From Candidatus Thorarchaeota archaeon (lineage in GTDB: Archaea; Asgardarchaeota; Thorarchaeia; Thorarchaeales; Thorarchaeaceae), in the NCBI GenBank assembly GCA_048882485.1, contig JBHLRP010000013.1, positions 1-64,000 on the forward strand: a DNA stretch of 64,000 nucleotides, in the 5' to 3' direction. This document shows positions 1 to 64,000 of this stretch, in pieces. A model generated the notes under the pieces. That model made no database searches and was not told the DNA's origin. It saw only the letters and a program-made list of their open reading frames with translations. Positions within the stretch are counted from its first letter, which is position 1. The number at the start of each line of letters is the position of its first letter. Both the position numbers and the translations under genes were made by a program.

Positions 1-1118
1 CTCCACTCTAGTATCTTCTTTCCCCAATACATGCGCATATAGCCATGCATCTTTCCGGTTTTCATCATCTCGATTTGGGCTGCATTCCAATATGGATCAT
101 GAGTTTCAGCGGACTCGAATTCCGTAAGTGAATAGATGTATTCACGGGGATCAGTGGAATGCTCTTTTAGTGTGGTCATAGCCCAATTGGGTAGACATCT
201 AACTGAGTCATAGTCCTTGTTATAATAGACAAAATTCATACTTAGCTCACGACGGACCACCAGCTCCTCAAGAAAGAGTCCGGCTCCAATACTTTCTGTT
301 TCCAAGACCTGCAAGGCAATCTCAAGAGGCGATATTTGACCAAAGTGGAGATATGGACTCATGGAGGAAAGATAGTTCTCAGAAGGGTCATTGCGCAAGT
401 CACCAAATTGGTCTAGTTTCTCGGAGATGAACTTGCTTAGAGATTTCTTCGCCTCTCGTGCACCACCTTTGATCCAGTTCACCGCTTTTACAGATTTGTC
501 GATCTCAAGCTCATCAAGTACTCTTCTTCCATTCTTCAGCTGAATTGAGGGAATCTCATCCTTTAGCGAAAAAGCAGGGTCAGACTTCACGAGAGGTTTT
601 AGGAATCTTTCCAAGTGTTTACGTATTTTTGGGCGAAATGTCCCAGCAGAGTATTCCTCCTTGGGAGAAGCAGTTTCAACAGGAACAACTACATTGGATT
701 CCACTTGGATGACAGGACATCTAACTGATTTCGCTACCTTACTACGCCACTCTCTTTGAAGCCGTTGGTAATCACGGTCAACAATCATCAGGGCGCAGTC
801 TTCAGCTAGGTTAATCGCGCACATACTTGGATTTTCTTGACGGATAATTAGCGGCAAATTCCTCTCATTAAGTTCAGATTCCACTTGAATTAGACCTTCG
901 AGAAGGAATTGATAACTCCGTTCATTAGCTCCCGGATATTTGCCTGTTAGCCCGAAACATACTATGATTGGCAATTCATACCTATTTGCCAGGCCAATTG
1001 CATACTCTAGAGCATGATTGCTATCAGATCTCTGAGATGCCTGCATCCAATACAGTACGTATTTTCCCTTTTGTATTGAATTGGAGTTTAGCTGAATAAT
1101 GCGTTCCTTGTCAATCAT
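1..1118 (-). CDS. phr: Class II CPD deoxyribodipyrimidine photolyase (C-terminus runs off window start)
   Basis: Not in ORF track; hand translation gives MIDKERII...YVLYWMQASQRSDSNHALEYAI...TGKMHGYMRMYWGKKILEW, the class II photolyase signature. Confidence 0.92.
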   Translation of the reverse strand, partial: MIDKERIIQLNSNSIQKGKYVLYWMQASQRSDSNHALEYAIGLANRYELPIIVCFGLTGKYPGANERSYQFLLEGLIQVESELNERNLPLIIRQENPSMCAINLAEDCALMIVDRDYQRLQREWRSKVAKSVRCPVIQVESNVVVPVETASPKEEYSAGTFRPKIRKHLERFLKPLVKSDPAFSLKDEIPSIQLKNGRRVLDELEIDKSVKAVNWIKGGAREAKKSLSKFISEKLDQFGDLRNDPSENYLSSMSPYLHFGQISPLEIALQVLETESIGAGLFLEELVVRRELSMNFVYYNKDYDSVRCLPNWAMTTLKEHSTDPREYIYSLTEFESAETHDPYWNAAQIEMMKTGKMHGYMRMYWGKKILEW

Positions 1119-1215
1119 GTTGAATGGGTTCATGAGTAAAGACTTATTAGCATTATTAACAATAGTTAATAAAGTTCTATTGTCAAACATTTGGAGCACT
1201 AGGATTGTGTGGGAC

Positions 1216-1695
1216 ATGCAATTTCCAAGCGTAAGTGGAAATGATCTTCTTAGAAACAAGGTTTCATTGCCTGATGACTTGAGTTCGGGACTAAATGTCC
1301 TGGTAGTGGCTTTCCAACAGTGGCATCAGGGACTAGTCAACTCTTGGGTACCTCTTCTTGACCACATGGTGGAAAAGTATCAAGATTTTGATTACTATGA
1401 ACTGCCAACTATCAGGAAGATGAACTGGTTAAGTCGTAGCATAATAGACAACGGAATGCGGGCAGGAATTCCATCAAGAAACACACGAAGGAGAACCATA
1501 ACGCTCTATATTGACAAGGAACCCTTTAGGAAAAAGCTCCGCATCCCAGATGAGAGCGACATCCATCTATTCTTGGTTTCAAATGATGGCGAAGTCTTAT
1601 GGACTGGATCGGGTGCCATCTCAGAGGATAGAGCAGATTCACTGACTTCTGCAATAGAAAAAGCTAGAGCAGATTATCAGAATAAAATCACATGA
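1216..1695 (+). CDS. Thioredoxin-like-fold protein, ATP10-like family
   Basis: MQFPSVSGNDL..LPDDL..LVVAFQQWHQ..WVP..IDNGMRAGIP; start moved to ATG 1216 because the longer ORF overlaps the photolyase start. Confidence 0.6.
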   Translation: MQFPSVSGNDLLRNKVSLPDDLSSGLNVLVVAFQQWHQGLVNSWVPLLDHMVEKYQDFDYYELPTIRKMNWLSRSIIDNGMRAGIPSRNTRRRTITLYIDKEPFRKKLRIPDESDIHLFLVSNDGEVLWTGSGAISEDRADSLTSAIEKARADYQNKIT

Positions 1696-3163
1696 CCGGA
1701 GAAGATTCAGCTATCTGGACAAGCCTTTGAATGAGCTTTTTAGTAACGTATTTTCTAAGCGGTAGTAGCCCGTACCAAGCAACCAATCCAGCCAGTCCAT
1801 AGGGACGATAATGAATGTCTGCATTGAGGGAACAACCTTTGGGATCTCTGTCCCTCATTGTGAGTGTGAGTGTCATGAAAGCTGGTATCTTTAACCTTGA
1901 CATCAGTGAGAGTCGACTAGTAGGAGAGAATTCGACAATCTCCCAGCAGTCTACTGAAGAACCTGCTTTTAACCGAGAGAATGGAGCTATGTTTTCCACC
2001 ATGCCGTTTCCTCGAAGAAGAACATCAATGTATCCGCGAATTGGCCATATCCAGCTTCCGTAATTCCAGCCCTTTGTACCAATAATAGAATTGAGCGCAT
2101 TCCAGACCTTATCACTTGAAGCAAGTGATTCCATTCTCTGATTCATACCAAATGAGGTGCCTCCTGCCCACTGAGGATCCCCCTTCTGAACTTGTTCAGG
2201 AATAGAAGCCAGTTTAGGATGTCCTTCTCTTTCGGATAATGCATGATGTCTTCTCTGACCTATTGCTAGACGAATAGCCTCACGGACAGTCAGTAGCTTC
2301 TGAGGAACTAATGAACGAACATCATCATTTTGAACGACGGCTTCATTCCGCAACCCTTCAATGAGTGGCCTTGTGAGAGGAGTTGGAAGAGGAGTCACTA
2401 AGGAAAGCCAATAGGAACTCAGATGCGGGGTTAGTATCGGTATGGGGACAATGAATCGTCGCACCAGACTTGCTTCTTCTGCATAGATACGCATCAGATC
2501 TTGATAGGAGAGGACATCGGGTCCACCAATATCCAAGACTCGATTGGCAGTCTCTTCAATCGCAAGACAATCAATGAGATATCCGACAACATTGCTAACA
2601 GCAATTGGTTGACTCTTTGTGCGAACCCATCTAGGCGTCACCATAGCTGGCAATCTATCAACAAGATACCGCATTATCTCGAATGATGCACTTCCTGCTC
2701 CAATTATCATAGCCGCACGAAGAGTAGTTGCTGGAACTGAACAGTCATGCAAAATGCGACTGACTTCCATTCGGGATGCAAGATGCTTGCTGAGTCCGCT
2801 CTCAACCTCACCCAGCCCACTCAGGTAGATTATTCGTTTTAATTCAGCCTGCTCCGCAGCTTTGACCATGTTTTCTGCTGCTGTTCTATCAAGGTTTACA
2901 AAATCCCCCTTACCGTACATAGAATGCACCAGATAGAATGCTGCAAAACATCCCTGTGTTGCACTGATCAATGACTCAACATCAAACACATCTGCTTTAA
3001 CTGGAGTAAGATTCGGATGGGATGACCAAGATTTCATTTTGATTTTGGTAGAATCTCTGTATCCTGCATTGACCCGAAATCCCTTGCGTAGTAATGCACT
3101 CACTAGCCGGGTCCCAATGTAGCCAGTTGATCCGACTACTAGTACTCTTCTCAAATCAGTCAT
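1688..3163 (-). CDS. Atypical SDR NAD(P)-binding oxidoreductase with C-terminal DUF2867 (YbjT-like)
   Basis: GSTGYIG Rossmann motif, YLVHSM, LRAAMIIGAGSASFE, GDPQWAGG. Confidence 0.85.
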   Translation of the reverse strand: MTDLRRVLVVGSTGYIGTRLVSALLRKGFRVNAGYRDSTKIKMKSWSSHPNLTPVKADVFDVESLISATQGCFAAFYLVHSMYGKGDFVNLDRTAAENMVKAAEQAELKRIIYLSGLGEVESGLSKHLASRMEVSRILHDCSVPATTLRAAMIIGAGSASFEIMRYLVDRLPAMVTPRWVRTKSQPIAVSNVVGYLIDCLAIEETANRVLDIGGPDVLSYQDLMRIYAEEASLVRRFIVPIPILTPHLSSYWLSLVTPLPTPLTRPLIEGLRNEAVVQNDDVRSLVPQKLLTVREAIRLAIGQRRHHALSEREGHPKLASIPEQVQKGDPQWAGGTSFGMNQRMESLASSDKVWNALNSIIGTKGWNYGSWIWPIRGYIDVLLRGNGMVENIAPFSRLKAGSSVDCWEIVEFSPTSRLSLMSRLKIPAFMTLTLTMRDRDPKGCSLNADIHYRPYGLAGLVAWYGLLPLRKYVTKKLIQRLVQIAESSPVM

Positions 3164-3392
3164 TTCTAAACGAAGAGCGGCATATAGGACATATGTATGA
3201 TTGGGTATTTCATTTCAGAAAGCAAAAGTCGCATTTCCAAACCATGATTCTGACGCTGTGAATGCGTCCTCGATTGCAGAGGATTGCCTAGGAATTTGCA
3301 GATTCATAGTGCAACTTTTATGAAGTCTGAGAACAGATAGAATTTAGTCCCCCTCAATGATAGATGGGAATTGCAAAGGAAATGCAGAGCAT

Positions 3393-4085
3393 ATGCTACA
3401 GTTCATTGAGCTTACCCATTTGGCAGCGGCATTCGTGTCTGGATTGTATATTGCTACATCTCCCTGTATCTTCCCGCTTTTGCCGCTGTTTCTTATTAGA
3501 AGTCTTGGATCTGCAGATGATAGGTCAAGGAGTGTAATTGTGACTATCGCGCTCACAGCAGGCATTCTAAGCTCGCTTGCCATTTACTTTGCAATATCTG
3601 GAATTATTGGACTGTACATACTCCAGAATTATACGCTTCTCCAAGCTCTTCTTGGCGGAATCGTGATATTCCTTGGAATTGTAACTGTTTCATCCACTCT
3701 CAAAGAGAAGCTACGATTGAACTCACTTAGCATTGGAAGGCAGCCAGAAAAACCCACCGGACTTTCTGGAGTCTTTATTGTGGGATTTAGTTATTCTCTA
3801 CTGGCAGCGCCATGCTCAGGACCTGTAATCATTAGTTTGTTTGCACTATTTGGAGGGCAGCCAGAAGTTTCGGTTCAATTAGTTATGTTCATTCTATTGT
3901 CCATAGCTGTAATGATACCGTATTTCGCGATAGCATTCGCGACTGGAGAGGCCAGGACTAGGATAGCAATGCAGATCGCAAATTCAGCAAGAACCCTTGA
4001 GTATTTGGTCGGCGGTCTACTCATTATCATAGGTATTATCTTGATGTATCCATGGCTCAGTTCCTACATATCGAGGGTAATTTAG
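3393..4085 (+). CDS. ccdA: CcdA/DsbD-family transmembrane disulfide reductase
   Basis: SPCIFPLLP and APCSGP cysteine motifs, ~6 TM helices. Confidence 0.85.
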   Translation: MLQFIELTHLAAAFVSGLYIATSPCIFPLLPLFLIRSLGSADDRSRSVIVTIALTAGILSSLAIYFAISGIIGLYILQNYTLLQALLGGIVIFLGIVTVSSTLKEKLRLNSLSIGRQPEKPTGLSGVFIVGFSYSLLAAPCSGPVIISLFALFGGQPEVSVQLVMFILLSIAVMIPYFAIAFATGEARTRIAMQIANSARTLEYLVGGLLIIIGIILMYPWLSSYISRVI

Positions 4086-4098
4086 ATGGTGAATTAAA

Positions 4099-4533
4099 AT
4101 GAAACTGATATCTGACCGACTTGTGCAATTATTGGACAGGTTACTTGCGGGAGTGGTGGTAATAGACAAGGACAACAAGATAGTTCTGTTTAACGAACTC
4201 GCGGGAGAGATGCTAAATCAAGAACCGAAAAGCAGAATCGGGACATCGATTCTCCGATGTCACCCTGAAAGAGCTGAGTCGGGAGTTCTCAAGATGATTG
4301 ACCAGATGAAAACTGGTGAGCTCAAGGAGTATGAGGGATGGGTCAACTTCGCTGGTAGAGTGCTTTACGAATACATCTATCCCTTACATGATGAAAGCGG
4401 AAACTACATCGGTGCTGTTGGGGAGATGCATGACGCATCGGAAAAGGCTGAGTTTCTAAAGGCCAAGGGTGAATTTGATATGCCGGAGATGCATGGATTG
4501 GGTGAGAGTTCACCCCGAAATCCTAGTCCATAG
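4099..4533 (+). CDS. Stand-alone PAS-domain protein
   Basis: GVVVIDKDNKIVLFN...IGTSILRCHP...PLHDESGNYIG. Confidence 0.8.
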   Translation: MKLISDRLVQLLDRLLAGVVVIDKDNKIVLFNELAGEMLNQEPKSRIGTSILRCHPERAESGVLKMIDQMKTGELKEYEGWVNFAGRVLYEYIYPLHDESGNYIGAVGEMHDASEKAEFLKAKGEFDMPEMHGLGESSPRNPSP

Positions 4534-4607
4534 AGATAGACTACGAAATAATTGATAGGGAGAAGGAAACGGAGCGGTACTCCGAGTCCTCTCCAGAATG
4601 TTCTGTA

Positions 4608-5465
4608 TCAATCTCTCCAGTCGAATGAGTCAATGCCGCCCCATTTGCTCCTACCAATTGCCGCTCCAATAGCACCCATGAGGATTATGGATAGTATTAC
4701 AACTGCAAAGTTCTGGTAGTCGTTAAATCCTGAAGCGAAGAAATAGAACCAGACAATGAGTAGAACTAGCCACACAAAGCCTATGCCTGGACCCACCCAT
4801 CTAGGAACAGGTCCCATGTCCGCATCAGTCACTGAAATGCCAACAGCCACTATGTATACGACTAGTGTTACGACTAGACCAACTGTGACGTTGAAATAAA
4901 GTTCATAGCCTCCGGAATAGAACCAAAGCCAGATGATCAGGAATGCAAAGTACGCATAGAGAGTGACTAGACCCAACACTGCGCGGCCTCTGAAAGCCAT
5001 GAATGCCTCTCGAGGAACCTGTGTCATCCAGGGACCTCCTGTCAGTGCGATCAAGGCCGCAACTGATAGAATCATGACCGCGAAATTCTGGTAACCACTG
5101 TAAAATGCGGCATAGAAAGGCCACCAGAGCACTATAAAGATCAACCAGCCAATTCCAACTGTGATGGAGAGCCTTATCCTCCATGCTGAGGGAGCCCACA
5201 TTATAGCGTTGACCCAACCAATGAATAGGAAAGAAGCTCCTAGTACTGCAACATTCTCCCAGAATGTGTATCCTGTTCCAGCAAAGAAGAATAACCAAAT
5301 CATTGCAAAGGCAACCCAAACAACAAAAGAAGCTGCCGATGCATTTCCCTTCCTCTTTGTTCCTGACCAGCCGGAACGTCCCCTCCGAACGTCTGGGGGA
5401 GGTGCACTTTCCTCTTCTTCAGGAGCCTCAATCGGCTCCTCTTCATTATCATTCGAATACTCCAA
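4608..5465 (-). CDS. Membrane protein built from four helical-hairpin repeats
   Basis: Four copies of approximately W-x6-W-x2-F-[FY]-A-x2-Y-x2-[YW]-Q-N-x-A-V after an acidic N-terminus. Confidence 0.75.
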   Translation of the reverse strand: MEYSNDNEEEPIEAPEEEESAPPPDVRRGRSGWSGTKRKGNASAASFVVWVAFAMIWLFFFAGTGYTFWENVAVLGASFLFIGWVNAIMWAPSAWRIRLSITVGIGWLIFIVLWWPFYAAFYSGYQNFAVMILSVAALIALTGGPWMTQVPREAFMAFRGRAVLGLVTLYAYFAFLIIWLWFYSGGYELYFNVTVGLVVTLVVYIVAVGISVTDADMGPVPRWVGPGIGFVWLVLLIVWFYFFASGFNDYQNFAVVILSIILMGAIGAAIGRSKWGGIDSFDWRD

Positions 5466-5618
5466 GTTTAGTCCTCCACATAATGTGAAACGAATCGATT
5501 GATTTGTGGGAGTTTAATATAGTTAATAAACCTGTGCACTGACGCGGCCTTTTCTGAAAGGGCTAAACTAAACACCTTAAAGCAGTTATTGGAATTCACA
5601 GCTATTCCCTAAGGGGTC

Positions 5619-5876
5619 ATGAATATGAGAGAGGTTGATGATAACTCAAAGAACGTAGCGATATGCAGGCAGTTCTGTGGACCATGTCCTACGTTCCAGT
5701 CCAATGATCTGAGAAAAATCCCTCCCAATATGCTATTCTGTGCTAGAGGAGCCTCCGAGAAACAGGAGGAGGAGATGAAGGACAAGGGTTGCTTCTGTCC
5801 AGGATGCGGCATTTACAAGAACTATGAGCTATCAGGCGGTTGGTTCTGTATGTTTGGCAAGGAAGGAGGAAAGTAA
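5619..5876 (+). CDS. DUF2769-like Cys-rich small protein
   Basis: CxxxCxxCPT...LFCARG...GCxCPxC...WFCxxG. Confidence 0.75.
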   Translation: MNMREVDDNSKNVAICRQFCGPCPTFQSNDLRKIPPNMLFCARGASEKQEEEMKDKGCFCPGCGIYKNYELSGGWFCMFGKEGGK

Positions 5877-6014
5877 TCGATACTGTATATATCCATTTGA
5901 TAGGCTCGGTCCAAATATGACTGGGCTCATAAAACTAGTTCTCACAGATTTTGAACACTGTATGGCAATCCTTAAGATACGACCATGATTGGCGCTGCAG
6001 AAGCGAGCTGAGAA

Positions 6015-6299
6015 ATGATGGCCTATTGCGTGATGGTCCAGGGACCATGTAGAGGCAAGATGTGCGATTTCTGGGCCAGAGTGAAGCTCAGAAAGAGGGC
6101 TACCGAAGAGATCGCTCAAGATATGTATCTCAGCATTTGCCAGTGCGATAATCCGGGACACACGAAACTTGATGATAGAATTGTCGAGTATTGGACTGTA
6201 TTCGGTGTGAAGAATATTGGGCGACTCTGTGAAGAGGAGCCGGACCTTTGCTCTAAAATGAAGCAAATAGAGTACCAAGTTGGAATATTGATGTCCTAG
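6015..6299 (+). CDS. Cys-rich hypothetical protein
   Basis: YCVMVQGPCRGKMCDFWA N-terminal Cys cluster. Confidence 0.6.
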   Translation: MMAYCVMVQGPCRGKMCDFWARVKLRKRATEEIAQDMYLSICQCDNPGHTKLDDRIVEYWTVFGVKNIGRLCEEEPDLCSKMKQIEYQVGILMS

Positions 6300-6424
6300 G
6301 AATCAAGGAAACAACGATGCAATTTCATGCATGGTTGTTGGCTATTTGTGAAAAGAAACGGAGGCCAGTGGGTGGCAGGAATTATCCCGCTGCCCAACTG
6401 GCGTTTTAATCAAATACTAATTTA

Positions 6425-8152
6425 TCAGCGAATCCAGAATGAGGCCATGAAAATATCATGGTCCGTAGACCGAATCGCTGTGCTCGGATCGCCGCTCCAG
6501 AGGAAGAATGGGAAGTCTGTATTGAAGTGGACAAATCTTGCAAAGAGGAAGTTTCTGTGCAGGGATGGTGTGATCAGAATGTGATCAAGGACACCGGACA
6601 AACCACGATAGATGTAGGAATATCGGCTTCTCCTATTGACCTCGAATACAAGGTCCGTAAGACCACCATCAATTAGTGTTGTTATTGGAGCCTCGTTCTC
6701 GTATGAGTTAAGATCCCCAATCACTATGACCTTCGCCTTACAGTTAGCATCTTGTATTTCATCAACCAGATTACCGACCCATGCTGCTTGCTCAATCCGT
6801 CGGGGCTCAGTGTCAGCGTAGGTTGGTGCATATGTCGACTTCGACTTGAAGTGGTTGATGATAAGCCACAGATCAGTTCCCCCTCCATGTCGTCCTCGAT
6901 ACCATTTGCCATGCGTCTTGAGATGAACGACTAATGGAGGTCGAGAGAAGAGGGCATTATATCCCTCAGGGCATGGGAAGTTGGGATCTGTCCCGGGCCC
7001 GTAGCCATCATCCAAGTCGGTGCATGTCTGACGCGCCTCAGCGCTCACAATCGTCACACGGTTCTTAAGATAGAGCAAACCAACATCAACGGCCCGGTCA
7101 TAGGGTCCTTCGATGAGTACTGCTCCATACTTGCCTTGGATAGGCTTTGTCTTCGTCAGCCTCTCAAGTATCTCGATATTCTCCACTTCCTGCACTGCAA
7201 TGAGATCAGGCATTCGAAGCATCTTTTTGATTGCCAGAGCATGCTTTGTGAGCTGTAGTTCGACATATTCAGGACTGTAAACGGTATCAGCCTTGTCTGG
7301 GTCATCGAACTCATCAAAGAGATTATACATATTGTAGGTGGCTACAGTGAGCCCAAATGTCAGCCCACGGGGCCACACACAATCACTTTCAGCCCACCAG
7401 TCATTGACTATCTCTGGCGGAAAATCAACACTGGGCTGGATTTTATACTCATCGTATGTATAATCAAGTGGACCGTATAAGTTCTTGACTAGTGTGCCTG
7501 TTCGAACATTGACTACCAACCCGCCGGAATCATCTGCAAAGATAATCTCTCCTGTGCCTACCGGGTCATTCTCAAATACTCGAGTAATGCCTGAGTCTGC
7601 GACTACCCCTGCAAACTCACCGTAGGAATCAGTACCAGCAACTACCCTCAGTTCTGGCACACAGACAAGCATTCCCTCTAATGATTCATAGTATACATCA
7701 GAGGCATAGTCGTCGACAGGCGGATTTAGCTCAACTGGTTCAGGAAGTGGATAGCCAGTGTCTTCTATGATGACGTATGGTTTATACATCTGGGTCATGC
7801 CATAGTATTCACTGACCTTTCCTTGTAGTTTCACATAGTCGCCAACATTCACATCGTAGTCATATTTGTACACAAAGATTCCATCAGAGGTGGCTGGATT
7901 TCCATCGCCCACTGGGTCCTGAACGAAGAATCCTCTCTTGGCCTCATCTTGGTAATCAGCTGTTACAACACCCCATGTATCAATATACATTGAAGAGGGG
8001 ATTGTAGGGGTAAAGCCATCACCTTGAATCTCTGGGATTGTATAATCTGGATTATCATAGGCCTGTACCATCCCTGGTGAAAGGCCCATCATAATCACAA
8101 AGAAAGTTAGAATGCAAAGCGTCGTTAATCGACGTTTCTTTGTGCTAGCCAA
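6425..8152 (-). CDS. Secreted ExeM/NucH-like nuclease (OB fold plus EEP domain)
   Basis: Signal peptide; GFFVQD..GDGNPATSDGIFVY; YESLEGM; AVQEVEN; NHFKSK; GDLN; LDHIL; TDHD. Confidence 0.9.
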   Translation of the reverse strand: MASTKKRRLTTLCILTFFVIMMGLSPGMVQAYDNPDYTIPEIQGDGFTPTIPSSMYIDTWGVVTADYQDEAKRGFFVQDPVGDGNPATSDGIFVYKYDYDVNVGDYVKLQGKVSEYYGMTQMYKPYVIIEDTGYPLPEPVELNPPVDDYASDVYYESLEGMLVCVPELRVVAGTDSYGEFAGVVADSGITRVFENDPVGTGEIIFADDSGGLVVNVRTGTLVKNLYGPLDYTYDEYKIQPSVDFPPEIVNDWWAESDCVWPRGLTFGLTVATYNMYNLFDEFDDPDKADTVYSPEYVELQLTKHALAIKKMLRMPDLIAVQEVENIEILERLTKTKPIQGKYGAVLIEGPYDRAVDVGLLYLKNRVTIVSAEARQTCTDLDDGYGPGTDPNFPCPEGYNALFSRPPLVVHLKTHGKWYRGRHGGGTDLWLIINHFKSKSTYAPTYADTEPRRIEQAAWVGNLVDEIQDANCKAKVIVIGDLNSYENEAPITTLIDGGLTDLVFEVNRRSRYSYIYRGLSGVLDHILITPSLHRNFLFARFVHFNTDFPFFLWSGDPSTAIRSTDHDIFMASFWIR

Positions 8153-8380
8153 TTTTAGTCTCTCTCCCTTTTAGCAAAGCTAAGACTGATTTCAAGTCTT
8201 GGCAGTGTGAACTTGAAACGATAGGTGACTCATCCGGCTATTGTTTGTTGTGGTTTCAATGCGCTATACTTCGAAGGGATTGACTGCATAAAGAAGTGCT
8301 CTTGCCATTTTCGAATTTCGTTATGAAATTCTGGACCATTGCATCAAGAGCGCGTTTGCCTAGCTCAGAGTATGTCCAGA

Positions 8381-10024
8381 CTACGCCTCAGGAACCGCAA
8401 TCATGTTTTCACGATTAAGGAGCCATTTGGAATCTAATGCGCGCTTTACGGCCTGCATCTCTTCAATCCCCTTTTCTCCATACATTGCAACTAAGAAAGC
8501 GCGCTTCAGTTTCCCGATCCCGTGTTCAGCTGCAACTGTCCCTCCAAGCTCAACTGCTCGCTTGGCGAAGGTCATGTAGTTGTCCATTCCTTGGTGGACC
8601 TCTTCATTGTTGCGTGGGAGCATGTTGACGTGGAGATGGTTGTCCCCGATATGTCCGAATATGACGTACTCCATACCTTGGGCCTCGAGGGTTTCTCTGT
8701 AGAACTTGAGGTAGTCACGAAGGGCTTCATCAGGCACTGCCATATCGGTACCAATCTTATGTACCTCGTGATACTCTGCCTTTCTCATGGCAATTGTTGC
8801 ATTGACAGTTTCTGGAACAAAGTGGCGCACTGTCTTCATCTTGGCGAGCTCAGACCGATCCATACCAGCCCAACTGGACTCAGATGAGGTGTTGTGCTTG
8901 TTCAAGATCTCCTCCAAGCCCATCACCATGGTTTCCATGGTTTCATCGGTATAGGAGAACTCGAAGAACACTATTGCCTTGGTGTCATCACCCATAGCTG
9001 GAATTGTGATTCCTGATGCGGCAGCCTTCTCCTTAATCATCTTCAGTGCATTAGGACCGAAGTACTCTAGGAAGTTCATAGGAACAGGGGAGTCTGGTGC
9101 ACGAATGTCATATACGAAACCAACAGCATCTTCCTCGCTCTTGAAATAAGCCATAACTGTCATGATTTCCTCGGGCATCTTGTTCAGACCAAGCTCTACC
9201 TCAGTTATGACACCCAAGATACCCTCTGATCCAATAAAGAGATCAATGAGGTCCATATTGGGTTTGGCAAACAGACCAGCGGCATTTTTGGTTTCAGGCA
9301 TCTTATAGGATGGAATCTGCACACCGACTGCACTGCCGTCACTGAGGATTATCTCGAACTTGCCATCCTTGGCAAAGACCTTGCCGCGTTCGATGTCTAG
9401 GATATCTCCATTCATCAAGACAACCTGAATCCTGCACACCCAATCACGCACAGCGCCGAACTTTAGAGTCCTGGCTCCAGAGGCGTTGCAGGCTACAATT
9501 CCTCCCAGCCATGCACTCATCTCAGTGGGATCAACAGGGAAAGTAAAGCTGTCAGATTCGTCTAGAAACTGCTCAAGGGCTTTTTGTTGATCAGGAGTCC
9601 CCTTTCCCTTAATTGCGTCAAGACTTTTGGAGTTCACAGCTGACACCAAGTCCTCTAGAAGGACGCCGGCCTGACCAGCGATTGAATAGAGCTCGTCTTC
9701 AGCTGAATAGTCCATATAGAGTAGCTTTGTCATCTTCTCAAGATTCAGGGCTATACCGCCAAGTGGGACTGCTCCACCAGTGAGACCTGTACGACCGCCT
9801 TGTATGGTGACAGGAGTGTCGTTCTCAAAAGCCTCCCTCATGATTGAAGCAATCTGATTCACTGATGTAGGAAAATAAATTCGCTCTGCTGCTCCATCAA
9901 AGGAGTGACTCTCATCGTCTAGGTAGAGAGCATAGGTATCGGTTATCTCCGCCTGATCTGTGACAGCTTTCATGTTGGAAAGGTCAGCACCGCCAAGCGC
10001 CTGTGCTTTGATTTGATTTGCCAT
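8381..10024 (-). CDS. FAD-linked oxidoreductase (D-lactate dehydrogenase/GlcD family)
   Basis: GGRTGLTGG, GSEGILG, GHIGDNHLHVN, AEHGIGK; start placed at ATG 10024. Confidence 0.88.
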   Translation of the reverse strand: MANQIKAQALGGADLSNMKAVTDQAEITDTYALYLDDESHSFDGAAERIYFPTSVNQIASIMREAFENDTPVTIQGGRTGLTGGAVPLGGIALNLEKMTKLLYMDYSAEDELYSIAGQAGVLLEDLVSAVNSKSLDAIKGKGTPDQQKALEQFLDESDSFTFPVDPTEMSAWLGGIVACNASGARTLKFGAVRDWVCRIQVVLMNGDILDIERGKVFAKDGKFEIILSDGSAVGVQIPSYKMPETKNAAGLFAKPNMDLIDLFIGSEGILGVITEVELGLNKMPEEIMTVMAYFKSEEDAVGFVYDIRAPDSPVPMNFLEYFGPNALKMIKEKAAASGITIPAMGDDTKAIVFFEFSYTDETMETMVMGLEEILNKHNTSSESSWAGMDRSELAKMKTVRHFVPETVNATIAMRKAEYHEVHKIGTDMAVPDEALRDYLKFYRETLEAQGMEYVIFGHIGDNHLHVNMLPRNNEEVHQGMDNYMTFAKRAVELGGTVAAEHGIGKLKRAFLVAMYGEKGIEEMQAVKRALDSKWLLNRENMIAVPEA

Positions 10025-10194
10025 TGATGCGATTCCTCTAGCAACTGATTGAGTTGGGCTGAACAAATAGTCAATATCAAGCATTTGGTATGAAAACTGA
10101 ATGAATCTCTAAGGAACATTAATGAGTAGGACAAGGGTCCTATCCTCTGCAATATTCTATTTTCAGTGATATGACAATCTGGTGAAAGGCAATA

Positions 10195-11691
10195 ATGGCG
10201 AGAATTGGATTCGAGATAGTCGCGGTGTTGATAATCGCAGCAATGAGCCTCCTCGCATTCGTCTTGGCCATTGCCTTCAATCAACTAGGTATTGCGGTTG
10301 TTGTGGTATTTGTTGGTACATATGCCCTCATTAGTTCTGAGAAGCTGAACCGGACAGGCATGTCACTGCTAGGCATGGCTATAATTGGGGCGGTGTTCTG
10401 GGCCTCACATCTGATTCTTGGAAACGAACAACCCTTGGTCTTCCTTGATCTTGTTCATAACATAGAATGGGACACGGTACTCTTTGTCACATCAATGATG
10501 ATCATCGTTGCAGTGGCAGGTGGGTCTGGAATGTTCCAGTACCTTGCGCTGACACTAGCTAGGCCAAGTGGAGGAATTCATAAGAGTCTCTACACCATCT
10601 TTCTCCTCTTCGTATTCTTTATCTCTCTCTTTTTGGATAATGTATCTACTACATTGGTAATGGCACCTCTCACGATACAGGTGTGTAGGGCACTGGAAAT
10701 CGACTTCAAGCCGTTCCTAGTCAGCGAAGCAATTGTCTGCAATATTGGATCTATCCCCTCTATCGTGGGTGCTGTTCCAAACATAGTAATTGCTGAGGCA
10801 ACAGAATTAGATGCGGGTCTACTTTTCATTACCTTCATGCCCTTGTCCTTCTTACTCCTGTTAGTCACATGGTTCCTATTGGGCCGTTATTACAGCTCGT
10901 CTTTTGGAGAAACCGATTTTGATAGAGCGGACTTCCTGTTTGACATAGACCCATCAATGATGATTAAATCCAGAACTGATTTCTGGGCATCTGCGATAGC
11001 TTTTGGTTTCCTCGTCACGGGATTTGCACTTGGTCCATCGCTATCAATAAAGCCAGTCATGGTAGCGCTCCTTGTTGCAGCAGCACTATTGATATTGGCT
11101 CATGACAGGGCAGTTGAGTTCCTTGCCGAAGTGGGCTGGGATACCGTATTCTTCTTGGTTGGCCTCTTTGGCTTGGTAGGAGCATTATCCTTGACAGGTC
11201 TCATCGATGCACTTGGTGACGCATTAGGAAGCATCATAGGGGACAACTCACTACTAGCCATTGTATTCATGATTTGGGTGCCAGCGACTCTTTCAGCATT
11301 TCTAGACAATCTACCGGTTTCTGCAGTACTTGCCCCGATTGCATTACAGCTAGCGCCAGTCAGCTCAATACTTCCTCTGACGCTTGTCTTCGCAGTAGGT
11401 GTTGGGGGCAATGTGTTCACTCCTCTTGGATCACCATCTAATATGGTGGCAATTGGATTCTCAGAGAGAGAACATGATCCAATTTCATACAGAGATTTTG
11501 CAATTGCTGGAACAATTGCAGGTATGGCTCATTTGATTATTGGCACCATTTACCTTCTGCTGGTCGAATTCATCGAAATGGCAATCATAACAATTGGAGG
11601 AATAGCCCTATCAATCATTGGTTTCGTATTCATTCTCCTTCCTTATGTTCGGGTCAACCAAGACATGCCGATAGGGAGTAGGGGAAACTAA
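10195..11691 (+). CDS. ArsB/NhaD (ion transporter superfamily) permease, paralogue 1
   Basis: SLFLDNVST, SAFLDNLP, TPLGSPSN; many TM helices. Confidence 0.85.
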   Translation: MARIGFEIVAVLIIAAMSLLAFVLAIAFNQLGIAVVVVFVGTYALISSEKLNRTGMSLLGMAIIGAVFWASHLILGNEQPLVFLDLVHNIEWDTVLFVTSMMIIVAVAGGSGMFQYLALTLARPSGGIHKSLYTIFLLFVFFISLFLDNVSTTLVMAPLTIQVCRALEIDFKPFLVSEAIVCNIGSIPSIVGAVPNIVIAEATELDAGLLFITFMPLSFLLLLVTWFLLGRYYSSSFGETDFDRADFLFDIDPSMMIKSRTDFWASAIAFGFLVTGFALGPSLSIKPVMVALLVAAALLILAHDRAVEFLAEVGWDTVFFLVGLFGLVGALSLTGLIDALGDALGSIIGDNSLLAIVFMIWVPATLSAFLDNLPVSAVLAPIALQLAPVSSILPLTLVFAVGVGGNVFTPLGSPSNMVAIGFSEREHDPISYRDFAIAGTIAGMAHLIIGTIYLLLVEFIEMAIITIGGIALSIIGFVFILLPYVRVNQDMPIGSRGN

Positions 11692-11818
11692 ATAGTGTAT
11701 CAGCTCCCCATACTCACTCAGTGACATGCCGAAAGTGTCGTCAATGCTACCTCTACAACAGATAGGGTTATTTGGCAGCTGCGATGGCGACTGTGCTAAA
11801 GACGAGAGGTGAGATTGT

Positions 11819-13093
11819 TTGGTTGCAGAGATTATAGTGATAGTGTTTGTAATCACATACCTCGCCATTTCGTCTGAGAAAGTGAATAGAACTGCTACTG
11901 CACTGCTTGGCATGGGTGTTGTAGGAATCGTTCTCTGGGCTACTGGCACAGCAGGGTTCGACGAAGTAGCAGATCTTATCGAATGGACAACCATTCTATT
12001 TGTGACTGCTATGTTCATCATAGTCACAATAGCAGCATCTTCAGGCATGTTTCAGTACCTAGCGTTGGAACTCACGAGGCGTACAGAGGGTGTAACGAAA
12101 CGCCTTTTCATATCGCTGCTTGCCTTTGTATTTGTCATTTCTCTATTCTTCGACACCACATCTACGATGCTCATAATGGGACCTCTCACAATAGAGATAT
12201 GCAAGGCGCTTGAGATTGATTTCAGACCTTTCTTAATATCAGAAGCCGTCACCTGTAATTTTGCATCTGTCCCTTCAATCGTAGGAGCAGTTCCAAATCT
12301 GCTCGTGGCCGAAAAAGCAGATGTTGACCCAGGTGTTCTTTTTGAGTTATTGATGCCGCTCTCTGTGATTCTCTTTTTAGTATCAGTCCCACTCCTTCTT
12401 CGATTCTTCAATGAACAGCTCAAGCCGTCTGAGGAGTATCTTGTATCCCAAATGATGCTCATCAACCCCCAGTACATGATACGTTCGAGATCAGATTTTT
12501 ACCTCTCGATAGTCGCCATGATTATCCTTGTACTCGGATTCACTCTTGGCCCCGCCACAGGTCTACAGCCAGCAGTAATTGCGATAACTGTAGCTGCTGG
12601 ACTCCTTATACTCGCACGTGAATGGGTCGATGAGATTTTGAAACGTGTCAACTGGGGTACTATCTTCTTCCTAATAGGACTGTTCGGGCTTATTGCTGCA
12701 CTCCAATTGATTGGCATAATAGCAGCAATAGGAGAGGCCATTGATGCTCTAATTCAGGGTAATGTGCTGCTTGGAATAGTCTTCATGGTTTGGGTACCAG
12801 CACTTCTATCCGCAGTCATTGACAACATTCCAGTTTCGGCCGTTCTAGCACCTATTGCCGCACAATTTACAGTAATCAGTCCTCTTCTGGCCATCGCGCT
12901 CATATTTGCAGTTAATGTCGGTGGGTTTCTCCTTCCAATCGGCGCGCCAGCTAACATCTTGGCATTGGCATTGTCTGAGAAAGAACACAAACCGATTAAG
13001 ATGATTGAATTCGCCAAGATTGCCACTCCTCTCGGCTTCTTGATGCTCGCTATTGGAACCGGATGGCTCTTGCTGCTTGGAGTTTTTGTATAG
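11819..13093 (+). CDS. ArsB/NhaD permease, paralogue 2
   Basis: SSEKVNRT, SAVIDNIP, LPIGAPAN; colinear with the upstream paralogue. Confidence 0.85.
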   Translation: MVAEIIVIVFVITYLAISSEKVNRTATALLGMGVVGIVLWATGTAGFDEVADLIEWTTILFVTAMFIIVTIAASSGMFQYLALELTRRTEGVTKRLFISLLAFVFVISLFFDTTSTMLIMGPLTIEICKALEIDFRPFLISEAVTCNFASVPSIVGAVPNLLVAEKADVDPGVLFELLMPLSVILFLVSVPLLLRFFNEQLKPSEEYLVSQMMLINPQYMIRSRSDFYLSIVAMIILVLGFTLGPATGLQPAVIAITVAAGLLILAREWVDEILKRVNWGTIFFLIGLFGLIAALQLIGIIAAIGEAIDALIQGNVLLGIVFMVWVPALLSAVIDNIPVSAVLAPIAAQFTVISPLLAIALIFAVNVGGFLLPIGAPANILALALSEKEHKPIKMIEFAKIATPLGFLMLAIGTGWLLLLGVFV

Positions 13094-13165
13094 AAAGAAG
13101 GCGGCGCCCCGCCCCCGTCGTGTGCCGCCGGGAGGACAGAACTCAACGGAGACTGGACACCGGGC
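13092..13165 (-). ncRNA. Candidate ~70-nt structured small RNA (long G·U-rich hairpin)
   Basis: GC-rich intergenic stretch; 23 bp in three stems with 7 G·U pairs that form only on the minus strand; followed by TTCTTTCT. Confidence 0.55.
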
Positions 13166-13231
13166 TGTTAGTATGTGCAAAGGCTATTAGCAATATGGGT
13201 TGTGACATGCGCAGCGGAGAAAGAGAAATCA

Positions 13232-13726
13232 ATGCCAAAGCGAACTCGATGCCCCCATTGTGACCGACTGTTCAATCGGGATGTGCTTGACTCTCACATC
13301 CAAAAATGCAGAACTCGAAGCAGGAAGAGCATCGAAGAAGCAAGAACTAGAAAGAAGAATCTGGTACTTGACGGGAACAACATTGCATATCATCTCGCAC
13401 CAGCTGGCAAGCCAAGAGTTGCTAATCTTGTCCTAGCAAGACACAGTCTGGTCACCTCTGGTTACAGACCAGTTATTGTCATATCAGCCGCACTAATCCA
13501 CAAGGTCGACAAGCCCGACAGACTCCGCGAGATGATTGACTTTGGATATATTGTTGAGGCTCCAAGAGGGAAGAATGACGACCTCATCATCATTCAGACT
13601 GCACAGCGATCAGATGCAGATATTGTGAGCAACGACAGATTCCTCGACTGGCAGGAGAGGTTCCCTTGGATCTCCGATCGTCTGAGAAGATATCGGATGA
13701 CTCCTTCAGGCCTGATTCTGACATGA
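13232..13726 (+). CDS. C2HC zinc finger plus Zc3h12a/Regnase-like NYN (PIN) ribonuclease
   Basis: CPHC-x11-H-x3-C; LDGNNIA, NDDLIII, IVSNDRFLDW acidic PIN motifs. Confidence 0.85.
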   Translation: MPKRTRCPHCDRLFNRDVLDSHIQKCRTRSRKSIEEARTRKKNLVLDGNNIAYHLAPAGKPRVANLVLARHSLVTSGYRPVIVISAALIHKVDKPDRLREMIDFGYIVEAPRGKNDDLIIIQTAQRSDADIVSNDRFLDWQERFPWISDRLRRYRMTPSGLILT

Positions 13727-13806
13727 CAGGATGACCTTCAGCAAAACCGTTAAAATCATTCAGAGAATGCCACACTGAAACACACCTGTGGACTGGTGAA
13801 CATATT

Positions 13807-15594
13807 ATGCGTGCCCACGAATTGAGAGCGCTTTACTTGAAGTTTTTCCAAGAAAGAAAACATGCAATAATAGGCTCTGCTTCCCTGATGCCTGAAAATG
13901 ATCCTACTGCGCTCTATGTTATGGCAGGCATGCATCCACTCATGCCATTCCTGCTGGGTCAGCCCCATCCTGAAGGGAAACGCTTGGCTAACGTCCAGAA
14001 GTGTATTCGAACCATAGACATTGACGAGGTTGGCGACACAACACATCTCACATTCTTCGAGATGCTAGGAAACTGGAGCCTCAATGACTACTGGAAAAAG
14101 GAAGCGATAACATGGAGCTACGAGTTCCTCACATCCAAGAAGTGGCTGGGATTTACCCCTGAGAAGCTTTCAGTCACGGTGTTTGAAGGTGATGATGATG
14201 CACCAATGGATAATGAAGCAGTTGAGATATGGCGCTCTGTAGGCATTCCAGACGAGCGCATCTATTACCTTCCGAAGGAGGACAACTGGTGGGGTCCCCC
14301 TGGCAAGGTGGGTCCGTGTGGACCATGCACGGAGATGTTCATTGAGGTAGATGAGATTCCAAAGTGTGGCCCTGATTGCAAGCCGGGGTGTCACTGCGGA
14401 CACTTCGTGGAGGTCTGGAACGATGTCTTCATGGAATACAACCTGAAAGAAGATGGCGGCTACGAGAGATTGGAGCAGAGGAATATTGACACTGGCATGG
14501 GAGTCGAGAGAACTGTAGCCATGTTACAAGGAGTTCCATCTGTCTTCGATATCGAGCTCTTCATTCCACTCATTGAGAAGATTAGGATTCTCTCAGGTAA
14601 AGATGTGATGTCTGAGGAAGAAGACCGGCTCGCAAAGATAATAGCTGACCACGTTAAGTCAGCTGTCATGATCATGGCGGATGATGCTCAGATTGCCCCC
14701 TCAAATGTAGAGCACGGATATATCGTACGGAGGCTCTTGAGAAAGGCGATTCTCAGCGCAGACAAACTTGGCATTGGGAAGGGATTCATGGAGGCACTGG
14801 CGGACATCACCATCGGGATGTACAAGGACGTCTATGAAGAAGTTGAAAGGAATCGCGACTTCATCAAGAAGAATTTGGAGGGTGAAGAGGCTAAATTCCG
14901 CAAGACCTTGCGGAAAGCACTTGGGAAGTTTGATAGAATGTTCCAAGAGAATGGGACGATTACAGGGAAGGACGCATTTCTTCTATTCACTAGCTTTGGG
15001 CTTCCTCTTGAGATGACGAGGGATTTGGCTGAGGAAAAGGGCATACAGATTGACCTTGATGAGTTTCGGAAGGAGTTTGAACATCACAGAGACATATCAA
15101 GAACTGCCACTGAGGGGAAGTTCAAGGGCGGCCTTGCAGACCATGGTGAAGAACATACCAAGCTCCATACAGCGACTCATCTGTTGCAGGCAGCACTGAG
15201 AAAAGTCCTTGGCGAAAAAGTGCAGCAGAGCGGTAGCAACATCACAAAGGAGCGTCTTCGATTTGACTTTACGTTCGATCGCAAGCTTACGCCAGAAGAG
15301 GTACAGGAAGTAGAGGAACTGGTCAATGGTATCATCAAAGACGACCTAGAAGTGACAAGGGAGTTCATGCCCTACGATGAGGCAATAGCCCAGGGCGCGA
15401 TGGCATTCTTTAAGGAAACATATGGAGACACAGTTTCTGTGTATTCAGTGGGCGATTTTAGCATGGAACTCTGCGGTGGACCCCACGTCGAACGAACTGG
15501 CATACTAGGCTATTTCAAAATTACCAAGCAAAAGAAGATTGGTGCGGGAATCATGCGGATACGTGCAATTCTTGAGCCTGCTGATGCATCCTAG
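13807..15594 (+). CDS. alaS: Alanine--tRNA ligase, short form without C-Ala domain
   Basis: AGMHPL, QKCIRT, FFEMLGNWS, IDTGMGVER, HTATHLL, ELCGGPHV. Confidence 0.97.
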   Translation: MRAHELRALYLKFFQERKHAIIGSASLMPENDPTALYVMAGMHPLMPFLLGQPHPEGKRLANVQKCIRTIDIDEVGDTTHLTFFEMLGNWSLNDYWKKEAITWSYEFLTSKKWLGFTPEKLSVTVFEGDDDAPMDNEAVEIWRSVGIPDERIYYLPKEDNWWGPPGKVGPCGPCTEMFIEVDEIPKCGPDCKPGCHCGHFVEVWNDVFMEYNLKEDGGYERLEQRNIDTGMGVERTVAMLQGVPSVFDIELFIPLIEKIRILSGKDVMSEEEDRLAKIIADHVKSAVMIMADDAQIAPSNVEHGYIVRRLLRKAILSADKLGIGKGFMEALADITIGMYKDVYEEVERNRDFIKKNLEGEEAKFRKTLRKALGKFDRMFQENGTITGKDAFLLFTSFGLPLEMTRDLAEEKGIQIDLDEFRKEFEHHRDISRTATEGKFKGGLADHGEEHTKLHTATHLLQAALRKVLGEKVQQSGSNITKERLRFDFTFDRKLTPEEVQEVEELVNGIIKDDLEVTREFMPYDEAIAQGAMAFFKETYGDTVSVYSVGDFSMELCGGPHVERTGILGYFKITKQKKIGAGIMRIRAILEPADAS

Positions 15595-15736
15595 GGACTG
15601 AAAGAGTGAGAAATATCAGCACAGCTTTAAGCGCAATGCCCATATTGCCTCGTTACGATATAAGCAACAGAAAGGGATTTTTGAGTCCCTTTGTACTCCC
15701 AAGAGGGAGCGCATTATTCGAACTGAGTGAAAGAAA

Positions 15737-16399
15737 ATGGGAACGTTTTCGAAGATTTTTGGTCTCGGGGATAAAGACCTCCAGAAGCAGGCTGATGAGC
15801 TTCTCCTGAAACTAAGCAAAGCATTGCAATCAGCTAGTGCAAAACTGCATGTCTGTACCGATGACTGGGAGGATGGCAAGATGAAGCATCTTGACGAGTT
15901 GCAAGATGAAATAATCACCCTTGAGAGAGAAGCAGATGCAGTCAAGGAGGAGTTTTATGAGAAGATATTCTCTAAGCGAGCCTATCTCCCTCAGCAGACC
16001 CAGGAACGATATCAACTAGTCCAGCACATGGACAGCGTAGTGGATGCCGCTGAGGAGGCGGTCAGGATGATGCTTGTGGGAAGAGACTACAAGCCACCTG
16101 AGGAACTAACAGATATTGCTGAAAAGAGCTGGATCTGTACAGACCTCCTACAAGACGCAGTCAAATATCTGTTCACAGATTTCAAGAGGGCTGTGGACTT
16201 TACTATCAAAATCGACAGAGTCAGGGAGGAAGCAAGAGACCTTCATTTCAAACTGCTCGAGAACCTGTTCAATGACAAGAAGTACACAGCAAAGCAAGTC
16301 AGCCTTTTTCGTGCAGTATCAGAGAGGCTCATTCTTGTAGCTGTGAGAGCTGAGGATACAGGCGATTTCATTCGCACTATAGTGCTGAAGTACTCATAA
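15737..16399 (+). CDS. DUF47/PhoU-like phosphate transport regulator
   Basis: LEREADAVK...AEDTGD; directly upstream of PiT. Confidence 0.85.
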   Translation: MGTFSKIFGLGDKDLQKQADELLLKLSKALQSASAKLHVCTDDWEDGKMKHLDELQDEIITLEREADAVKEEFYEKIFSKRAYLPQQTQERYQLVQHMDSVVDAAEEAVRMMLVGRDYKPPEELTDIAEKSWICTDLLQDAVKYLFTDFKRAVDFTIKIDRVREEARDLHFKLLENLFNDKKYTAKQVSLFRAVSERLILVAVRAEDTGDFIRTIVLKYS

Positions 16400-16418
16400 T
16401 CAGGGAGGACCTCAGGAA

Positions 16419-17447
16419 TTGGAGCCAGTCCTACTAGGCGTATTGCTCGTCATCAGCTTTCTTGTTGCGTTTGCCATTGGAAGCAATGACGAGGCAATGG
16501 CACCAGCTGTTGGGGCAAGAGTCTTCACACTTAATGCAGCTGTTGCCATTGGCGGACTAATAACCGTGTTGGGGGCAGTTACTATGGGCGGCAATGTTTC
16601 TGAGAAAGTTGGCTCTGACTTAGTAGGGGGCCTAACGCTTTCCACTGAAATGGTATTTGCCATTCTAATATCAATGGCAATTTGGCTATTGATAGCATCT
16701 GCAACCAAAGGGCTTCCAATTAGTACGACACAATGCATAGTGGGGTCTGTGATTGGTGTGGCTGTATTCGCTCCCGTGATGGGATTTATTGGATGGGGTG
16801 CTGAGGCGATAGACTGGTTTGTTGTACTGGAGGTATTTGCAGGCTGGATAATTTCGCCAGTAATTGGCTTCCTAATCGCTGCAGCAGTCTTTGCGATGGT
16901 AAGACGCATCCAGAAGCGAGCAGAAGGATTCTCTGAATTCGAGCGACAGGAGAGGATTGCTTCCTACGGTCTAGCAGCTTTTTTGATATGGACATCCTTA
17001 AGTAGAGGAGGGAATGATGTAGCCAATGCTATAGCTCCCATTGTAGTGCTTCCTGATTTCCAAGGCACGGTCGATTTTGGAATTATCGTCCTACCCACTG
17101 TGATGTTACCACTTCTCATTGGTGGTCTTGGAATGGCTCTAGGACTGATTATTGTTGGGAGAAAGGTGATTAGAACACTTGCAACTGAAGTTGTGACTCT
17201 TTCTCCTTCTTCAGCGCTTGCTGCGAGTGTGTCTGTGGCTCTGATAATGTTCGTTGGAACTCTTCTTGGATTGCCTCTTAGTGGAACCCATGTCCTTGTT
17301 GCAGCTCTAATTGCGGTGGGGTGGGTGTCAGAAACGCCTGTTCAGATGAAACAAGTAAAGGACATTCTGATATCATGGATTATAACCGTGCCAATCTCAG
17401 CAATCCTTGGAATGGTGGTTTTTGCAGCAATTCTTGGATTCGTCTAG
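16419..17447 (+). CDS. pit: Inorganic phosphate transporter (PiT family)
   Basis: GSNDE and GGNDVANA signatures, GLPISTT, LPLSGTH. Confidence 0.92.
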   Translation: MEPVLLGVLLVISFLVAFAIGSNDEAMAPAVGARVFTLNAAVAIGGLITVLGAVTMGGNVSEKVGSDLVGGLTLSTEMVFAILISMAIWLLIASATKGLPISTTQCIVGSVIGVAVFAPVMGFIGWGAEAIDWFVVLEVFAGWIISPVIGFLIAAAVFAMVRRIQKRAEGFSEFERQERIASYGLAAFLIWTSLSRGGNDVANAIAPIVVLPDFQGTVDFGIIVLPTVMLPLLIGGLGMALGLIIVGRKVIRTLATEVVTLSPSSALAASVSVALIMFVGTLLGLPLSGTHVLVAALIAVGWVSETPVQMKQVKDILISWIITVPISAILGMVVFAAILGFV

Positions 17448-17453
17448 TCATGA

Positions 17454-18233
17454 TTACATGATATCAGGGATTTTATGAACGAGAATGTGATTCTTTGCCA
17501 ATTTGCCCAATTCATTGGCTTCATCCTCTGATAGATGCACCCGATGCTCAGATGCAGGAGTTTCTTTTCTAGTGGCTTCAATTATCGCTAAGTCAGCTCC
17601 ACGGACAATATCTTCAGCACCTATGCACATTCGCGTGTCGCCAGTGTAGGCAATAACTGTATCACCCACACGCACTCGATAACCTAAGGCGGGCATGAGC
17701 TTATCTTGATCAGTTGTATTCTCCATTCCGAAATGACGCACTTCGATCGCCCTCACTTTGAAGAAGTCGGTATCAAACCCCGTCCCATGTGCTAATTCAT
17801 GATACCAGAATTCGAATTGTAGAGATTCCTTGTAGGAGTTTCTGAATCCTCTGATGCTCTGAATTGCTTCTATGCAATCTGCCGGGAGAAGAATGTGCAA
17901 CTTCTCAGACCTCTTCATCATCCGAAGAAATCCAAGAAGTGAATGGATACCTCCCATATGGTCGAAATGCCCGTGCGTTATGGCGATCAAGTCCAAATCG
18001 TGGACGAAGTGAATACCAATATGCAGCAAAAGGTCTCGAAGGGTGCCATCGCCGACATCCAGAAGCATTATTCTTCCAGTGAACTTTGAAATGAGGACGA
18101 TAGTGGTGCCTACGCCAGCAGCACTGAATGGAATTCTCACTTCTACCTCATCATTTTCCCATGCAAAGGGACCTGTGCCATTCATTTTCATCACATTATT
18201 GGTGTATGGGAGGAGCCGGGACGGCCCCTCCAA
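17454..18233 (-). CDS. Metallo-beta-lactamase-fold hydrolase, RNase Z-like
   Basis: THGHFDHMGG, YTGDT, IIEAT, VHLS. Confidence 0.85.
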   Translation of the reverse strand: MEGPSRLLPYTNNVMKMNGTGPFAWENDEVEVRIPFSAAGVGTTIVLISKFTGRIMLLDVGDGTLRDLLLHIGIHFVHDLDLIAITHGHFDHMGGIHSLLGFLRMMKRSEKLHILLPADCIEAIQSIRGFRNSYKESLQFEFWYHELAHGTGFDTDFFKVRAIEVRHFGMENTTDQDKLMPALGYRVRVGDTVIAYTGDTRMCIGAEDIVRGADLAIIEATRKETPASEHRVHLSEDEANELGKLAKNHILVHKIPDIM

Positions 18234-18245
18234 AGGTGTAGAACC

Positions 18246-19469
18246 CTACTGGTCGTAACCAAGTTTTGGTACTCTCGCTAGGAAGTTCATGAAATAGGCG
18301 ATTAGGACAGACACTACTAGACCTGCTGCAGCGTATAGGAGAGAGTCCACAAGAGTCGGCGTTGCTCCACTCAGAATCTGGAGCCAGCTCCAGTAGAATC
18401 CCGCAATGGTCATTCCTGCGAATGCTACCTTCATCAATGGAACTTTGACGCTTCGCGTCTGGAAGATTCCCATATCAGTGAGCGCCGCAGCCAATGCACC
18501 ACCCTTGGCGGGCTTGAGCTTCAGTTTCTTTGAGAAAGATCCAACTGTGACTTTGCTCTTTGGTCTTACTACCTTCATCGCCTTTGGCGCATATTCTGCA
18601 ATGTCCTCGGAGAAGTATCTCACTGCTGATGACTCATCAATGCCACACTTTGAACATTCAACAGCATCCTTCTTCCATTTCTTGCCGCACTTGGGGCATC
18701 TTTTGTGGTCCCAGGATTTTCCAGCTGCATCACTGACTCGGCGGACTAAATCATCCTTGCTGATTGTTTCTCCACCTTTCTTAGGTTTTCGTCGTAGGAC
18801 TACTGCAGCGGGGAAGATCCCTACATCTGAACCTCTCTTTGCTCCGCGCATCTTCCGTGCAGCCAAGATTCCCTTCTGGAAATCATCAAGGGCCATAAGA
18901 AGCGAAAAAACAGCCATCACGGTGAAACCCACGGTAAGCAGTCCAGTAACTGACATGATGGCTGCCGCGCCTGTGGCTCCTATCTGTAAGACAAAATCCT
19001 CAGGCAGTGTAACATTAGTACCTGGGTCACTGAGCAAGGAGTAGATGAAGGCTACCTCGCCAATGATAGTCCCGGATATCAAGTCGATGCCTCCGAAACT
19101 AAGCATCAAGCCGAGGGGTATCGATTCATTGACTAACGGTATGGGAACTCCTGCAGGGACAGTTGACCCAATTGGAATCTCCTGATTGATAAGCGGAAAT
19201 CCCATGTATTGAATCACGAATCTCATGGCATGGATAGTGAGGTTTTGAATAGCCTCAATTGTCAGTTCAAGCTCGAGGTCATTAGTCAAGTTGTAGGGGA
19301 TTGGAGCTGCAACATCTGATTCAGCAGCTGATACCTCATTGACTTCTAAGAGGAATTTCAGGGCATCATCTTCAGTCCAAGTCTGAGCGTGGACTGTGGA
19401 TAGTGGATACACGCAGAGAATTCCAGCAATAAAAAGAATGAATGCAAGGTGTGGTAGCGTCCTTTTCAT
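18246..19469 (-). CDS. Membrane protein with extracellular domain and cytoplasmic zinc ribbon
   Basis: Signal peptide, TM, CPKC-x10-CSKC, two C-terminal TM helices. Confidence 0.7.
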   Translation of the reverse strand: MKRTLPHLAFILFIAGILCVYPLSTVHAQTWTEDDALKFLLEVNEVSAAESDVAAPIPYNLTNDLELELTIEAIQNLTIHAMRFVIQYMGFPLINQEIPIGSTVPAGVPIPLVNESIPLGLMLSFGGIDLISGTIIGEVAFIYSLLSDPGTNVTLPEDFVLQIGATGAAAIMSVTGLLTVGFTVMAVFSLLMALDDFQKGILAARKMRGAKRGSDVGIFPAAVVLRRKPKKGGETISKDDLVRRVSDAAGKSWDHKRCPKCGKKWKKDAVECSKCGIDESSAVRYFSEDIAEYAPKAMKVVRPKSKVTVGSFSKKLKLKPAKGGALAAALTDMGIFQTRSVKVPLMKVAFAGMTIAGFYWSWLQILSGATPTLVDSLLYAAAGLVVSVLIAYFMNFLARVPKLGYDQ

Positions 19470-19550
19470 TTCGAGTGAGCCTCCAATGGCAAAAGCATCG
19501 CGCGTTGGTAGGTTTGCATTGCTTTAATGGTTATCGAGTTTATATTGCTA

Positions 19551-19955
19551 CTATCCACCAGTTGCCTCTCGAAGTTGTCGATCAAACTCTTCGTCATCTT
19601 CCTCAGGATCGAATATGACATGACGCTTGGGAGGCGGTTCTGCGAATGGCTCCCAGTGCAATGCAGCTCCAACTCCTATCCCCCCAAAAGTAGTCATTAT
19701 GCTTAGCAGGAACATCAGACTTAATCTGGCTGCTTCCTCATCTGGAGGAACATCTGGTCTGGCAACGATTATGCCAGTGTTCTGTAGAACTAATGCGATA
19801 ATCACTCCCCCAATTAGCCCAACAGTCAGAGTAATGAAGAATCGATCTCTTGTACTCAGGGACTTGGATGCACCCAAGATATATCCAACGAGAAAACCAA
19901 CCATAAGTCCTGGAAGACCTGCATATAGCGCATCAAAGATGGAGATTTGCAGCAC
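19551..19955 (-). CDS. Small 3-TM membrane protein with acidic tail
   Basis: Hydrophobic helices, DPEEDDEEFDRQL tail. Confidence 0.7.
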   Translation of the reverse strand: MLQISIFDALYAGLPGLMVGFLVGYILGASKSLSTRDRFFITLTVGLIGGVIIALVLQNTGIIVARPDVPPDEEAARLSLMFLLSIMTTFGGIGVGAALHWEPFAEPPPKRHVIFDPEEDDEEFDRQLREATGG

Positions 19956-20072
19956 TTTTCATTCCTCTTGTTGGACTGATAAATAACTGACCTCTCATAA
20001 CACTTCCCATCCAGACCGCACATCACAACAGTTTTACTCAGAGACTTCTCTCATCGCAATGAGGTCGAAAGG

Positions 20073-20633
20073 GTGAACGCTAGCGAAGGACTCATTCTTA
20101 GCGAGATTCTGAAGAGACGTAGTGGGAGGGCATATTCTGATAGACCGGTCCCTGATGCCATGTTGGAGTCCATCTTGGAGGCAGGAAGACGAGCACCATC
20201 TTGTGCGAACACCCAAGCCTGGAACTTTGTCGTGTTGAAAAGCCCCGATAAGCTAGCAATGGCACATGAAGCCTTGAGTAGAGGAAACGCATGGGGAAAA
20301 AGGGCGCCAGTTATGATCATAGTTGCAGCGAAAGAAGATGGTGGGTGTTCATCTCATGGGTTGCCGTACTTCATGATGGATGTTGGACTTGCAACAGAGA
20401 ATATCCTCTTACAGACCGTCCATTTGGGTCTCCTGGGTCATCCTACAGCCGGATGGAATGAGGACAGGATGAAAGATATAACTGGAATACCCGATGAGTA
20501 TAGAATTGTAACAGTGGTATTCATCGGCTATGAGGGTGATATTGACCTGCTGGATGAGAGAAATAGAGAGAAAGAGAAGAAGCCGTTTACTAGAAGGCCT
20601 CTCTCAGAGATTGTCCACTGGGATAGATGGTAG
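20073..20633 (+). CDS. Nitroreductase family protein
   Basis: RRSGRAY, APSCANTQAW, DVGLATENILL. Confidence 0.9.
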   Translation: MNASEGLILSEILKRRSGRAYSDRPVPDAMLESILEAGRRAPSCANTQAWNFVVLKSPDKLAMAHEALSRGNAWGKRAPVMIIVAAKEDGGCSSHGLPYFMMDVGLATENILLQTVHLGLLGHPTAGWNEDRMKDITGIPDEYRIVTVVFIGYEGDIDLLDERNREKEKKPFTRRPLSEIVHWDRW

Positions 20634-20634
20634 T

Positions 20635-20802
20635 CTATGGATTGTACTCCATGACCTGCCCACAATGAGCAGGCATGTCCTGATGTCCACATTGAGGGCC
20701 CATCCAACAAACTAGCTGGTCGCCTTCTTGGTGCATCTCCTTTCCGCAGTGAACTGGAACTTTTACCTTTTCTCCACATTTTGCACATACTAGTTCTGCC
20801 AT
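20635..20802 (-). CDS. Small metal-binding protein with two desulforedoxin/rubredoxin-like HCG motifs
   Basis: CAKC..PVHCGKEM...CWMGPQC..PAHCGQVM. Confidence 0.7.
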   Translation of the reverse strand: MAELVCAKCGEKVKVPVHCGKEMHQEGDQLVCWMGPQCGHQDMPAHCGQVMEYNP

Positions 20803-21010
20803 TCGAAGCAAAATCTCCATTCAAAGTCATTGCACGATCTGTGCATCATTAACAATAGTGAAAATAGTATTGCTATAAACGTTTGGCTGGGGGAAAGATG
20901 TCTTCGTGAGATAACAGGAACTTCATGGTATTGGAATGAAATAAGGTATGACAAGAGCTCTATCGTACTAAGGGGTGACTTCGCGGACCTTTTTTCTTGG
21001 AATGATTCAA

Positions 21011-22270
21011 CTACTTCGGGAGGTATTTAGCTGGGTCCTCTGAATACACCTTCTCCTCTGTCTTGTGAGCGCCTGGTGTGTCAAGCTCTATGTCTCGTTT
21101 CAAGTTTCGGTCAAGAGACAGAATCTCCTTGAATATTTCATTTTGCACTATAAGGCGTTGAACTTCGTTACTGCCTGTCCAAATGGTGGCCAACCTCGCA
21201 TCACGATAGAGCCGCTCAATAGGATAGACATCGGTATATCCAATTCCACCAAGAATCTGCATTGCTTCATGCACAGCTTTGAAGCCAGCTTCTGTGCTAT
21301 ACGCCTTTGCTTGAGAAACCTCCTTTCTACACCAAGCGCCAGTATCAGCCACCTTAGCCGCACGATATACCAATCCACGTGCTGCATCGAGTTCTGTCAC
21401 ACAGTCAGCCACCTTGAAGCTAACAGCTTCGAACCTGCGTATTGGCCTGCCAAAAGCTTCACGCCTGTCCGCATACCTCGCTGCCAGCTCTATGGCTACT
21501 TGGCCCAGTCCGATTGCACCTGCAGCAGATGTCAGGCGTTCTGGGACCATCATGGCGTTGAACACATCATTTCCGTCATGCAGTTCTCCAACGAGATTGG
21601 ACTCAGGAACCTCCACGCCCGACATCACGATTCGTGCCGCGCCCATGCCACGACAACCCATGAGTTCGTATTCCTCTTGGACTTTGACTCCTGCGTCACG
21701 GTCCACTAGAAACGCACTCAGCGATTTATGGGGCGGAGCTTCAAAGTCAGTCTTGGCATATACCAAGAAATAATCAGCTCCAACTCCTCCCGCCACAAAT
21801 CGTTTCTCCCCATTTATGACGAATGTATCACCATTCTTTATGGCGGTGGTGTTTGTGCCGAAGAAGTCTGATCCTCCTCTAGGCTCGGTCAGACCTTCGC
21901 CACATATCTTCTCACCTTTGAGTGTTGGTAGCAAGTACTCCCGCTTCTGTTCCTCTGTCCCGTACTTCTCTATGCCTTCCCCTATTATGCTAGGAAGTGA
22001 ATAGGCGCATCCGAGAGAGATTCCTAAAACACCTACTTCCTCCACCGCAAGCATCTCAGATACCCAACCAAGCCCTCTGCCTCCATATTCTTCTGGAAAT
22101 CGGAGACCGAGTAGATTGGCCTTTGCAGCAGTCTTAACAAACTCATAGGGATACTCTTTCTCTTTTGAGTCCATGGCAACAATCAGGCTTGGGTCCACCT
22201 TATCGCGGACAAATGCGCGAACCTCGTCACGCAGTTTCTTTTCTTCATCACTCAGTAGAATATCAAACAT
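21011..22270 (-). CDS. Acyl-CoA dehydrogenase
   Basis: LTEPRGGSD, NGEKRFV, RREAFGRPI, QILGGIGY, IWTGSNEVQR. Confidence 0.95.
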   Translation of the reverse strand: MFDILLSDEEKKLRDEVRAFVRDKVDPSLIVAMDSKEKEYPYEFVKTAAKANLLGLRFPEEYGGRGLGWVSEMLAVEEVGVLGISLGCAYSLPSIIGEGIEKYGTEEQKREYLLPTLKGEKICGEGLTEPRGGSDFFGTNTTAIKNGDTFVINGEKRFVAGGVGADYFLVYAKTDFEAPPHKSLSAFLVDRDAGVKVQEEYELMGCRGMGAARIVMSGVEVPESNLVGELHDGNDVFNAMMVPERLTSAAGAIGLGQVAIELAARYADRREAFGRPIRRFEAVSFKVADCVTELDAARGLVYRAAKVADTGAWCRKEVSQAKAYSTEAGFKAVHEAMQILGGIGYTDVYPIERLYRDARLATIWTGSNEVQRLIVQNEIFKEILSLDRNLKRDIELDTPGAHKTEEKVYSEDPAKYLPK

Positions 22271-22294
22271 TGTCCGTTCCTCGCGGATAGATAA

Positions 22295-22639
22295 CTATAC
22301 GCCGCGCAATAAAGAGTCTAGGGTGTCTTGAGAGCCAGGGTCCCTCCGGATATGAATAGCATCAGTTGGACATACCAGTTCGCATGCTAGGCACAGGATA
22401 CATTGAGCATCAAGAACCGGATCCACGACATCATCGCCATCTTCGGAAACCCAAGCCGCAAAAACATTCACAGGACATGCAGTCACACATTTCATGCATC
22501 CGATACACGATTCAAAGTGTACACCAGCAATGTCACCATGAATCCTGCCACTTTCTCTTTCATTCCTTGACCATACTGGATGACCTTCATGCGAGTCAAT
22601 TATTGACCAACTGGTTCGAAATGTCTTATCAATAGGCAC
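22295..22639 (-). CDS. zfx: Zinc-containing dicluster ferredoxin (Zfx type)
   Basis: MPID..HEGH..IHG N-terminal extension; CIGCMKCVTACPVNVF and CILCLACELVCP. Confidence 0.75.
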   Translation of the reverse strand: MPIDKTFRTSWSIIDSHEGHPVWSRNERESGRIHGDIAGVHFESCIGCMKCVTACPVNVFAAWVSEDGDDVVDPVLDAQCILCLACELVCPTDAIHIRRDPGSQDTLDSLLRGV

Positions 22640-22678
22640 CTGGCGTATTTCAACAGTGAGACTTTAGAATATACCGCG

Positions 22679-23062
22679 TCATTTGTGAAACGGGTGGGAT
22701 ATCTTGTTCACAATCCACCATCTTCCATCTTGGCTTATGAGGTTGAAGTAATCTACATACCGTACATTCTGATTCTCGATGCTGATCTTGGCCGACGCGG
22801 CTTTTCCTGTCACATCGATATAGAAGAACTTCGTTTCCCATTTCAATCTCTTATCGACCTCATCTGGATTGTACCAAGACTTGTACTCATCTCTGTCCAC
22901 AATCTCTAGCTGCCCCTCGTCGTTTTGCATGAAGAACTTCCAATCTGGATGAAGCACTCCTTCATACAGTATAGGATCTGAATGAACGTGGCCCTCATGA
23001 TAATAGTCCATGATTGCTTTTTCTATTGCCTTCTTCTCTGACTCGTTATCCTCCGCGGACAT
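22679..23062 (-). CDS. NTF2-like (putative lumazine-binding) protein
   Basis: DYYHEG..LHPD..IDVTGKAASAK..YVDYFNL..GRWWIVNK. Confidence 0.8.
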   Translation of the reverse strand: MSAEDNESEKKAIEKAIMDYYHEGHVHSDPILYEGVLHPDWKFFMQNDEGQLEIVDRDEYKSWYNPDEVDKRLKWETKFFYIDVTGKAASAKISIENQNVRYVDYFNLISQDGRWWIVNKISHPFHK

Positions 23063-23117
23063 GTCAATCACTCCAAAGATATTGGGCAAATTCCGAAAAG
23101 GGTTTCTAATTCAGCAA

Positions 23118-24005
23118 TCATCTACCGATATCAGACTCTTCGAGGAGATAGTCAAGAACACTTTGCCAGATTGTGCCATCCTCTCTCCACTTGTTCTCGA
23201 AGTTGTTTGTATTGACCCATTCTCTCAAAGCACTCGTGGCAGCAGCTGAGAATTCTTCGTCTACTGCTGTGAGGAAACCCTGCTTCACGAGAGCCTGCTG
23301 AATCTTCAGTGAGGTACTACCCTCTATGCGATGAAGCCTGCTAGGATCTTCTCTGCTCAAGAGCGTCATGTCATATAGAGCAAAGATGCGCTCTAATTCC
23401 TCAATCGGTTTTGGATGGTCATCGACTCTTACATCAACATACCTGTCATTTCCACCCTCATAGCCGCCTTCCTTTCGGACTACCAAGACTGCGGCGGACT
23501 GCATTCCTCTTCTATCACCGCCAGCCGCCTGTCCAGCATTGAGTGCCGCAAACAGTCTGTCTATCAGATCTCCCTCCGTCTTCTCATATGCTTCGGCCAT
23601 ATTCTTGACAACGTCTTCACCTGCCAAGATGTTCCCTTGACACGCATATCCATCACCAACCACATGACCTGCCCACTCCATGCATTCTTTCCCCGTGTGT
23701 GACACGGCAAGGCCTTTCCCATCAACAATTCCAACTTGTCTATGCTCGACCTTGTCATCACCATTCAGTAGGGCCTTCAGGGTTTCTGAAGCATTCTTTC
23801 CTTCAGAAAGGAGCTTCAGTCCTCTTAGACCGTAGGAGGTATTAGCCCAAGCCTGAGTCGCCACTCCTCCTGCCTCAGCTAATGCCCATGGGACAACGGC
23901 GCCTACTGCAGGAAACTTTGACTGTACGATGATTCCAATATCGCCATTTGAGGGGTCTCTTGCCACAACCGAGAATGTCGATGGATAACAGCATCTTTTC
24001 ACCAA
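23118..24005 (-). CDS. DUF1028 Ntn-hydrolase-like protein
   Basis: TFSVVARD, QSKFPAVG, QGNIL, GGDRRGMQSA, DVRVDDH. Confidence 0.9.
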   Translation of the reverse strand: MVKRCCYPSTFSVVARDPSNGDIGIIVQSKFPAVGAVVPWALAEAGGVATQAWANTSYGLRGLKLLSEGKNASETLKALLNGDDKVEHRQVGIVDGKGLAVSHTGKECMEWAGHVVGDGYACQGNILAGEDVVKNMAEAYEKTEGDLIDRLFAALNAGQAAGGDRRGMQSAAVLVVRKEGGYEGGNDRYVDVRVDDHPKPIEELERIFALYDMTLLSREDPSRLHRIEGSTSLKIQQALVKQGFLTAVDEEFSAAATSALREWVNTNNFENKWREDGTIWQSVLDYLLEESDIGR

Positions 24006-24158
24006 TTGTCACCTCTAGAGAACAACGAGAGTTTAGAACCCGTTCCTCTTTAGGTAGCCGGTTCAATGAGAAGAAAAATAAAACAAATCTTAAGAGAAGG
24101 AAGTCCTGAAGGAGGGATGCCTTCCCCCGGGGTGATTGATTCAGGAGACTAGCAATCG

Positions 24159-24647
24159 ATGGCGGAAATCTATGTCTGGTACGTGAATTCTACTGGACAA
24201 GAGAAAAGCATCGGTGTCGAGATAAGCGAGAGGTGCGTCAATCTTGACCTTCGCGATATGATCTCGGTGGACATCTTACCACTCATTTGGTGTCAGAATC
24301 TTGAGGATTTGACAATCCGCAATAACAAACTCAGAGAGATAGACCTGTCACCCCTCTCGAAGTGCCCAAACCTTCAAGCACTTAGACTCAACAATAATCT
24401 GCTTGAGAAGCTGGACCTTTCACCCCTTGCTGAATGCTCCAATCTAGAGGAGCTTGCTATCCATGAGAACAGACTCAAGCGGATCGATATTTCTCCGCTT
24501 TTCGAGTGTCATGAGTTAAAGGAGCTTAGACATGATACATCTGTCACACTATTAGCAGATTTGACTCTGAAGTCTGTAGGCAGCTGGCCCGAAGTTCTGA
24601 TGGAAAGATTTCACAGAATACTCTGGAAAATGCCACAGCCCACTTAG
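24159..24647 (+). CDS. Leucine-rich repeat protein
   Basis: 22-aa repeats LxxLxIxxNxLxxIDLSPLxxC. Confidence 0.9.
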   Translation: MAEIYVWYVNSTGQEKSIGVEISERCVNLDLRDMISVDILPLIWCQNLEDLTIRNNKLREIDLSPLSKCPNLQALRLNNNLLEKLDLSPLAECSNLEELAIHENRLKRIDISPLFECHELKELRHDTSVTLLADLTLKSVGSWPEVLMERFHRILWKMPQPT

Positions 24648-24662
24648 AAGAACAGAAGAAGT

Positions 24663-24686
24663 GGACCCGGGAGAGGCCCCGGGCCC
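24663..24686 (-). terminator. GC-rich 3' hairpin followed by a pyrimidine tract
   Basis: GGGCCCGGGG-CCTC-TCCCGGGTCC then ACTTCTTCTGTTCTTC, 15 nt after the stop of 24702-25685. Confidence 0.65.
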
Positions 24687-24701
24687 TGAGAAAAGACGTG
24701 T

Positions 24702-25685
24702 CTAAGTTCCATTATTTCGGTATTTCACAGCAATTACGATTATTGCTAGAGCGCTGAAGCCACCTGCAAGAAGCACAAGCTGGTTGTATTCAATGCCTAG
24801 GAAGGTCCAAGTTGTAGCTAGTGCAGTAATTCCAAGGATGGGGTCATATTCTAGAGTTTCATCTCCAAAGTATTCGAAGGCAATGAAAATAGACTTGCGT
24901 TCTTGTACCATGAGAGGGTCACCATGCGACGCTCTCACTTGGACTTGATGAGAAGCATTACCTGCAAAGGCGTTCTGTGCATACTCCATCCAAGCATTGC
25001 CAAAAGTGAATTCTTGACCTTCATGATCAATCGTCGAAACATCTCTCTCACTGATGTTCCGGTTATGCTCACTCTCACCAACTGCGAATTGAAATACCAG
25101 AATAGAATCAGTGCTTGTCCATTCCCAGCCAGAAACCACAAGGTCGAACTTGAACTGGTCTGGTGTTGCCAGATAGAAGTGGATTCGTATCTGAATCTCA
25201 ACATCCATTGGATTAGTGTGGCCTGGCATACCAGGCATCCCGGGAATGGTTGTCATTCCAGATCCATGGTGGTCATAGGTGTTAGTATTTGTGAAGTTGA
25301 AGTGAATAGCAGTAATCACATCGTTCTGCTCTTCGGTCACGAAACCACTAAACTCCCAGTCATCCATTGGTAAACGGAACAAAGAACCAACTAGATAATC
25401 GATACCACGATCAAAGGCTCCATTCTCGTTCGTATCGTTTGCCTCAAATAGCCTATTGAACATGATATGATAATCCGTTCCAGGATCGGTTTCATTCCAC
25501 CACGCAAAGTGAGGCACTTCACCGTCTGCAGCTACTCGTACTCCTATCTCACCAGTCGTTATTGTTACCACTCCAAGAGATTCCTCAAACTGGAACATTC
25601 GATGGTGGGGCTGAGCTGCCACGAATGGCACTGATGCTAAAACCATCATTGTGGCGAAGATTGCTATTAGTCTTTTATCAATCAA
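24702..25685 (-). CDS. Cell-surface beta-rich protein with C-terminal TM anchor, paralogue A
   Basis: Signal peptide, EANDTNENGAFD loop, KFDLVVSGWEW, LEYDPILG, TM. Confidence 0.8.
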   Translation of the reverse strand: MIDKRLIAIFATMMVLASVPFVAAQPHHRMFQFEESLGVVTITTGEIGVRVAADGEVPHFAWWNETDPGTDYHIMFNRLFEANDTNENGAFDRGIDYLVGSLFRLPMDDWEFSGFVTEEQNDVITAIHFNFTNTNTYDHHGSGMTTIPGMPGMPGHTNPMDVEIQIRIHFYLATPDQFKFDLVVSGWEWTSTDSILVFQFAVGESEHNRNISERDVSTIDHEGQEFTFGNAWMEYAQNAFAGNASHQVQVRASHGDPLMVQERKSIFIAFEYFGDETLEYDPILGITALATTWTFLGIEYNQLVLLAGGFSALAIIVIAVKYRNNGT

Positions 25686-25720
25686 TGATTATACACCAAG
25701 TAAATGATTCCTCAATTTAG

Positions 25721-25752
25721 TATATAATCATTCTATTCCAATGCTATGGAAA
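25721..25752 (-). promoter_or_regulatory. Promoter/operator shared with paralogue B
   Basis: TTTCCATAGCATTGGAATAGAATGATTATATA; 25/32 identical to 28394-28425. Confidence 0.65.
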
Positions 25753-25788
25753 GGCGACTTCGAGAGGACTCGAGGTCACTTTGGCACT

Positions 25789-26616
25789 CTAAATCAGCGC
25801 AGAACTGACTATAGCCAAGAGAAGGATGTTCAAATTCGTGACAATTAGGGTCACGATGGCAGCTCGAGAACTCCTAACAGCTTTTGCACGTGACAGAGCA
25901 ATTGTGAGAATATAGGTGCTCCATGAGATGATACCAAACAGCAGGACTGTGAGAGGCCAGCCACTGAGAACACCCCATTCTGGAATGAAGTACCACATCA
26001 GCTCCACAAGCATGTGAGGCACAAATGCCATTGGTATCGCTGCAAAGAGGCCTCTTGACATGCCTCGCTTGCGAAGAATCGGGATTGACAGGGCCTCGAC
26101 AAGTAAGTAGGTAGTGATCCAAGCTACCATTGCTGCAAGGATTGTAATCCCTGTATCAAAAGCGCCCTGTAGAAAGAAGAGAAAGACAGGAAGAAGACCT
26201 ACCTCTGCAGCAAAGTATCCATAGAGACCAAGAAACACTACAATTTCAAAGAAGAATCGAAGGGGATCAGATTGAATTCGTTTCACGATTGGCTTCATAG
26301 CCAAAATGTCCAGAACCAGATCTCTTGTTGTGCTCTCACATTCCCTTGTGATCACAACGGCCTCTACTTGGTCCTCGCTCTGTTGAATGATATCGTATGC
26401 TGCTTGCCCGAGCTCTGTTAGAGAGTACAGTTTGTTCCCAGTACGTGACACCAGAGGATCATCCGATTTGCTAAGATTGTCCAGATGGAAATATAGTGTT
26501 CCTGGTTCTAGTCCCAATTCTGTGAGATCAGTGTACGAAACCGCCCCTTGATTTCCAATCATAGCAATTATTTGGCGTCTAATGGTGTGCGATAGTGCGC
26601 TATACACATCATCCAT
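25789..26616 (-). CDS. ArsR-like winged-HTH fused to a multi-pass membrane domain
   Basis: YSALSHTIRRQII..SYTDL..GTLYFHL..YSLTELG followed by ~6 TM helices. Confidence 0.8.
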   Translation of the reverse strand: MDDVYSALSHTIRRQIIAMIGNQGAVSYTDLTELGLEPGTLYFHLDNLSKSDDPLVSRTGNKLYSLTELGQAAYDIIQQSEDQVEAVVITRECESTTRDLVLDILAMKPIVKRIQSDPLRFFFEIVVFLGLYGYFAAEVGLLPVFLFFLQGAFDTGITILAAMVAWITTYLLVEALSIPILRKRGMSRGLFAAIPMAFVPHMLVELMWYFIPEWGVLSGWPLTVLLFGIISWSTYILTIALSRAKAVRSSRAAIVTLIVTNLNILLLAIVSSALI

Positions 26617-26703
26617 GACAGAGTCCTTATCCCGCAGAATTATCCCTCAAGCTGATTTCTTCATTTGAATCCCCAAGACAACGAGCACTTATTCATTTCT
26701 CTA

Positions 26704-27471
26704 TCAGCGTCGGGCCCAGACCACTAGATTTCTCGATCTATCAGGTACAATCTCATTCTTCTGATAATCTGAAAAGAAATAGAAATTCTCGAATCCAGCG
26801 GCGACGAGAGCGTTCTTCACCACATCCTTGTTGGTATGTAGGACATGTTGCGTGGAGATTGCCGTTTCCCAGCCAATACCTCTCTTTACAAATGAAGTAG
26901 CCACTAGCGTCGACCAATGTTCATCACTATGCTCATAGAATCTAGAGAACACTACTTCCTCACCGGTAGCTGTTTTTCCACCCTTTATCGGAAAGAACCT
27001 GAATCCTGAGTTCAGGATTTCCTCGAAGTTAAGAACTTGGAAAATGAATGACCCAGACGGACTCAACACATCATGGACTGCCTTTACGACATTCTGCAGA
27101 ACTTCAAAACTAGAAAGCAGTGCTAGCGAGTTCCCAAGACAGAGAACAACATCAAATGACTCATCCACGACTGTCGAGAAGCTTTGCATGTCGGCGATAT
27201 GAAACTCCACTTCCACATCAGCATTCATTGCATGATTCTTAGCTTCTGCAATCATGCCTTCGCTAGTGTCAAATGCAACGACCTGACAGCCAAGAAAAGC
27301 AAGCGCGACTGAATGCCGTCCACTTCCACACGCCATGTCAAGCACTCTCCTTGTGCTGTATTCGCCTATCACTGATTGCAGAAATGGCAGCTCTCTGCTT
27401 AGTCTTGAATCCCAATTGATAGAATTGTCGTAAGCTAATGCCAAATCATCAAAGGACGTCATATCTGTCAA
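26704..27471 (-). CDS. Class I SAM-dependent methyltransferase
   Basis: VLDMACGSGRH, FDVVLCLGNSL. Confidence 0.9.
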   Translation of the reverse strand: MTDMTSFDDLALAYDNSINWDSRLSRELPFLQSVIGEYSTRRVLDMACGSGRHSVALAFLGCQVVAFDTSEGMIAEAKNHAMNADVEVEFHIADMQSFSTVVDESFDVVLCLGNSLALLSSFEVLQNVVKAVHDVLSPSGSFIFQVLNFEEILNSGFRFFPIKGGKTATGEEVVFSRFYEHSDEHWSTLVATSFVKRGIGWETAISTQHVLHTNKDVVKNALVAAGFENFYFFSDYQKNEIVPDRSRNLVVWARR

Positions 27472-28283
27472 CCTCGAGATTGGGAGGGATCAACTTCATC
27501 CTGCATGAAGAGCACGCGCCCCTCCATTCCTCCCGCAACATTGATTATCTGACCGCTCACATGACCAGACAGTTTGTCAGAAGCAAGATACAGAATCGTA
27601 TTGGCTATGTCTTGAACTGCGGCGACCTTGCGCATCGGAATGGTCTGCAGGATTCGCCGAACCATGGCTTCGTCATTCATAGCGTCTTCAGCCATGGGTG
27701 TCACAGTCCATCCTGGATTTACCAAATTCACTCTTCCCTTGCGTGCGAGATGGACTATCTCATTCTTTAGACTAAGCATCAAACCCTGAAGACCAGCTTT
27801 TGATGTTGAATAATCGCAGTACCAAGCTTCACCGAAATATCCTGCTGTCGATCCGATTAGTATGAGTGACGCGTAGTCGCCAGGGTTAGATTCCAAGTTG
27901 GCGAAGAAATGCTTCGAGCAAAGAAAAACTCCGGTCAAGTTCACAGCCAGTGTATTCTCCCATTGCTCCAAGCTCATCTCATGGACGCCCACACCTACAT
28001 GATTGGCAATGCCTGCATTTGCAACTAGGACATCTACTCTACCGAACGAGTCATTAGCTCTTCGAAAGACCTTTTCAACATCAGATTCCTTGCGAACGTC
28101 GGCCTGTACAATGCATATCTTATTGGACCATTTGCCAGCAAGATCGGCTAGTTTCGTGTCAGAGGTCCAATAGGTCGCTGTTAGAAGAGCTCCTTCCTCT
28201 AGGAACGCTCTGACTGTTTCAAGTCCAATGCCTCCTGACCCTCCGGCCACAACCACATGTCGATCCTTCAGACCTGCTTCCAT
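27468..28283 (-). CDS. SDR family oxidoreductase
   Basis: GGSGGIG, ANAG, YSTSK, NPGW. Confidence 0.9.
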   Translation of the reverse strand: MEAGLKDRHVVVAGGSGGIGLETVRAFLEEGALLTATYWTSDTKLADLAGKWSNKICIVQADVRKESDVEKVFRRANDSFGRVDVLVANAGIANHVGVGVHEMSLEQWENTLAVNLTGVFLCSKHFFANLESNPGDYASLILIGSTAGYFGEAWYCDYSTSKAGLQGLMLSLKNEIVHLARKGRVNLVNPGWTVTPMAEDAMNDEAMVRRILQTIPMRKVAAVQDIANTILYLASDKLSGHVSGQIINVAGGMEGRVLFMQDEVDPSQSRG

Positions 28284-28393
28284 AGGAGTAACCTCTCCAT
28301 TGTTGGTCAATTTGACAGACAGCCTTCTCCCTTTCAAGGATTGTGACTTGAAGAAATGTACTCGAATTCAGTTCGAGCAACCCCGAGGTGATA

Positions 28394-28425
28394 TTTCCAT
28401 AAATTTCGAATGGAACTATTATATA
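28394..28425 (+). promoter_or_regulatory. Promoter/operator shared with paralogue A
   Basis: TTTCCATAAATTTCGAATGGAACTATTATATA ending in a TATA box. Confidence 0.65.
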
Positions 28426-28456
28426 TCTATTTGAAAGAATCTACCTTGGTGATTAG

Positions 28457-29422
28457 ATGATCACAGTGCGCAGAACAATGATGTTTGCATTAGCTCTGAC
28501 GGCCTTATTGGCATCTTTGCCTTTCGCTGCCGCACAGAGCACAGGAATTCAGTATCAGCACGCCAACGGTGTTGTGACTCTCACTTCTGATGATATTGGA
28601 GTCAAAGTGAGCGCATTCAACAATGTGCCGCATTTCCAGTTCTGGGATGAGAGTGATGACACACCTGGGGCTGACTACCATGTCACCTTCAGCAAGCTGT
28701 TTGAGGCGAATGATACTAACAATAATGGTGCATATGATGCAGGAGTCGACCACCGCTATGGAGACCCCTACACTCTGCCGACTGATGACTGGGAGTTCAG
28801 CGGTTTTGCCACCGATGAGGAAGATGGTATTGTGACTGGTGTTCACTTCAATTTCACCAATGAGGATACCTTTGTGCCTCCAACTCCAGTGGTATTGGCT
28901 GATATACCAACCTCTATGGATCTTGAGATTCAGATTCGAGTCCACATCAACCTGACTAACTCTAATGAGATGAAGTTCGACATTAGGCTAGAAGGGTGGG
29001 AATGGGCATATGCAGACTCGATACTCGTGTTTCAGTTCTCAGTAGCTGAGAGTGAACATGGTTTCCAGGAAGGAACTGGAGAGCCAGCAGACTTTGAACA
29101 AGACACTTCTGGCTACCGCTTCGAGTTCGGTGATGCCTATATGGAGTGTGCTGAGTTTGCCTTTGCAGACAATTCAACTACTGAACCTCATCAAGTTCAG
29201 ATGAGAGCCACCCATGGTGAAGCTGAACAGGGATCTGTTGGTAAGGCGGTATACCTTGCGTTCGAGTACTTCGGTAATGAAACACTTGACTACGACCCTA
29301 CTATAGGGGTTCTCTCAGCTGACGGTCCTGCACCGCTAAGTACTGAGCATCTTTTGCTCATAGGCGGTGGATCAGTTGCAGTTCTTGTCCTAGTTGCACT
29401 TGTCATAAAGACCAGAGGGTAA
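28457..29422 (+). CDS. Cell-surface beta-rich protein with C-terminal TM anchor, paralogue B
   Basis: EANDTNNNGAYD, KFDIRLEGWEW, LDYDPTIG; colinear with 24702-25685. Confidence 0.8.
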   Translation: MITVRRTMMFALALTALLASLPFAAAQSTGIQYQHANGVVTLTSDDIGVKVSAFNNVPHFQFWDESDDTPGADYHVTFSKLFEANDTNNNGAYDAGVDHRYGDPYTLPTDDWEFSGFATDEEDGIVTGVHFNFTNEDTFVPPTPVVLADIPTSMDLEIQIRVHINLTNSNEMKFDIRLEGWEWAYADSILVFQFSVAESEHGFQEGTGEPADFEQDTSGYRFEFGDAYMECAEFAFADNSTTEPHQVQMRATHGEAEQGSVGKAVYLAFEYFGNETLDYDPTIGVLSADGPAPLSTEHLLLIGGGSVAVLVLVALVIKTRG

Positions 29423-29458
29423 GCCGGAACTCGAATCTCTCTTCGTGTCCATGTGGAT

Positions 29459-29490
29459 GGCCCCGCCCTCTGCGGGGCCCTTTCTTTTTT
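29459..29490 (+). terminator. GC-rich hairpin plus T tract
   Basis: GGCCCCGC-CCTCT-GCGGGGCC-CTTTCTTTTTT. Confidence 0.75.
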
Positions 29491-29492
29491 CA

Positions 29493-29783
29493 TCATCTCA
29501 TTGCCAGAATCAACGTAAGTTGAACAGCAACCATGGAATCAGGTCCGTGTATCCTGATTATCTCTTTAGCTGCCTCAAGATTGGGACCATAGAAACACTT
29601 CCGCATGTCTTGTAGGTCCGGAACACGTCTGAGCAAGCGGAGCTTAGTGAGACGCTTGATTGCTGAGCTGACGGTTCTGGGGGGTAGTTTAGTCTTACTC
29701 GTGATTTCCTTAGGACTCATAGGACCAGTTTGAGCCAGACTCCGCAAGACAACCAGCGCGCTACCAGGGAGCTGAAAAGCCAC
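29493..29783 (-). CDS. MarR/TrmB-like winged-HTH regulator
   Basis: GPMSPKEI..LPPRTVSSAIKRL..PDLQDMR..Y. Confidence 0.8.
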   Translation of the reverse strand: MAFQLPGSALVVLRSLAQTGPMSPKEITSKTKLPPRTVSSAIKRLTKLRLLRRVPDLQDMRKCFYGPNLEAAKEIIRIHGPDSMVAVQLTLILAMR

Positions 29784-31261
29784 TATCGAGACCTCCTTCG
29801 ATACAACACAGCAATGATTGCAATCACAGCAACCAATCCAGAAGCAATCACCAATTGCATTGTGGTGTCCTCACGAGAAGTAGATTCCAAGGCATCAGCT
29901 GCTGCAACCCATGCGTCTGCTATCTCTATAAGATGGTCACGAATGTCCACAAGATCTTGCTCGTAGTATTCAATAGCACTCTCAAGATCTTCAGTTTCGT
30001 AGTAGAGGTCTGCAATATTGGTGAGTGTTTGAGTCAGAATTGTACCATTCACAGTATAGTATGGATCAATCAAGCTCGCATTTTCACTCAGAACCGCCAG
30101 GTGTGACACTGCTGCACTGGCGGATTCCAAAAAGGGCTCCAAATCCAGGCCTGCCAAGATGCTTGGCAATGTCTTGAGACTCTCACGATAGGACAGATAT
30201 TGCAGAGTAATGCCCATTTCCATCAGTAGGCCTGTAATAATCAATGTGTAGTAGCGATCATCTTTGTCGGAGCTCACATCATCTAGATAGGCGATTATTG
30301 ATTCCTTTGTAAGGTCATAGCTAAGACCTCTAAAGGCATCCGCGCCGAAGTTAGCGTAGAAGACATTCTCTAGCCCCTCGCCGTATGATGAACGCACGCC
30401 TCTCAGCCTCTCACAGATATATGAAACAAGACTAGATTCAAAATCATCTGGAGGACCACTACCGGCCTTAACTACCACAGACCCATAGCCCATGTCTTTC
30501 ATTGCATTTTGTAATGTGCTATAATTGACTGAGTATAGCCATCGACCATCATCAGGAAATCCAAAGTTCTCACCGACAGCTCCAACTCCCGGATCCATAA
30601 TCGTGACTTCACTTGCAGTGTCATTGTATCCAATACAGAGAACTGTATGTCCTGAGCCTGTATCTGCTGATTGTATTCCCATGGTTCTCGCAAGATCATA
30701 GTCAGAAGGGGGAAGGTAATATGGATCGGTCCAAATAGCCAAGGGATATCCATCATCAACCGTGGTTCGTATCAAGTCTAGAGTGTCAGTCCAGCCATCG
30801 ATATCAGTATAGTTCAATCCCCAAGCTGCCATTGCTGGACCATATGCTATGCCAATTCCTATATCATCATCCATGTAGATGTCGATGTCCAAACCGTAAA
30901 GATTAGCTATTGTAGGCAAAGGTTCCATCTGTCGAAACATAGCACCTGGTAGAAACACCGTCAAATCTTCATAGCGGATGTAACCCGCTGAGAAACCGAT
31001 TCCGGAAGCTGCGAAGAGACTGTGAAGGTCCAGTGGTGCTCCTGCATGTCGTAGTGCCATTGAAAGAGCCGACCATTGACAAAAGCCATTAATCTCCTGC
31101 CATTGATACGGAACTCCCGATATGTGACCATAACCATCACTTGCAGGGGTATAGCCAGGGCTAGATATAGCTAGCCCCGGCTCGGAGATAGAAGAAGGAA
31201 GCTGCATTACTGTTACGCAGACTGCTGCAACGATCATTATTGCGATGCGGTTCCTGTTCAA
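29783..31261 (-). CDS. Membrane-anchored papain-fold (C39/BtrH-like) peptidase
   Basis: VPYQWQEINGFC, GHTVLCIGY, IMDPG (Q/C/H/D); signal peptide and C-terminal TM. Confidence 0.75.
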   Translation of the reverse strand: MNRNRIAIMIVAAVCVTVMQLPSSISEPGLAISSPGYTPASDGYGHISGVPYQWQEINGFCQWSALSMALRHAGAPLDLHSLFAASGIGFSAGYIRYEDLTVFLPGAMFRQMEPLPTIANLYGLDIDIYMDDDIGIGIAYGPAMAAWGLNYTDIDGWTDTLDLIRTTVDDGYPLAIWTDPYYLPPSDYDLARTMGIQSADTGSGHTVLCIGYNDTASEVTIMDPGVGAVGENFGFPDDGRWLYSVNYSTLQNAMKDMGYGSVVVKAGSGPPDDFESSLVSYICERLRGVRSSYGEGLENVFYANFGADAFRGLSYDLTKESIIAYLDDVSSDKDDRYYTLIITGLLMEMGITLQYLSYRESLKTLPSILAGLDLEPFLESASAAVSHLAVLSENASLIDPYYTVNGTILTQTLTNIADLYYETEDLESAIEYYEQDLVDIRDHLIEIADAWVAAADALESTSREDTTMQLVIASGLVAVIAIIAVLYRRRSR

Positions 31262-31392
31262 CTCTGAAACTGCCCCCTCTTGGTAAAGGCAAGTACTGAA
31301 TAGCCTCTACCGTATTTCCACCGGAACACCCGCGTCAGAGTGCTCTCGCACTTTGCTTTTTCAGTTCTATATTTTCTCCTCCCCACCTGCAT

Positions 31393-32169
31393 TCACCTCC
31401 AAGCTAGTAGCTTGCTCCTATCGATTTGACCTCCAACGATCTTGAGATAGGCATCCTCGAGGTCCTTGGTCCCTGTTTTGGATACAATCTCTTCAGGGGA
31501 CCCTACAGTCACAAGAACTCCATCGTTGATTATGCCAACAATATCGCAGACATCCTCCGCGAATGAGGTCTGGTGTGTACAGATGAAGAACGTGGTGTCG
31601 GTTTCTTCAGCAAGCACATGGATGAGGTCCTTGACAAGTGCTCCTGCACCGGGGTCAAGCCTAGATGTGGGTTCATCTAGGAACACAAGCCTCGGCTCGT
31701 GAAGGATCGTGGAGGCGACGAGGACCTTCTGTTTCATTCCACTTGAGTAGGTGTCAAGGAGATCATCCTGACGCCCTTCAAGTCCTAGCATGGTCAACAG
31801 ACTGTCAATTCGCCTCCGGAGAGACTCGCCCTCCAGGTTGTTCAATGCCCCTATAAACTCGAGGAACTCAATAGCGGAGAGCTTTGAGTAGAGGCCAGGG
31901 GTTTCGGGCAGGAGGCCAGTCACAGACTTGATCTCTCCTGCCTTCTCGATTATGTCCATCCCTAGTACTTTTGCGGTGCCGCTCGTGGGTTTCATAAGCC
32001 CTGAGAGCATGCGCACTGTAGTTGTCTTTCCGGCACCGTTTGGCCCTAGGAAGCCGAATCGACCTCCTGAGGCGACTTCCAGGTCGAGGTTTCTGACAGC
32101 TTGGATTGGACCAAAGGTCTTGTTCAGTCCTAGGGTTTGGATAGAGATGCCGTTGTTGCTCATCAACAC
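31393..32169 (-). CDS. ABC transporter ATP-binding protein (drug-exporter type), copy 2
   Basis: GPNGAGKTT, YSSGMKQK, LDEPT. Confidence 0.95.
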   Translation of the reverse strand: MLMSNNGISIQTLGLNKTFGPIQAVRNLDLEVASGGRFGFLGPNGAGKTTTVRMLSGLMKPTSGTAKVLGMDIIEKAGEIKSVTGLLPETPGLYSKLSAIEFLEFIGALNNLEGESLRRRIDSLLTMLGLEGRQDDLLDTYSSGMKQKVLVASTILHEPRLVFLDEPTSRLDPGAGALVKDLIHVLAEETDTTFFICTHQTSFAEDVCDIVGIINDGVLVTVGSPEEIVSKTGTKDLEDAYLKIVGGQIDRSKLLAWR

Positions 32170-33860
32170 TACACCTCCACCTTCCCAAGGCTCTTAGTAC
32201 CGAGATACAACATCAGCCCACCCACTAAGAGTAGCAGAGAGGGTCCAAGAACCATCTCCACCATCATGAAGCCATTGAGCCCGAACACATCCCCAAAGAA
32301 GCGGAAAAGGTTGAAACCAAGTCCGATGTCTAGGAAGATTGTCGCGAAGAGTGGCCCGATGAGTGTGAACTGTGTCAACATCATCGAGGTTATCAGGACC
32401 GTCTGGTGCGCAGAGGACTTCGTGTCCTCATAGTTGGGATTCTGAGCAGTAACTCCCATGGCTACCATCACTGCTCCGCAGACTGTGACGAAAGCTGCGC
32501 AGAAGATTTGGACTGTTGTAAGAGGAGCTAGACCGAACATGAAGAACATGGCCAAAGTCGGTGCTAGACTGAGTGGAATCGCCATCATGAAGCCTGTCAC
32601 AACGCGTGCCCTCATGAAGCGTGAAGCTCCTTTTGGTGCACTGCGAATAATCCAGAGCTGGTCCTTTGACTCAAGGAACCCTGTACCAGCAAATGGGAAC
32701 ACACCTACTACGCCTATCATGATGCTAATCATGGGTAGGATTTCTGAGGCGTCGAACACCTCTCCCTCCATTATGGTCATCTGCTGGATCAGGATTGGCA
32801 ATATGATAGCTAAGACGACTCCATAGAAGATCTTGGAGAGGTTCTGAGCCTTCCTACCAAAGTCCTTCAGACTCACTATAGTGAGTGCACCAAAGGGACC
32901 CTTTGCAACACTACGAATACCTCGGAGGAATATGTTCTCACGGCCAACAGTAGTGACGGTTTCTGTCCTCACTCCAGCGCTGATTGTGAAGACTCTGTCC
33001 GCAGCAGTTATCGCAATAGGCACGAATGCCAGACCGAACGCCGCCATCAACAGAGCACTTGTCAACATGTCAAGCTGGAGGATAGCACCGAATGCAAGAA
33101 TCTGAGATCCAGTCAGACCAATTCCATTGAATGTGATGGTGACCCAGCTAATCAAATCAGCAGGCCAGGTGAAGGGCATCACTAGGAATGCGTTCATTCC
33201 AAGGATATCTGACAGCTGCGGCATGAAGAACATCAAACCATACATAGGGATGATGACTATCAGGGCAATCACAAATGAGAGGGCCTTCGCAATGTCGTTG
33301 CCTCGGGAAGAGTCTCCAAGCCTTGCTTGGATTACTGATGTGAGGAAGTTCGATAACCAAATGGTCGATAAGACCATCAGAGCAATCACAGTGTAAACCA
33401 ATGCCTGACCCACGATTGATACCTCAAAGGCCAGCATAAAGGGGGAAATCAGCAATGGGGCAAAGACCATTACAATCAACCCGTAGAAGGGCATCTTACC
33501 AACGAAAGTCCCGCTCAGAATATCCCTAGTCTTAACATTGTTAGACAGGAATATCTCCCACTGTCCAATCTTAATCTCTTGTAGAGAGTATGAGAGGGGG
33601 TACAGTAGTAGGAGTGCCCATAGGAAGAGCATTACTGTCCGCATGAGCCCAGGAAACATAACCATCAATAGTGTGCGAATGGTTTCCATCGGAATGATCA
33701 GCTGGATGAATCCATTGATTATCATCGGGGCCAAATATACTGCCCATATAGCTGCCAGTGCAAACATCAGACCGACTGTAGCCCTTCTGTGCTTACGTAT
33801 ACCAGCAGTTAGTACAAAGAACTCAGCCTTTGCGATATGATACCACTTACGTGTCATCAC
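32169..33860 (-). CDS. Large ABC exporter permease (internally duplicated, about 12-14 TM)
   Basis: Highly hydrophobic, lies between two ATPases, translationally coupled. Confidence 0.8.
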   Translation of the reverse strand: MMTRKWYHIAKAEFFVLTAGIRKHRRATVGLMFALAAIWAVYLAPMIINGFIQLIIPMETIRTLLMVMFPGLMRTVMLFLWALLLLYPLSYSLQEIKIGQWEIFLSNNVKTRDILSGTFVGKMPFYGLIVMVFAPLLISPFMLAFEVSIVGQALVYTVIALMVLSTIWLSNFLTSVIQARLGDSSRGNDIAKALSFVIALIVIIPMYGLMFFMPQLSDILGMNAFLVMPFTWPADLISWVTITFNGIGLTGSQILAFGAILQLDMLTSALLMAAFGLAFVPIAITAADRVFTISAGVRTETVTTVGRENIFLRGIRSVAKGPFGALTIVSLKDFGRKAQNLSKIFYGVVLAIILPILIQQMTIMEGEVFDASEILPMISIMIGVVGVFPFAGTGFLESKDQLWIIRSAPKGASRFMRARVVTGFMMAIPLSLAPTLAMFFMFGLAPLTTVQIFCAAFVTVCGAVMVAMGVTAQNPNYEDTKSSAHQTVLITSMMLTQFTLIGPLFATIFLDIGLGFNLFRFFGDVFGLNGFMMVEMVLGPSLLLLVGGLMLYLGTKSLGKVEV

Positions 33861-33861
33861 T

Positions 33862-34653
33862 TCACCTCCAGGCCAAGAGTGCCTCGCGGTCGATCTTGCC
33901 GCCGACTATGTTCAGGTACGCATCTTCCAGATTCCGCGCTTTTGATGCCTCTATGATGTCTTGAGGTGCACCCTGTGTGACAATTGCACCCTCGTTGAGG
34001 ATTGCAATAATGTCACAGACGTCTTCAGCAAAGCTGGTCATGTGAGTGCAGATGAAGAACGTTGTATCAGTCTCCTCAGTAAGGACTAGGATCATATCCT
34101 TGATTATAGCACTTGCACTGGGATCGAGCCGTGAAGTTGGTTCGTCAAGGAAGACGACCTTGGGCTCGTGTAGAAGTGTTGAGGCGACTAGGACCTTCTG
34201 CTTCATGCCTGATGAGTAAGACTCCAGCAAGTCGTCCTGTCTGCCCTCGAGTCCCAGTATGCCAAGTAGGCTGTCAATACGTCTGTGCACACCATCACCA
34301 TTCCTACCATTGAGTGCTCCAATAAACTCTAGGAACTCAACAGCAGACAGCTTTGAGTACAGACCGGGGGTCTCTGGGAGTAGGCCTGTTATTGCCTTGA
34401 TAGCGTCGCGATCTTTGCTAACATCCATGCCACATACTTCGGCATATCCGCTAGTCTGTTTTAATAGACCTGAGAGTATACGGACTGTGGTTGTCTTCCC
34501 AGCTCCGTTAGGACCAAGGAAGCCGAACCTGTTGCCCGACATCACCTGCAGGTCTAGGTCACGTACGGCTCGAACAGAGTCGAAAGACTTGTTCAACCGC
34601 TCGGTTCGAATTGTTATTCCGTTTCTAGCCAACTTGCTCACCGAAATTGTCAT
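33862..34653 (-). CDS. ABC transporter ATP-binding protein, copy 1
   Basis: GPNGAGKTT, YSSGMKQK, LDEPT; close paralogue of copy 2. Confidence 0.95.
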   Translation of the reverse strand: MTISVSKLARNGITIRTERLNKSFDSVRAVRDLDLQVMSGNRFGFLGPNGAGKTTTVRILSGLLKQTSGYAEVCGMDVSKDRDAIKAITGLLPETPGLYSKLSAVEFLEFIGALNGRNGDGVHRRIDSLLGILGLEGRQDDLLESYSSGMKQKVLVASTLLHEPKVVFLDEPTSRLDPSASAIIKDMILVLTEETDTTFFICTHMTSFAEDVCDIIAILNEGAIVTQGAPQDIIEASKARNLEDAYLNIVGGKIDREALLAWR

Positions 34654-34656
34654 GCA

Positions 34657-34759
34657 GTAAATGTTTACCGCAATCTATGTAAACAATCACCACATTTAAA
34701 TATAAACTTTCCCAAGTACGTAGTGAAGAATTACCCCGAAAGCTTTATAGCTGGGTAAT
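34657..34759. promoter_or_regulatory. Divergent promoter with palindromic sites
   Basis: TGTTTAC-N10-GTAAACA (34662-34685); ATTACCC...GGGTAAT (34730-34759) bracketing BRE-TATA GAAAGCTTTATA. Confidence 0.55.
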
Positions 34760-34783
34760 GACTCAAACAGTGAGGATAAGAAG

Positions 34784-35356
34784 ATGCTACTCTCAGTTCA
34801 CGAAGCAACGGTCTGGTGGGAATTCCAGCAGGGAAAGACCACTGGAGAAATTGCGAGTGACTATGAGGGCCACGTAGTAGCTCCTCCATATGTCCATGCC
34901 CTCTTTGAGCAGTCTGACAAGAGATCCGAGAGAGATGGCATTGAGGATGTGCAACTTAAGGATACACAGTATGTTTCTAGAGTTCTTAACAGAGCTCGTG
35001 CCAAGATCGAAAAGGCTCTCAGAGACCAAGCGAAAAGTCATCGGCTTGACATTGAAACTGTTCAGGACTATAAGGGGCTACTAAGAGGATTCGATTACCA
35101 GGCAAACACAGAGGTGTATATCGTCTATACGATGAAGCTTGGCGTTGTGGTCTGGTATAAGCACGACTCATATGCCGGCAAGCTCTGTCCGGATTGCCCA
35201 AAGCAGGAAGAATGCCGCGAAACTCTTGATGCCATTATGACTGAATACAACATTGCGCTGCGACCAGACGAGGAACAGCTCTATATGACTGAACAATCCA
35301 TTGCCATCTTCAATAAACTCGCTGCCAAAGAAGTACCGAGGTATAAGAGAGGATAA
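34784..35356 (+). CDS. Putative regulator: interrupted HTH plus CxxC-x5-C domain
   Basis: GKTTGEIA...QYVSRVLNRARAKI; CPDCPKQEEC. Confidence 0.6.
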   Translation: MLLSVHEATVWWEFQQGKTTGEIASDYEGHVVAPPYVHALFEQSDKRSERDGIEDVQLKDTQYVSRVLNRARAKIEKALRDQAKSHRLDIETVQDYKGLLRGFDYQANTEVYIVYTMKLGVVVWYKHDSYAGKLCPDCPKQEECRETLDAIMTEYNIALRPDEEQLYMTEQSIAIFNKLAAKEVPRYKRG

Positions 35357-35372
35357 TGGAGAGTTGTGAAAG

Positions 35373-36125
35373 ATGGGTCGGGATTATGAAGGGAAATTAA
35401 TCAGGCCACCAATGGAAACAGTGGCTTATGGGAAAGTGTTCAAGCCCGCGGCGGCATTGAGGAATAAGTACTGGTTCATTGCGATAGTGACCCTGGTGAC
35501 GATGTATGCAATAACCGCGGGCACGTTCCTTGGACTCTTCTACTTGTTATTCATGTTCGACAGCGACCTCTTTCAGTTCTCAGCCTGGCTCGACGCGGTG
35601 TGGACGCCGATCAACTTCTGGTTCTGGACTATCTCCCTCATCATAGTTGTTCCGGTGTTCGTACTGATTCCAATCTATCTGAATCGGTTTGAATATTCGG
35701 TGAGAGGTGAGTCAGGGAAGTCACTGCCTGAGATATACGTCAAGAAAGGACTCATCGATGTCACGGAGAAACATGTGCCGCTTAGAACCATCACAAATAT
35801 AGCGAGCAAGACTGGTCCCTTCGACCGGCTGTTTGGTATAGGTAATGTTGAGATTCATACTGCCGGATATTCTGGTGGGCCGTATGAAGGAGGAAAGCCG
35901 GAAGAGAAGATAGAGGGCATAGTGTTCTATCAGGAGCTACGGGACTTCATTCTGAGTGAGATGAGGAGTCTAAAAGGCACTTATGCAACGACAACCGAGG
36001 TGCTTGCAGAGCGGGACAGTACAATTCGAGTGGGTTCGGTTGAGGAAGCAACACTTGCAACGCTGCAAGACCTTCGTAATGTACTGCGTAGGATAGAAGG
36101 CAAGCTTGACAGGAGTGGAGTATAA
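35373..36125 (+). CDS. bPH_2 (YdbS-like PH-domain) membrane protein 1
   Basis: 2 TM plus KKG..KHVPLRTITNI..GPFDRLFGIGNVEIHTAG. Confidence 0.88.
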   Translation: MGRDYEGKLIRPPMETVAYGKVFKPAAALRNKYWFIAIVTLVTMYAITAGTFLGLFYLLFMFDSDLFQFSAWLDAVWTPINFWFWTISLIIVVPVFVLIPIYLNRFEYSVRGESGKSLPEIYVKKGLIDVTEKHVPLRTITNIASKTGPFDRLFGIGNVEIHTAGYSGGPYEGGKPEEKIEGIVFYQELRDFILSEMRSLKGTYATTTEVLAERDSTIRVGSVEEATLATLQDLRNVLRRIEGKLDRSGV

Positions 36126-36126
36126 G

Positions 36127-36894
36127 ATGAGCACCTATTACGACGAGCGAGTGATTAAGCCTCCTATGGAGAGGATAGCCAGTGGGAAGATTTTCAAGCC
36201 AGCCAGGTCCTTAATCTTCAAGGGCTGGCTGCAGTCTATCATGTTCTTCGCAATCTGGTGGATTGTCATCATGATAGCTTGGACTGGTCTGTCATTCATA
36301 ATCTTGGTATTCGATAGAGGGCTGACCCCACTTCAACATGCTCAATATATGGGGACATGGTGGTGGATCGTAAATTTATGGTACTGGGGAGTTGCCTGCA
36401 TCATTCTTGGCGTTGTTTTCACAGTTTGGGCTGTATATGTTCTGAAAATAGAGTACTCAATCTTGGCTGAGTCAGGAAGAGCAATGCCAGAGATCTATGT
36501 GAAGAAAGGCATTCTCACTGTGACTGAGAAGCATGTGCCCTTCAGAACAATAACTTCCATCTTCTCGAAGAAAGGTGTGTTCGACAGGTTATTTGGGATT
36601 GGAAGTGTTGAGATTCAGACTGCTGGGATGACAGGAGGTCCATCCCCTGGCGGGTTCCAACCAAGGCCAGAGGAGAAACTCGAGGGGCTGCCATACTTCA
36701 ATGAACTCCGTGACTTCATTCTAAGAGAGCTTCGGAGATTCACAGGTCAATATGTCACAGGAACTGAAGTCGTTGTCCCTGAACAAGACAGGGCATTTGT
36801 AGACCCTGGACAGGGAGAAATACTGCGAACACTTCAGGACATGCGGGACATCCTCAGGAGGATGGATGAAAAGCTTGACAGGAGGGACATATGA
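36127..36894 (+). CDS. bPH_2 membrane protein 2
   Basis: Same motif set; ATG 36127 follows an RBS. Confidence 0.88.
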   Translation: MSTYYDERVIKPPMERIASGKIFKPARSLIFKGWLQSIMFFAIWWIVIMIAWTGLSFIILVFDRGLTPLQHAQYMGTWWWIVNLWYWGVACIILGVVFTVWAVYVLKIEYSILAESGRAMPEIYVKKGILTVTEKHVPFRTITSIFSKKGVFDRLFGIGSVEIQTAGMTGGPSPGGFQPRPEEKLEGLPYFNELRDFILRELRRFTGQYVTGTEVVVPEQDRAFVDPGQGEILRTLQDMRDILRRMDEKLDRRDI

Positions 36895-36895
36895 G

Positions 36896-37657
36896 ATGAG
36901 TGATAGCAAAGTGATCAAACCTCCTTTGGAGGAAATCAAGAGCGGCAAGGTGTTCAAGCCCGCTACGGCATTCGTATACAAGGGCTGGTTTGGGGTGATT
37001 CTAGGAGCCATAGGACTCTGGGTCTTTGCAATGCTAGTATGGCTCGGAACAGCGTTTCTGGTCATTGTTTTCGATAGTGGAGCCACATTCTCAAGCTTCA
37101 TTGTCTACCTCAACATCTGGTGGTGGCCAGTCAACTTCTGGTGGTGGGTTATAAACGCGTTCTGGCTCATTCCTGCCATTATCATATGGCCTTTCTATGT
37201 GAACAGGTTCGAGTACTCAGTAATAGCTCATTCCGGCGAAACAATGCCAGAGATCTATGTCCGCAAGGGAATCATCACTGTCACCGAGAAACACGTACCA
37301 TTTCGTACCATAACAAACATCTCAAGTAAGGCGGGTCCAATTGATAGACTCTTCAAAATTGGGAGTGTCGAGATTCAAACTGCAGGTTTCTCGGGAGGGG
37401 CTCAGGCTGGGGCGAAACCTGAAGAGAAGCTAGAAGGACTTCATATCTTTGAATCTGTGAGAGACTTTGTGCTAAGAGAGCTTCGGAGATTCACAGGCCA
37501 GTATGTCACCGGGACCGAGGTGGTCGCTCCTACTGACAAACCAGTGCAAAGAATGGATGACACGCTACAAGACGAAATACTAATCACACTGCGGCAGATT
37601 AGAGATAAGATAGGCCCACTAGATGAGATTTTGGACCTTCTTAAGAAAAGAGCATAG
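36896..37657 (+). CDS. bPH_2 membrane protein 3
   Basis: Same motif set; ATG 36896. Confidence 0.88.
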   Translation: MSDSKVIKPPLEEIKSGKVFKPATAFVYKGWFGVILGAIGLWVFAMLVWLGTAFLVIVFDSGATFSSFIVYLNIWWWPVNFWWWVINAFWLIPAIIIWPFYVNRFEYSVIAHSGETMPEIYVRKGIITVTEKHVPFRTITNISSKAGPIDRLFKIGSVEIQTAGFSGGAQAGAKPEEKLEGLHIFESVRDFVLRELRRFTGQYVTGTEVVAPTDKPVQRMDDTLQDEILITLRQIRDKIGPLDEILDLLKKRA

Positions 37658-37669
37658 GCGAGTCAAGGA

Positions 37670-38392
37670 ATGAGCAGTGAAGGAAAGGTAATCAAACCTC
37701 CAATTGAGGAAGTAAAGAGCGGAAAGGTGTTCAAGCCATCAAAGGCCTTCCGCAACAAGAACTGGGTCTTGATGATATCTATAGCATTGGGAATCTGGGT
37801 GACCTTTATCTCCATCATGCTTGGAATTGGGTATCTCGTGTTTGGTCTAATTGGACAGCCAGGCTTTCAGAGCTGGATCGATGTTTTCTGGACTGTGATC
37901 AATCCTTGGTACTGGCTGCTGACTGCTGTCTGGTTCATCCCTGCCTTTATCCTCTACCCAATCTACATCAACGCATTCGAATATTCAGTCATTGCTGAGT
38001 CAGGTGAAACGATGCCTGAGATATACGTGAAGAAAGGTCTCATCAATATCACACGCAAGCATGTTCCCCTGAGAACGATTACTAACATATCAACCCGTGC
38101 AGGCCCATTTGACCGCATCTTTGGAATTGGCACAGTTGAGGTGGAAACAGCTGGGGCCTCAGGACCGCAAGTCGGAGGATCAGCGGAGGAGCGTTTGGAA
38201 GGTTTGGTCTTCTATGAAGAACTCCGTGACTTCATCCTGCGCGAGTTGCGCAGATTCAAGGACCCCTATGTCACCGGGACAGAGGTTGTGATTCCAGAGG
38301 ACGAGAAGGTCATCAGAGTGGGCAGCTCAATAGAAGAAGAGGTCCTCAAGGTGCTTGAGGATATCCGCGACCTTCTAAGAGATCGCAGATAG
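37670..38392 (+). CDS. bPH_2 membrane protein 4
   Basis: Same motif set; ends EEEVLKVLEDIRDLL. Confidence 0.88.
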   Translation: MSSEGKVIKPPIEEVKSGKVFKPSKAFRNKNWVLMISIALGIWVTFISIMLGIGYLVFGLIGQPGFQSWIDVFWTVINPWYWLLTAVWFIPAFILYPIYINAFEYSVIAESGETMPEIYVKKGLINITRKHVPLRTITNISTRAGPFDRIFGIGTVEVETAGASGPQVGGSAEERLEGLVFYEELRDFILRELRRFKDPYVTGTEVVIPEDEKVIRVGSSIEEEVLKVLEDIRDLLRDRR

Positions 38393-38394
38393 GA

Positions 38395-39159
38395 GTGAGT
38401 GCCATGAGGGAGGGATCTGCTCGAGTCATCAAGCCCCCAAGTGATGAGTTTGAGAGTGGCAGAATATTCAGACCTCTTCCTTCCCTCCGCCACAAGAAAT
38501 GGTTGAAGTTCATTCTGGCGGCGTTCGCATTCTATGGAGTGTTTCTATTCGCATTCTTCGGACCACCCATTGTAACTGTATTCATAATCGAATTCATACC
38601 CCTCAACCTCTATCTTCCTATGGACAGTTGGATTGTTGGAAGTCAGGTCTATTGGCTAATTACTCCATTTTGGCTCATTCCGGCACTGGTCTGGGTTCAT
38701 CTCTATGTGAGGAGCATCGAGTATTCTGTAGTGGGTTGGCAGGGAGAAACAATGCCAGAGATCTACCAGAAGAAGGGTATCATCACAATCACAAAGAAGC
38801 ATGTGCCATTCAAGAACATCACTCACGTGAAGAACAGAGTGGGGATATTTGATAGGCTGTATGGGATTGGCTGTGTGAAGGTAGAAACGGCTGGTGAGAA
38901 AGGGGGAATGCAAGCCACTGGGGTGCTGACACTCATTATTTCGCGACTGTTTTCTTCCAGTTCCGAAGAAAACATAGAGGGCATTCGATTCCACGAGGAA
39001 TTGAAGAGATTCATCCTGAAAGAGATGCGCGGATTTGGGAAAGCCCCTCTTCATGCTTCCAGGGAGAGAAGAGTTGCATCCAAGGGTCTTTTCACAGAAC
39101 GTACTCTGCGAGCCTTTCAAGATGTCAGAGATGCGCTAAGAACTGAAGCACAGAGGTGA
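38395..39159 (+). CDS. bPH_2 membrane protein 5 (most divergent)
   Basis: Same motif set with a hydrophobic insertion after TAG. Confidence 0.85.
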   Translation: MSAMREGSARVIKPPSDEFESGRIFRPLPSLRHKKWLKFILAAFAFYGVFLFAFFGPPIVTVFIIEFIPLNLYLPMDSWIVGSQVYWLITPFWLIPALVWVHLYVRSIEYSVVGWQGETMPEIYQKKGIITITKKHVPFKNITHVKNRVGIFDRLYGIGCVKVETAGEKGGMQATGVLTLIISRLFSSSSEENIEGIRFHEELKRFILKEMRGFGKAPLHASRERRVASKGLFTERTLRAFQDVRDALRTEAQR

Positions 39160-39255
39160 ATGATAATGCGATCTATGAAGTATGTATTGGTGCTAATATT
39201 GGGATTGTTGATGTTTTTCTTCTTCCTGGCTCTCTACCTATCAGGACTTCTCTGA
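39160..39255 (+). CDS. Unannotated 31-aa single-TM peptide
   Basis: MIMRSMKYVLVLILGLLMFFFFLALYLSGLL; ATG directly after the preceding TGA, GAGGTGA RBS. Confidence 0.55.
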   Translation: MIMRSMKYVLVLILGLLMFFFFLALYLSGLL

Positions 39256-39258
39256 CAC

Positions 39259-39831
39259 TTAGTAGGTGAAGCCGAGAGGGCCCGGGGGAGTAGTGATTAG
39301 TGCTTCTCCATTGTCCCAGACAACATGGATTCTAGCATACAGATCGATGCCCTCCTCTAGGTCAGGCGAGTAGATTGTTTCACGGTCGTTAGTGAACTGA
39401 ATGAGTTGCGAGCTATTTGAGGACACAGTGAACTCATCGAAGCAACAGGTAAGGCCTGGCTGAATCTTGAATGTGTGTAGGACGTTTCTGCTGCCGCCAA
39501 AATAGACTGTGACTGCGCGGACATTCAGCCCAAACACAGTTGTATTGGCGTGATTAGTCGCATTTAGACGAATTACTAGATAGAATGGAGGCCCCTCAGG
39601 AGGAATTTCAGGCATGAAATCTTGCCAAAAGTATGCAGTAGCAGTTAGCTCGAAGTCATCCACAATCACAGGTTCGACACCCTGTGAAGGGGGTTCGTCT
39701 GGAGGGGCTACGGGAAGAGTGAAGTTAGAGAGAATGACAATGCTGCCCGCAACAAGCACCACTAGTACTACGATAAATGCGTACACAACGCGCGACAGTT
39801 TCATCATCATCTCAAGTAAAGACGGTTTCAA
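39259..39831 (-). CDS. Membrane-anchored extracellular hypothetical protein
   Basis: N-terminal TM, WQDFMP motif, beta-rich. Confidence 0.7.
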   Translation of the reverse strand: MKPSLLEMMMKLSRVVYAFIVVLVVLVAGSIVILSNFTLPVAPPDEPPSQGVEPVIVDDFELTATAYFWQDFMPEIPPEGPPFYLVIRLNATNHANTTVFGLNVRAVTVYFGGSRNVLHTFKIQPGLTCCFDEFTVSSNSSQLIQFTNDRETIYSPDLEEGIDLYARIHVVWDNGEALITTPPGPLGFTY

Positions 39832-39924
39832 AAGGTATTGACCTTTCCGAAATGGCAGTCAATTACAGTATCATATTGAAACCGAAAGACCCCTCTCTTA
39901 TGGGATTGATTGGTTTCCACGCAC

Positions 39925-40293
39925 CTACATCTTTGTGCTGCGCCACTGAGTAAGAAGGTCTTCAGAATTGACCTTGAAATAGGGATGGCCGACATCAGAA
40001 ACTCCTAGATCACACTTTCCATTTTCGATGCCGGATAGCTCAAAAAAGGCAACACCATCCTTCTCAGTCGACTCATTCACTGTGAATAGGTCACCTGATG
40101 GAAGTCGAACCATGAGATTTACTTCAGCCATATCAATTGGTCTCTTGAGCCTGTCAACAATACGGACAGCAACTCGAATTCTGCTTGATGAAGGAGAATA
40201 GAGCTTTAGTAGATCAACTGACTCGACGTACATGGTGTCTTTAAATGGCGCACTTCCAGACTCCGCGGCAGCATCACGCTTTTGATTGCTCAT
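39925..40293 (-). CDS. Ig-like/prealbumin-fold hypothetical protein
   Basis: VRIVD..PI..AEV...TEKDGVAFF. Confidence 0.55.
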   Translation of the reverse strand: MSNQKRDAAAESGSAPFKDTMYVESVDLLKLYSPSSSRIRVAVRIVDRLKRPIDMAEVNLMVRLPSGDLFTVNESTEKDGVAFFELSGIENGKCDLGVSDVGHPYFKVNSEDLLTQWRSTKM

Positions 40294-40392
40294 CCCAATT
40301 CTGCCTCAGCGGAGAAACCTCTCCAACTTGAAACCTTGATGAGTTATAATATAACCTTTGTTTAGTTTTCTACCATAGTTTGGTGGTTTTTA

Positions 40393-41850
40393 CTAGATTC
40401 GCCTCTTTCTCATTAGAATAGATGCAATAATAGCGATTGCCGCCGCACTAAATATGAGGAGGATAATAGCACCTTCTAGGGGCTGAGGCAAAAGCGGTGG
40501 GGTTGATGTCGATTCTGTAGTAGACGAGCTTCTTTCGGTCGAGGTTGTGCTTGAGGGTATTGTTGGAGAAGTGGTCGAAGATTGATTTGTTGCAGTCGTC
40601 GTTGTGGGAGTAGCGGTAGTGGTTGTAGTTGGTTCAAATATACTGGTGTTCAATGTACTACCAGAGAAATAGGTGTCCATAATCACAAAGATGCCAGTAT
40701 TATCGATATCATAGCTGGCGGGAAATGCGCTCAGGGCACTACCATACATGAATAGAGGTACCGGAGTTGCAGTATGGCCAGTAGTAGTCCAAGTCGTCGT
40801 AATGTTATTGGCTCGTTCTACTCTGAGGTTCCTGTTGTCAGATTCTGAATTTGAATCAGAAGGCAGCTCTTGACTCAAAGTATTGCTGATGACAGTGAGA
40901 CCCCCAGTTTCATGATCAGCTGTAACAAGGAGAATTGAATTGCTATGAGCCTGTACATATTGGAGCGAGATGTTCACGGCCTTGTCAAAAGCGATGGCTT
41001 CCAAAGCAGTGCCAATTTTGTCATTATCATGACTGGCCCAATCAATCTGTCCTCCTTCAATCATCAGAAAGAACCCATCAGGGTCTTGCGATAGTATCTC
41101 AATGGACCTGTTTGTCATCTCTTCTAGAGATGGAACCAAAGTAAGATTTCTTGATAGCTCATCTGGATAATAGCTATCATTGAACATGCCCAAAATCTTC
41201 CCTGAAGATATTGCCGCTAGTTCGGTTCGGTTTTGAACGATAGTGTATCCTTTGGACTGCATTGTGGTCAGCTGTTCAGCAGTAAATCCGGAGAATCCAC
41301 CACTTAGTATGACATCAACATCGTTCTCATCCACAAGCTGCTGAGTTATCACACTATAGCTACTTCGACTTGCAACATTTGCATAGAAGGCTGCTGGAGT
41401 GGCATGTGAGTAGCTTGTCGAAGAAACAAGACCTGTTGACTTTCCAAGAGATTCTGCTGTGTCAAGAATAGTATTCAGGTCTGTTCCAACTGGTGTCTGA
41501 CCCAGCATTCCATTATTTGTCTTGACTCCAGTTGCTATGGCCGTGGCAGCAGCGGCAGAATCAGTTATTGCAGAATCCGCGCTATGAGTAGTGACTGACC
41601 AATTGAAAGGAAGTGTATCCATTGTCAAATTCCCGGTGGGTCCAACCTCGACCCATCGTCCGAGCTTCGCCTGTTCTAGACCCATGCCATCACCTATCAT
41701 GAGGATGATGCTGAGCCCATCTGATTCAGACGCAGTCCAGTGGCTATTTGATGAAACAAATGTTGGAGGAGCAAACATCACTAACAAAGATAGTAACACT
41801 AGAACTATCGATATTGAAGATCGATTGGCGGCGCTTGAACGTGTCATCAT
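40393..41850 (-). CDS. phoA: Membrane-anchored alkaline phosphatase with Ser/Thr-rich linker
   Basis: IGDGMG, TDSAAAATA, HATPA, EGGQIDWASH, TADHETGG, GHT. Confidence 0.93.
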   Translation of the reverse strand: MMTRSSAANRSSISIVLVLLSLLVMFAPPTFVSSNSHWTASESDGLSIILMIGDGMGLEQAKLGRWVEVGPTGNLTMDTLPFNWSVTTHSADSAITDSAAAATAIATGVKTNNGMLGQTPVGTDLNTILDTAESLGKSTGLVSSTSYSHATPAAFYANVASRSSYSVITQQLVDENDVDVILSGGFSGFTAEQLTTMQSKGYTIVQNRTELAAISSGKILGMFNDSYYPDELSRNLTLVPSLEEMTNRSIEILSQDPDGFFLMIEGGQIDWASHDNDKIGTALEAIAFDKAVNISLQYVQAHSNSILLVTADHETGGLTVISNTLSQELPSDSNSESDNRNLRVERANNITTTWTTTGHTATPVPLFMYGSALSAFPASYDIDNTGIFVIMDTYFSGSTLNTSIFEPTTTTTATPTTTTATNQSSTTSPTIPSSTTSTERSSSTTESTSTPPLLPQPLEGAIILLIFSAAAIAIIASILMRKRRI

Positions 41851-42013
41851 CGTAAATCAGATTTAATGAAATACGTATTAACTTTCCTTGTTTTGAACAA
41901 TAGTTAAGCACTTATGGGATGAGATGAGATCATCAATGAGGCGCTGCTTTTGTGCAAGCATGGTTGTTGTTGCTTTATGGCATGTATCCGATGTCTAGTC
42001 ATGAACAGTGACG

Positions 42014-42715
42014 TCATTCTTTGCTCTTCACTGCAAGATGAATTGCTGCCAATCCTAATGTCATTCGCTGGGATGCTACTCTGGAGAAGCCTGCATCACG
42101 AAGAATTTCTTCAAGCTCCTCTGCTGGATAGAATCGAGGTACTGTGTAGGAGAGATATGCATAGCCTGTCTTTGATCCAGATATAAGACTCCCAATTGAT
42201 TTGACTGTGAGTCTAACATATAGATGGAATAGCCAGCGTATCAGGCGAGAACGAGGCTGGCTCGTTTCCAGGTTGAGAAAACGTCCGCCTGGTCGCAAAA
42301 CACGCTTGAACTCCCGGAAATATTCTAAGAGTGACTCCGTATTCTTGTTGATATTCCGTGTAGCAAAGGAGATTGTCACCAAATCAAAGGAATTGTCGGG
42401 ATATGGGAGCTGTTTGACATCAGCTAGTGTCATTTCAATTCTCGACGCTTCATGCTTGCGTGCAGCTAGACGAGTCATTGGAAGTGAGAAGTCTGCTGTA
42501 ATGACATCAGCAATGCCTTTCGATGCTCTCTGAAGGTATGTCGCTGTTTCACCTGTGCCACTACAGACATCAAGCCATCTGGAGCCACCGCCGTTGACAG
42601 CAATACGAGCGGCCTTTCGACGCCATAGCACATCGAGGCCGAACGTCAGGATGTGGTTGATGAGCTCATAGCTATGAAATACTTCGGAAAAGATGCGTTG
42701 GACTCCCTTGCTCAT
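42014..42715 (-). CDS. ubiE: UbiE/MenG-family C-methyltransferase
   Basis: INHILTFGLDVLWRR, LDVCSGTG, YAYL..TVPRF. Confidence 0.8.
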   Translation of the reverse strand: MSKGVQRIFSEVFHSYELINHILTFGLDVLWRRKAARIAVNGGGSRWLDVCSGTGETATYLQRASKGIADVITADFSLPMTRLAARKHEASRIEMTLADVKQLPYPDNSFDLVTISFATRNINKNTESLLEYFREFKRVLRPGGRFLNLETSQPRSRLIRWLFHLYVRLTVKSIGSLISGSKTGYAYLSYTVPRFYPAEELEEILRDAGFSRVASQRMTLGLAAIHLAVKSKE

Positions 42716-42844
42716 TTCAGTTCTGCAACTCAGTTGTGATGGTGGGATTGTGAAACATGTACTCTAGATGAACCTACTGATAGAACGAAACATAGAGTTT
42801 CAAATCACGTGATATGCCTAAAGCCTCAATCTTCAACGCGGCTG

Positions 42845-43213
42845 TCAACACTTACTGCAATCACCGGTCTTCATCACAATGACTTTTGCGTCTTCAGCTA
42901 TGTCTCCAAATACCTGATTGAAATAGCGTGCGGCTTCGATATAGCCTGCTACGCCAGCCTCCGTCAAGCTATAGACTCTCTGACGCCCTTCCTTTTCGCT
43001 CTTGACAGTACCCCTATCCTCTAGATCCTTGAGAGCTGGATAGATAGTGCCTGGCGTAGGCTTGGTTCCTCGCCGCATAGCAATCTGTTCTGCAATCTGT
43101 TGCCCATTCATTGGACCGTTTCGAAGCTCCCACAGAATCTGGAATGTGAGCATACCTCGCATATCACAGCAGTCGGGAGGGCAACATTGCTCATTTTCAC
43201 TATCGTCTGTCAC
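42845..43213 (-). CDS. PadR-family regulator with N-terminal CCPPDCC and C-terminal CxxC
   Basis: GPMNGQQIA..PGTIYPALKDLE..RVYSLTEAG; GTG start at 43213 (longer ORF runs through the promoter). Confidence 0.85.
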   Translation of the reverse strand: MTDDSENEQCCPPDCCDMRGMLTFQILWELRNGPMNGQQIAEQIAMRRGTKPTPGTIYPALKDLEDRGTVKSEKEGRQRVYSLTEAGVAGYIEAARYFNQVFGDIAEDAKVIVMKTGDCSKC

Positions 43214-43219
43214 GTATAA

Positions 43220-43291
43220 TATTGGGCGTCCGATAAATTTAAATGTATATGTAGGACGCCCGATATATGGTGGTGTATTGGACACCCAATA
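43220..43291. promoter_or_regulatory. Three palindromic operator boxes TATTGG-N4-CC(A/G)ATA
   Basis: 43220-43235 TATTGGGCGTCCGATA; 43250-43265 TGTAGGACGCCCGATA; 43276-43291 TATTGGACACCCAATA. Confidence 0.8.
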
Positions 43292-43331
43292 AAAGGTGAA
43301 AATCTTGACAGAGATGAAGAAAGTCAGTGAA

Positions 43332-44105
43332 ATGTCATCGGAAGAGATCAAAGATGCCGTAAAGGATACCTATTCCAGAGTCGCTCAACCTGCCGATGGA
43401 AGCTGTTGTGGTCCATCTGAAACAGAACAGGCAGCGTCTGACTGTGGAACGTCCGGGTGTGGTCCTTCTGGCAATGTTCGAACATCCTATGCAGAGTCCC
43501 TTGGCTATTCAGTGAAAGACATGCCAGAGTCGGCGACCGAGTCATTTGCAGGATGTGGCAATCCTGTAGCCATTGCTAGCCTCAAGGAAGGAGAAGTAGT
43601 CTTAGACTTGGGGAGTGGAGCCGGACTAGACATGTTTCATGCGGCAAGGAAGGTTGGCGACACCGGTCGAGTGATAGGTGTCGATATGACTCCAGCAATG
43701 ATTGAGAGAGCGAAGCATGGAGCAGAGCAGCTTGGGCTTGAGAATGTCGAGTTCAGATTGGGCGACATAGAAGACATGCCAGTAGAGGACAGCTCTATAG
43801 ATGTCATCATCAGCAATTGCGTCATCAACCTCGCACCAGACAAAGGCCAAGTGTTCCGAGAAGCGTACAGAGTCCTTCGACCAGGCGGAAGAGTCATGGT
43901 TTCGGACATAGTTCTTGAAGCCAATTTGCCGGAAAAGGTACGTGACGAGATAGCCAACTATACAGGTTGTCTTGGAGGCGCCATTCTCGAGGAAGAGTAT
44001 CTCCAGCATATACGCGATGCAGGATTCGAGGGAGTAGAAGTCGTCAGCAAGACTGGTTTCGGTCAGGCATCTAGTGCAAAGATTGCGGCATACAAACCCA
44101 AGTAA
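43332..44105 (+). CDS. arsM: Arsenite S-adenosylmethionine methyltransferase
   Basis: SCCG, GCGNP, LDLGSGAG, ISNCVINL, TGCLGGA. Confidence 0.92.
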   Translation: MSSEEIKDAVKDTYSRVAQPADGSCCGPSETEQAASDCGTSGCGPSGNVRTSYAESLGYSVKDMPESATESFAGCGNPVAIASLKEGEVVLDLGSGAGLDMFHAARKVGDTGRVIGVDMTPAMIERAKHGAEQLGLENVEFRLGDIEDMPVEDSSIDVIISNCVINLAPDKGQVFREAYRVLRPGGRVMVSDIVLEANLPEKVRDEIANYTGCLGGAILEEEYLQHIRDAGFEGVEVVSKTGFGQASSAKIAAYKPK

Positions 44106-44374
44106 GAGGGGCAAAAGCATGAGCTGTGATGAATTCGCTCTAGGCAACGATTGCTGTGCAGATTTCGATTCAAACCGTTCAAGATCCAATATAGCAAATC
44201 GCAAGGCAAGAGAGTCGCCTTCTAGGCATTGTGACGACTTTGACCTGTTAGAGGACAGGCCTTGGGTCATCTAGAATATAGCATGCATAGGTAGGCTGCT
44301 CCCTGCAATAGCTACTCGTTTCTTTGGAAAGCGCTGCAGAGCCGCGTTCCATTTTGAGGAATTGAGTACGATTG

Positions 44375-45589
44375 TTACCTTGAGCTGACAAACTCTACAG
44401 CATTGTCATCACAGATTACAGCACACAGCCCACAGCCATCGCATTTCTTTGGATTAACAACTGCCTTGCCCTCGCGCATCTGAATTGCCAGATATCCGCC
44501 GTCTGCACAGGCAATAACGCATTTCTTGCATCCAGTGCATTTGTCCGAAATCACAAACGCTGTAACGGGTGAAAGCTTGCTAAGGGCCTCCCACGTAGTT
44601 ATTTTGGGCAGGGCTTTGCCAACAATCTCATCGATACTGGCATAACTCTTACGTTCCATGAAGGAATCTAAACCCTCAATCATGTCCTTGATGATACCAA
44701 ATCCGTACCACATAGCCGCTGTGCACACCTGTAGTGTCTTTGCACCTGCCATAAGATACTCAGTTGCACTTCTCCAGTCTTCAATTCCTCCGATTCCAGA
44801 GATTGGAGTTTCAGGCAAGGCACGAGCAATCTGCGAAACGAATCGAAGACCTATCGGCTTCACAGCAGGTCCACAAAAGCCTCCATATGTAGAGAGTTGC
44901 TCCTTAAGATTCGGCCCATAGGCAATCGGCATTGGTGTTTGAGTTTCAACATCTATTCCTATGAGTGACTCTACAGTGTTGATAGCAGAAAGTCCGTCAG
45001 CGCCACCCCTGACAGCAGCCTCAGCAATCGGGACCATATCTGTGACATTGGGAGTGAGTTTAACAAGTATAGGAAGGTCTGTTCCTTTCCGTGCTCCCTT
45101 GGTCACTGCCTCGACCAGTTCCGGATTCTGGCCAATGAAGGCACCCATATGCTTCTCAGGAGAACCGTGTGGACAGGAAACATTCAGCTCTATTGCATCA
45201 ACTCCCGTCTGGGTCATCGTTTCAGCGAGCTTCGTCCATCCATCAGGATTGGGGCTGCTCATAATGCTTGCAACAAGCACGAAGTCCTCCGGAGCCTCTC
45301 GCTTGAGTTGTGGAATCCACTCATCAGTCCATGTTGACAGAGGCTTTCGGGATAGGAGTTCTATGTTGTTCATTCCAATTGGTGATCCATCTCTTCTTAG
45401 CACCCCTAGCCTTGTGCGCGGGTCTACTGTTGGCTCCTCTGTCACAGTCTTGAAGACTGCTCCTCCCCAGCCGAGTCTTGCCGCTCTAAGCATATGCCGC
45501 ACATCCATTGTCGGCGGAGCGGATGAGAGCATGAAAGGATTCTTGAAACTGATTCCAGCAAATTGAACGGCGAGCCTTTCCTTGGACAT
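44375..45589 (-). CDS. preA: Dihydropyrimidine dehydrogenase PreA/PydA subunit
   Basis: SSAPPT, NNIELLS, ELNVSCPHG, KLTPN, C-terminal two Fe-S motifs. Confidence 0.92.
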   Translation of the reverse strand: MSKERLAVQFAGISFKNPFMLSSAPPTMDVRHMLRAARLGWGGAVFKTVTEEPTVDPRTRLGVLRRDGSPIGMNNIELLSRKPLSTWTDEWIPQLKREAPEDFVLVASIMSSPNPDGWTKLAETMTQTGVDAIELNVSCPHGSPEKHMGAFIGQNPELVEAVTKGARKGTDLPILVKLTPNVTDMVPIAEAAVRGGADGLSAINTVESLIGIDVETQTPMPIAYGPNLKEQLSTYGGFCGPAVKPIGLRFVSQIARALPETPISGIGGIEDWRSATEYLMAGAKTLQVCTAAMWYGFGIIKDMIEGLDSFMERKSYASIDEIVGKALPKITTWEALSKLSPVTAFVISDKCTGCKKCVIACADGGYLAIQMREGKAVVNPKKCDGCGLCAVICDDNAVEFVSSR

Positions 45590-45625
45590 TTCTCTACAAA
45601 CCTCCAACAATAAGGCAATGCACGG

Positions 45626-45669
45626 TTCGCCCCTAAAGTCTTTGTTTGATGGCTAAACCCATGCAAATG
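45626..45669 (+). repeat. Left copy of 44-bp inverted repeat
   Basis: TTCGCCCCTAAAGTCTTTGT-TTGATGG-CTAAACCCATGCAAATG; 36/44 identical to the reverse complement of 55564-55607, inner 17 bp perfect. Confidence 0.9.
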
Positions 45670-45718
45670 GCACTCTGGTTAAATATGGAACTGGCACGAC
45701 ACAGACGGGTCACAAAGT

Positions 45719-46115
45719 ATGACAATCGAGGGAGAAAGACTGCATAGAATGGTAATGCGCCATCCGCTCTTTGAGGGCTTCGCTGACTGGCTCAGACTGC
45801 ATTCTGATGCACCTATCAGAGATGAAACGGTCTATAGCTACATCCGAGGGCTGGACCTTATGCAGAGGAGGAATGGGCTTGACCTAGACAATCCCAACCT
45901 CGAACAAGTGCTCAAGAATATCAATGGTGCCAGTGCTGTGACACAGACCTTCAGACGGTTCCTCATCAAGAGATGGTTTCAATACCGTGAATCCCACCTG
46001 ACGGGGAAACTCGGGGCCTCCTGAAGGCAAGACGAGGGCCATTGAAGAGGAAGATCCATCCCAAGGACCTCCTCACGGTCAAGGACCTCGAGGACATTAT
46101 TGCCAGAGTCTGCAA
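45719..46115 (+). pseudogene. Tyrosine recombinase remnant (core-binding domain; frameshifted; catalytic domain missing)
   Basis: FEGFADWL..RDETVYSYIRGL; a frame change near 45990 continues ...LKRKIHPKDLLTVKDLEDIIAR, resembling the linker into the catalytic domain, then degenerates. Confidence 0.6.
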
Positions 46116-46310
46116 GAAAGGTGCAGTTTCTTGTCGGGCTTCTACTGGTCATTATTGGCACATCTCTAGTTTTACCATATTTTGGAATCCATATCCTCTT
46201 CTAGAAGCGGTGCTAAGTGACTAAATATTCGATTCTCAAACACAACACTCGTACCCCTTCCACTCTACCGCATCTTTGAGAAAGTGTCATTGAGTATTGT
46301 CTGTGGGTGC

Positions 46311-46568
46311 CTACACGCCGCCTTCCTTTAACATGCCCTCGACCTCATCTCTGCTAGGGAGCCTGCCAGTCACTCTAACCTTGCCATCAATGACAAGTGC
46401 AGGAGTCAGCATCACGCCGTATTCAACAATCTTATTGATATCTGACACCTTTATGATCTCAGCATTTAGGTTTAGATCGTCCACAATCTCTTTGACCATC
46501 TCCTCTAATGTCTGGCACTTTGTGCAGCCCATTCCTAAAATCTCCACTATCATGGTTCCTGTACTCAT
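46311..46568 (-). CDS. Small thioredoxin-like protein (MTH895 type)
   Basis: ILGMGCTKC...YGVMLTPALVIDG. Confidence 0.9.
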   Translation of the reverse strand: MSTGTMIVEILGMGCTKCQTLEEMVKEIVDDLNLNAEIIKVSDINKIVEYGVMLTPALVIDGKVRVTGRLPSRDEVEGMLKEGGV

Positions 46569-46672
46569 TTATTCCACCCAATCAGCCGCGAAATAATCGA
46601 ATTATATAAATATATCACTAATTCCATTTCCCCTCTACAAGATCCTGTTGAACGTGAAGAAAGGCGAGAGGT

Positions 46673-47290
46673 ATGAAGAAATACACTGCTGATGGTTTCA
46701 CATTCACTATTACCGAGGTGAAGCCATGTCTAGCTGACGAGCAACGAATTCGAATAATCGCTAATTTCGAGGCTGATCTGACTCCGATACTGGAGGTTCT
46801 ATTCCTCCACTTGCGAAATGCCAATTACTCGAGGAGTCTTTCCTGTGTCACCACAAAGCGTGCTGGGCACTCAACAACAGTATTTGGGAGCGGGAAGGTA
46901 GCCATGACATTCCTCAAAGATGAGGCTGAAGCGCTGAATCAACTGATGACTCTCGCAAAGACACTCACTAGAGCTTTTGCCTATCTGGATGCCAATGGTC
47001 CTCCGGATTCGGATGTTGTGCACGCAAAGGAGAACATCAATACACTCCAGATACACAAACTTCTTCCTCAGACTGACTGTGGTGACTGTGGAAAATCGGG
47101 CTGTTTCGCCTTTGCCACTCTGCTTATGAATGGTGAAAGGGATATTGCTGACTGTGAGCTCCTCGAGTGTGCAGAGTATTCAGACAAGCGGAATGCTCTA
47201 GTCAAGGTGATTCAGCCAATTAATCTGGATATGAGAAGAGATGATCGATCTGACCTTGCAGAATTTCTAGGGCTAAAGAGTTGGGGATGA
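46673..47290 (+). CDS. Fe-S-binding protein (C-terminal FeS domain)
   Basis: KPCLAD N-terminal Cys; LPQTDCGDCGKSGCFAFA...CELL. Confidence 0.8.
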   Translation: MKKYTADGFTFTITEVKPCLADEQRIRIIANFEADLTPILEVLFLHLRNANYSRSLSCVTTKRAGHSTTVFGSGKVAMTFLKDEAEALNQLMTLAKTLTRAFAYLDANGPPDSDVVHAKENINTLQIHKLLPQTDCGDCGKSGCFAFATLLMNGERDIADCELLECAEYSDKRNALVKVIQPINLDMRRDDRSDLAEFLGLKSWG

Positions 47291-47367
47291 CTGGCCGACA
47301 ATGACGAAACCTTGCAGTTTCGATTCAGCCAAGACCCACCACTATGAACCTCTCAGAACAGTTAAAT

Positions 47368-47383
47368 ATCGCGATTATCCGAT
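47368..47383. promoter_or_regulatory. Candidate ArsR box ATCG-N8-CGAT upstream of acr3
   Basis: ATCGCGATTATCCGAT just downstream of TTAAATA; same pattern at 48597-48612. Confidence 0.65.
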
Positions 47384-47415
47384 AAATCGAGAGCCTACTT
47401 ACGAGATGAAACATA

Positions 47416-48525
47416 ATGGGTGAATCTGAAACCAGTACTAAATCTGTGGTGGGCAGTCCAATAACAGGCCTGTCTACGCTCGATAAATTCCTACCACTTT
47501 GGATCATCTTGGCTATGGCTTTTGGTATCTTACTCGGCTATCTAGTCCCCGGACTTGCTGAGGCATTGGACTACTGGAGCATTGGAACTGTATCCATTCC
47601 CATAGCAATTGGTCTGTTGTGGATGATGTATCCTGTTTTGGCCAAGGTCAAGTACGAGGAACTGGGAAAGCTGAAGGGCGAGAAGAAGATGTTTGGTGTT
47701 TCCTTGACCCTGAACTGGTTGATTGGCCCATTTCTGATGTTTGCCCTGGCCTGGATATTTCTGGCTGATTTTCCGGACTACCGAACTGGCATAATACTTG
47801 TGGGTCTGGCACGGTGTATCGCGATGGTGTTGATCTGGAACATGATGGCAGGAGGATGCAGCGAGTCATGCGCAGTTCTTGTTGCACTGAACTCGGTCTT
47901 CCAGATAATCATGTATAGTCCTGAGGCGTGGTTTTTTGTCACCTATCTCTCTTCCATAGTGTCGCCAGGTGCTGGTTCTGTTGTAGAGGTTTCGATTCTC
48001 GAGATTGCCTGGAGCGTCATAATCTTTCTTGGAATTCCACTTGCAGCCGGTATCATCACACGATTCAGCCTGATGAGGCGCCGCTCAAAAGAGTGGTACG
48101 ACAAAGAGCTTGCACCAAAGCTCGGACCCTACGCACTCATTGGCCTCCTCTTTACGATTGTAGTCATGTTCTCACTGAAGGGTGACACAATCATTGCCCT
48201 CCCGCTCGATGTACTTAGAATCTCCCTCCCACTTCTTGCCTATTTTGTCCTCATGTTCTTGGTGTCTTTTGGAATTTCACTTGCCATGAAGTTCCCCTAC
48301 GACAAGAATGCCACGATATCATTCACAGCAGCGAGTAACAACTTCGAACTGGCAATAGCTGTGGCGATTGGAGTGTTTGGGATTGGGTCAGGACAGGCAC
48401 TGGCAGCTGTTGTTGGCCCCCTCATTGAGGTGCCGGTCCTAGTTGGGCTCGTCTATGTTTCTCTCTGGTTAAGACGCAGATTCTACGGGTGGAAACCAAG
48501 AATCGCAGACCAAGGCGAGCAATGA
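47416..48525 (+). CDS. acr3: Acr3 arsenite efflux transporter
   Basis: LDKFLPLWI, MMYP, GLARCIAMV, SNNFELAIA, GPLIEVP. Confidence 0.96.
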   Translation: MGESETSTKSVVGSPITGLSTLDKFLPLWIILAMAFGILLGYLVPGLAEALDYWSIGTVSIPIAIGLLWMMYPVLAKVKYEELGKLKGEKKMFGVSLTLNWLIGPFLMFALAWIFLADFPDYRTGIILVGLARCIAMVLIWNMMAGGCSESCAVLVALNSVFQIIMYSPEAWFFVTYLSSIVSPGAGSVVEVSILEIAWSVIIFLGIPLAAGIITRFSLMRRRSKEWYDKELAPKLGPYALIGLLFTIVVMFSLKGDTIIALPLDVLRISLPLLAYFVLMFLVSFGISLAMKFPYDKNATISFTAASNNFELAIAVAIGVFGIGSGQALAAVVGPLIEVPVLVGLVYVSLWLRRRFYGWKPRIADQGEQ

Positions 48526-48596
48526 ACGGTGGTCACAGCATTGCAATGCTCCCGTCACACCCTTTGAAGGGAACGCCACCATAGAAACACTGATAT

Positions 48597-48612
48597 ATCG
48601 AAATAAATCGAT
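48597..48612. promoter_or_regulatory. Candidate ArsR box upstream of the lipoyl/DGC operon
   Basis: ATCGAAATAAATCGAT. Confidence 0.65.
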
Positions 48613-48633
48613 TATTTAACGATTACATGTGAG

Positions 48634-49017
48634 TTGGTCACGATGAACTCTCAGAAGCCAGCCTTCATCATGTGTGTATGCACCGGCAAATGCCCTGGTT
48701 TTGAGAAGATGGACATCTGGGACTTCATCAATACAGTCCGAATGGCCCTTCCAGTGCAACATGGTGTCATTCATCCTCAATTGTGTGAAGAAGATGGTGA
48801 CCGCTATTTGGAAGATGTTCTGCAGCCTGGACAGAAAGTCTTCATTGGTGGATGTGCTCCAGCCATGCAATACAAGCTCTTCCGTGATGCCTTTGAGAAG
48901 AAAGGTCTTGATGTGAAGAGCGATCTCGTTCCGATTGACGTTCGCGACATGACTACCGAGGAAGCTGTTGACCGAGTGTCTGAGGAGTTGAAGAAACATG
49001 GATATGACATCGAGTGA
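48634..49017 (+). CDS. Stand-alone HdrA N-terminal-like Cys domain protein
   Basis: MCVCTGKC...HPQLC..DG...IGGCAP..QYKLF resembles the HdrA N-domain pattern CxC..C..ACSP. Confidence 0.6.
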   Translation: MVTMNSQKPAFIMCVCTGKCPGFEKMDIWDFINTVRMALPVQHGVIHPQLCEEDGDRYLEDVLQPGQKVFIGGCAPAMQYKLFRDAFEKKGLDVKSDLVPIDVRDMTTEEAVDRVSEELKKHGYDIE

Positions 49018-49306
49018 GTCAGGTTCAGATGAGACCTTCATGGGTGTTGCACGGGACAAGATTCCCTGGTGGCCAACCATCGACCTCGAAAGATGCGATG
49101 GCTGCAATGGTGAGTACGACTGTCTGAAGTTCTGTCCGCACAGAGTCTACAAGCCAATTGAAACCCCCTCAAGAATTTCAGTTGAGAATCCATACAACTG
49201 CGTGGTCTTCTGTCAGGCATGCAAGAAGATGTGCCCCAAGGATGCCATCTCCTTTCCTTCAAAGGGAGAAATCCTCAAGCTGATCAAAACGGAACGTGCA
49301 AAGTAG
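48998..49306 (+). CDS. 2x[4Fe-4S] ferredoxin
   Basis: CDGC-x5-CLKFCP; CVVFCQACKKMCP. Confidence 0.88.
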   Translation: MDMTSSESGSDETFMGVARDKIPWWPTIDLERCDGCNGEYDCLKFCPHRVYKPIETPSRISVENPYNCVVFCQACKKMCPKDAISFPSKGEILKLIKTERAK

Positions 49307-49317
49307 GGTGATGGTGG

Positions 49318-50154
49318 ATGGCACGGAAATACATCTTTCCATGTGCAGGATATGACCGTCCCGGTGGAGAGGTTTCGAGAACAGCTGCAGAACGATTGGC
49401 TAGAGAACGTGATGATGTTGTCATCGGAAGCATGGGGGCGCTCTTCAAGGAACGCCCTGGCGAGATGCGTGACTTCAGGACCTCTGATGTGTTCTGTCTT
49501 GATGGCTGTGGTACAAACTGCGCCTCAGAACTTGTGCATGCTCGAGGCCGGAATGACATCACAAGTATCTCCATTCCTGAAACTGTAGGTTCAATCGAGG
49601 GCTTTGATGAGAAGGTAAGTCACTTGATTCGACTCGTGACTCATAAATTGGATAGGACAAGACCCAAGGCGGCATCAACTATCACTGTAGAACCTTCACG
49701 CGAGATTGAATATATTGAAGAGAAATTCGACAAGTTCACGCTCAGAGTGGCAAAAGGTCTGAAGTACTCGGACAATGACTTCTGGGTCGGGATTGAAGGA
49801 GAGCTTGTTCGGATAGGAGTGTCAGACTTCCTACAACAGATGATGTCTGACGTGTACTTTGTGGAGCTTGTAGACACTGGCACTCACGTAAACATGTTTG
49901 ATGATGCTGGGGCGATGGAGTCTACAAAGATTCTAGTCGAGATTATAGTCCCTGTGTCAGGGACCATAGTAGAAGTCAATACTTCTCTTGAGGACAGCCC
50001 CGAGTTTATCAATGAGAGTTCGTATGATAAAGGCTGGCTTTACCTCATCGAACCTGATGACCTAGATGAACTAGAACTGCTTAGAGATGCATCTGACTAT
50101 ATGGCACATGCCCTAGCGAAAGCAAAAGAAGAGATCGGAAAAAAGGTGGAATGA
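49318..50154 (+). CDS. DGC zinc-binding domain fused to a GcvH-like lipoyl carrier
   Basis: FPCAG...LDGCGTNCA; then W..RIGVSDF..ESTK (lipoyl Lys)..PVSGTIVEVN..YDKGWL. Confidence 0.85.
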   Translation: MARKYIFPCAGYDRPGGEVSRTAAERLARERDDVVIGSMGALFKERPGEMRDFRTSDVFCLDGCGTNCASELVHARGRNDITSISIPETVGSIEGFDEKVSHLIRLVTHKLDRTRPKAASTITVEPSREIEYIEEKFDKFTLRVAKGLKYSDNDFWVGIEGELVRIGVSDFLQQMMSDVYFVELVDTGTHVNMFDDAGAMESTKILVEIIVPVSGTIVEVNTSLEDSPEFINESSYDKGWLYLIEPDDLDELELLRDASDYMAHALAKAKEEIGKKVE

Positions 50155-50157
50155 AGA

Positions 50158-50541
50158 GTGAAGAGGGTTATAATTCCATGCAGTGGAATCGGAAAGGCAT
50201 TCGGTTCGGTCGCACGAGAAGCAACCTATCTATTGACCGATTCTGAACGCTCTGATGAATACATGACAATCTGTCTTCCATTGTTGATGACAGATGAGGA
50301 GGAGCCCAAGAGGGTGGTAGCGGAATCAGATGCCTACACCATTGACGGCTGTCCAAAGAGATGCGCATCTGTATTAGTCAGACACGTTGGGGGAAAGCCT
50401 GTCATGGAGATAATGACACCTAAGGTTCTAGCAGAGAAAAAGGAACACAAGCCCGAAACTGTCCTCGATATAGGCGTAGGCGGTCAGCTTCTTGCAAAAG
50501 ACATCATGAGGCTGATTCTGAATCATGGAGGGTCTGAGTGA
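50158..50541 (+). CDS. DGC domain protein
   Basis: IPCSG, ICLP, IDGCPKRCA. Confidence 0.85.
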   Translation: MKRVIIPCSGIGKAFGSVAREATYLLTDSERSDEYMTICLPLLMTDEEEPKRVVAESDAYTIDGCPKRCASVLVRHVGGKPVMEIMTPKVLAEKKEHKPETVLDIGVGGQLLAKDIMRLILNHGGSE

Positions 50542-50945
50542 TGACATTCAAGCCTAAGGTCGGACTCATCTCATGCAGCGGTGAAGCTTGCTCAGGTGGA
50601 AATATCTCTCGAGCCGCAACGCTTGAGGTCTTGCATCACTTGAAACCAACAGAAACAGTAACAATATGCCTCCCTCTATTCCTGGCCGGAGATGAGGCAG
50701 AACGGGACTTTGCAAAGAACTTTCCTACGATTACTATTGATGGATGTGACAAACTCTGCGCGGCAAAGGGTACAGCGAGATATAGTAGCGAACCAGCTAT
50801 AACGATCAACCTAGAAGATTATCTGGGGCGCTCCTGCATGGGTGTTGATGAAAGATGGAGAGTAGAACAGAGTGGTGAGATTGTTGAGAGAATCGCCCAG
50901 GACATCGCATCACATGTTGACAGTCTAAGGGAAGAGTGGAGGTGA
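50538..50945 (+). CDS. DGC domain protein
   Basis: ISCSGEAC, ICLP, IDGCDKLCA. Confidence 0.85.
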   Translation: MMTFKPKVGLISCSGEACSGGNISRAATLEVLHHLKPTETVTICLPLFLAGDEAERDFAKNFPTITIDGCDKLCAAKGTARYSSEPAITINLEDYLGRSCMGVDERWRVEQSGEIVERIAQDIASHVDSLREEWR

Positions 50946-51226
50946 TAGATGTGTCTGATAAGATTCCGGTATTGGTGTTCCTCGCAGATGGTGTTTGTGG
51001 TTGTAGCCAGACTGGCTTTCTCGGACGGGTATATGAAGCAGTAAGAAAGTATAGAGATGTAGTGGATTATAGGGAGTACACAGCCGGAAGTGAAGCTGCA
51101 AAGCGTTATAGTATAGGCTACCGTGGCGTGGTTGTTGGGAATCAATCACTTGGAAGCAATCCCACAACATCCAGACTGGAGGAAGCTATTCTTAGAGAAA
51201 TCGAGAGCCGAGGTATCAATGCATAA
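50936..51226 (+). CDS. Thioredoxin-fold protein with CxC motif
   Basis: VLVF..GVCGC...AKRYSI..GVVV..PTTSRLEEAI. Confidence 0.6.
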   Translation: MEVIDVSDKIPVLVFLADGVCGCSQTGFLGRVYEAVRKYRDVVDYREYTAGSEAAKRYSIGYRGVVVGNQSLGSNPTTSRLEEAILREIESRGINA

Positions 51227-51376
51227 TAAGATTACACAATAGATAGTCCATGCATCGGGAGCACCGATATATAGATAAATTGATTTATCGAGATAAACAG
51301 TCCCCTTGACAATCGCACGGCATGGGACAGGCTTGCCGAACTAGAAGCAGGCGAGATTTCAATGTGAAGTGTTAGT

Positions 51377-51673
51377 ATGATGATTGATAGGAAGACTGAA
51401 TGGCGAGTCCATTTTCATAAAGCTCTAAGCAACCCTGAACGTCTAAGAATAATTGACTTCCTTGCAGATGGAGAACAATGTCAGTGTGACATCTTTCCTC
51501 AGATTGGACTATCTCAGTCAACGGTTTCTGCATATCTGACTCAGCTCGTGAGAGCTGGTATTCTGAGTGTGAGACGTGATGGTACCAGGAAGCTCTACAG
51601 TCTCAGTGACCCGAGGATCCGTCGGATGATTGATGACATTCATGCTATTGCTGCTGAGATGACAGCAAGGTGA
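51377..51673 (+). CDS. arsR: ArsR/SmtB family repressor
   Basis: KALSNPERLRII..GEQCQCDI..SQSTVSAYL..RRDG..YSL. Confidence 0.9.
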   Translation: MMIDRKTEWRVHFHKALSNPERLRIIDFLADGEQCQCDIFPQIGLSQSTVSAYLTQLVRAGILSVRRDGTRKLYSLSDPRIRRMIDDIHAIAAEMTAR

Positions 51674-51759
51674 CCTAAGAACACGGATGAGATATGCATC
51701 TCCTATCCAACTGCAGACAGATGCTTGACTTGCCGGCATCTGGGTTGTGAAGTGGTATT

Positions 51760-52368
51760 ATGAACGACAAGAGTCAAGCTGGAGTCCTAACAGAATCCAC
51801 ACACGAAACAGATGGCTCGCAAAGGATACGGAGCATCATTGAGCTTCGACATGGCTCCAAGATTACTATTGAATCATTATGGAAACCGAGTGAAGACGAG
51901 TCGCGACTTGTTAAGACTAACACATCATTCCGCATCGGCGACCTGTCCATAACTCTGCCAAGAGCTCCTACACTACGGGCTCACTCTTGTTTCATCAAGA
52001 AGGGGTTTGGCGACAACCTGGAATCTCTTTCCAGCACTAGAACAACCGACACTTCGCTGAAAAGGGTGAAGAGAGTTCACATGGTGACCCGATATGACGG
52101 TGTCGGAGTGTTCTTGGACTCACTATCAGCTGCCTTTTGGGCGGGTGACTGTAGATGGGTAAAAGAGGTTTCTGTGGAAACAGCGGCCTTTGTTCTCAAG
52201 ACTGACAGAAACAGCGTGATAGAGAGTGCCACAGCGGCTTCGAGAGAAACTTGGGAAGCAATCGATACGGTTTTGTCGATCATTTCAATTGCGAATCAAC
52301 TCAGTTGCCGTATTGGTGACATGGGCATCACCCTCGAGGAGCTAAATGCGAAGAGATTCGCTGTCTGA
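51760..52368 (+). CDS. Hypothetical protein
   Basis: 202-aa ORF in operon orientation; no motif recognised. Confidence 0.45.
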   Translation: MNDKSQAGVLTESTHETDGSQRIRSIIELRHGSKITIESLWKPSEDESRLVKTNTSFRIGDLSITLPRAPTLRAHSCFIKKGFGDNLESLSSTRTTDTSLKRVKRVHMVTRYDGVGVFLDSLSAAFWAGDCRWVKEVSVETAAFVLKTDRNSVIESATAASRETWEAIDTVLSIISIANQLSCRIGDMGITLEELNAKRFAV

Positions 52369-52684
52369 ATTGAAAATTAACGGCTTATGTCTTCTTCCAA
52401 ATTCTGTTTGACCGTTCATTTCTAGTTTGTCCAAGCTCAATGTGGCTGTTGGCAATCCTTTGCAGTCAATGAATTCAATGTCTGTGTACCCACTGGGCAT
52501 CCAGCGATGTTTCACTATCTCCCGAAACATTGATTTATTGAGATTGTCCGGTTATTTGACATGTATCCTTCGAGCTGGCAAGAATCTATTCCCTTGTCTT
52601 TGTGGTTGTTCTCAAAGTCCTCAGCATTGAGGACTAGAACACCCTCCTCATCCCCAATAGGGCCTTTTCTGGGGGAGGATAGCA

Positions 52685-53404
52685 ATGAAAGACTTTGAAT
52701 TCCCATGCGTGGTATGCGGGAAGCCACTGCATGAAACCGAAGGCGAGGTTCTCTCATGTAGTTACTGCGGACAGGATGAAAAGAGTGATCTCACCTGTGA
52801 GGATTCCCACTTTATTTGCGAGTCTTGTCGTACCTGTACCCCAACAGAAGCAATTCTCAAGACATGTATGGCCACACAATCAGACGACTCTCTGTTACTT
52901 GCGAATCTCTTGATGCATCATCCAGCAATTCCAATGTCCGGTCCAGAACACCATCTTTTGGTTCCAGCAATCCTACTGACAGTGGCACACAATGCTGGAC
53001 GCAAGATGACCCTCGAATCTCGATTGCGCCAGGCATTGAAACGTGCAAATAGATTCGGACTTGGCAGTTGCGCAAGTATGGGCGCCTGCGGAGCGGCGAT
53101 GGGCGTTCCAATCGCAGTCAGTCTATTGGTGAGTGCCGACTACACCAAACCAAAGGAGCGTAAGAGTGTCCTTGATGCCTCCGCTTCCGCCGTGATTGCG
53201 ACTGCCAATCTACCAGCGGGGAGGTGCTGCAAAGCATCAGTGTACTCATCCCTCGATGTTGGCACAACCTACCTCATAAAAGAACTGGGCATAGAGGTTA
53301 CGCCCATGTCAAGTCCGATTTGCCAGTTTAAGGAGCACAATCCAGAGTGCCTGAAGATGGAGTGTCCATTTTTCGGGCAGAGTTCATCAAATGGTGACAT
53401 ATAG
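52685..53404 (+). CDS. DUF5714 protein with N-terminal zinc ribbon
   Basis: CVVCG..CSYCG..C..HFICESC; GPEHH, CASMGACGA, RCCK, C..N.EC...CPF. Confidence 0.8.
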   Translation: MKDFEFPCVVCGKPLHETEGEVLSCSYCGQDEKSDLTCEDSHFICESCRTCTPTEAILKTCMATQSDDSLLLANLLMHHPAIPMSGPEHHLLVPAILLTVAHNAGRKMTLESRLRQALKRANRFGLGSCASMGACGAAMGVPIAVSLLVSADYTKPKERKSVLDASASAVIATANLPAGRCCKASVYSSLDVGTTYLIKELGIEVTPMSSPICQFKEHNPECLKMECPFFGQSSSNGDI

Positions 53405-54486
53405 TGACATCATTATCAGAAGTCCGGCTTTATGGAGGCCCTAATCCAGGTGGTGTATGGGACGTTGCCTTGGATGAGGCTCTTCTTCGTACCACCTGCG
53501 AGGACCAAGGACCTCTCACAATACGAATCTGGCAAAGCACAAGTCCTGCACTAATACTCCCACGGAGCCCGCTGCCCAAGGAGGAAGCCCTCATTCGGTA
53601 CTGCACTTCAGAAAGTATCCACATGACACGGGCAATCAGTGGTCGGAGACCACTTATGCTTGGTCAAGGAGTTCTGAATCTCTCACTGGTTGACAAATCA
53701 ACTGCTTTGAAATCCGGAAGCCTAGAGGCAGAGGTTGCTGAGCTGCTCTCTCCGCTCCTAGATGGAATTCGCTCGGTGTTCTCTTTAAGTGAGCTGACCT
53801 TTGAACAAGGCTATCTCCTTAGTGAAACCTCAGCTTTTGGCATGTACAACACTTCATATTATTTCGACTATCTACTGATTCAGGGCATGATCATTCTTCA
53901 TGCTAATAAGCACCCGACGGCCCTCATGACTTCAAGAGATGGGGTTCATATTAGACCTCTGGATCAGATTCATTCTGATGCTTCAAATGCTCGTTTCATT
54001 GATTCCATTATACAGTCCATTTCAGAGAATTATGGAGTACAGCTGAACATGGTGGTAGCCAGTGCCCGAGAGACCGATCTCATGAATGAACTCTATCAAT
54101 GGAAATACACCAATGATGATTGGGTATACCATCAATCAGAACCGCTGGCATTGGGCCGAGTACTTTTGGAAGGTTATCTTGCGTATCCACCTACAGCTCG
54201 ATGCCGCACAATAATGGCAATTATCGATGACATATCACAGAAATACAGCGACAAGGTGGAGTGTCGGATATGGCTTCGAGGAAAAGGCCTAATCTCATGG
54301 CTTAAGGGCATTCCTCCTGGTCTACGTCCTAGTGGTGGAGTAGTCCAAGCCTCCAAGAAGAACATTGTGCCAGCGATAGTAGTTGAAGGGAAAATAACAC
54401 ATGAACGGATAGTTCCCATTTATGATGACCTCTGTAGAATTGTTGAGGAGGCACATGATGCGGCATTTGGTGGCATCTCGAAATGA
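53404..54486 (+). CDS. Degenerate lipoate-ligase domain fused to a thioredoxin-like domain
   Basis: ALDEALL..IRIWQ, but RAISGRR replaces RRxSGGG and there is no catalytic Lys; C-terminal PPTARC...PAIVVEG. Confidence 0.7.
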   Translation: MTSLSEVRLYGGPNPGGVWDVALDEALLRTTCEDQGPLTIRIWQSTSPALILPRSPLPKEEALIRYCTSESIHMTRAISGRRPLMLGQGVLNLSLVDKSTALKSGSLEAEVAELLSPLLDGIRSVFSLSELTFEQGYLLSETSAFGMYNTSYYFDYLLIQGMIILHANKHPTALMTSRDGVHIRPLDQIHSDASNARFIDSIIQSISENYGVQLNMVVASARETDLMNELYQWKYTNDDWVYHQSEPLALGRVLLEGYLAYPPTARCRTIMAIIDDISQKYSDKVECRIWLRGKGLISWLKGIPPGLRPSGGVVQASKKNIVPAIVVEGKITHERIVPIYDDLCRIVEEAHDAAFGGISK

Positions 54487-55256
54487 TGAACTCGAAGTGG
54501 CGTGTTGTGATCTCAAAGGAAACTGACCCACAGTGGAACATCGCTCTCGATGAGGCAATACTGAGAGGCGTTATCGACGACGGTTCACCAAACACCATTC
54601 GTGTTTGGCAAAACTCTAGATCAGTTATAATGGGCCGTAGTCAAGATGTGAGAGCAGAGGTAAACACAGAATTGTGTAATGAACTTGGCATCCCTATCAT
54701 TAGGCGTTGCAGTGGTGGAGGAACTGTGTATATGGACCTTGGAAACTACAACTACTCAATCACTGCAGTTACCACAACTATCACCGAAGCGAATTCAATT
54801 CCCGATGTTACTCGTTTCCTGTGTTCAGCCATTATCGATTTATTATCCCAATTAGGTTGTAATCCAAGGTTTGTACCCCCCTCTAGTGTCTTCATTGAAG
54901 ATTGGAAAGTTTCTGGGTCTGCTCAATACTATCTTTATGAAGGCATTCTTCATCATGGCACACTACTGGTTGACTCTGACCTAGATATGATGCAGAAGGT
55001 CCTAAGCCCAAATTCAGAGCTTGCACATAGACTTGGGACTGTTCCAAGTATCCCGAATCCTGTAGCAAACATATCTCTCCTGCTTGGAAAAGAGATTCAC
55101 TCCCAAGATATTGAGAAACGATTAGTCGGGTCACTCACGAAACTATTGGGAAAAAACTGCTGGAAAATGGAATCAATCAGTGAGAGTGAAAACGAACTTG
55201 CCCAGATACTGGTTGAAACCAAATACTCTGACACTAGCTGGTTATCAGGAACATAG
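54483..55256 (+). CDS. lplA: Lipoate--protein ligase/octanoyltransferase catalytic domain
   Basis: NIALDEAIL, RRCSGGGTVY, KVSGSAQ, HHGTLL. Confidence 0.9.
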   Translation: MMNSKWRVVISKETDPQWNIALDEAILRGVIDDGSPNTIRVWQNSRSVIMGRSQDVRAEVNTELCNELGIPIIRRCSGGGTVYMDLGNYNYSITAVTTTITEANSIPDVTRFLCSAIIDLLSQLGCNPRFVPPSSVFIEDWKVSGSAQYYLYEGILHHGTLLVDSDLDMMQKVLSPNSELAHRLGTVPSIPNPVANISLLLGKEIHSQDIEKRLVGSLTKLLGKNCWKMESISESENELAQILVETKYSDTSWLSGT

Positions 55257-55563
55257 CAACATCAATTAGACTATCTGTATTATCTGGGAGATTCAGAGGA
55301 GGATTAGCAAGCAAATGTGAGAGATATCAAGCACGCTTTCCTACCTGTGGTGGTGTTCCTCAAATCGCGGTCTTGACTCCAAAGGGTTACTCCTTCAAAA
55401 AACAGCCCGAAGGAGTTCTTGTATAATCCATAACCAGTTATCTGACTGCGTAGCTTCCATTGGTTAGCTGCCTCCAAATAATTATCCTGCAACTCGAAGG
55501 CGTAACTTATGAATTGGAGAGATGTCCATGCGAATTAGACTGACAAATTCACCGACCAAACTT

Positions 55564-55607
55564 CATTTGCATGGGTTTAGGGTGCGGACAAAGTCTTTAG
55601 GCGCGAA
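55564..55607 (-). repeat. Right copy of 44-bp inverted repeat
   Basis: CATTTGCATGGGTTTAG-GGTGCGG-ACAAAGTCTTTAGGCGCGAA. Confidence 0.9.
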
Positions 55608-55639
55608 TACCTTAGCATTGTGCTGCTCGAAATCAATGG

Positions 55640-56986
55640 GTGGACATAATGACTGATGAATTGGTTCCCAAAGACCTGCGTAGGCAGTATTCAAGGGAAG
55701 AGATTCTTGAGATTGAGAAGGAACACATGGCTCCTGCAGTGGCCCATTATTATGCAGATCCAGTGCTCCTTGTGAATGGAGAAGGAGCTACTCTTGAGGA
55801 CAGCTCTGGAAAACAATACATAGACTTGTTCGCAGGCATCTGCACAACAATTACAGGATACAATCATCCCAAATTTGTGGCTACCATAAAGTGGCAAGCT
55901 GAAAGACTTGTCTATACTAGTTCAATGTATGCGACAATTCCCTACGCAGTACTTGTGAAACGACTCGCAAAGATTTCCCCAGTTGGCCTTACTCAGTCTT
56001 TCATTGTCAACAGTGGCTCTGAGGCCAATGAAGCTGCACTCTTCATGGCGCGGAAATACACAAACAATCCGTACATTGTTGCATGCTTGCGAGGCTATCA
56101 CGGACGGACTACCCTCACGAGAGAGATATCAAGTGCTGGATGGCGCACTGTTCCTGAAAGTCATCCATCAGGTGTGCGATTTACTCCATATGGATACTGT
56201 TTTCGTTGCCATTTCGGAAAGGAGTATCCAGATTGTGATTTTGAATGCGCCCGCTATCTCAAAGAGGTCGTGCGAACTCAGACCAATAACGCAATTGCCG
56301 CCTTCATTTCTGAACCGATTCAGGGAGTCGGGGGGATCATACAACCACCCTCAGAGTACTTCCGTATTGTGCACGAAATCGTGAAGGAGTATGGCGGCCT
56401 CTACATCTCAGATGAGGTTCAGACAGGATTTGGCAGAACTGGGGATAAATGGTGGGGAATACAACATGCCGGAGTCGATCCTGACATCATAACCCTTGCA
56501 AAGGGCTTCGGTAGTGGTATTCCTGTGGCTGGCTTCATCACGAGTCCCGAGCTTGTACAGGACTTCGTCATAACCGATGCATTCGCAACTTATGGGGGGA
56601 ATCCCTTGTCTTGTGCAGCAGCTGTAGCCGTCATTGAAATCATCGAAGAGAGTAATTACTTGGAGAAAGCCGCGAAACTTGGAAAGGAATTCAAGAAGAA
56701 ACTAAAGAGTTTAGAAGAAGATCACAAATTGGTTGGAGAGGTGCGCGGACAAGGAATGATGCTGGGAGTAGAACTCATTCGGGATGAAGCCACAAAAGAA
56801 CCAGCTGTGGACGAGATGATACAGGTCATGGAGCTTACCAAGAACAACGGCCTCTTGGTGGGTAAAGGAGGACTAGATGGTAACGTTATCAGAATACAAC
56901 CTCCACTTGAACTTACGGCCGAGCAAATCGACAAGTCTTATGAAATCTTGGATGAAGTCTTCTCTGAAATAGAGAAGAAGATGTGA
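55640..56986 (+). CDS. Class III PLP aminotransferase (probably beta-alanine aminotransferase, PydD-like)
   Basis: SGSEANE, YHGRT, EPIQGVGG, DEVQTGFGRTG, AKG; pyrimidine-catabolism context. Confidence 0.85.
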   Translation: MDIMTDELVPKDLRRQYSREEILEIEKEHMAPAVAHYYADPVLLVNGEGATLEDSSGKQYIDLFAGICTTITGYNHPKFVATIKWQAERLVYTSSMYATIPYAVLVKRLAKISPVGLTQSFIVNSGSEANEAALFMARKYTNNPYIVACLRGYHGRTTLTREISSAGWRTVPESHPSGVRFTPYGYCFRCHFGKEYPDCDFECARYLKEVVRTQTNNAIAAFISEPIQGVGGIIQPPSEYFRIVHEIVKEYGGLYISDEVQTGFGRTGDKWWGIQHAGVDPDIITLAKGFGSGIPVAGFITSPELVQDFVITDAFATYGGNPLSCAAAVAVIEIIEESNYLEKAAKLGKEFKKKLKSLEEDHKLVGEVRGQGMMLGVELIRDEATKEPAVDEMIQVMELTKNNGLLVGKGGLDGNVIRIQPPLELTAEQIDKSYEILDEVFSEIEKKM

Positions 56987-56993
56987 TGTAACT

Positions 56994-57860
56994 TCAGATA
57001 TCAGTGAGACTCCCATAGCTGTCTGGCCTTCGGTCTCTATAGAACTGCCAGACATTTCGGACTTCCCGAATCATATCCAAGTCTATATCAGCGACAACAA
57101 GTTCTTCCTTGTCGCGTGTCCCTTGAGCCACAATCTGCCCACGTGGATCAGCGACATATGAGCTGCCATAGAAAGCTCCGGTCTTCCATGGCTCTTCACC
57201 AACTCTATTAATTGCTGCAATGAAGTAGCCGTTTGCTACGGCATGAGCGGGCTGCTCGATTGTCCACAGATGCTCGGACAATCCTGCAACAGTGGCAGAT
57301 GGATTGAACACAATCTCTGCTCCATTCAATCCAAGTGCCCGGGCTCCTTCTGGGAAGTGCCGATCATAGCAGATATACAAACCAATTCTGGCAACGGCTG
57401 TCTTAAAGACTGGATATCCAAGATTTCCAGGTCGGAAATAGAACTTCTCTTTGAAACCTGGCTCAATCTGAGGAATGTGCGTCTTCCTGTATTTGCCCAG
57501 GATTGTCCCATCGGAGTCTATAACGATGGCTGTATTGTAGTAGATACCAACATCTTCCTCTTCATACATTGGCGCAATCAGAATGAAACCATGTTCTTTT
57601 GCCACTTCACACATTCGCTCACTCAAAGGCCCAGGAATTGGTTCTGCATATTTGTACCACTTTGGGTCTTGTTCAGCACAGAAATAGGGGCCATAGAATA
57701 GCTCCTGAAAACAAAGAATCTGGACTTTCTGCTGCACGGCGATATCAGCAAACCCTTCATGCTTACGTATCATCTTCTCAACGTTTTCTTCGATTTTTCC
57801 TTCGTCTTTGACATCGCCTTCCCATTGGGCCTGAACTAGACCGATGCGTACACTTCTCAT
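56994..57860 (-). CDS. Beta-ureidopropionase (nitrilase family)
   Basis: QELF, YRKTHIP, EKFYF, ICYDRHFPE. Confidence 0.9.
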   Translation of the reverse strand: MRSVRIGLVQAQWEGDVKDEGKIEENVEKMIRKHEGFADIAVQQKVQILCFQELFYGPYFCAEQDPKWYKYAEPIPGPLSERMCEVAKEHGFILIAPMYEEEDVGIYYNTAIVIDSDGTILGKYRKTHIPQIEPGFKEKFYFRPGNLGYPVFKTAVARIGLYICYDRHFPEGARALGLNGAEIVFNPSATVAGLSEHLWTIEQPAHAVANGYFIAAINRVGEEPWKTGAFYGSSYVADPRGQIVAQGTRDKEELVVADIDLDMIREVRNVWQFYRDRRPDSYGSLTDI

Positions 57861-57969
57861 TGATACCGCTCCAAAGCCTTGTGTAAATTGGACTGTAGTT
57901 CAATCACCTAATAGGAGTTTCCTAAATCGATTTATGGTAGCGGCCCTAGTAGTTTACGGAGGTCTTTCC

Positions 57970-59358
57970 ATGGTCGAGTTGGATTTAATCGTCAAAAACG
58001 GGAAGATTGTGACGGTTTCTGATACATACTCTGCAGATATTGGTATAAGTGAAGGCAAGATTGTGACCATTGCACAAGATCTGCCATCTAATGGTGCAAA
58101 GGTTGTTGATACCACGGGGATGTACATATTCCCTGGGGGCATAGATGTACACGTCCACTTCCAGCTGCCATTCTCAGGGACAATTTCAGCTGATGACTTT
58201 GAGAATGGAACAAAAGCTGCAGCCTGTGGCGGAGTGACTACAGTTCTTGATTTCGCCATTCAGACAAAGGGAAGCTCAATTATGGAGGCCATTGACGCAC
58301 GAAGAGCTGAAGCAGATTCAAAGGTATGCGTGGACTATGGCCTACATGCGGCGATAACTGATTGGAACGACAAGACACAAGCAGAGATCAAGAAAGTGAT
58401 AGACTATGGAATTCCGACCTTCAAGATGTTCATGATCTACAAGAACGAGGGCTGGATGGCCGATGATGGGATGCTGTTCAAGGCACTCGAAGAGACCTCC
58501 AAGCTCGGCGGTCACATCGGAGTCCATGCTGAGAGCGTGGATGTTCTTGATATGCTGATTGAGAGGTATGCAAAGGAGAAGGAGAAGTGGGGAGCGTACG
58601 GACATACTCTCTCTAGGCCGTGCTATACTGAGCAGGAGGCAATCATTCGGGCGATTAAGTGGGCAGAGGTGACGGGCGGTCAGCTCTATATTGTGCATAT
58701 GTCCACAGGAGAGGGTGCTGATGCAGTACATCTGGCCAGGCAAAAAGGGGTCAGAGTGTATGCAGAAACTTGTCCACAGTATTTGCTCTTGGATGATGAA
58801 GTCTTCAAAGGTGAGAATGGACACCTATATGCTACATGTCCTCAAATCAAGAAACCGCATGACAGTGAACGACTCTGGCAGGGACTGATGACCGGAGATG
58901 TTCAGATTGTGGCAACTGACACTTGCACATTCACAACCGAGCAGAAGGCAGCTTGGAATGGGGACTTCACGAAGATTCCGTTTGGGATGCCGGGCGTTGA
59001 AACCATGATTCCACTCATGTACACAGAAGGAGTGGGGAAGCGTGGCTTCACCGTCAATCAGTTGGTTGCTCTTGTCAGTACGAATCCAGCAAAGCTCTTC
59101 GGAATGTATCCAGAGAAAGGAACCATCGCCATTGGTAGTGACGCAGACCTGTTGGTGTTTGACCCAGAAAAGAAAGTCACAATCAAAGCTGAGAATCTGC
59201 AGACCAACTGTGATTGGAGCCCATATGAGGGGTGGAAACTGGCGGGATACCCCGCAGTTACTATATCCAGAGGGAGAGTAATTGCTGAGGATGGGAAGTT
59301 CGTGGGTGAGGTTGGATATGGGAGATTCCTGAAGCGGAAACCATTCGGACGGCTCTGA
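57970..59358 (+). CDS. hydA: Dihydropyrimidinase
   Basis: PGGIDVHVH, FKMFM, VHAE, VHMS, ETCPQYL; RBS before ATG 57970. Confidence 0.93.
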   Translation: MVELDLIVKNGKIVTVSDTYSADIGISEGKIVTIAQDLPSNGAKVVDTTGMYIFPGGIDVHVHFQLPFSGTISADDFENGTKAAACGGVTTVLDFAIQTKGSSIMEAIDARRAEADSKVCVDYGLHAAITDWNDKTQAEIKKVIDYGIPTFKMFMIYKNEGWMADDGMLFKALEETSKLGGHIGVHAESVDVLDMLIERYAKEKEKWGAYGHTLSRPCYTEQEAIIRAIKWAEVTGGQLYIVHMSTGEGADAVHLARQKGVRVYAETCPQYLLLDDEVFKGENGHLYATCPQIKKPHDSERLWQGLMTGDVQIVATDTCTFTTEQKAAWNGDFTKIPFGMPGVETMIPLMYTEGVGKRGFTVNQLVALVSTNPAKLFGMYPEKGTIAIGSDADLLVFDPEKKVTIKAENLQTNCDWSPYEGWKLAGYPAVTISRGRVIAEDGKFVGEVGYGRFLKRKPFGRL

Positions 59359-59364
59359 AAGCGT

Positions 59365-59844
59365 TCACTCCGATCCTATGTCCTCATTCCAGATGTCAGG
59401 ATTGTCGCAGGTAAACTGCTCCATCATCTCAAAACATCGCTCATCCTGCAGCACAACGACATGAACTCCACGACTTCTTACGTAGTCTTCAGGTCCCTGG
59501 AAGGTCTTATTCTCACCCACAATAATCACGGGGATTCCGTAGAGCAACGCTGCTCCACTGCACATGTCACACGGTGAGAGTGTGGAGTATAGTGTCGATC
59601 TCCTATAATCAGACGCAGAAAGACGCCCTGCATTCTCCAAGGCATCCATCTCAGCATGCAAGATGGCACTGCCTTTCTGCATCCGTTGATTGTGCCCTCG
59701 ACCGACAATTTCGCCATCCATAACCAAGACGGAGCCGATTGGGATTCCTCCAGCCGCCAGCCCTTTCTCAGCCTCAGCGATGGCTTCAGCCATAAATCGT
59801 TCCATTTCTTCTTCAGAGGGCATCTCCCTTTCCATTGGCATCAC
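59365..59844 (-). CDS. Cytosine deaminase (yeast Fcy1-like, CDA fold)
   Basis: GGIPIGSVL, HAE, SPCDMC, WNEDIG. Confidence 0.88.
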   Translation of the reverse strand: MMPMEREMPSEEEMERFMAEAIAEAEKGLAAGGIPIGSVLVMDGEIVGRGHNQRMQKGSAILHAEMDALENAGRLSASDYRRSTLYSTLSPCDMCSGAALLYGIPVIIVGENKTFQGPEDYVRSRGVHVVVLQDERCFEMMEQFTCDNPDIWNEDIGSE

Positions 59845-59975
59845 ACCTCTCGAATTGTGGGTTGGTAGGTTAAAGGTGTGGTGGATGCAAGAAAGGGTTG
59901 CTGAACGGTATTACATCTATCTAGGCAGAGCAAGTGAGCTTGTTTATTCTAACTTGAATCGAATTAGACTCCCGC

Positions 59976-60281
59976 CTATTCTGAAGTCCAAATAGGGTTC
60001 AGTTTGAATGCTTTGAAGTCCAAGCGAACCTCTTCAAGTTTCTTGGATAGCTCTGCATAGCGTTCATCTCTACGCAGTTGTTCTGTCTTGCTCTTGTAGT
60101 CAGACTCATCCTCGTACTTCGAAATATAGTAGACCTCATTTGGATCGTCAGCATTCTCCCAGAAGCCAAGGATGTCCACCTTGTATTTCTTGTAGATTCC
60201 CTCGAACTCCTCTCTTAGCTCGTCGAGTTCACCACGTTTCTCGTCTTTCGCTTTTTGGCGATATAGCATGTAGATAGCCAT
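59976..60281 (-). CDS. NIPSNAP-like dimeric alpha/beta barrel protein
   Basis: KKYKVDILGFW...VYYISKYED. Confidence 0.7.
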   Translation of the reverse strand: MAIYMLYRQKAKDEKRGELDELREEFEGIYKKYKVDILGFWENADDPNEVYYISKYEDESDYKSKTEQLRRDERYAELSKKLEEVRLDFKAFKLNPIWTSE

Positions 60282-60455
60282 TGTTATCACTGAACTAAAC
60301 AATAGTTAACTCCTTTTTATATCTTTTTGTTTCACTGTCAAAAAAGAGCGACAAAGGACCAGACACATACTCCCAAACGAGGCTCTGGTTCATGCCTTGG
60401 AGGATTAGTTGAAATATTATGAAGGCAAGTATTGATTCTCCGAGCTGGTGATTAA

Positions 60456-60902
60456 TTGAAAAAGAGGAATGAGGACATCGGCAGACGATGGTTCCTGGAG
60501 ATGTGGGGCAAGCCAGACCTTGCACTGGCTGATGAGCTTGTGGACAAAGACTACGATCCAAGCTGGGTTTCAATTGATGCCGTAGGTCCAGCCCAGATTA
60601 AGCATGAGATTAAGTATTTCAGGTCCGTATTTCCTGACTTGAAATATGAGATAGTAGACGTTCTTGGCACAGACGACAGAGTCTGGATAAGATACAAAGG
60701 AAAGGCAACTCACATGGGGAACGCCTGGGGATTCGAGCCCACTGAGAAGGAATTCGAGTATGAAGGTGCAACTATTCTGTACATTAGCCCAGAAGGGAAA
60801 GTCGTAGATCGATGGGGGGCATTCTGTTTCTACGACATTTTCATGGACTTGGGATTAGTCCCGCCATTCTGGGAATTGAGTAAGCACTTTGGAACAGGCT
60901 GA
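60456..60902 (+). CDS. SnoaL-like ester cyclase
   Basis: FRSVFPDL, ATHMG..GFEPT.K, GKVVDRW. Confidence 0.85.
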   Translation: MKKRNEDIGRRWFLEMWGKPDLALADELVDKDYDPSWVSIDAVGPAQIKHEIKYFRSVFPDLKYEIVDVLGTDDRVWIRYKGKATHMGNAWGFEPTEKEFEYEGATILYISPEGKVVDRWGAFCFYDIFMDLGLVPPFWELSKHFGTG

Positions 60903-60912
60903 TGAGAGTCAG

Positions 60913-61092
60913 TTAATTGCGAGTCCGCTCCCTTTCAGCAACCCATGCCAAGAAGAAAGGCCAGCCCAAAATGCCCCAGCCACCAAAGTAAGGAACTCCT
61001 GTTATCGCTTCAATAATCTCCATAGACAAGAGTATGACACCGATTACCAGAAGACTTGTGAAGAAGATGCGTTTCCATTGGGTCATGAGCAT
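60913..61092 (-). CDS. Unannotated 59-aa two-TM protein
   Basis: MLMTQWKRIFFTSLLVIGVILLSMEIIEAITGVPYFGGWGILGWPFFLAWVAERERTRN; fills the gap, below the ORF-track cutoff. Confidence 0.55.
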   Translation of the reverse strand: MLMTQWKRIFFTSLLVIGVILLSMEIIEAITGVPYFGGWGILGWPFFLAWVAERERTRN

Positions 61093-61162
61093 TCCTAGGC
61101 ATTAGTTGGTGATTTAAAATGCCGGACCACTGCAGAGGTCTGCTCTAATCAAAAGCCCGGGT

Positions 61163-61735
61163 CTATTCTTTGAGGGTCTTGCCAATTGACCAGGCGTCGC
61201 CAACTGAGTCACCAAGAGCCCAGTATTGGTCACCGGGTCGAATGAATACAAAAGGATTGATCTTTCTTAAATCAGGTACTCCATCAGTCATGGATTGCTC
61301 GTCTACATAAGCATGCTTTACTTCTCCAAGAAGCAACGATGTCGAGGGTAGTTCAACGATTTCATAAAGCGAGCATTCGGCTGTCACAGGACATTCTTTG
61401 ATCATGGGAACGTCCCCCAGCTCTCCAAAAAAGACATCGAAGGTTTCCGATTTATCGACTTCCCTCCCAGAGTAAATACCACAGAAGTCCACTCTATCAA
61501 CAATTTCCACAGTTGGAAAATTAATGCTGAACTTCTTGTTTTCCCTAACGCCTTCAAGCGTGTATTTCTTCTTGCCCATGGCAACACCCCAAATATTCGG
61601 ACGCCGATTCAAACGGTTGAACCAAGCAATGGTGTTAAAATTCGGACGATTGTTCACCATGGCACCAACAAGCACAATTGGCTTTGGGAATGGGGCAACA
61701 CTTGGATTGATCTCAATTTTGGACATGATATCCAA
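61163..61735 (-). CDS. Flavin reductase (flavoredoxin-like)
   Basis: PKPIVLVG, FSINFP, CGIYSGR..DK, PMIKECP. Confidence 0.9.
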   Translation of the reverse strand: MDIMSKIEINPSVAPFPKPIVLVGAMVNNRPNFNTIAWFNRLNRRPNIWGVAMGKKKYTLEGVRENKKFSINFPTVEIVDRVDFCGIYSGREVDKSETFDVFFGELGDVPMIKECPVTAECSLYEIVELPSTSLLLGEVKHAYVDEQSMTDGVPDLRKINPFVFIRPGDQYWALGDSVGDAWSIGKTLKE

Positions 61736-61814
61736 CTCGTATATGCATCTTGAGAAGGCATCTCCTTTTAGGCTACTCTTGTAAGCAAGTCAAAGCGGAG
61801 TATTCATCTGTGAG

Positions 61815-62591
61815 GTGGCACTCTTTCACTTGAGGCATGCTGGAGTGACTGATAGACTCAGCGAACTTGAACGAGTGCGTGAAGAGGTTAGGCAAGACCC
61901 CAAAAATGCGTCATCCGATACGCGGAAGTATTTCTGGAAGCTTGTTCGGCAGATAAAGAGAGAGCCGAGTCCCAATGAGGACGAGATTATCGTGGCTGCC
62001 GAGGTAAGGGACATTTTATTTGAGGCCATTCGAGGGAAGACCTATCCCTTGAGTTCAACCCTTGCAATCATGATAGTCATAGGACTGGCGCCGCTGCTTG
62101 CATATCTATGGCTTTTGCAGACACCGCTCATCTGGAACAACATTCTCAGTTGGACTTTAGCAGATGTCTGGCAAGTCATTCTCCGATTCATTTGTGTAAT
62201 GGGAGTAGTTGCTTTCTTCTATCCTATTGGACGTTTGATTGCAGGGAAAGCACTTGGAATACGGCTTGTGGGTATCTGTAGAGATGAGTACTATGAGCCT
62301 ACAATCAAGATTGACTACGTGACTTTTCTGAAGGCAACTCCGGCAAGACGAAAGTGGTTCTTCTTCTTTGCAGGCATTTGGACTGCTATCACTTCACTCA
62401 TTGTAGGAATGATAGGACTCGTCATTGGCGGCGACATAACCGGATTTCTGCCCGTGCTGTTCATCCTGCTCTTTGAGGGATATGTAGTATACAGTGGCAA
62501 TCCTAGTCCATCTAGAGGAGAGATGGGGCATTATAACAGGGAGAAGAAGATAGAGAGAGCATGGAGAAGGAAGCTGGCTGGCAGCAGCTAG
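61815..62591 (+). CDS. Hypothetical membrane protein
   Basis: Four TM segments, EPTIKIDY. Confidence 0.65.
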   Translation: MALFHLRHAGVTDRLSELERVREEVRQDPKNASSDTRKYFWKLVRQIKREPSPNEDEIIVAAEVRDILFEAIRGKTYPLSSTLAIMIVIGLAPLLAYLWLLQTPLIWNNILSWTLADVWQVILRFICVMGVVAFFYPIGRLIAGKALGIRLVGICRDEYYEPTIKIDYVTFLKATPARRKWFFFFAGIWTAITSLIVGMIGLVIGGDITGFLPVLFILLFEGYVVYSGNPSPSRGEMGHYNREKKIERAWRRKLAGSS

Positions 62592-62745
62592 GAAGCATCA
62601 ACTAGCCACAGACAAATCTTGAGCATGGCAACGATTTCTGAAGGCTGCTGGTGTAATAATATGCAGGTTTAAGCAATTGCAGCCGGGGGCAGAACAAATA
62701 AGGATACGCAAGCAAGTGTCTATTGCGTTTAGGAGGTCGCTGAGT

Positions 62746-63570
62746 TTGGAGTCAGAAGAGAAGCCAGAAGCTTCCAAAAACACTGTAATGCGTGTCTATG
62801 GTGTTTCAGGAAGTACTGTGAATAGTGGAATCGAAACCATCATGGGGATCCATCCTGGCAGAAAGTCCATTCATTCGAAAGAAACAGGAACTGTCACTGT
62901 GAAGTCAGAGATCTATAGACATCTTGAAGGAGCAGATTGCGCTGGGGGTGGTGGTGAATGTGACCTCCTTTTTCTCATCATTTTGGCAATAATAATGAGC
63001 GTCTTTGCTGTGGTCTGGTCTATTGTTATGATTGCATTCTCAATTGTGACGATTGGAGGCTTCGTGAGAAGACGCTTTCGCACGATTGTCATAATGGGAA
63101 GAGAGAATATTGAGTTCATAGGCAAGCTTTCGGTATTGGTGTTCCGTAAGAATGGAGTTTCTGATTACACCTTGGGAAATGTCCAGTATGACGAATGGAA
63201 AGAGGATATGTTTGGCCTCTTCATGAGACTGAAATATCTTAGGCAAGGCAGTCTTTTGCTTGCCTTTGGGTGGGGTATTGTTGAGATTGGGTTCAAACTG
63301 TATCAGATAGTCTTTGATCCCACTTTCGACTACTATCTTTGGCCTTTCAGATACGTGATGATTGTAGTGTTTGCACCTCTCATATTCTATAGCCCAGTTC
63401 TCGAGATGACGATGAGAGGGAAGTTCGATCAGGGACAGGACATTGTTGCCAGGATGGTCATGAACGAGCCAAGATACAATCCAGACCTAGCAATGACCTT
63501 TGACCATCAGCCAGTGATTGGAGAAAGTCTTCCTGCCTCCCTTGCTAGGGAAGACAATTCGGCCGCCTAG
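62746..63570 (+). CDS. Hypothetical membrane protein
   Basis: GGAGG RBS before TTG 62746; DCAGGGGECD before a TM helix. Confidence 0.65.
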   Translation: MESEEKPEASKNTVMRVYGVSGSTVNSGIETIMGIHPGRKSIHSKETGTVTVKSEIYRHLEGADCAGGGGECDLLFLIILAIIMSVFAVVWSIVMIAFSIVTIGGFVRRRFRTIVIMGRENIEFIGKLSVLVFRKNGVSDYTLGNVQYDEWKEDMFGLFMRLKYLRQGSLLLAFGWGIVEIGFKLYQIVFDPTFDYYLWPFRYVMIVVFAPLIFYSPVLEMTMRGKFDQGQDIVARMVMNEPRYNPDLAMTFDHQPVIGESLPASLAREDNSAA

Positions 63571-64000
63571 ATGATATAGGATATATGAGGAACTTCGATT
63601 CCGAGCAGTCGATAGTAGACTGTTATCTGTCCACGGTGATGGATAGAGTGCTCAATAGCCTCCAGGAGGATCTCAGCAGCTGTTGCAGGATGGCTAAACG
63701 AACTGATGGTCTTTTCGAGGTCGCTGTCACTCAACTGGTCCACATATTCGCGAGTTCTATCAAAGACACTTCGAGTCAATGCCTTCAGAGCATCCGCTGT
63801 CCCATATTCTTCAAGTGAGTAGGACAAGGGAGCCCATTCATTCCTTGTAAGGCCTTTTAGATAGAAGTCAATTGATCTAAGCATGTGAAGGAGGACTTCA
63901 CCTAGAGGCCGACCATCTTCGATAGGGGCCTTTGCTAGATCATCATCAACAACTTGATTGATGAGTGGTTGTGTTTCGTCAAGATGCCGTTTCAGAGCAC
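63567..64000 (-). CDS. DinB family protein (N-terminus outside window)
   Basis: GEVLLHM..., EHSIHHRGQI; frame stays open to the window end. Confidence 0.85.
   Translation of the reverse strand, partial: ALKRHLDETQPLINQVVDDDLAKAPIEDGRPLGEVLLHMLRSIDFYLKGLTRNEWAPLSYSLEEYGTADALKALTRSVFDRTREYVDQLSDSDLEKTISSFSHPATAAEILLEAIEHSIHHRGQITVYYRLLGIEVPHISYII

Follow-up and report, generated by a model that had tools for sequence, protein, structure and literature searches.

We read the segment at 45.6–55.6 kb of the window (the whole 64-kb stretch of DNA analysed) as a horizontally inserted arsenic-resistance island of about 10 kb under a CxC-type ArsR. Its cassette of lipoyl-carrier, DGC and Fe-S genes would act as an ArsR-controlled, ferredoxin-fed dithiol relay. 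We give this joint reading of island and mechanism a probability of roughly 55%. The literature search found no paper describing a lipoyl/DGC/Fe-S arsenic cassette, in agreement with the first-pass annotation, which knew of no characterised system of this kind.

Insertion and arsenic genes

The arsenic block is an insertion. In the relative G001, the genes that flank the island are only 99 bp apart, i.e., adjacent without the block, and the alignment with G001 showed that both island ends carry a duplicated AAAGTCTTT. The terminal inverted repeat of the island is 44 nt long and 82% complementary. The features of the island are listed in Table 1.

Table 1. Features of the arsenic island (positions in the window).
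Feature	Position	Strand	Evidence
Left edge: target-derived CCCCTAAAGTCTTT, then inner 17-nt inverted repeat CTAAACCCATGCAAATG	45626–45669		
ORF without family, 101 aa, inside the insert	45719–46024	+	No match in Pfam and NCBIfam
Thioredoxin_3, MTH895/ArsE family, active site CTKC	46311–46568	-	PF13192 93 bits; TIGR00412 104.5 bits (cut-off 62)
RnfB/ACDS-gamma-type Fe-S domain protein, 205 aa, CGDCGKSGC	46673–47290	+	PF04060 45 bits
Acr3 arsenite efflux permease	47416–48525	+	TIGR00832 425 bits (cut-off 282.8)
14-nt promoter/operator motif TGATATATCGAAAT	48591–48604	+	43 nt upstream of cassette; inside palindrome ATCGA-N6-TCGAT
HdrA-N-terminal-like Fe-S protein, stand-alone	48634–49017	+	5 invariant Cys (CVCTGKC, C51, C74)
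2x[4Fe-4S]-type ferredoxin, irregular Cys spacing	48998–49306	+	Fer4-family matches; overlaps HdrA-N-like gene by 20 nt
DGC~GcvH fusion	49318–50154	+	PF08859 and PF01597; 11-nt gap after ferredoxin
DGC protein b	50158–50541	+	PF08859 52.6 bits; 4 invariant Cys (C8, C39, C65, C69)
DGC protein c	50538–50945	+	PF08859 59.9 bits; 4-nt overlap with DGC b; invariant Cys C13, C44, C70, C74
96-aa CGC protein, distant Thioredoxin_3-like fold	50936–51226	+	No match in Pfam; 10-nt overlap with DGC c
14-nt motif, second copy	51281–51294	+	96 nt upstream of arsR
ArsR/SmtB repressor, EQCQCD	51377–51673	+	NF033788 73 bits (cut-off 55)
Protein without known family, 202 aa	51760–52368	+	Conserved downstream of arsR in 10 loci
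14-nt motif, third copy	52531–52544	+	154 nt upstream of DUF5714; placed alike in L001 and L005
DUF5714/MbdU-like Cys-rich protein	52685–53404	+	PF18978 154 bits; NF045648 134 bits (under that model's cut-off)
LplA-like pseudo-ligase, 360 aa	53404–54486	+	PF21948 27.5 bits, residues 21–124 only
LplA catalytic-domain lipoate-protein ligase, 257 aa, intact	54483–55256	+	PF21948 161 bits; RRCSGGGTVY and KVSGSA
Right edge: inner repeat CATTTGCATGGGTTTAG, then AAAGTCTTTAGGCG	55564–55607		

The CxC of ArsR occupies the position of the As(III) site of R773 ArsR. This site was conserved in all 20 aligned cassette-linked ArsR sequences, across domains. Other soft metals and thiol stress are also within the sensing range of ArsR/SmtB regulators. 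The first-pass annotation set in at position 46311, where a minus-strand MTH895/ArsE-type CxxC thioredoxin gene lies next to an RnfB-type Fe-S gene, and named neither. The Thioredoxin_3 cluster of the former is present in 51 of the 105 cassette loci, and the RnfB/ACDS-gamma-type protein in 12.

Genes of the cassette

Six tightly coupled genes lie between acr3 and arsR. The first five form the cassette and the sixth encodes the 96-aa CGC protein. Profile matches and coordinates agreed with the gene run first described, in which acr3 and arsR flank an HdrA-N-like protein, a ferredoxin, a DGC-GcvH fusion with its lipoyl Lys in ESTK, two DGC proteins and a CxC protein.

The HdrA-N-like protein probably starts at the ATG at 48643. 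Its profile matched three solved HdrA chains weakly over residues 3–93 (E between 0.017 and 0.3), and its Cys line up with those of the HdrA N-terminal domain. The protein also matched the NCBIfam HdrA model at E 0.0013. It has 1194 homologues, and the identity between archaeal and bacterial members is 60–70%. The ferredoxin gene is located immediately 3′ of it in 97/105 loci.

The DGC part of the fusion has three invariant Cys (C9, C64, C68), and the lipoyl Lys (K204) of the H-domain is invariant in the alignment. About 30 full-length clusters of the fusion were found at 50% identity. The AF2 model of the fusion had a pLDDT of 86, and its H-domain has the H-protein fold (TM 0.95 to 1htp, normalised to 1htp; 38% identity), with scores slightly under both NCBIfam GcvH cut-offs (107.1 vs 115.85 and 111.5 vs 117). 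It resembles GcvH in its fold and retained lipoyl Lys motif, but the fusion carries a DGC domain and is not adjacent to gcvT or gcvP. Cassette-linked H-domains branch apart from the H-proteins elsewhere in the genome.

The 96-aa CGC protein occurs in 22 loci, archaeal for the most part. In the Atlas feature search it scored 0.91 against clusters, 59% of which carry PF13192.

In DGC c, C18 is nearly invariant. The AF2 model of this protein had a pLDDT of 86 and a pTM of 0.83. The complex model of DGC b and DGC c scored 0.76, whereas the best control scored 0.01; in the calibration, the mark was reached by 58/80 solved complexes and, among mismatched pairs, by 2/110. Contact agreement among runs was at least 81%, with a partner pLDDT of at least 81. 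In this model the Cys loops are predicted to join DGC b to DGC c. The structure searches made gave no solved complex resembling this pair and no solved relative of the DGC domain, and the literature search found no paper giving any DGC protein a function. The four Cys of DGC may simply bind zinc.

In DGC proteins, strand 1 ends in an invariant Cys, with a Gly-rich loop and then an invariant Arg behind it. This arrangement would suit a ferredoxin-driven reductase of arsenate or pentavalent organoarsenicals, replacing or supplementing ArsC in strict anaerobes, in which the DGC cysteine loop binds the oxyanion and the lipoyl dithiol is the resolving thiol. LMW-phosphatase-type ArsC also appeared among the weak, non-significant Foldseek matches. 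However, the DGC fold matches are generic (best Z 8.7, unrelated folds 7 to 8), and we consider such a reductase quite improbable, also in view of the gene content of the genome.

Lipoyl and ArsC genes elsewhere in the genome

The window holds no GcvT, GcvP, E2 or ArsC gene, as first reported. All are on other contigs: GcvT on C38, GcvP on C20 and C37, E2 on C17 and the only LMWPc-type ArsC candidate on C40. The gcvT-gcvH pair of C38 is canonical, and its gcvH is distinct from the fusion of the island. The genome also has three ligases besides those of the island; therefore, lipoate metabolism is not confined to it.

The C40 protein has the Trx-type ArsC signature (CTGNSARS and CDKAKQECP). Arsenate reduction had been suggested from the lack of arsC, and an adjacent ArsC is indeed absent from most cassette loci. 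The suggestion is weakened because the glycine cleavage system, E2 and a Trx-type ArsC are present elsewhere in the genome. In addition, about 9 other loci have an LMWPc ArsC next to the cassette, among them two ArsC-ArsM fusions.

Control motif and ligase operon

Three exact copies of the 14-nt motif were found in the window, every one within the island. Here as in relatives, the motif TGATWTATYGARAT is located upstream of the cassette, arsR and the DUF5714-ligase genes, and these loci contain it at no other site. The copy before the cassette was found at the matching position in 15 related loci. It includes a TATA-like core, and promoter rather than operator function may explain part of its conservation.

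The DUF5714 protein has CxxC pairs at its N-terminus, followed by GSCASMGACG and RCC. Of the two lipoate-ligase paralogues first annotated, the 257-aa protein is intact; it matched solved LplAs at E 4e-28 and lacks the C-terminal accessory domain. The 360-aa protein is a pseudo-ligase, because its SGGG motif and catalytic Lys are both replaced. It has about 110 extra aa at the C-terminus, shares 24% identity with the intact ligase and forms a long separate tree branch. The intact LplA groups with cassette-linked ligases, apart from the housekeeping ligases of the genome. This lineage and the common motif support the idea of a ligase dedicated to the module, but only 17 of the 105 loci have a ligase close by, and the relative G002 has the cassette with three housekeeping ligases only and no extra ligase.

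Distribution and neighbours

The lipoyl/DGC/Fe-S genes are tied to arsenic genes well above chance in more than 100 loci. The cassette recurs in 105 unique loci of Asgard archaea and anaerobic bacteria, and the five-gene core (HdrA-N-like, ferredoxin, DGC~GcvH, DGC b, DGC c) is invariant in 25 loci of Thorarchaeota and relatives. Within 8 kb, the partners in the 105 loci, many of them on short contigs, were ArsR (72), Thioredoxin_3 (51), Acr3 (37), DsbD_2 (25), AhpC/Trx-like proteins (24), ArsM or ArsC (18), LplA (17) and ArsP (7). In the 26 fully flanked loci (-4/+6 kb), CxC-type ArsR and a small Trx-fold protein were each found in 23, Acr3, ArsP, ArsM or ArsC in 13, and LplA in 7.

In the other 13 of these 26 loci, no structural ars gene occurs between -4 and +6 kb. 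In L003 none was present within 10 kb on each side, and none was found in the flanks searched of L010 and L020. These loci would fit a general ferredoxin-dependent thiol/disulfide or sulfur relay of anaerobes that was recruited by, or travels with, arsenic islands. Its common bacterial partners, namely DsbD_2, AhpC/TlpA-like thioredoxins, rhodanese and an ABC exporter, point the same way, as do the bacillithiol-synthesis-like genes that adjoin the cassette in one Thorarchaeota clade. Nevertheless, we regard a relay that is not arsenic-specific as very improbable, given the frequency of CxC-type ArsR in full loci and the conservation of its site across domains. Acr3 adjoins the cassette in 10/26 loci, which by our estimate is far above chance for one or two copies per ~4 Mb genome. 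The Acr3 beside the core comes from two different clades, the pump having been swapped with adjacency retained. In L001 the acr3-arsR-DUF5714-ligase block is reordered and adjacency is likewise retained.

The neighbourhood search thus did not find the module mostly without ars genes. The coupling of a lipoyl/redox module to arsenic genes, proposed in the first-pass annotation, is borne out by this linkage, the conserved ArsR site, the common motif and the separate ligase lineage.

Proposed mechanism

We propose that the two Fe-S proteins would let low-potential electrons in and that these would pass to a Cys-rich, possibly metal-binding DGC assembly. This assembly would hold the putative lipoyl arm of the fused H-domain as a dithiol, and the small thioredoxin-fold partners may be kept reduced likewise. 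The dithiol would aid arsenic detoxification: it would either donate reductant to the steps that handle arsenic or retain trivalent arsenicals until they are exported. The separate DUF5714-ligase operon would supply the lipoate ligase for the carrier.

The lipoyl dithiol is itself a prime target of arsenite, so a purely redox role under arsenic stress is not self-evident. Dihydrolipoamide and other vicinal dithiols bind trivalent arsenicals tightly. The carrier could instead be a non-redox chaperone or decoy, with its reduced lipoyl arm and three-Cys DGC domain as binding sites for As(III) or for methylarsenite and other two-coordinate organoarsenicals. This would shield other lipoyl enzymes or hand the metalloid to Acr3/ArsP, and the Fe-S proteins would merely keep the carrier reduced. 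The fused DGC retains exactly three invariant Cys, whereas its paralogues have four; a pump (Acr3 or ArsP) adjoins 11/26 fully flanked loci, and ArsP, ArsM and ArsE-type thioredoxin are repeated neighbours. Even so, this role seems unlikely to us: the first two genes of the operon always encode strictly conserved Fe-S proteins, seemingly beyond the needs of a chaperone, and a stoichiometric decoy is costly.

Related systems

According to Cao et al. (2018, eLife, PMC6067878), sHdr-LbpA sulfur oxidation uses a GcvH-like lipoyl carrier with its own LplA-like ligases. On that description, the cassette resembles it in having a lipoyl carrier outside central metabolism, encoded beside Hdr-related Fe-S proteins, and neighbouring LplA-like ligases distinct from the housekeeping machinery. 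The cassette differs in lacking HdrB/HdrC (no CCG domain) and a flavin-bearing HdrA, and has only an HdrA N-terminal-like domain of 124–127 aa. Its carrier is fused to DGC, two more DGC proteins stand where the catalytic subunit would be, and it is found with ArsR and Acr3 instead of sulfur oxidation genes.

In the Lpd-DlaT-AhpD-AhpC peroxidase relay of Mycobacterium tuberculosis, a protein-bound lipoyl dithiol donates electrons to thioredoxin-fold proteins in stress defence. That relay has NADH input via a flavoprotein and borrows its E2 from pyruvate dehydrogenase, whereas the cassette would have a dedicated carrier, a predicted Fe-S/ferredoxin input and arsenic as the stress.

Some ars operons carry accessory thiol proteins, such as ArsD-ArsA and thioredoxin-system genes. 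Pseudodesulfovibrio mercurii ND132 has an arsR5-arsP-arsE-DGC operon that is differentially expressed with arsenic (bioRxiv 10.1101/2022.10.17.512643). The island resembles the ND132 type in uniting CxC ArsR, Acr3, an ArsE/MTH895-type thioredoxin and DGC in a locus under known or predicted arsenic control. In contrast, the preprint lists a single DGC gene for the ND132 operon and mentions neither an HdrA-N-like protein nor a ferredoxin, H-protein or ligase in it (bioRxiv 10.1101/2022.10.17.512643).

The island holds an arsenite pump, a sensor, a lipoyl-carrier cassette and a lipoate ligase of separate lineage, with one control motif before the cassette, arsR and the ligase operon. Overall, lipoic acid, the classic target of arsenic, may act in arsenic defence.

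Gene Content and Boundaries of the Island

The genes of the island were taken from the ORF listing, and every gene between 45.7 and 55.3 kb was scanned against Pfam and NCBIfam. By the names of its near-identical homologues, the source is an Asgard archaeon of Thorarchaeota type. The gene content agreed with the first-pass annotation, which had described an arsenic-resistance locus joined to a lipoyl-carrier and redox module. In the six-gene run, neighbouring genes overlap or are separated by at most 11 nt. An Atlas search with the protein encoded after arsR returned nothing usable (scores 0.76, TM < 0.4). An arsenite methyltransferase gene and its PadR/ArsR-like regulator lie outside the island, beyond the dihydropyrimidine-dehydrogenase-like gene.

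Features of the island and its surroundings in the window
Feature	Position (nt)	Strand	Length (aa)	Remarks
Arsenite methyltransferase	42845–44105			NF008823 305.7 bits, cut-off 263; divergent from PadR/ArsR-like regulator; span covers both genes
Dihydropyrimidine-dehydrogenase-like gene	44375–45610	minus		Flanking gene
AAAGTCTTT	45626–45669, 55564–55607			Spans of the two insert boundaries, each also with the inner 17-nt inverted repeat
ORF without family	within 45.6–55.6 kb		101	
MTH895/ArsE-type CxxC thioredoxin	46311–46568	minus		
RnfB-type Fe-S protein	46673–47290			
Acr3 arsenite efflux permease	47416–48525			TIGR00832 425 bits, cut-off 282.8
14-nt motif TGATWTATYGARAT	48591			43 nt before cassette
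HdrA-N-terminal-like protein			127	Six-gene run, gene 1
Ferredoxin				Six-gene run, gene 2
DGC domain fused to H-protein	49318–50154	plus		Six-gene run, gene 3
Two DGC proteins (DGCb, DGCc)				Six-gene run, genes 4 and 5
CGC protein			96	Six-gene run, gene 6
14-nt motif TGATWTATYGARAT	51281			96 nt before arsR
ArsR/SmtB repressor				EQCQCD motif: CxC Cys pair, As(III)-type, helix 3
Protein without family, after arsR			202	
14-nt motif TGATWTATYGARAT	52531			154 nt before DUF5714
DUF5714 protein				After the 202-aa gene
LplA-like gene	53404–54486		360	
Intact LplA	54483–55256		257	
Class III aminotransferase	55640–56986			Flanking gene

The island splits a pyrimidine-catabolism cluster comprising the dihydropyrimidine-dehydrogenase-like gene, the aminotransferase, a CN-hydrolase, and an amidohydrolase. 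In the complete genome of a relative (G001), 99 bp separate the two flanking genes (L142:2680–2810), and the cassette of that genome is about 510 kb away. The boundary alignment showed that the intergenic palindrome CCCCTAAAGTCTTTAGG of G001 is split by the insert, with AAAGTCTTT at both ends. The target palindrome seems to be present in duplicate. Immediately inward of each end is a perfect inverted repeat of 17 nt, and no recombinase, integrase, or transposase was recognised within the insert. The adjacency of the flanking genes in G001 and the boundary repeats indicate that the 10-kb set arrived or moved as a unit.

Shared 14-nt Motif

The 64-kb window contains the motif TGATWTATYGARAT at exactly three sites. 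In 15 related loci it is found, exact or with one mismatch, 24–51 nt before the gene of the HdrA-N-like protein. Where the genes are present in related loci, it also lies about 100–147 nt before arsR and about 137–154 nt before DUF5714, and in two further loci (L018, L056) it lies 85–86 nt before acr3 instead. Elsewhere in the related loci it is absent, with few exceptions. At the cassette, the motif is part of the palindrome ATCGA-N6-TCGAT. Because of its TATA-like core, the motif may combine promoter and operator functions, and it may be bound by ArsR. In either capacity, it links the cassette and arsR with the ligase operon.

Linkage of the Cassette to Arsenic Genes

Fusion-gene neighbourhoods were compared in 25 loci of Thorarchaeota and relatives. 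The five-gene core (HdrA-N-like protein, ferredoxin, DGC–H-protein fusion, DGCb, and DGCc) was invariant, and ArsR was usually next. Acr3 adjoined the core in about two thirds of these loci and came from two different clades; in locus L001, the acr3-arsR-DUF5714-ligase block is on the opposite side of the core, still adjacent. Given one or two Acr3 genes per genome, we estimate the chance of such adjacency at well below 1%. Bacterial and Lokiarchaeal loci, reached from the HdrA-N-like protein, had the same core.

A metagenome scan added 80 more loci, in which the choice of genes was weighted by cross-locus support, and neighbours were clustered without bias in 105 unique loci. In some of the bacterial loci the fusion gene is hidden by a few conserved antisense ORFs (clusters c20 and c28), so any tally of H-domain-bearing loci is a lower bound. 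Among the 105 loci, many of them on short contigs, the partners were ArsR (72), Thioredoxin_3 (51), Acr3 (37), DsbD_2 (25), AhpC/Trx-like proteins (24), CGC protein (22), ArsM or LMWPc ArsC (18), LplA (17), metallophosphoesterase (13), an ABC/FtsX exporter (10 to 16), rhodanese (8), and ArsP (7). In the 26 loci flanked by at least 4 kb upstream and at least 6 kb downstream, ArsR and a small Trx-fold protein were each present in 23, Acr3, ArsP, ArsM, or ArsC in 13, DsbD_2 in 11, and LplA in 7. The neighbourhood search thus bore out the association with arsenic proposed in the first-pass annotation: the module is not found mostly without ars genes. All 20 aligned ArsR sequences linked to the cassette, among them bacterial ones, retained the CxC pair at a position that we take to be the As(III) site of classical ArsR. 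The link between the cassette and arsenic genes is strong, not obligatory.

A second arsR-acr3 pair is located on contig C15 of the source genome (17970–19442; L046). Its Acr3 frame contains one in-frame TAG and scores just below the family cut-off, and it may be a pseudogene. In locus L003 (1–9150), and in the same order in L020, L060, and L066 of a Thorarchaeota clade (46–54% identity), a conserved block precedes the cassette. The block encodes a BshC-like Rossmann protein, a GT4 glycosyltransferase, a PIG-L deacetylase, and an NAD kinase, and resembles bacillithiol synthesis apart from the NAD kinase. These loci therefore carry, by resemblance, low-molecular-weight-thiol genes beside the cassette.

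Fused Lipoyl Carrier

The AF2 model of the fusion protein had a pLDDT of 86, and its H-domain superposed on the pea H-protein (1htp) with a TM of 0.95, normalised to the target, and 38% identity. In 25 diverse homologues, Lys204, the predicted lipoylation site in the ES(T)K motif, was invariant. The fused H-domain scored just below the NCBIfam GcvH equivalog cut-offs (107.1 vs. 115.85; 111.5 vs. 117). In the same homologues, C9, C64, and C68 of the fused DGC part were invariant. Three cysteines in this domain also fit a non-redox role, in which the lipoyl/DGC carrier acts as an arsenic chaperone or decoy; we regard this role as rather improbable.

The window lacks gcvT, gcvP, and E2 genes, as had been noted, but the organism does not. 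In the source genome (3.96 Mb, 90.5% complete), contig C38 carries a canonical gcvT-gcvH pair, and GcvP is encoded on C20 and C37; two additional H-like genes, an E2 gene on C17 beside a ligase gene, and two further ligases are also present. The fusion H-domain is unlinked to GcvT and GcvP. In the H-domain tree, 68 cassette-linked H-domains were split from the three other H-proteins of the genome (SH-aLRT 96). In this genome the fused carrier is an additional, specialised paralogue. In a profile search of 1.84 billion representatives, the full-length fusion formed about 30 clusters at 50% identity, and H-like forms standing alone were also found. One protein of the representative library (P0234, 1391 aa) matched the H-domain part of the profile in three stretches, a multi-H-domain architecture.

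Lipoate Ligases

Two lipoate-ligase paralogues had been annotated, of which one holds as a ligase. The 257-aa LplA matched PF21948 with 161 bits, contains RRCSGGGTVY and KVSGSA, and matched solved LplA structures (1vqz, E 4e-28). In the 360-aa gene, SGGG is changed to SGRRP and the Lys motif to SETSAFG, and Pfam matches only 104 residues, with 27.5 bits. It is a pseudo-ligase because the SGGG motif and the catalytic Lys are lost. Two-part archaeal ligases need a C-terminal accessory domain or a separate LplB for adenylation. The 257-aa ORF stops right after the catalytic domain, nor did the neighbouring 360-aa gene show a recognisable accessory domain.

In the tree of LplA catalytic domains, the ligase of the window fell among Thorarchaeal ligases linked to the cassette (SH-aLRT 98). 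Next to join was a second cassette-linked clade, drawn from metagenome contigs (SH-aLRT 84). A third cassette-linked clade was more distant. The housekeeping groups (C1, C17, and C18 types), each common to the source genome and the relatives G001 and G002, were placed elsewhere. The genome of G002 has the cassette and only the three housekeeping ligases; the cassette-linked ligase is therefore frequent, not universal. The idea that the island carries the sole ligase of the genome was rejected, as four intact LplA-type genes are present. A bacterial island (L048) has a truncated 181-aa LplA catalytic-domain gene after DsbD (9751–10296) and, after ferredoxin, a DGC gene without an H-domain (162 aa).

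HdrA-N-like Protein and DGC Proteins

The HdrA-N-like protein had 1194 homologues, with archaeal and bacterial sequences 60–70% identical and five Cys invariant. Its profile matched three solved HdrA chains weakly (E 0.017, 0.022, and 0.3) and collinearly over residues 3–93, with C14, C16, C51, and C74 aligned to HdrA Cys, and the NCBIfam HdrA match had an E of 0.0013. The likeness to the HdrA N-terminus suggested by these alignments is weak but consistent. A search at E 1e-10 for longer, fused forms found none, which by the tool's own note is weak evidence.

To our knowledge, the DGC family (PF08859) has no known function. The three DGC copies of the cassette matched it with 38, 52.6, and 59.9 bits (gathering cut-off 27). 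The free DGC proteins keep all four Cys of the pattern C...C...DGC...C, and the fused copy lacks the second. The fold is a four-stranded alpha/beta domain (model pLDDT 86, pTM 0.83). Sequence comparison with solved structures gave nothing below E 0.67, and Foldseek gave no match at E ≤ 0.001. In a wide VIA-align search, the best match was an uncharacterised Wolinella protein (Z 8.7), followed by generic flavodoxin-like alpha/beta domains (Z 7–8). A function based on fold was rejected, since these Z scores are at the level of unrelated folds. A fourth DGC protein (159 aa) is solitary, away from cassette genes, on contig C15 (38401–38616; L042:1357–1836, minus strand).

A complex of three chains, the fused DGC domain, DGCb, and DGCc, was modelled. 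DGCc scored 0.76 and the best control 0.01; the calibration mark is reached by 58 of 80 solved complexes and by 2 of 110 mismatched pairs. Agreement between runs was 81% of contacts or better, with a partner pLDDT of 81 or more. In the contacts modelled with confidence, the Cys loops of DGCb (near C8, C39, and C65/C69) meet the DGCc Cys loops (C13, C18, C44, and C74). The model suggests that DGCb and DGCc form a heterodimer and share a site rich in cysteines. This site could carry metal clusters or serve as a thiol active site. The fused DGC domain was left unplaced relative to DGCc and was counted neither for nor against.

Proposed Role in Arsenic Handling

The cassette as a whole is best read as an ArsR-controlled, ferredoxin-fed dithiol relay. 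Its gene content and conservation, the linkage to arsenic genes, the common motif, and the distinct ligase and H-domain lineages are shown by the data, and the cluster content, direction of electrons, lipoylation, and arsenic species acted on are inferred. Ferredoxin and a putative cluster of the HdrA-N-like protein would pass electrons to the DGC assembly. This assembly would hold the lipoyl arm, and probably also small thioredoxin-fold partners, in the reduced state, and the reduced dithiol would serve arsenic handling. In bacteria, the reducing power is perhaps also exported across the membrane, as hinted by DsbD_2 and TlpA/AhpC-like thioredoxins being frequent bacterial partners.

The first-pass annotation had noted no recognisable arsC in the window and had named arsenate reduction by the module as one possibility. 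The absence holds for the window, but the only LMWPc protein of the genome, on contig C40 (19929–20318; L044:1453–1941), has CTGNSARS and CDKAKQECP, the pattern of thioredoxin-coupled ArsC. In about 9 loci, moreover, the cassette is accompanied by ArsC, in two of these as an ArsC-ArsM fusion. Both observations weaken the view of the cassette as a direct arsenate reductase. The C40 gene is outside an ars context, and its neighbours are genes of 276 and 478 aa. The apparent fusions are 410-aa proteins of cassette-bearing islands (L085:11341–12573; L094:15758–16990) that cluster with LMWPc ArsC and ArsM.

We speculate, with a probability of about 30%, that protein-bound lipoate itself is the working cofactor of a widespread anaerobic arsenic resistance. 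A dedicated lipoylated H-domain, re-reduced by an Fe-S-wired DGC heteromer, would capture or reduce arsenicals, perhaps methylarsenite or pentavalent organoarsenicals, and the products would pass to Acr3 or ArsP. We know of no reductase identified for methylarsenite or pentavalent organoarsenicals.

Relation to Known Systems and Significance

The nearest described logic is that of the sHdr-LbpA system, which has specific lipoate ligases (PMC6067878). The island shares with it a specific LplA-like ligase encoded beside the carrier. Unlike that system, the island has no HdrB or HdrC (CCG domain) and no FAD domain in the Pfam and NCBIfam scans of 45.7–55.3 kb, and its HdrA-like protein has 127 aa. 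Membership in sHdr was rejected for want of HdrB, HdrC, and the flavoprotein. Passing mentions of DGC genes in ars operons exist, and in P. mercurii ND132 one such operon responded to arsenic (bioRxiv 10.1101/2022.10.17.512643). In full-text literature searches, no published description of the cassette was found, in line with the earlier statement that no such system has been characterised. The window contributes a candidate promoter motif common to ligase and cassette, a clean boundary showing that the set moves as one island, and a modelled DGC pair meeting at its Cys loops.

Arsenite is toxic largely by tying up dihydrolipoyl groups. A conserved arsenic-regulated cassette centred on a lipoyl carrier that has a ligase of its own would therefore make use of the very groups that arsenite attacks. 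If true, lipoate would gain a new role, its second non-metabolic one after sHdr-LbpA, and the DGC domain and the free-standing HdrA-N-like protein would each gain a first function. Uncultured anaerobes commonly carry the cassette in sediments and soils, settings in which the speciation of arsenic is important for water and rice. The cassette could account for anaerobic arsenic steps without known genes.
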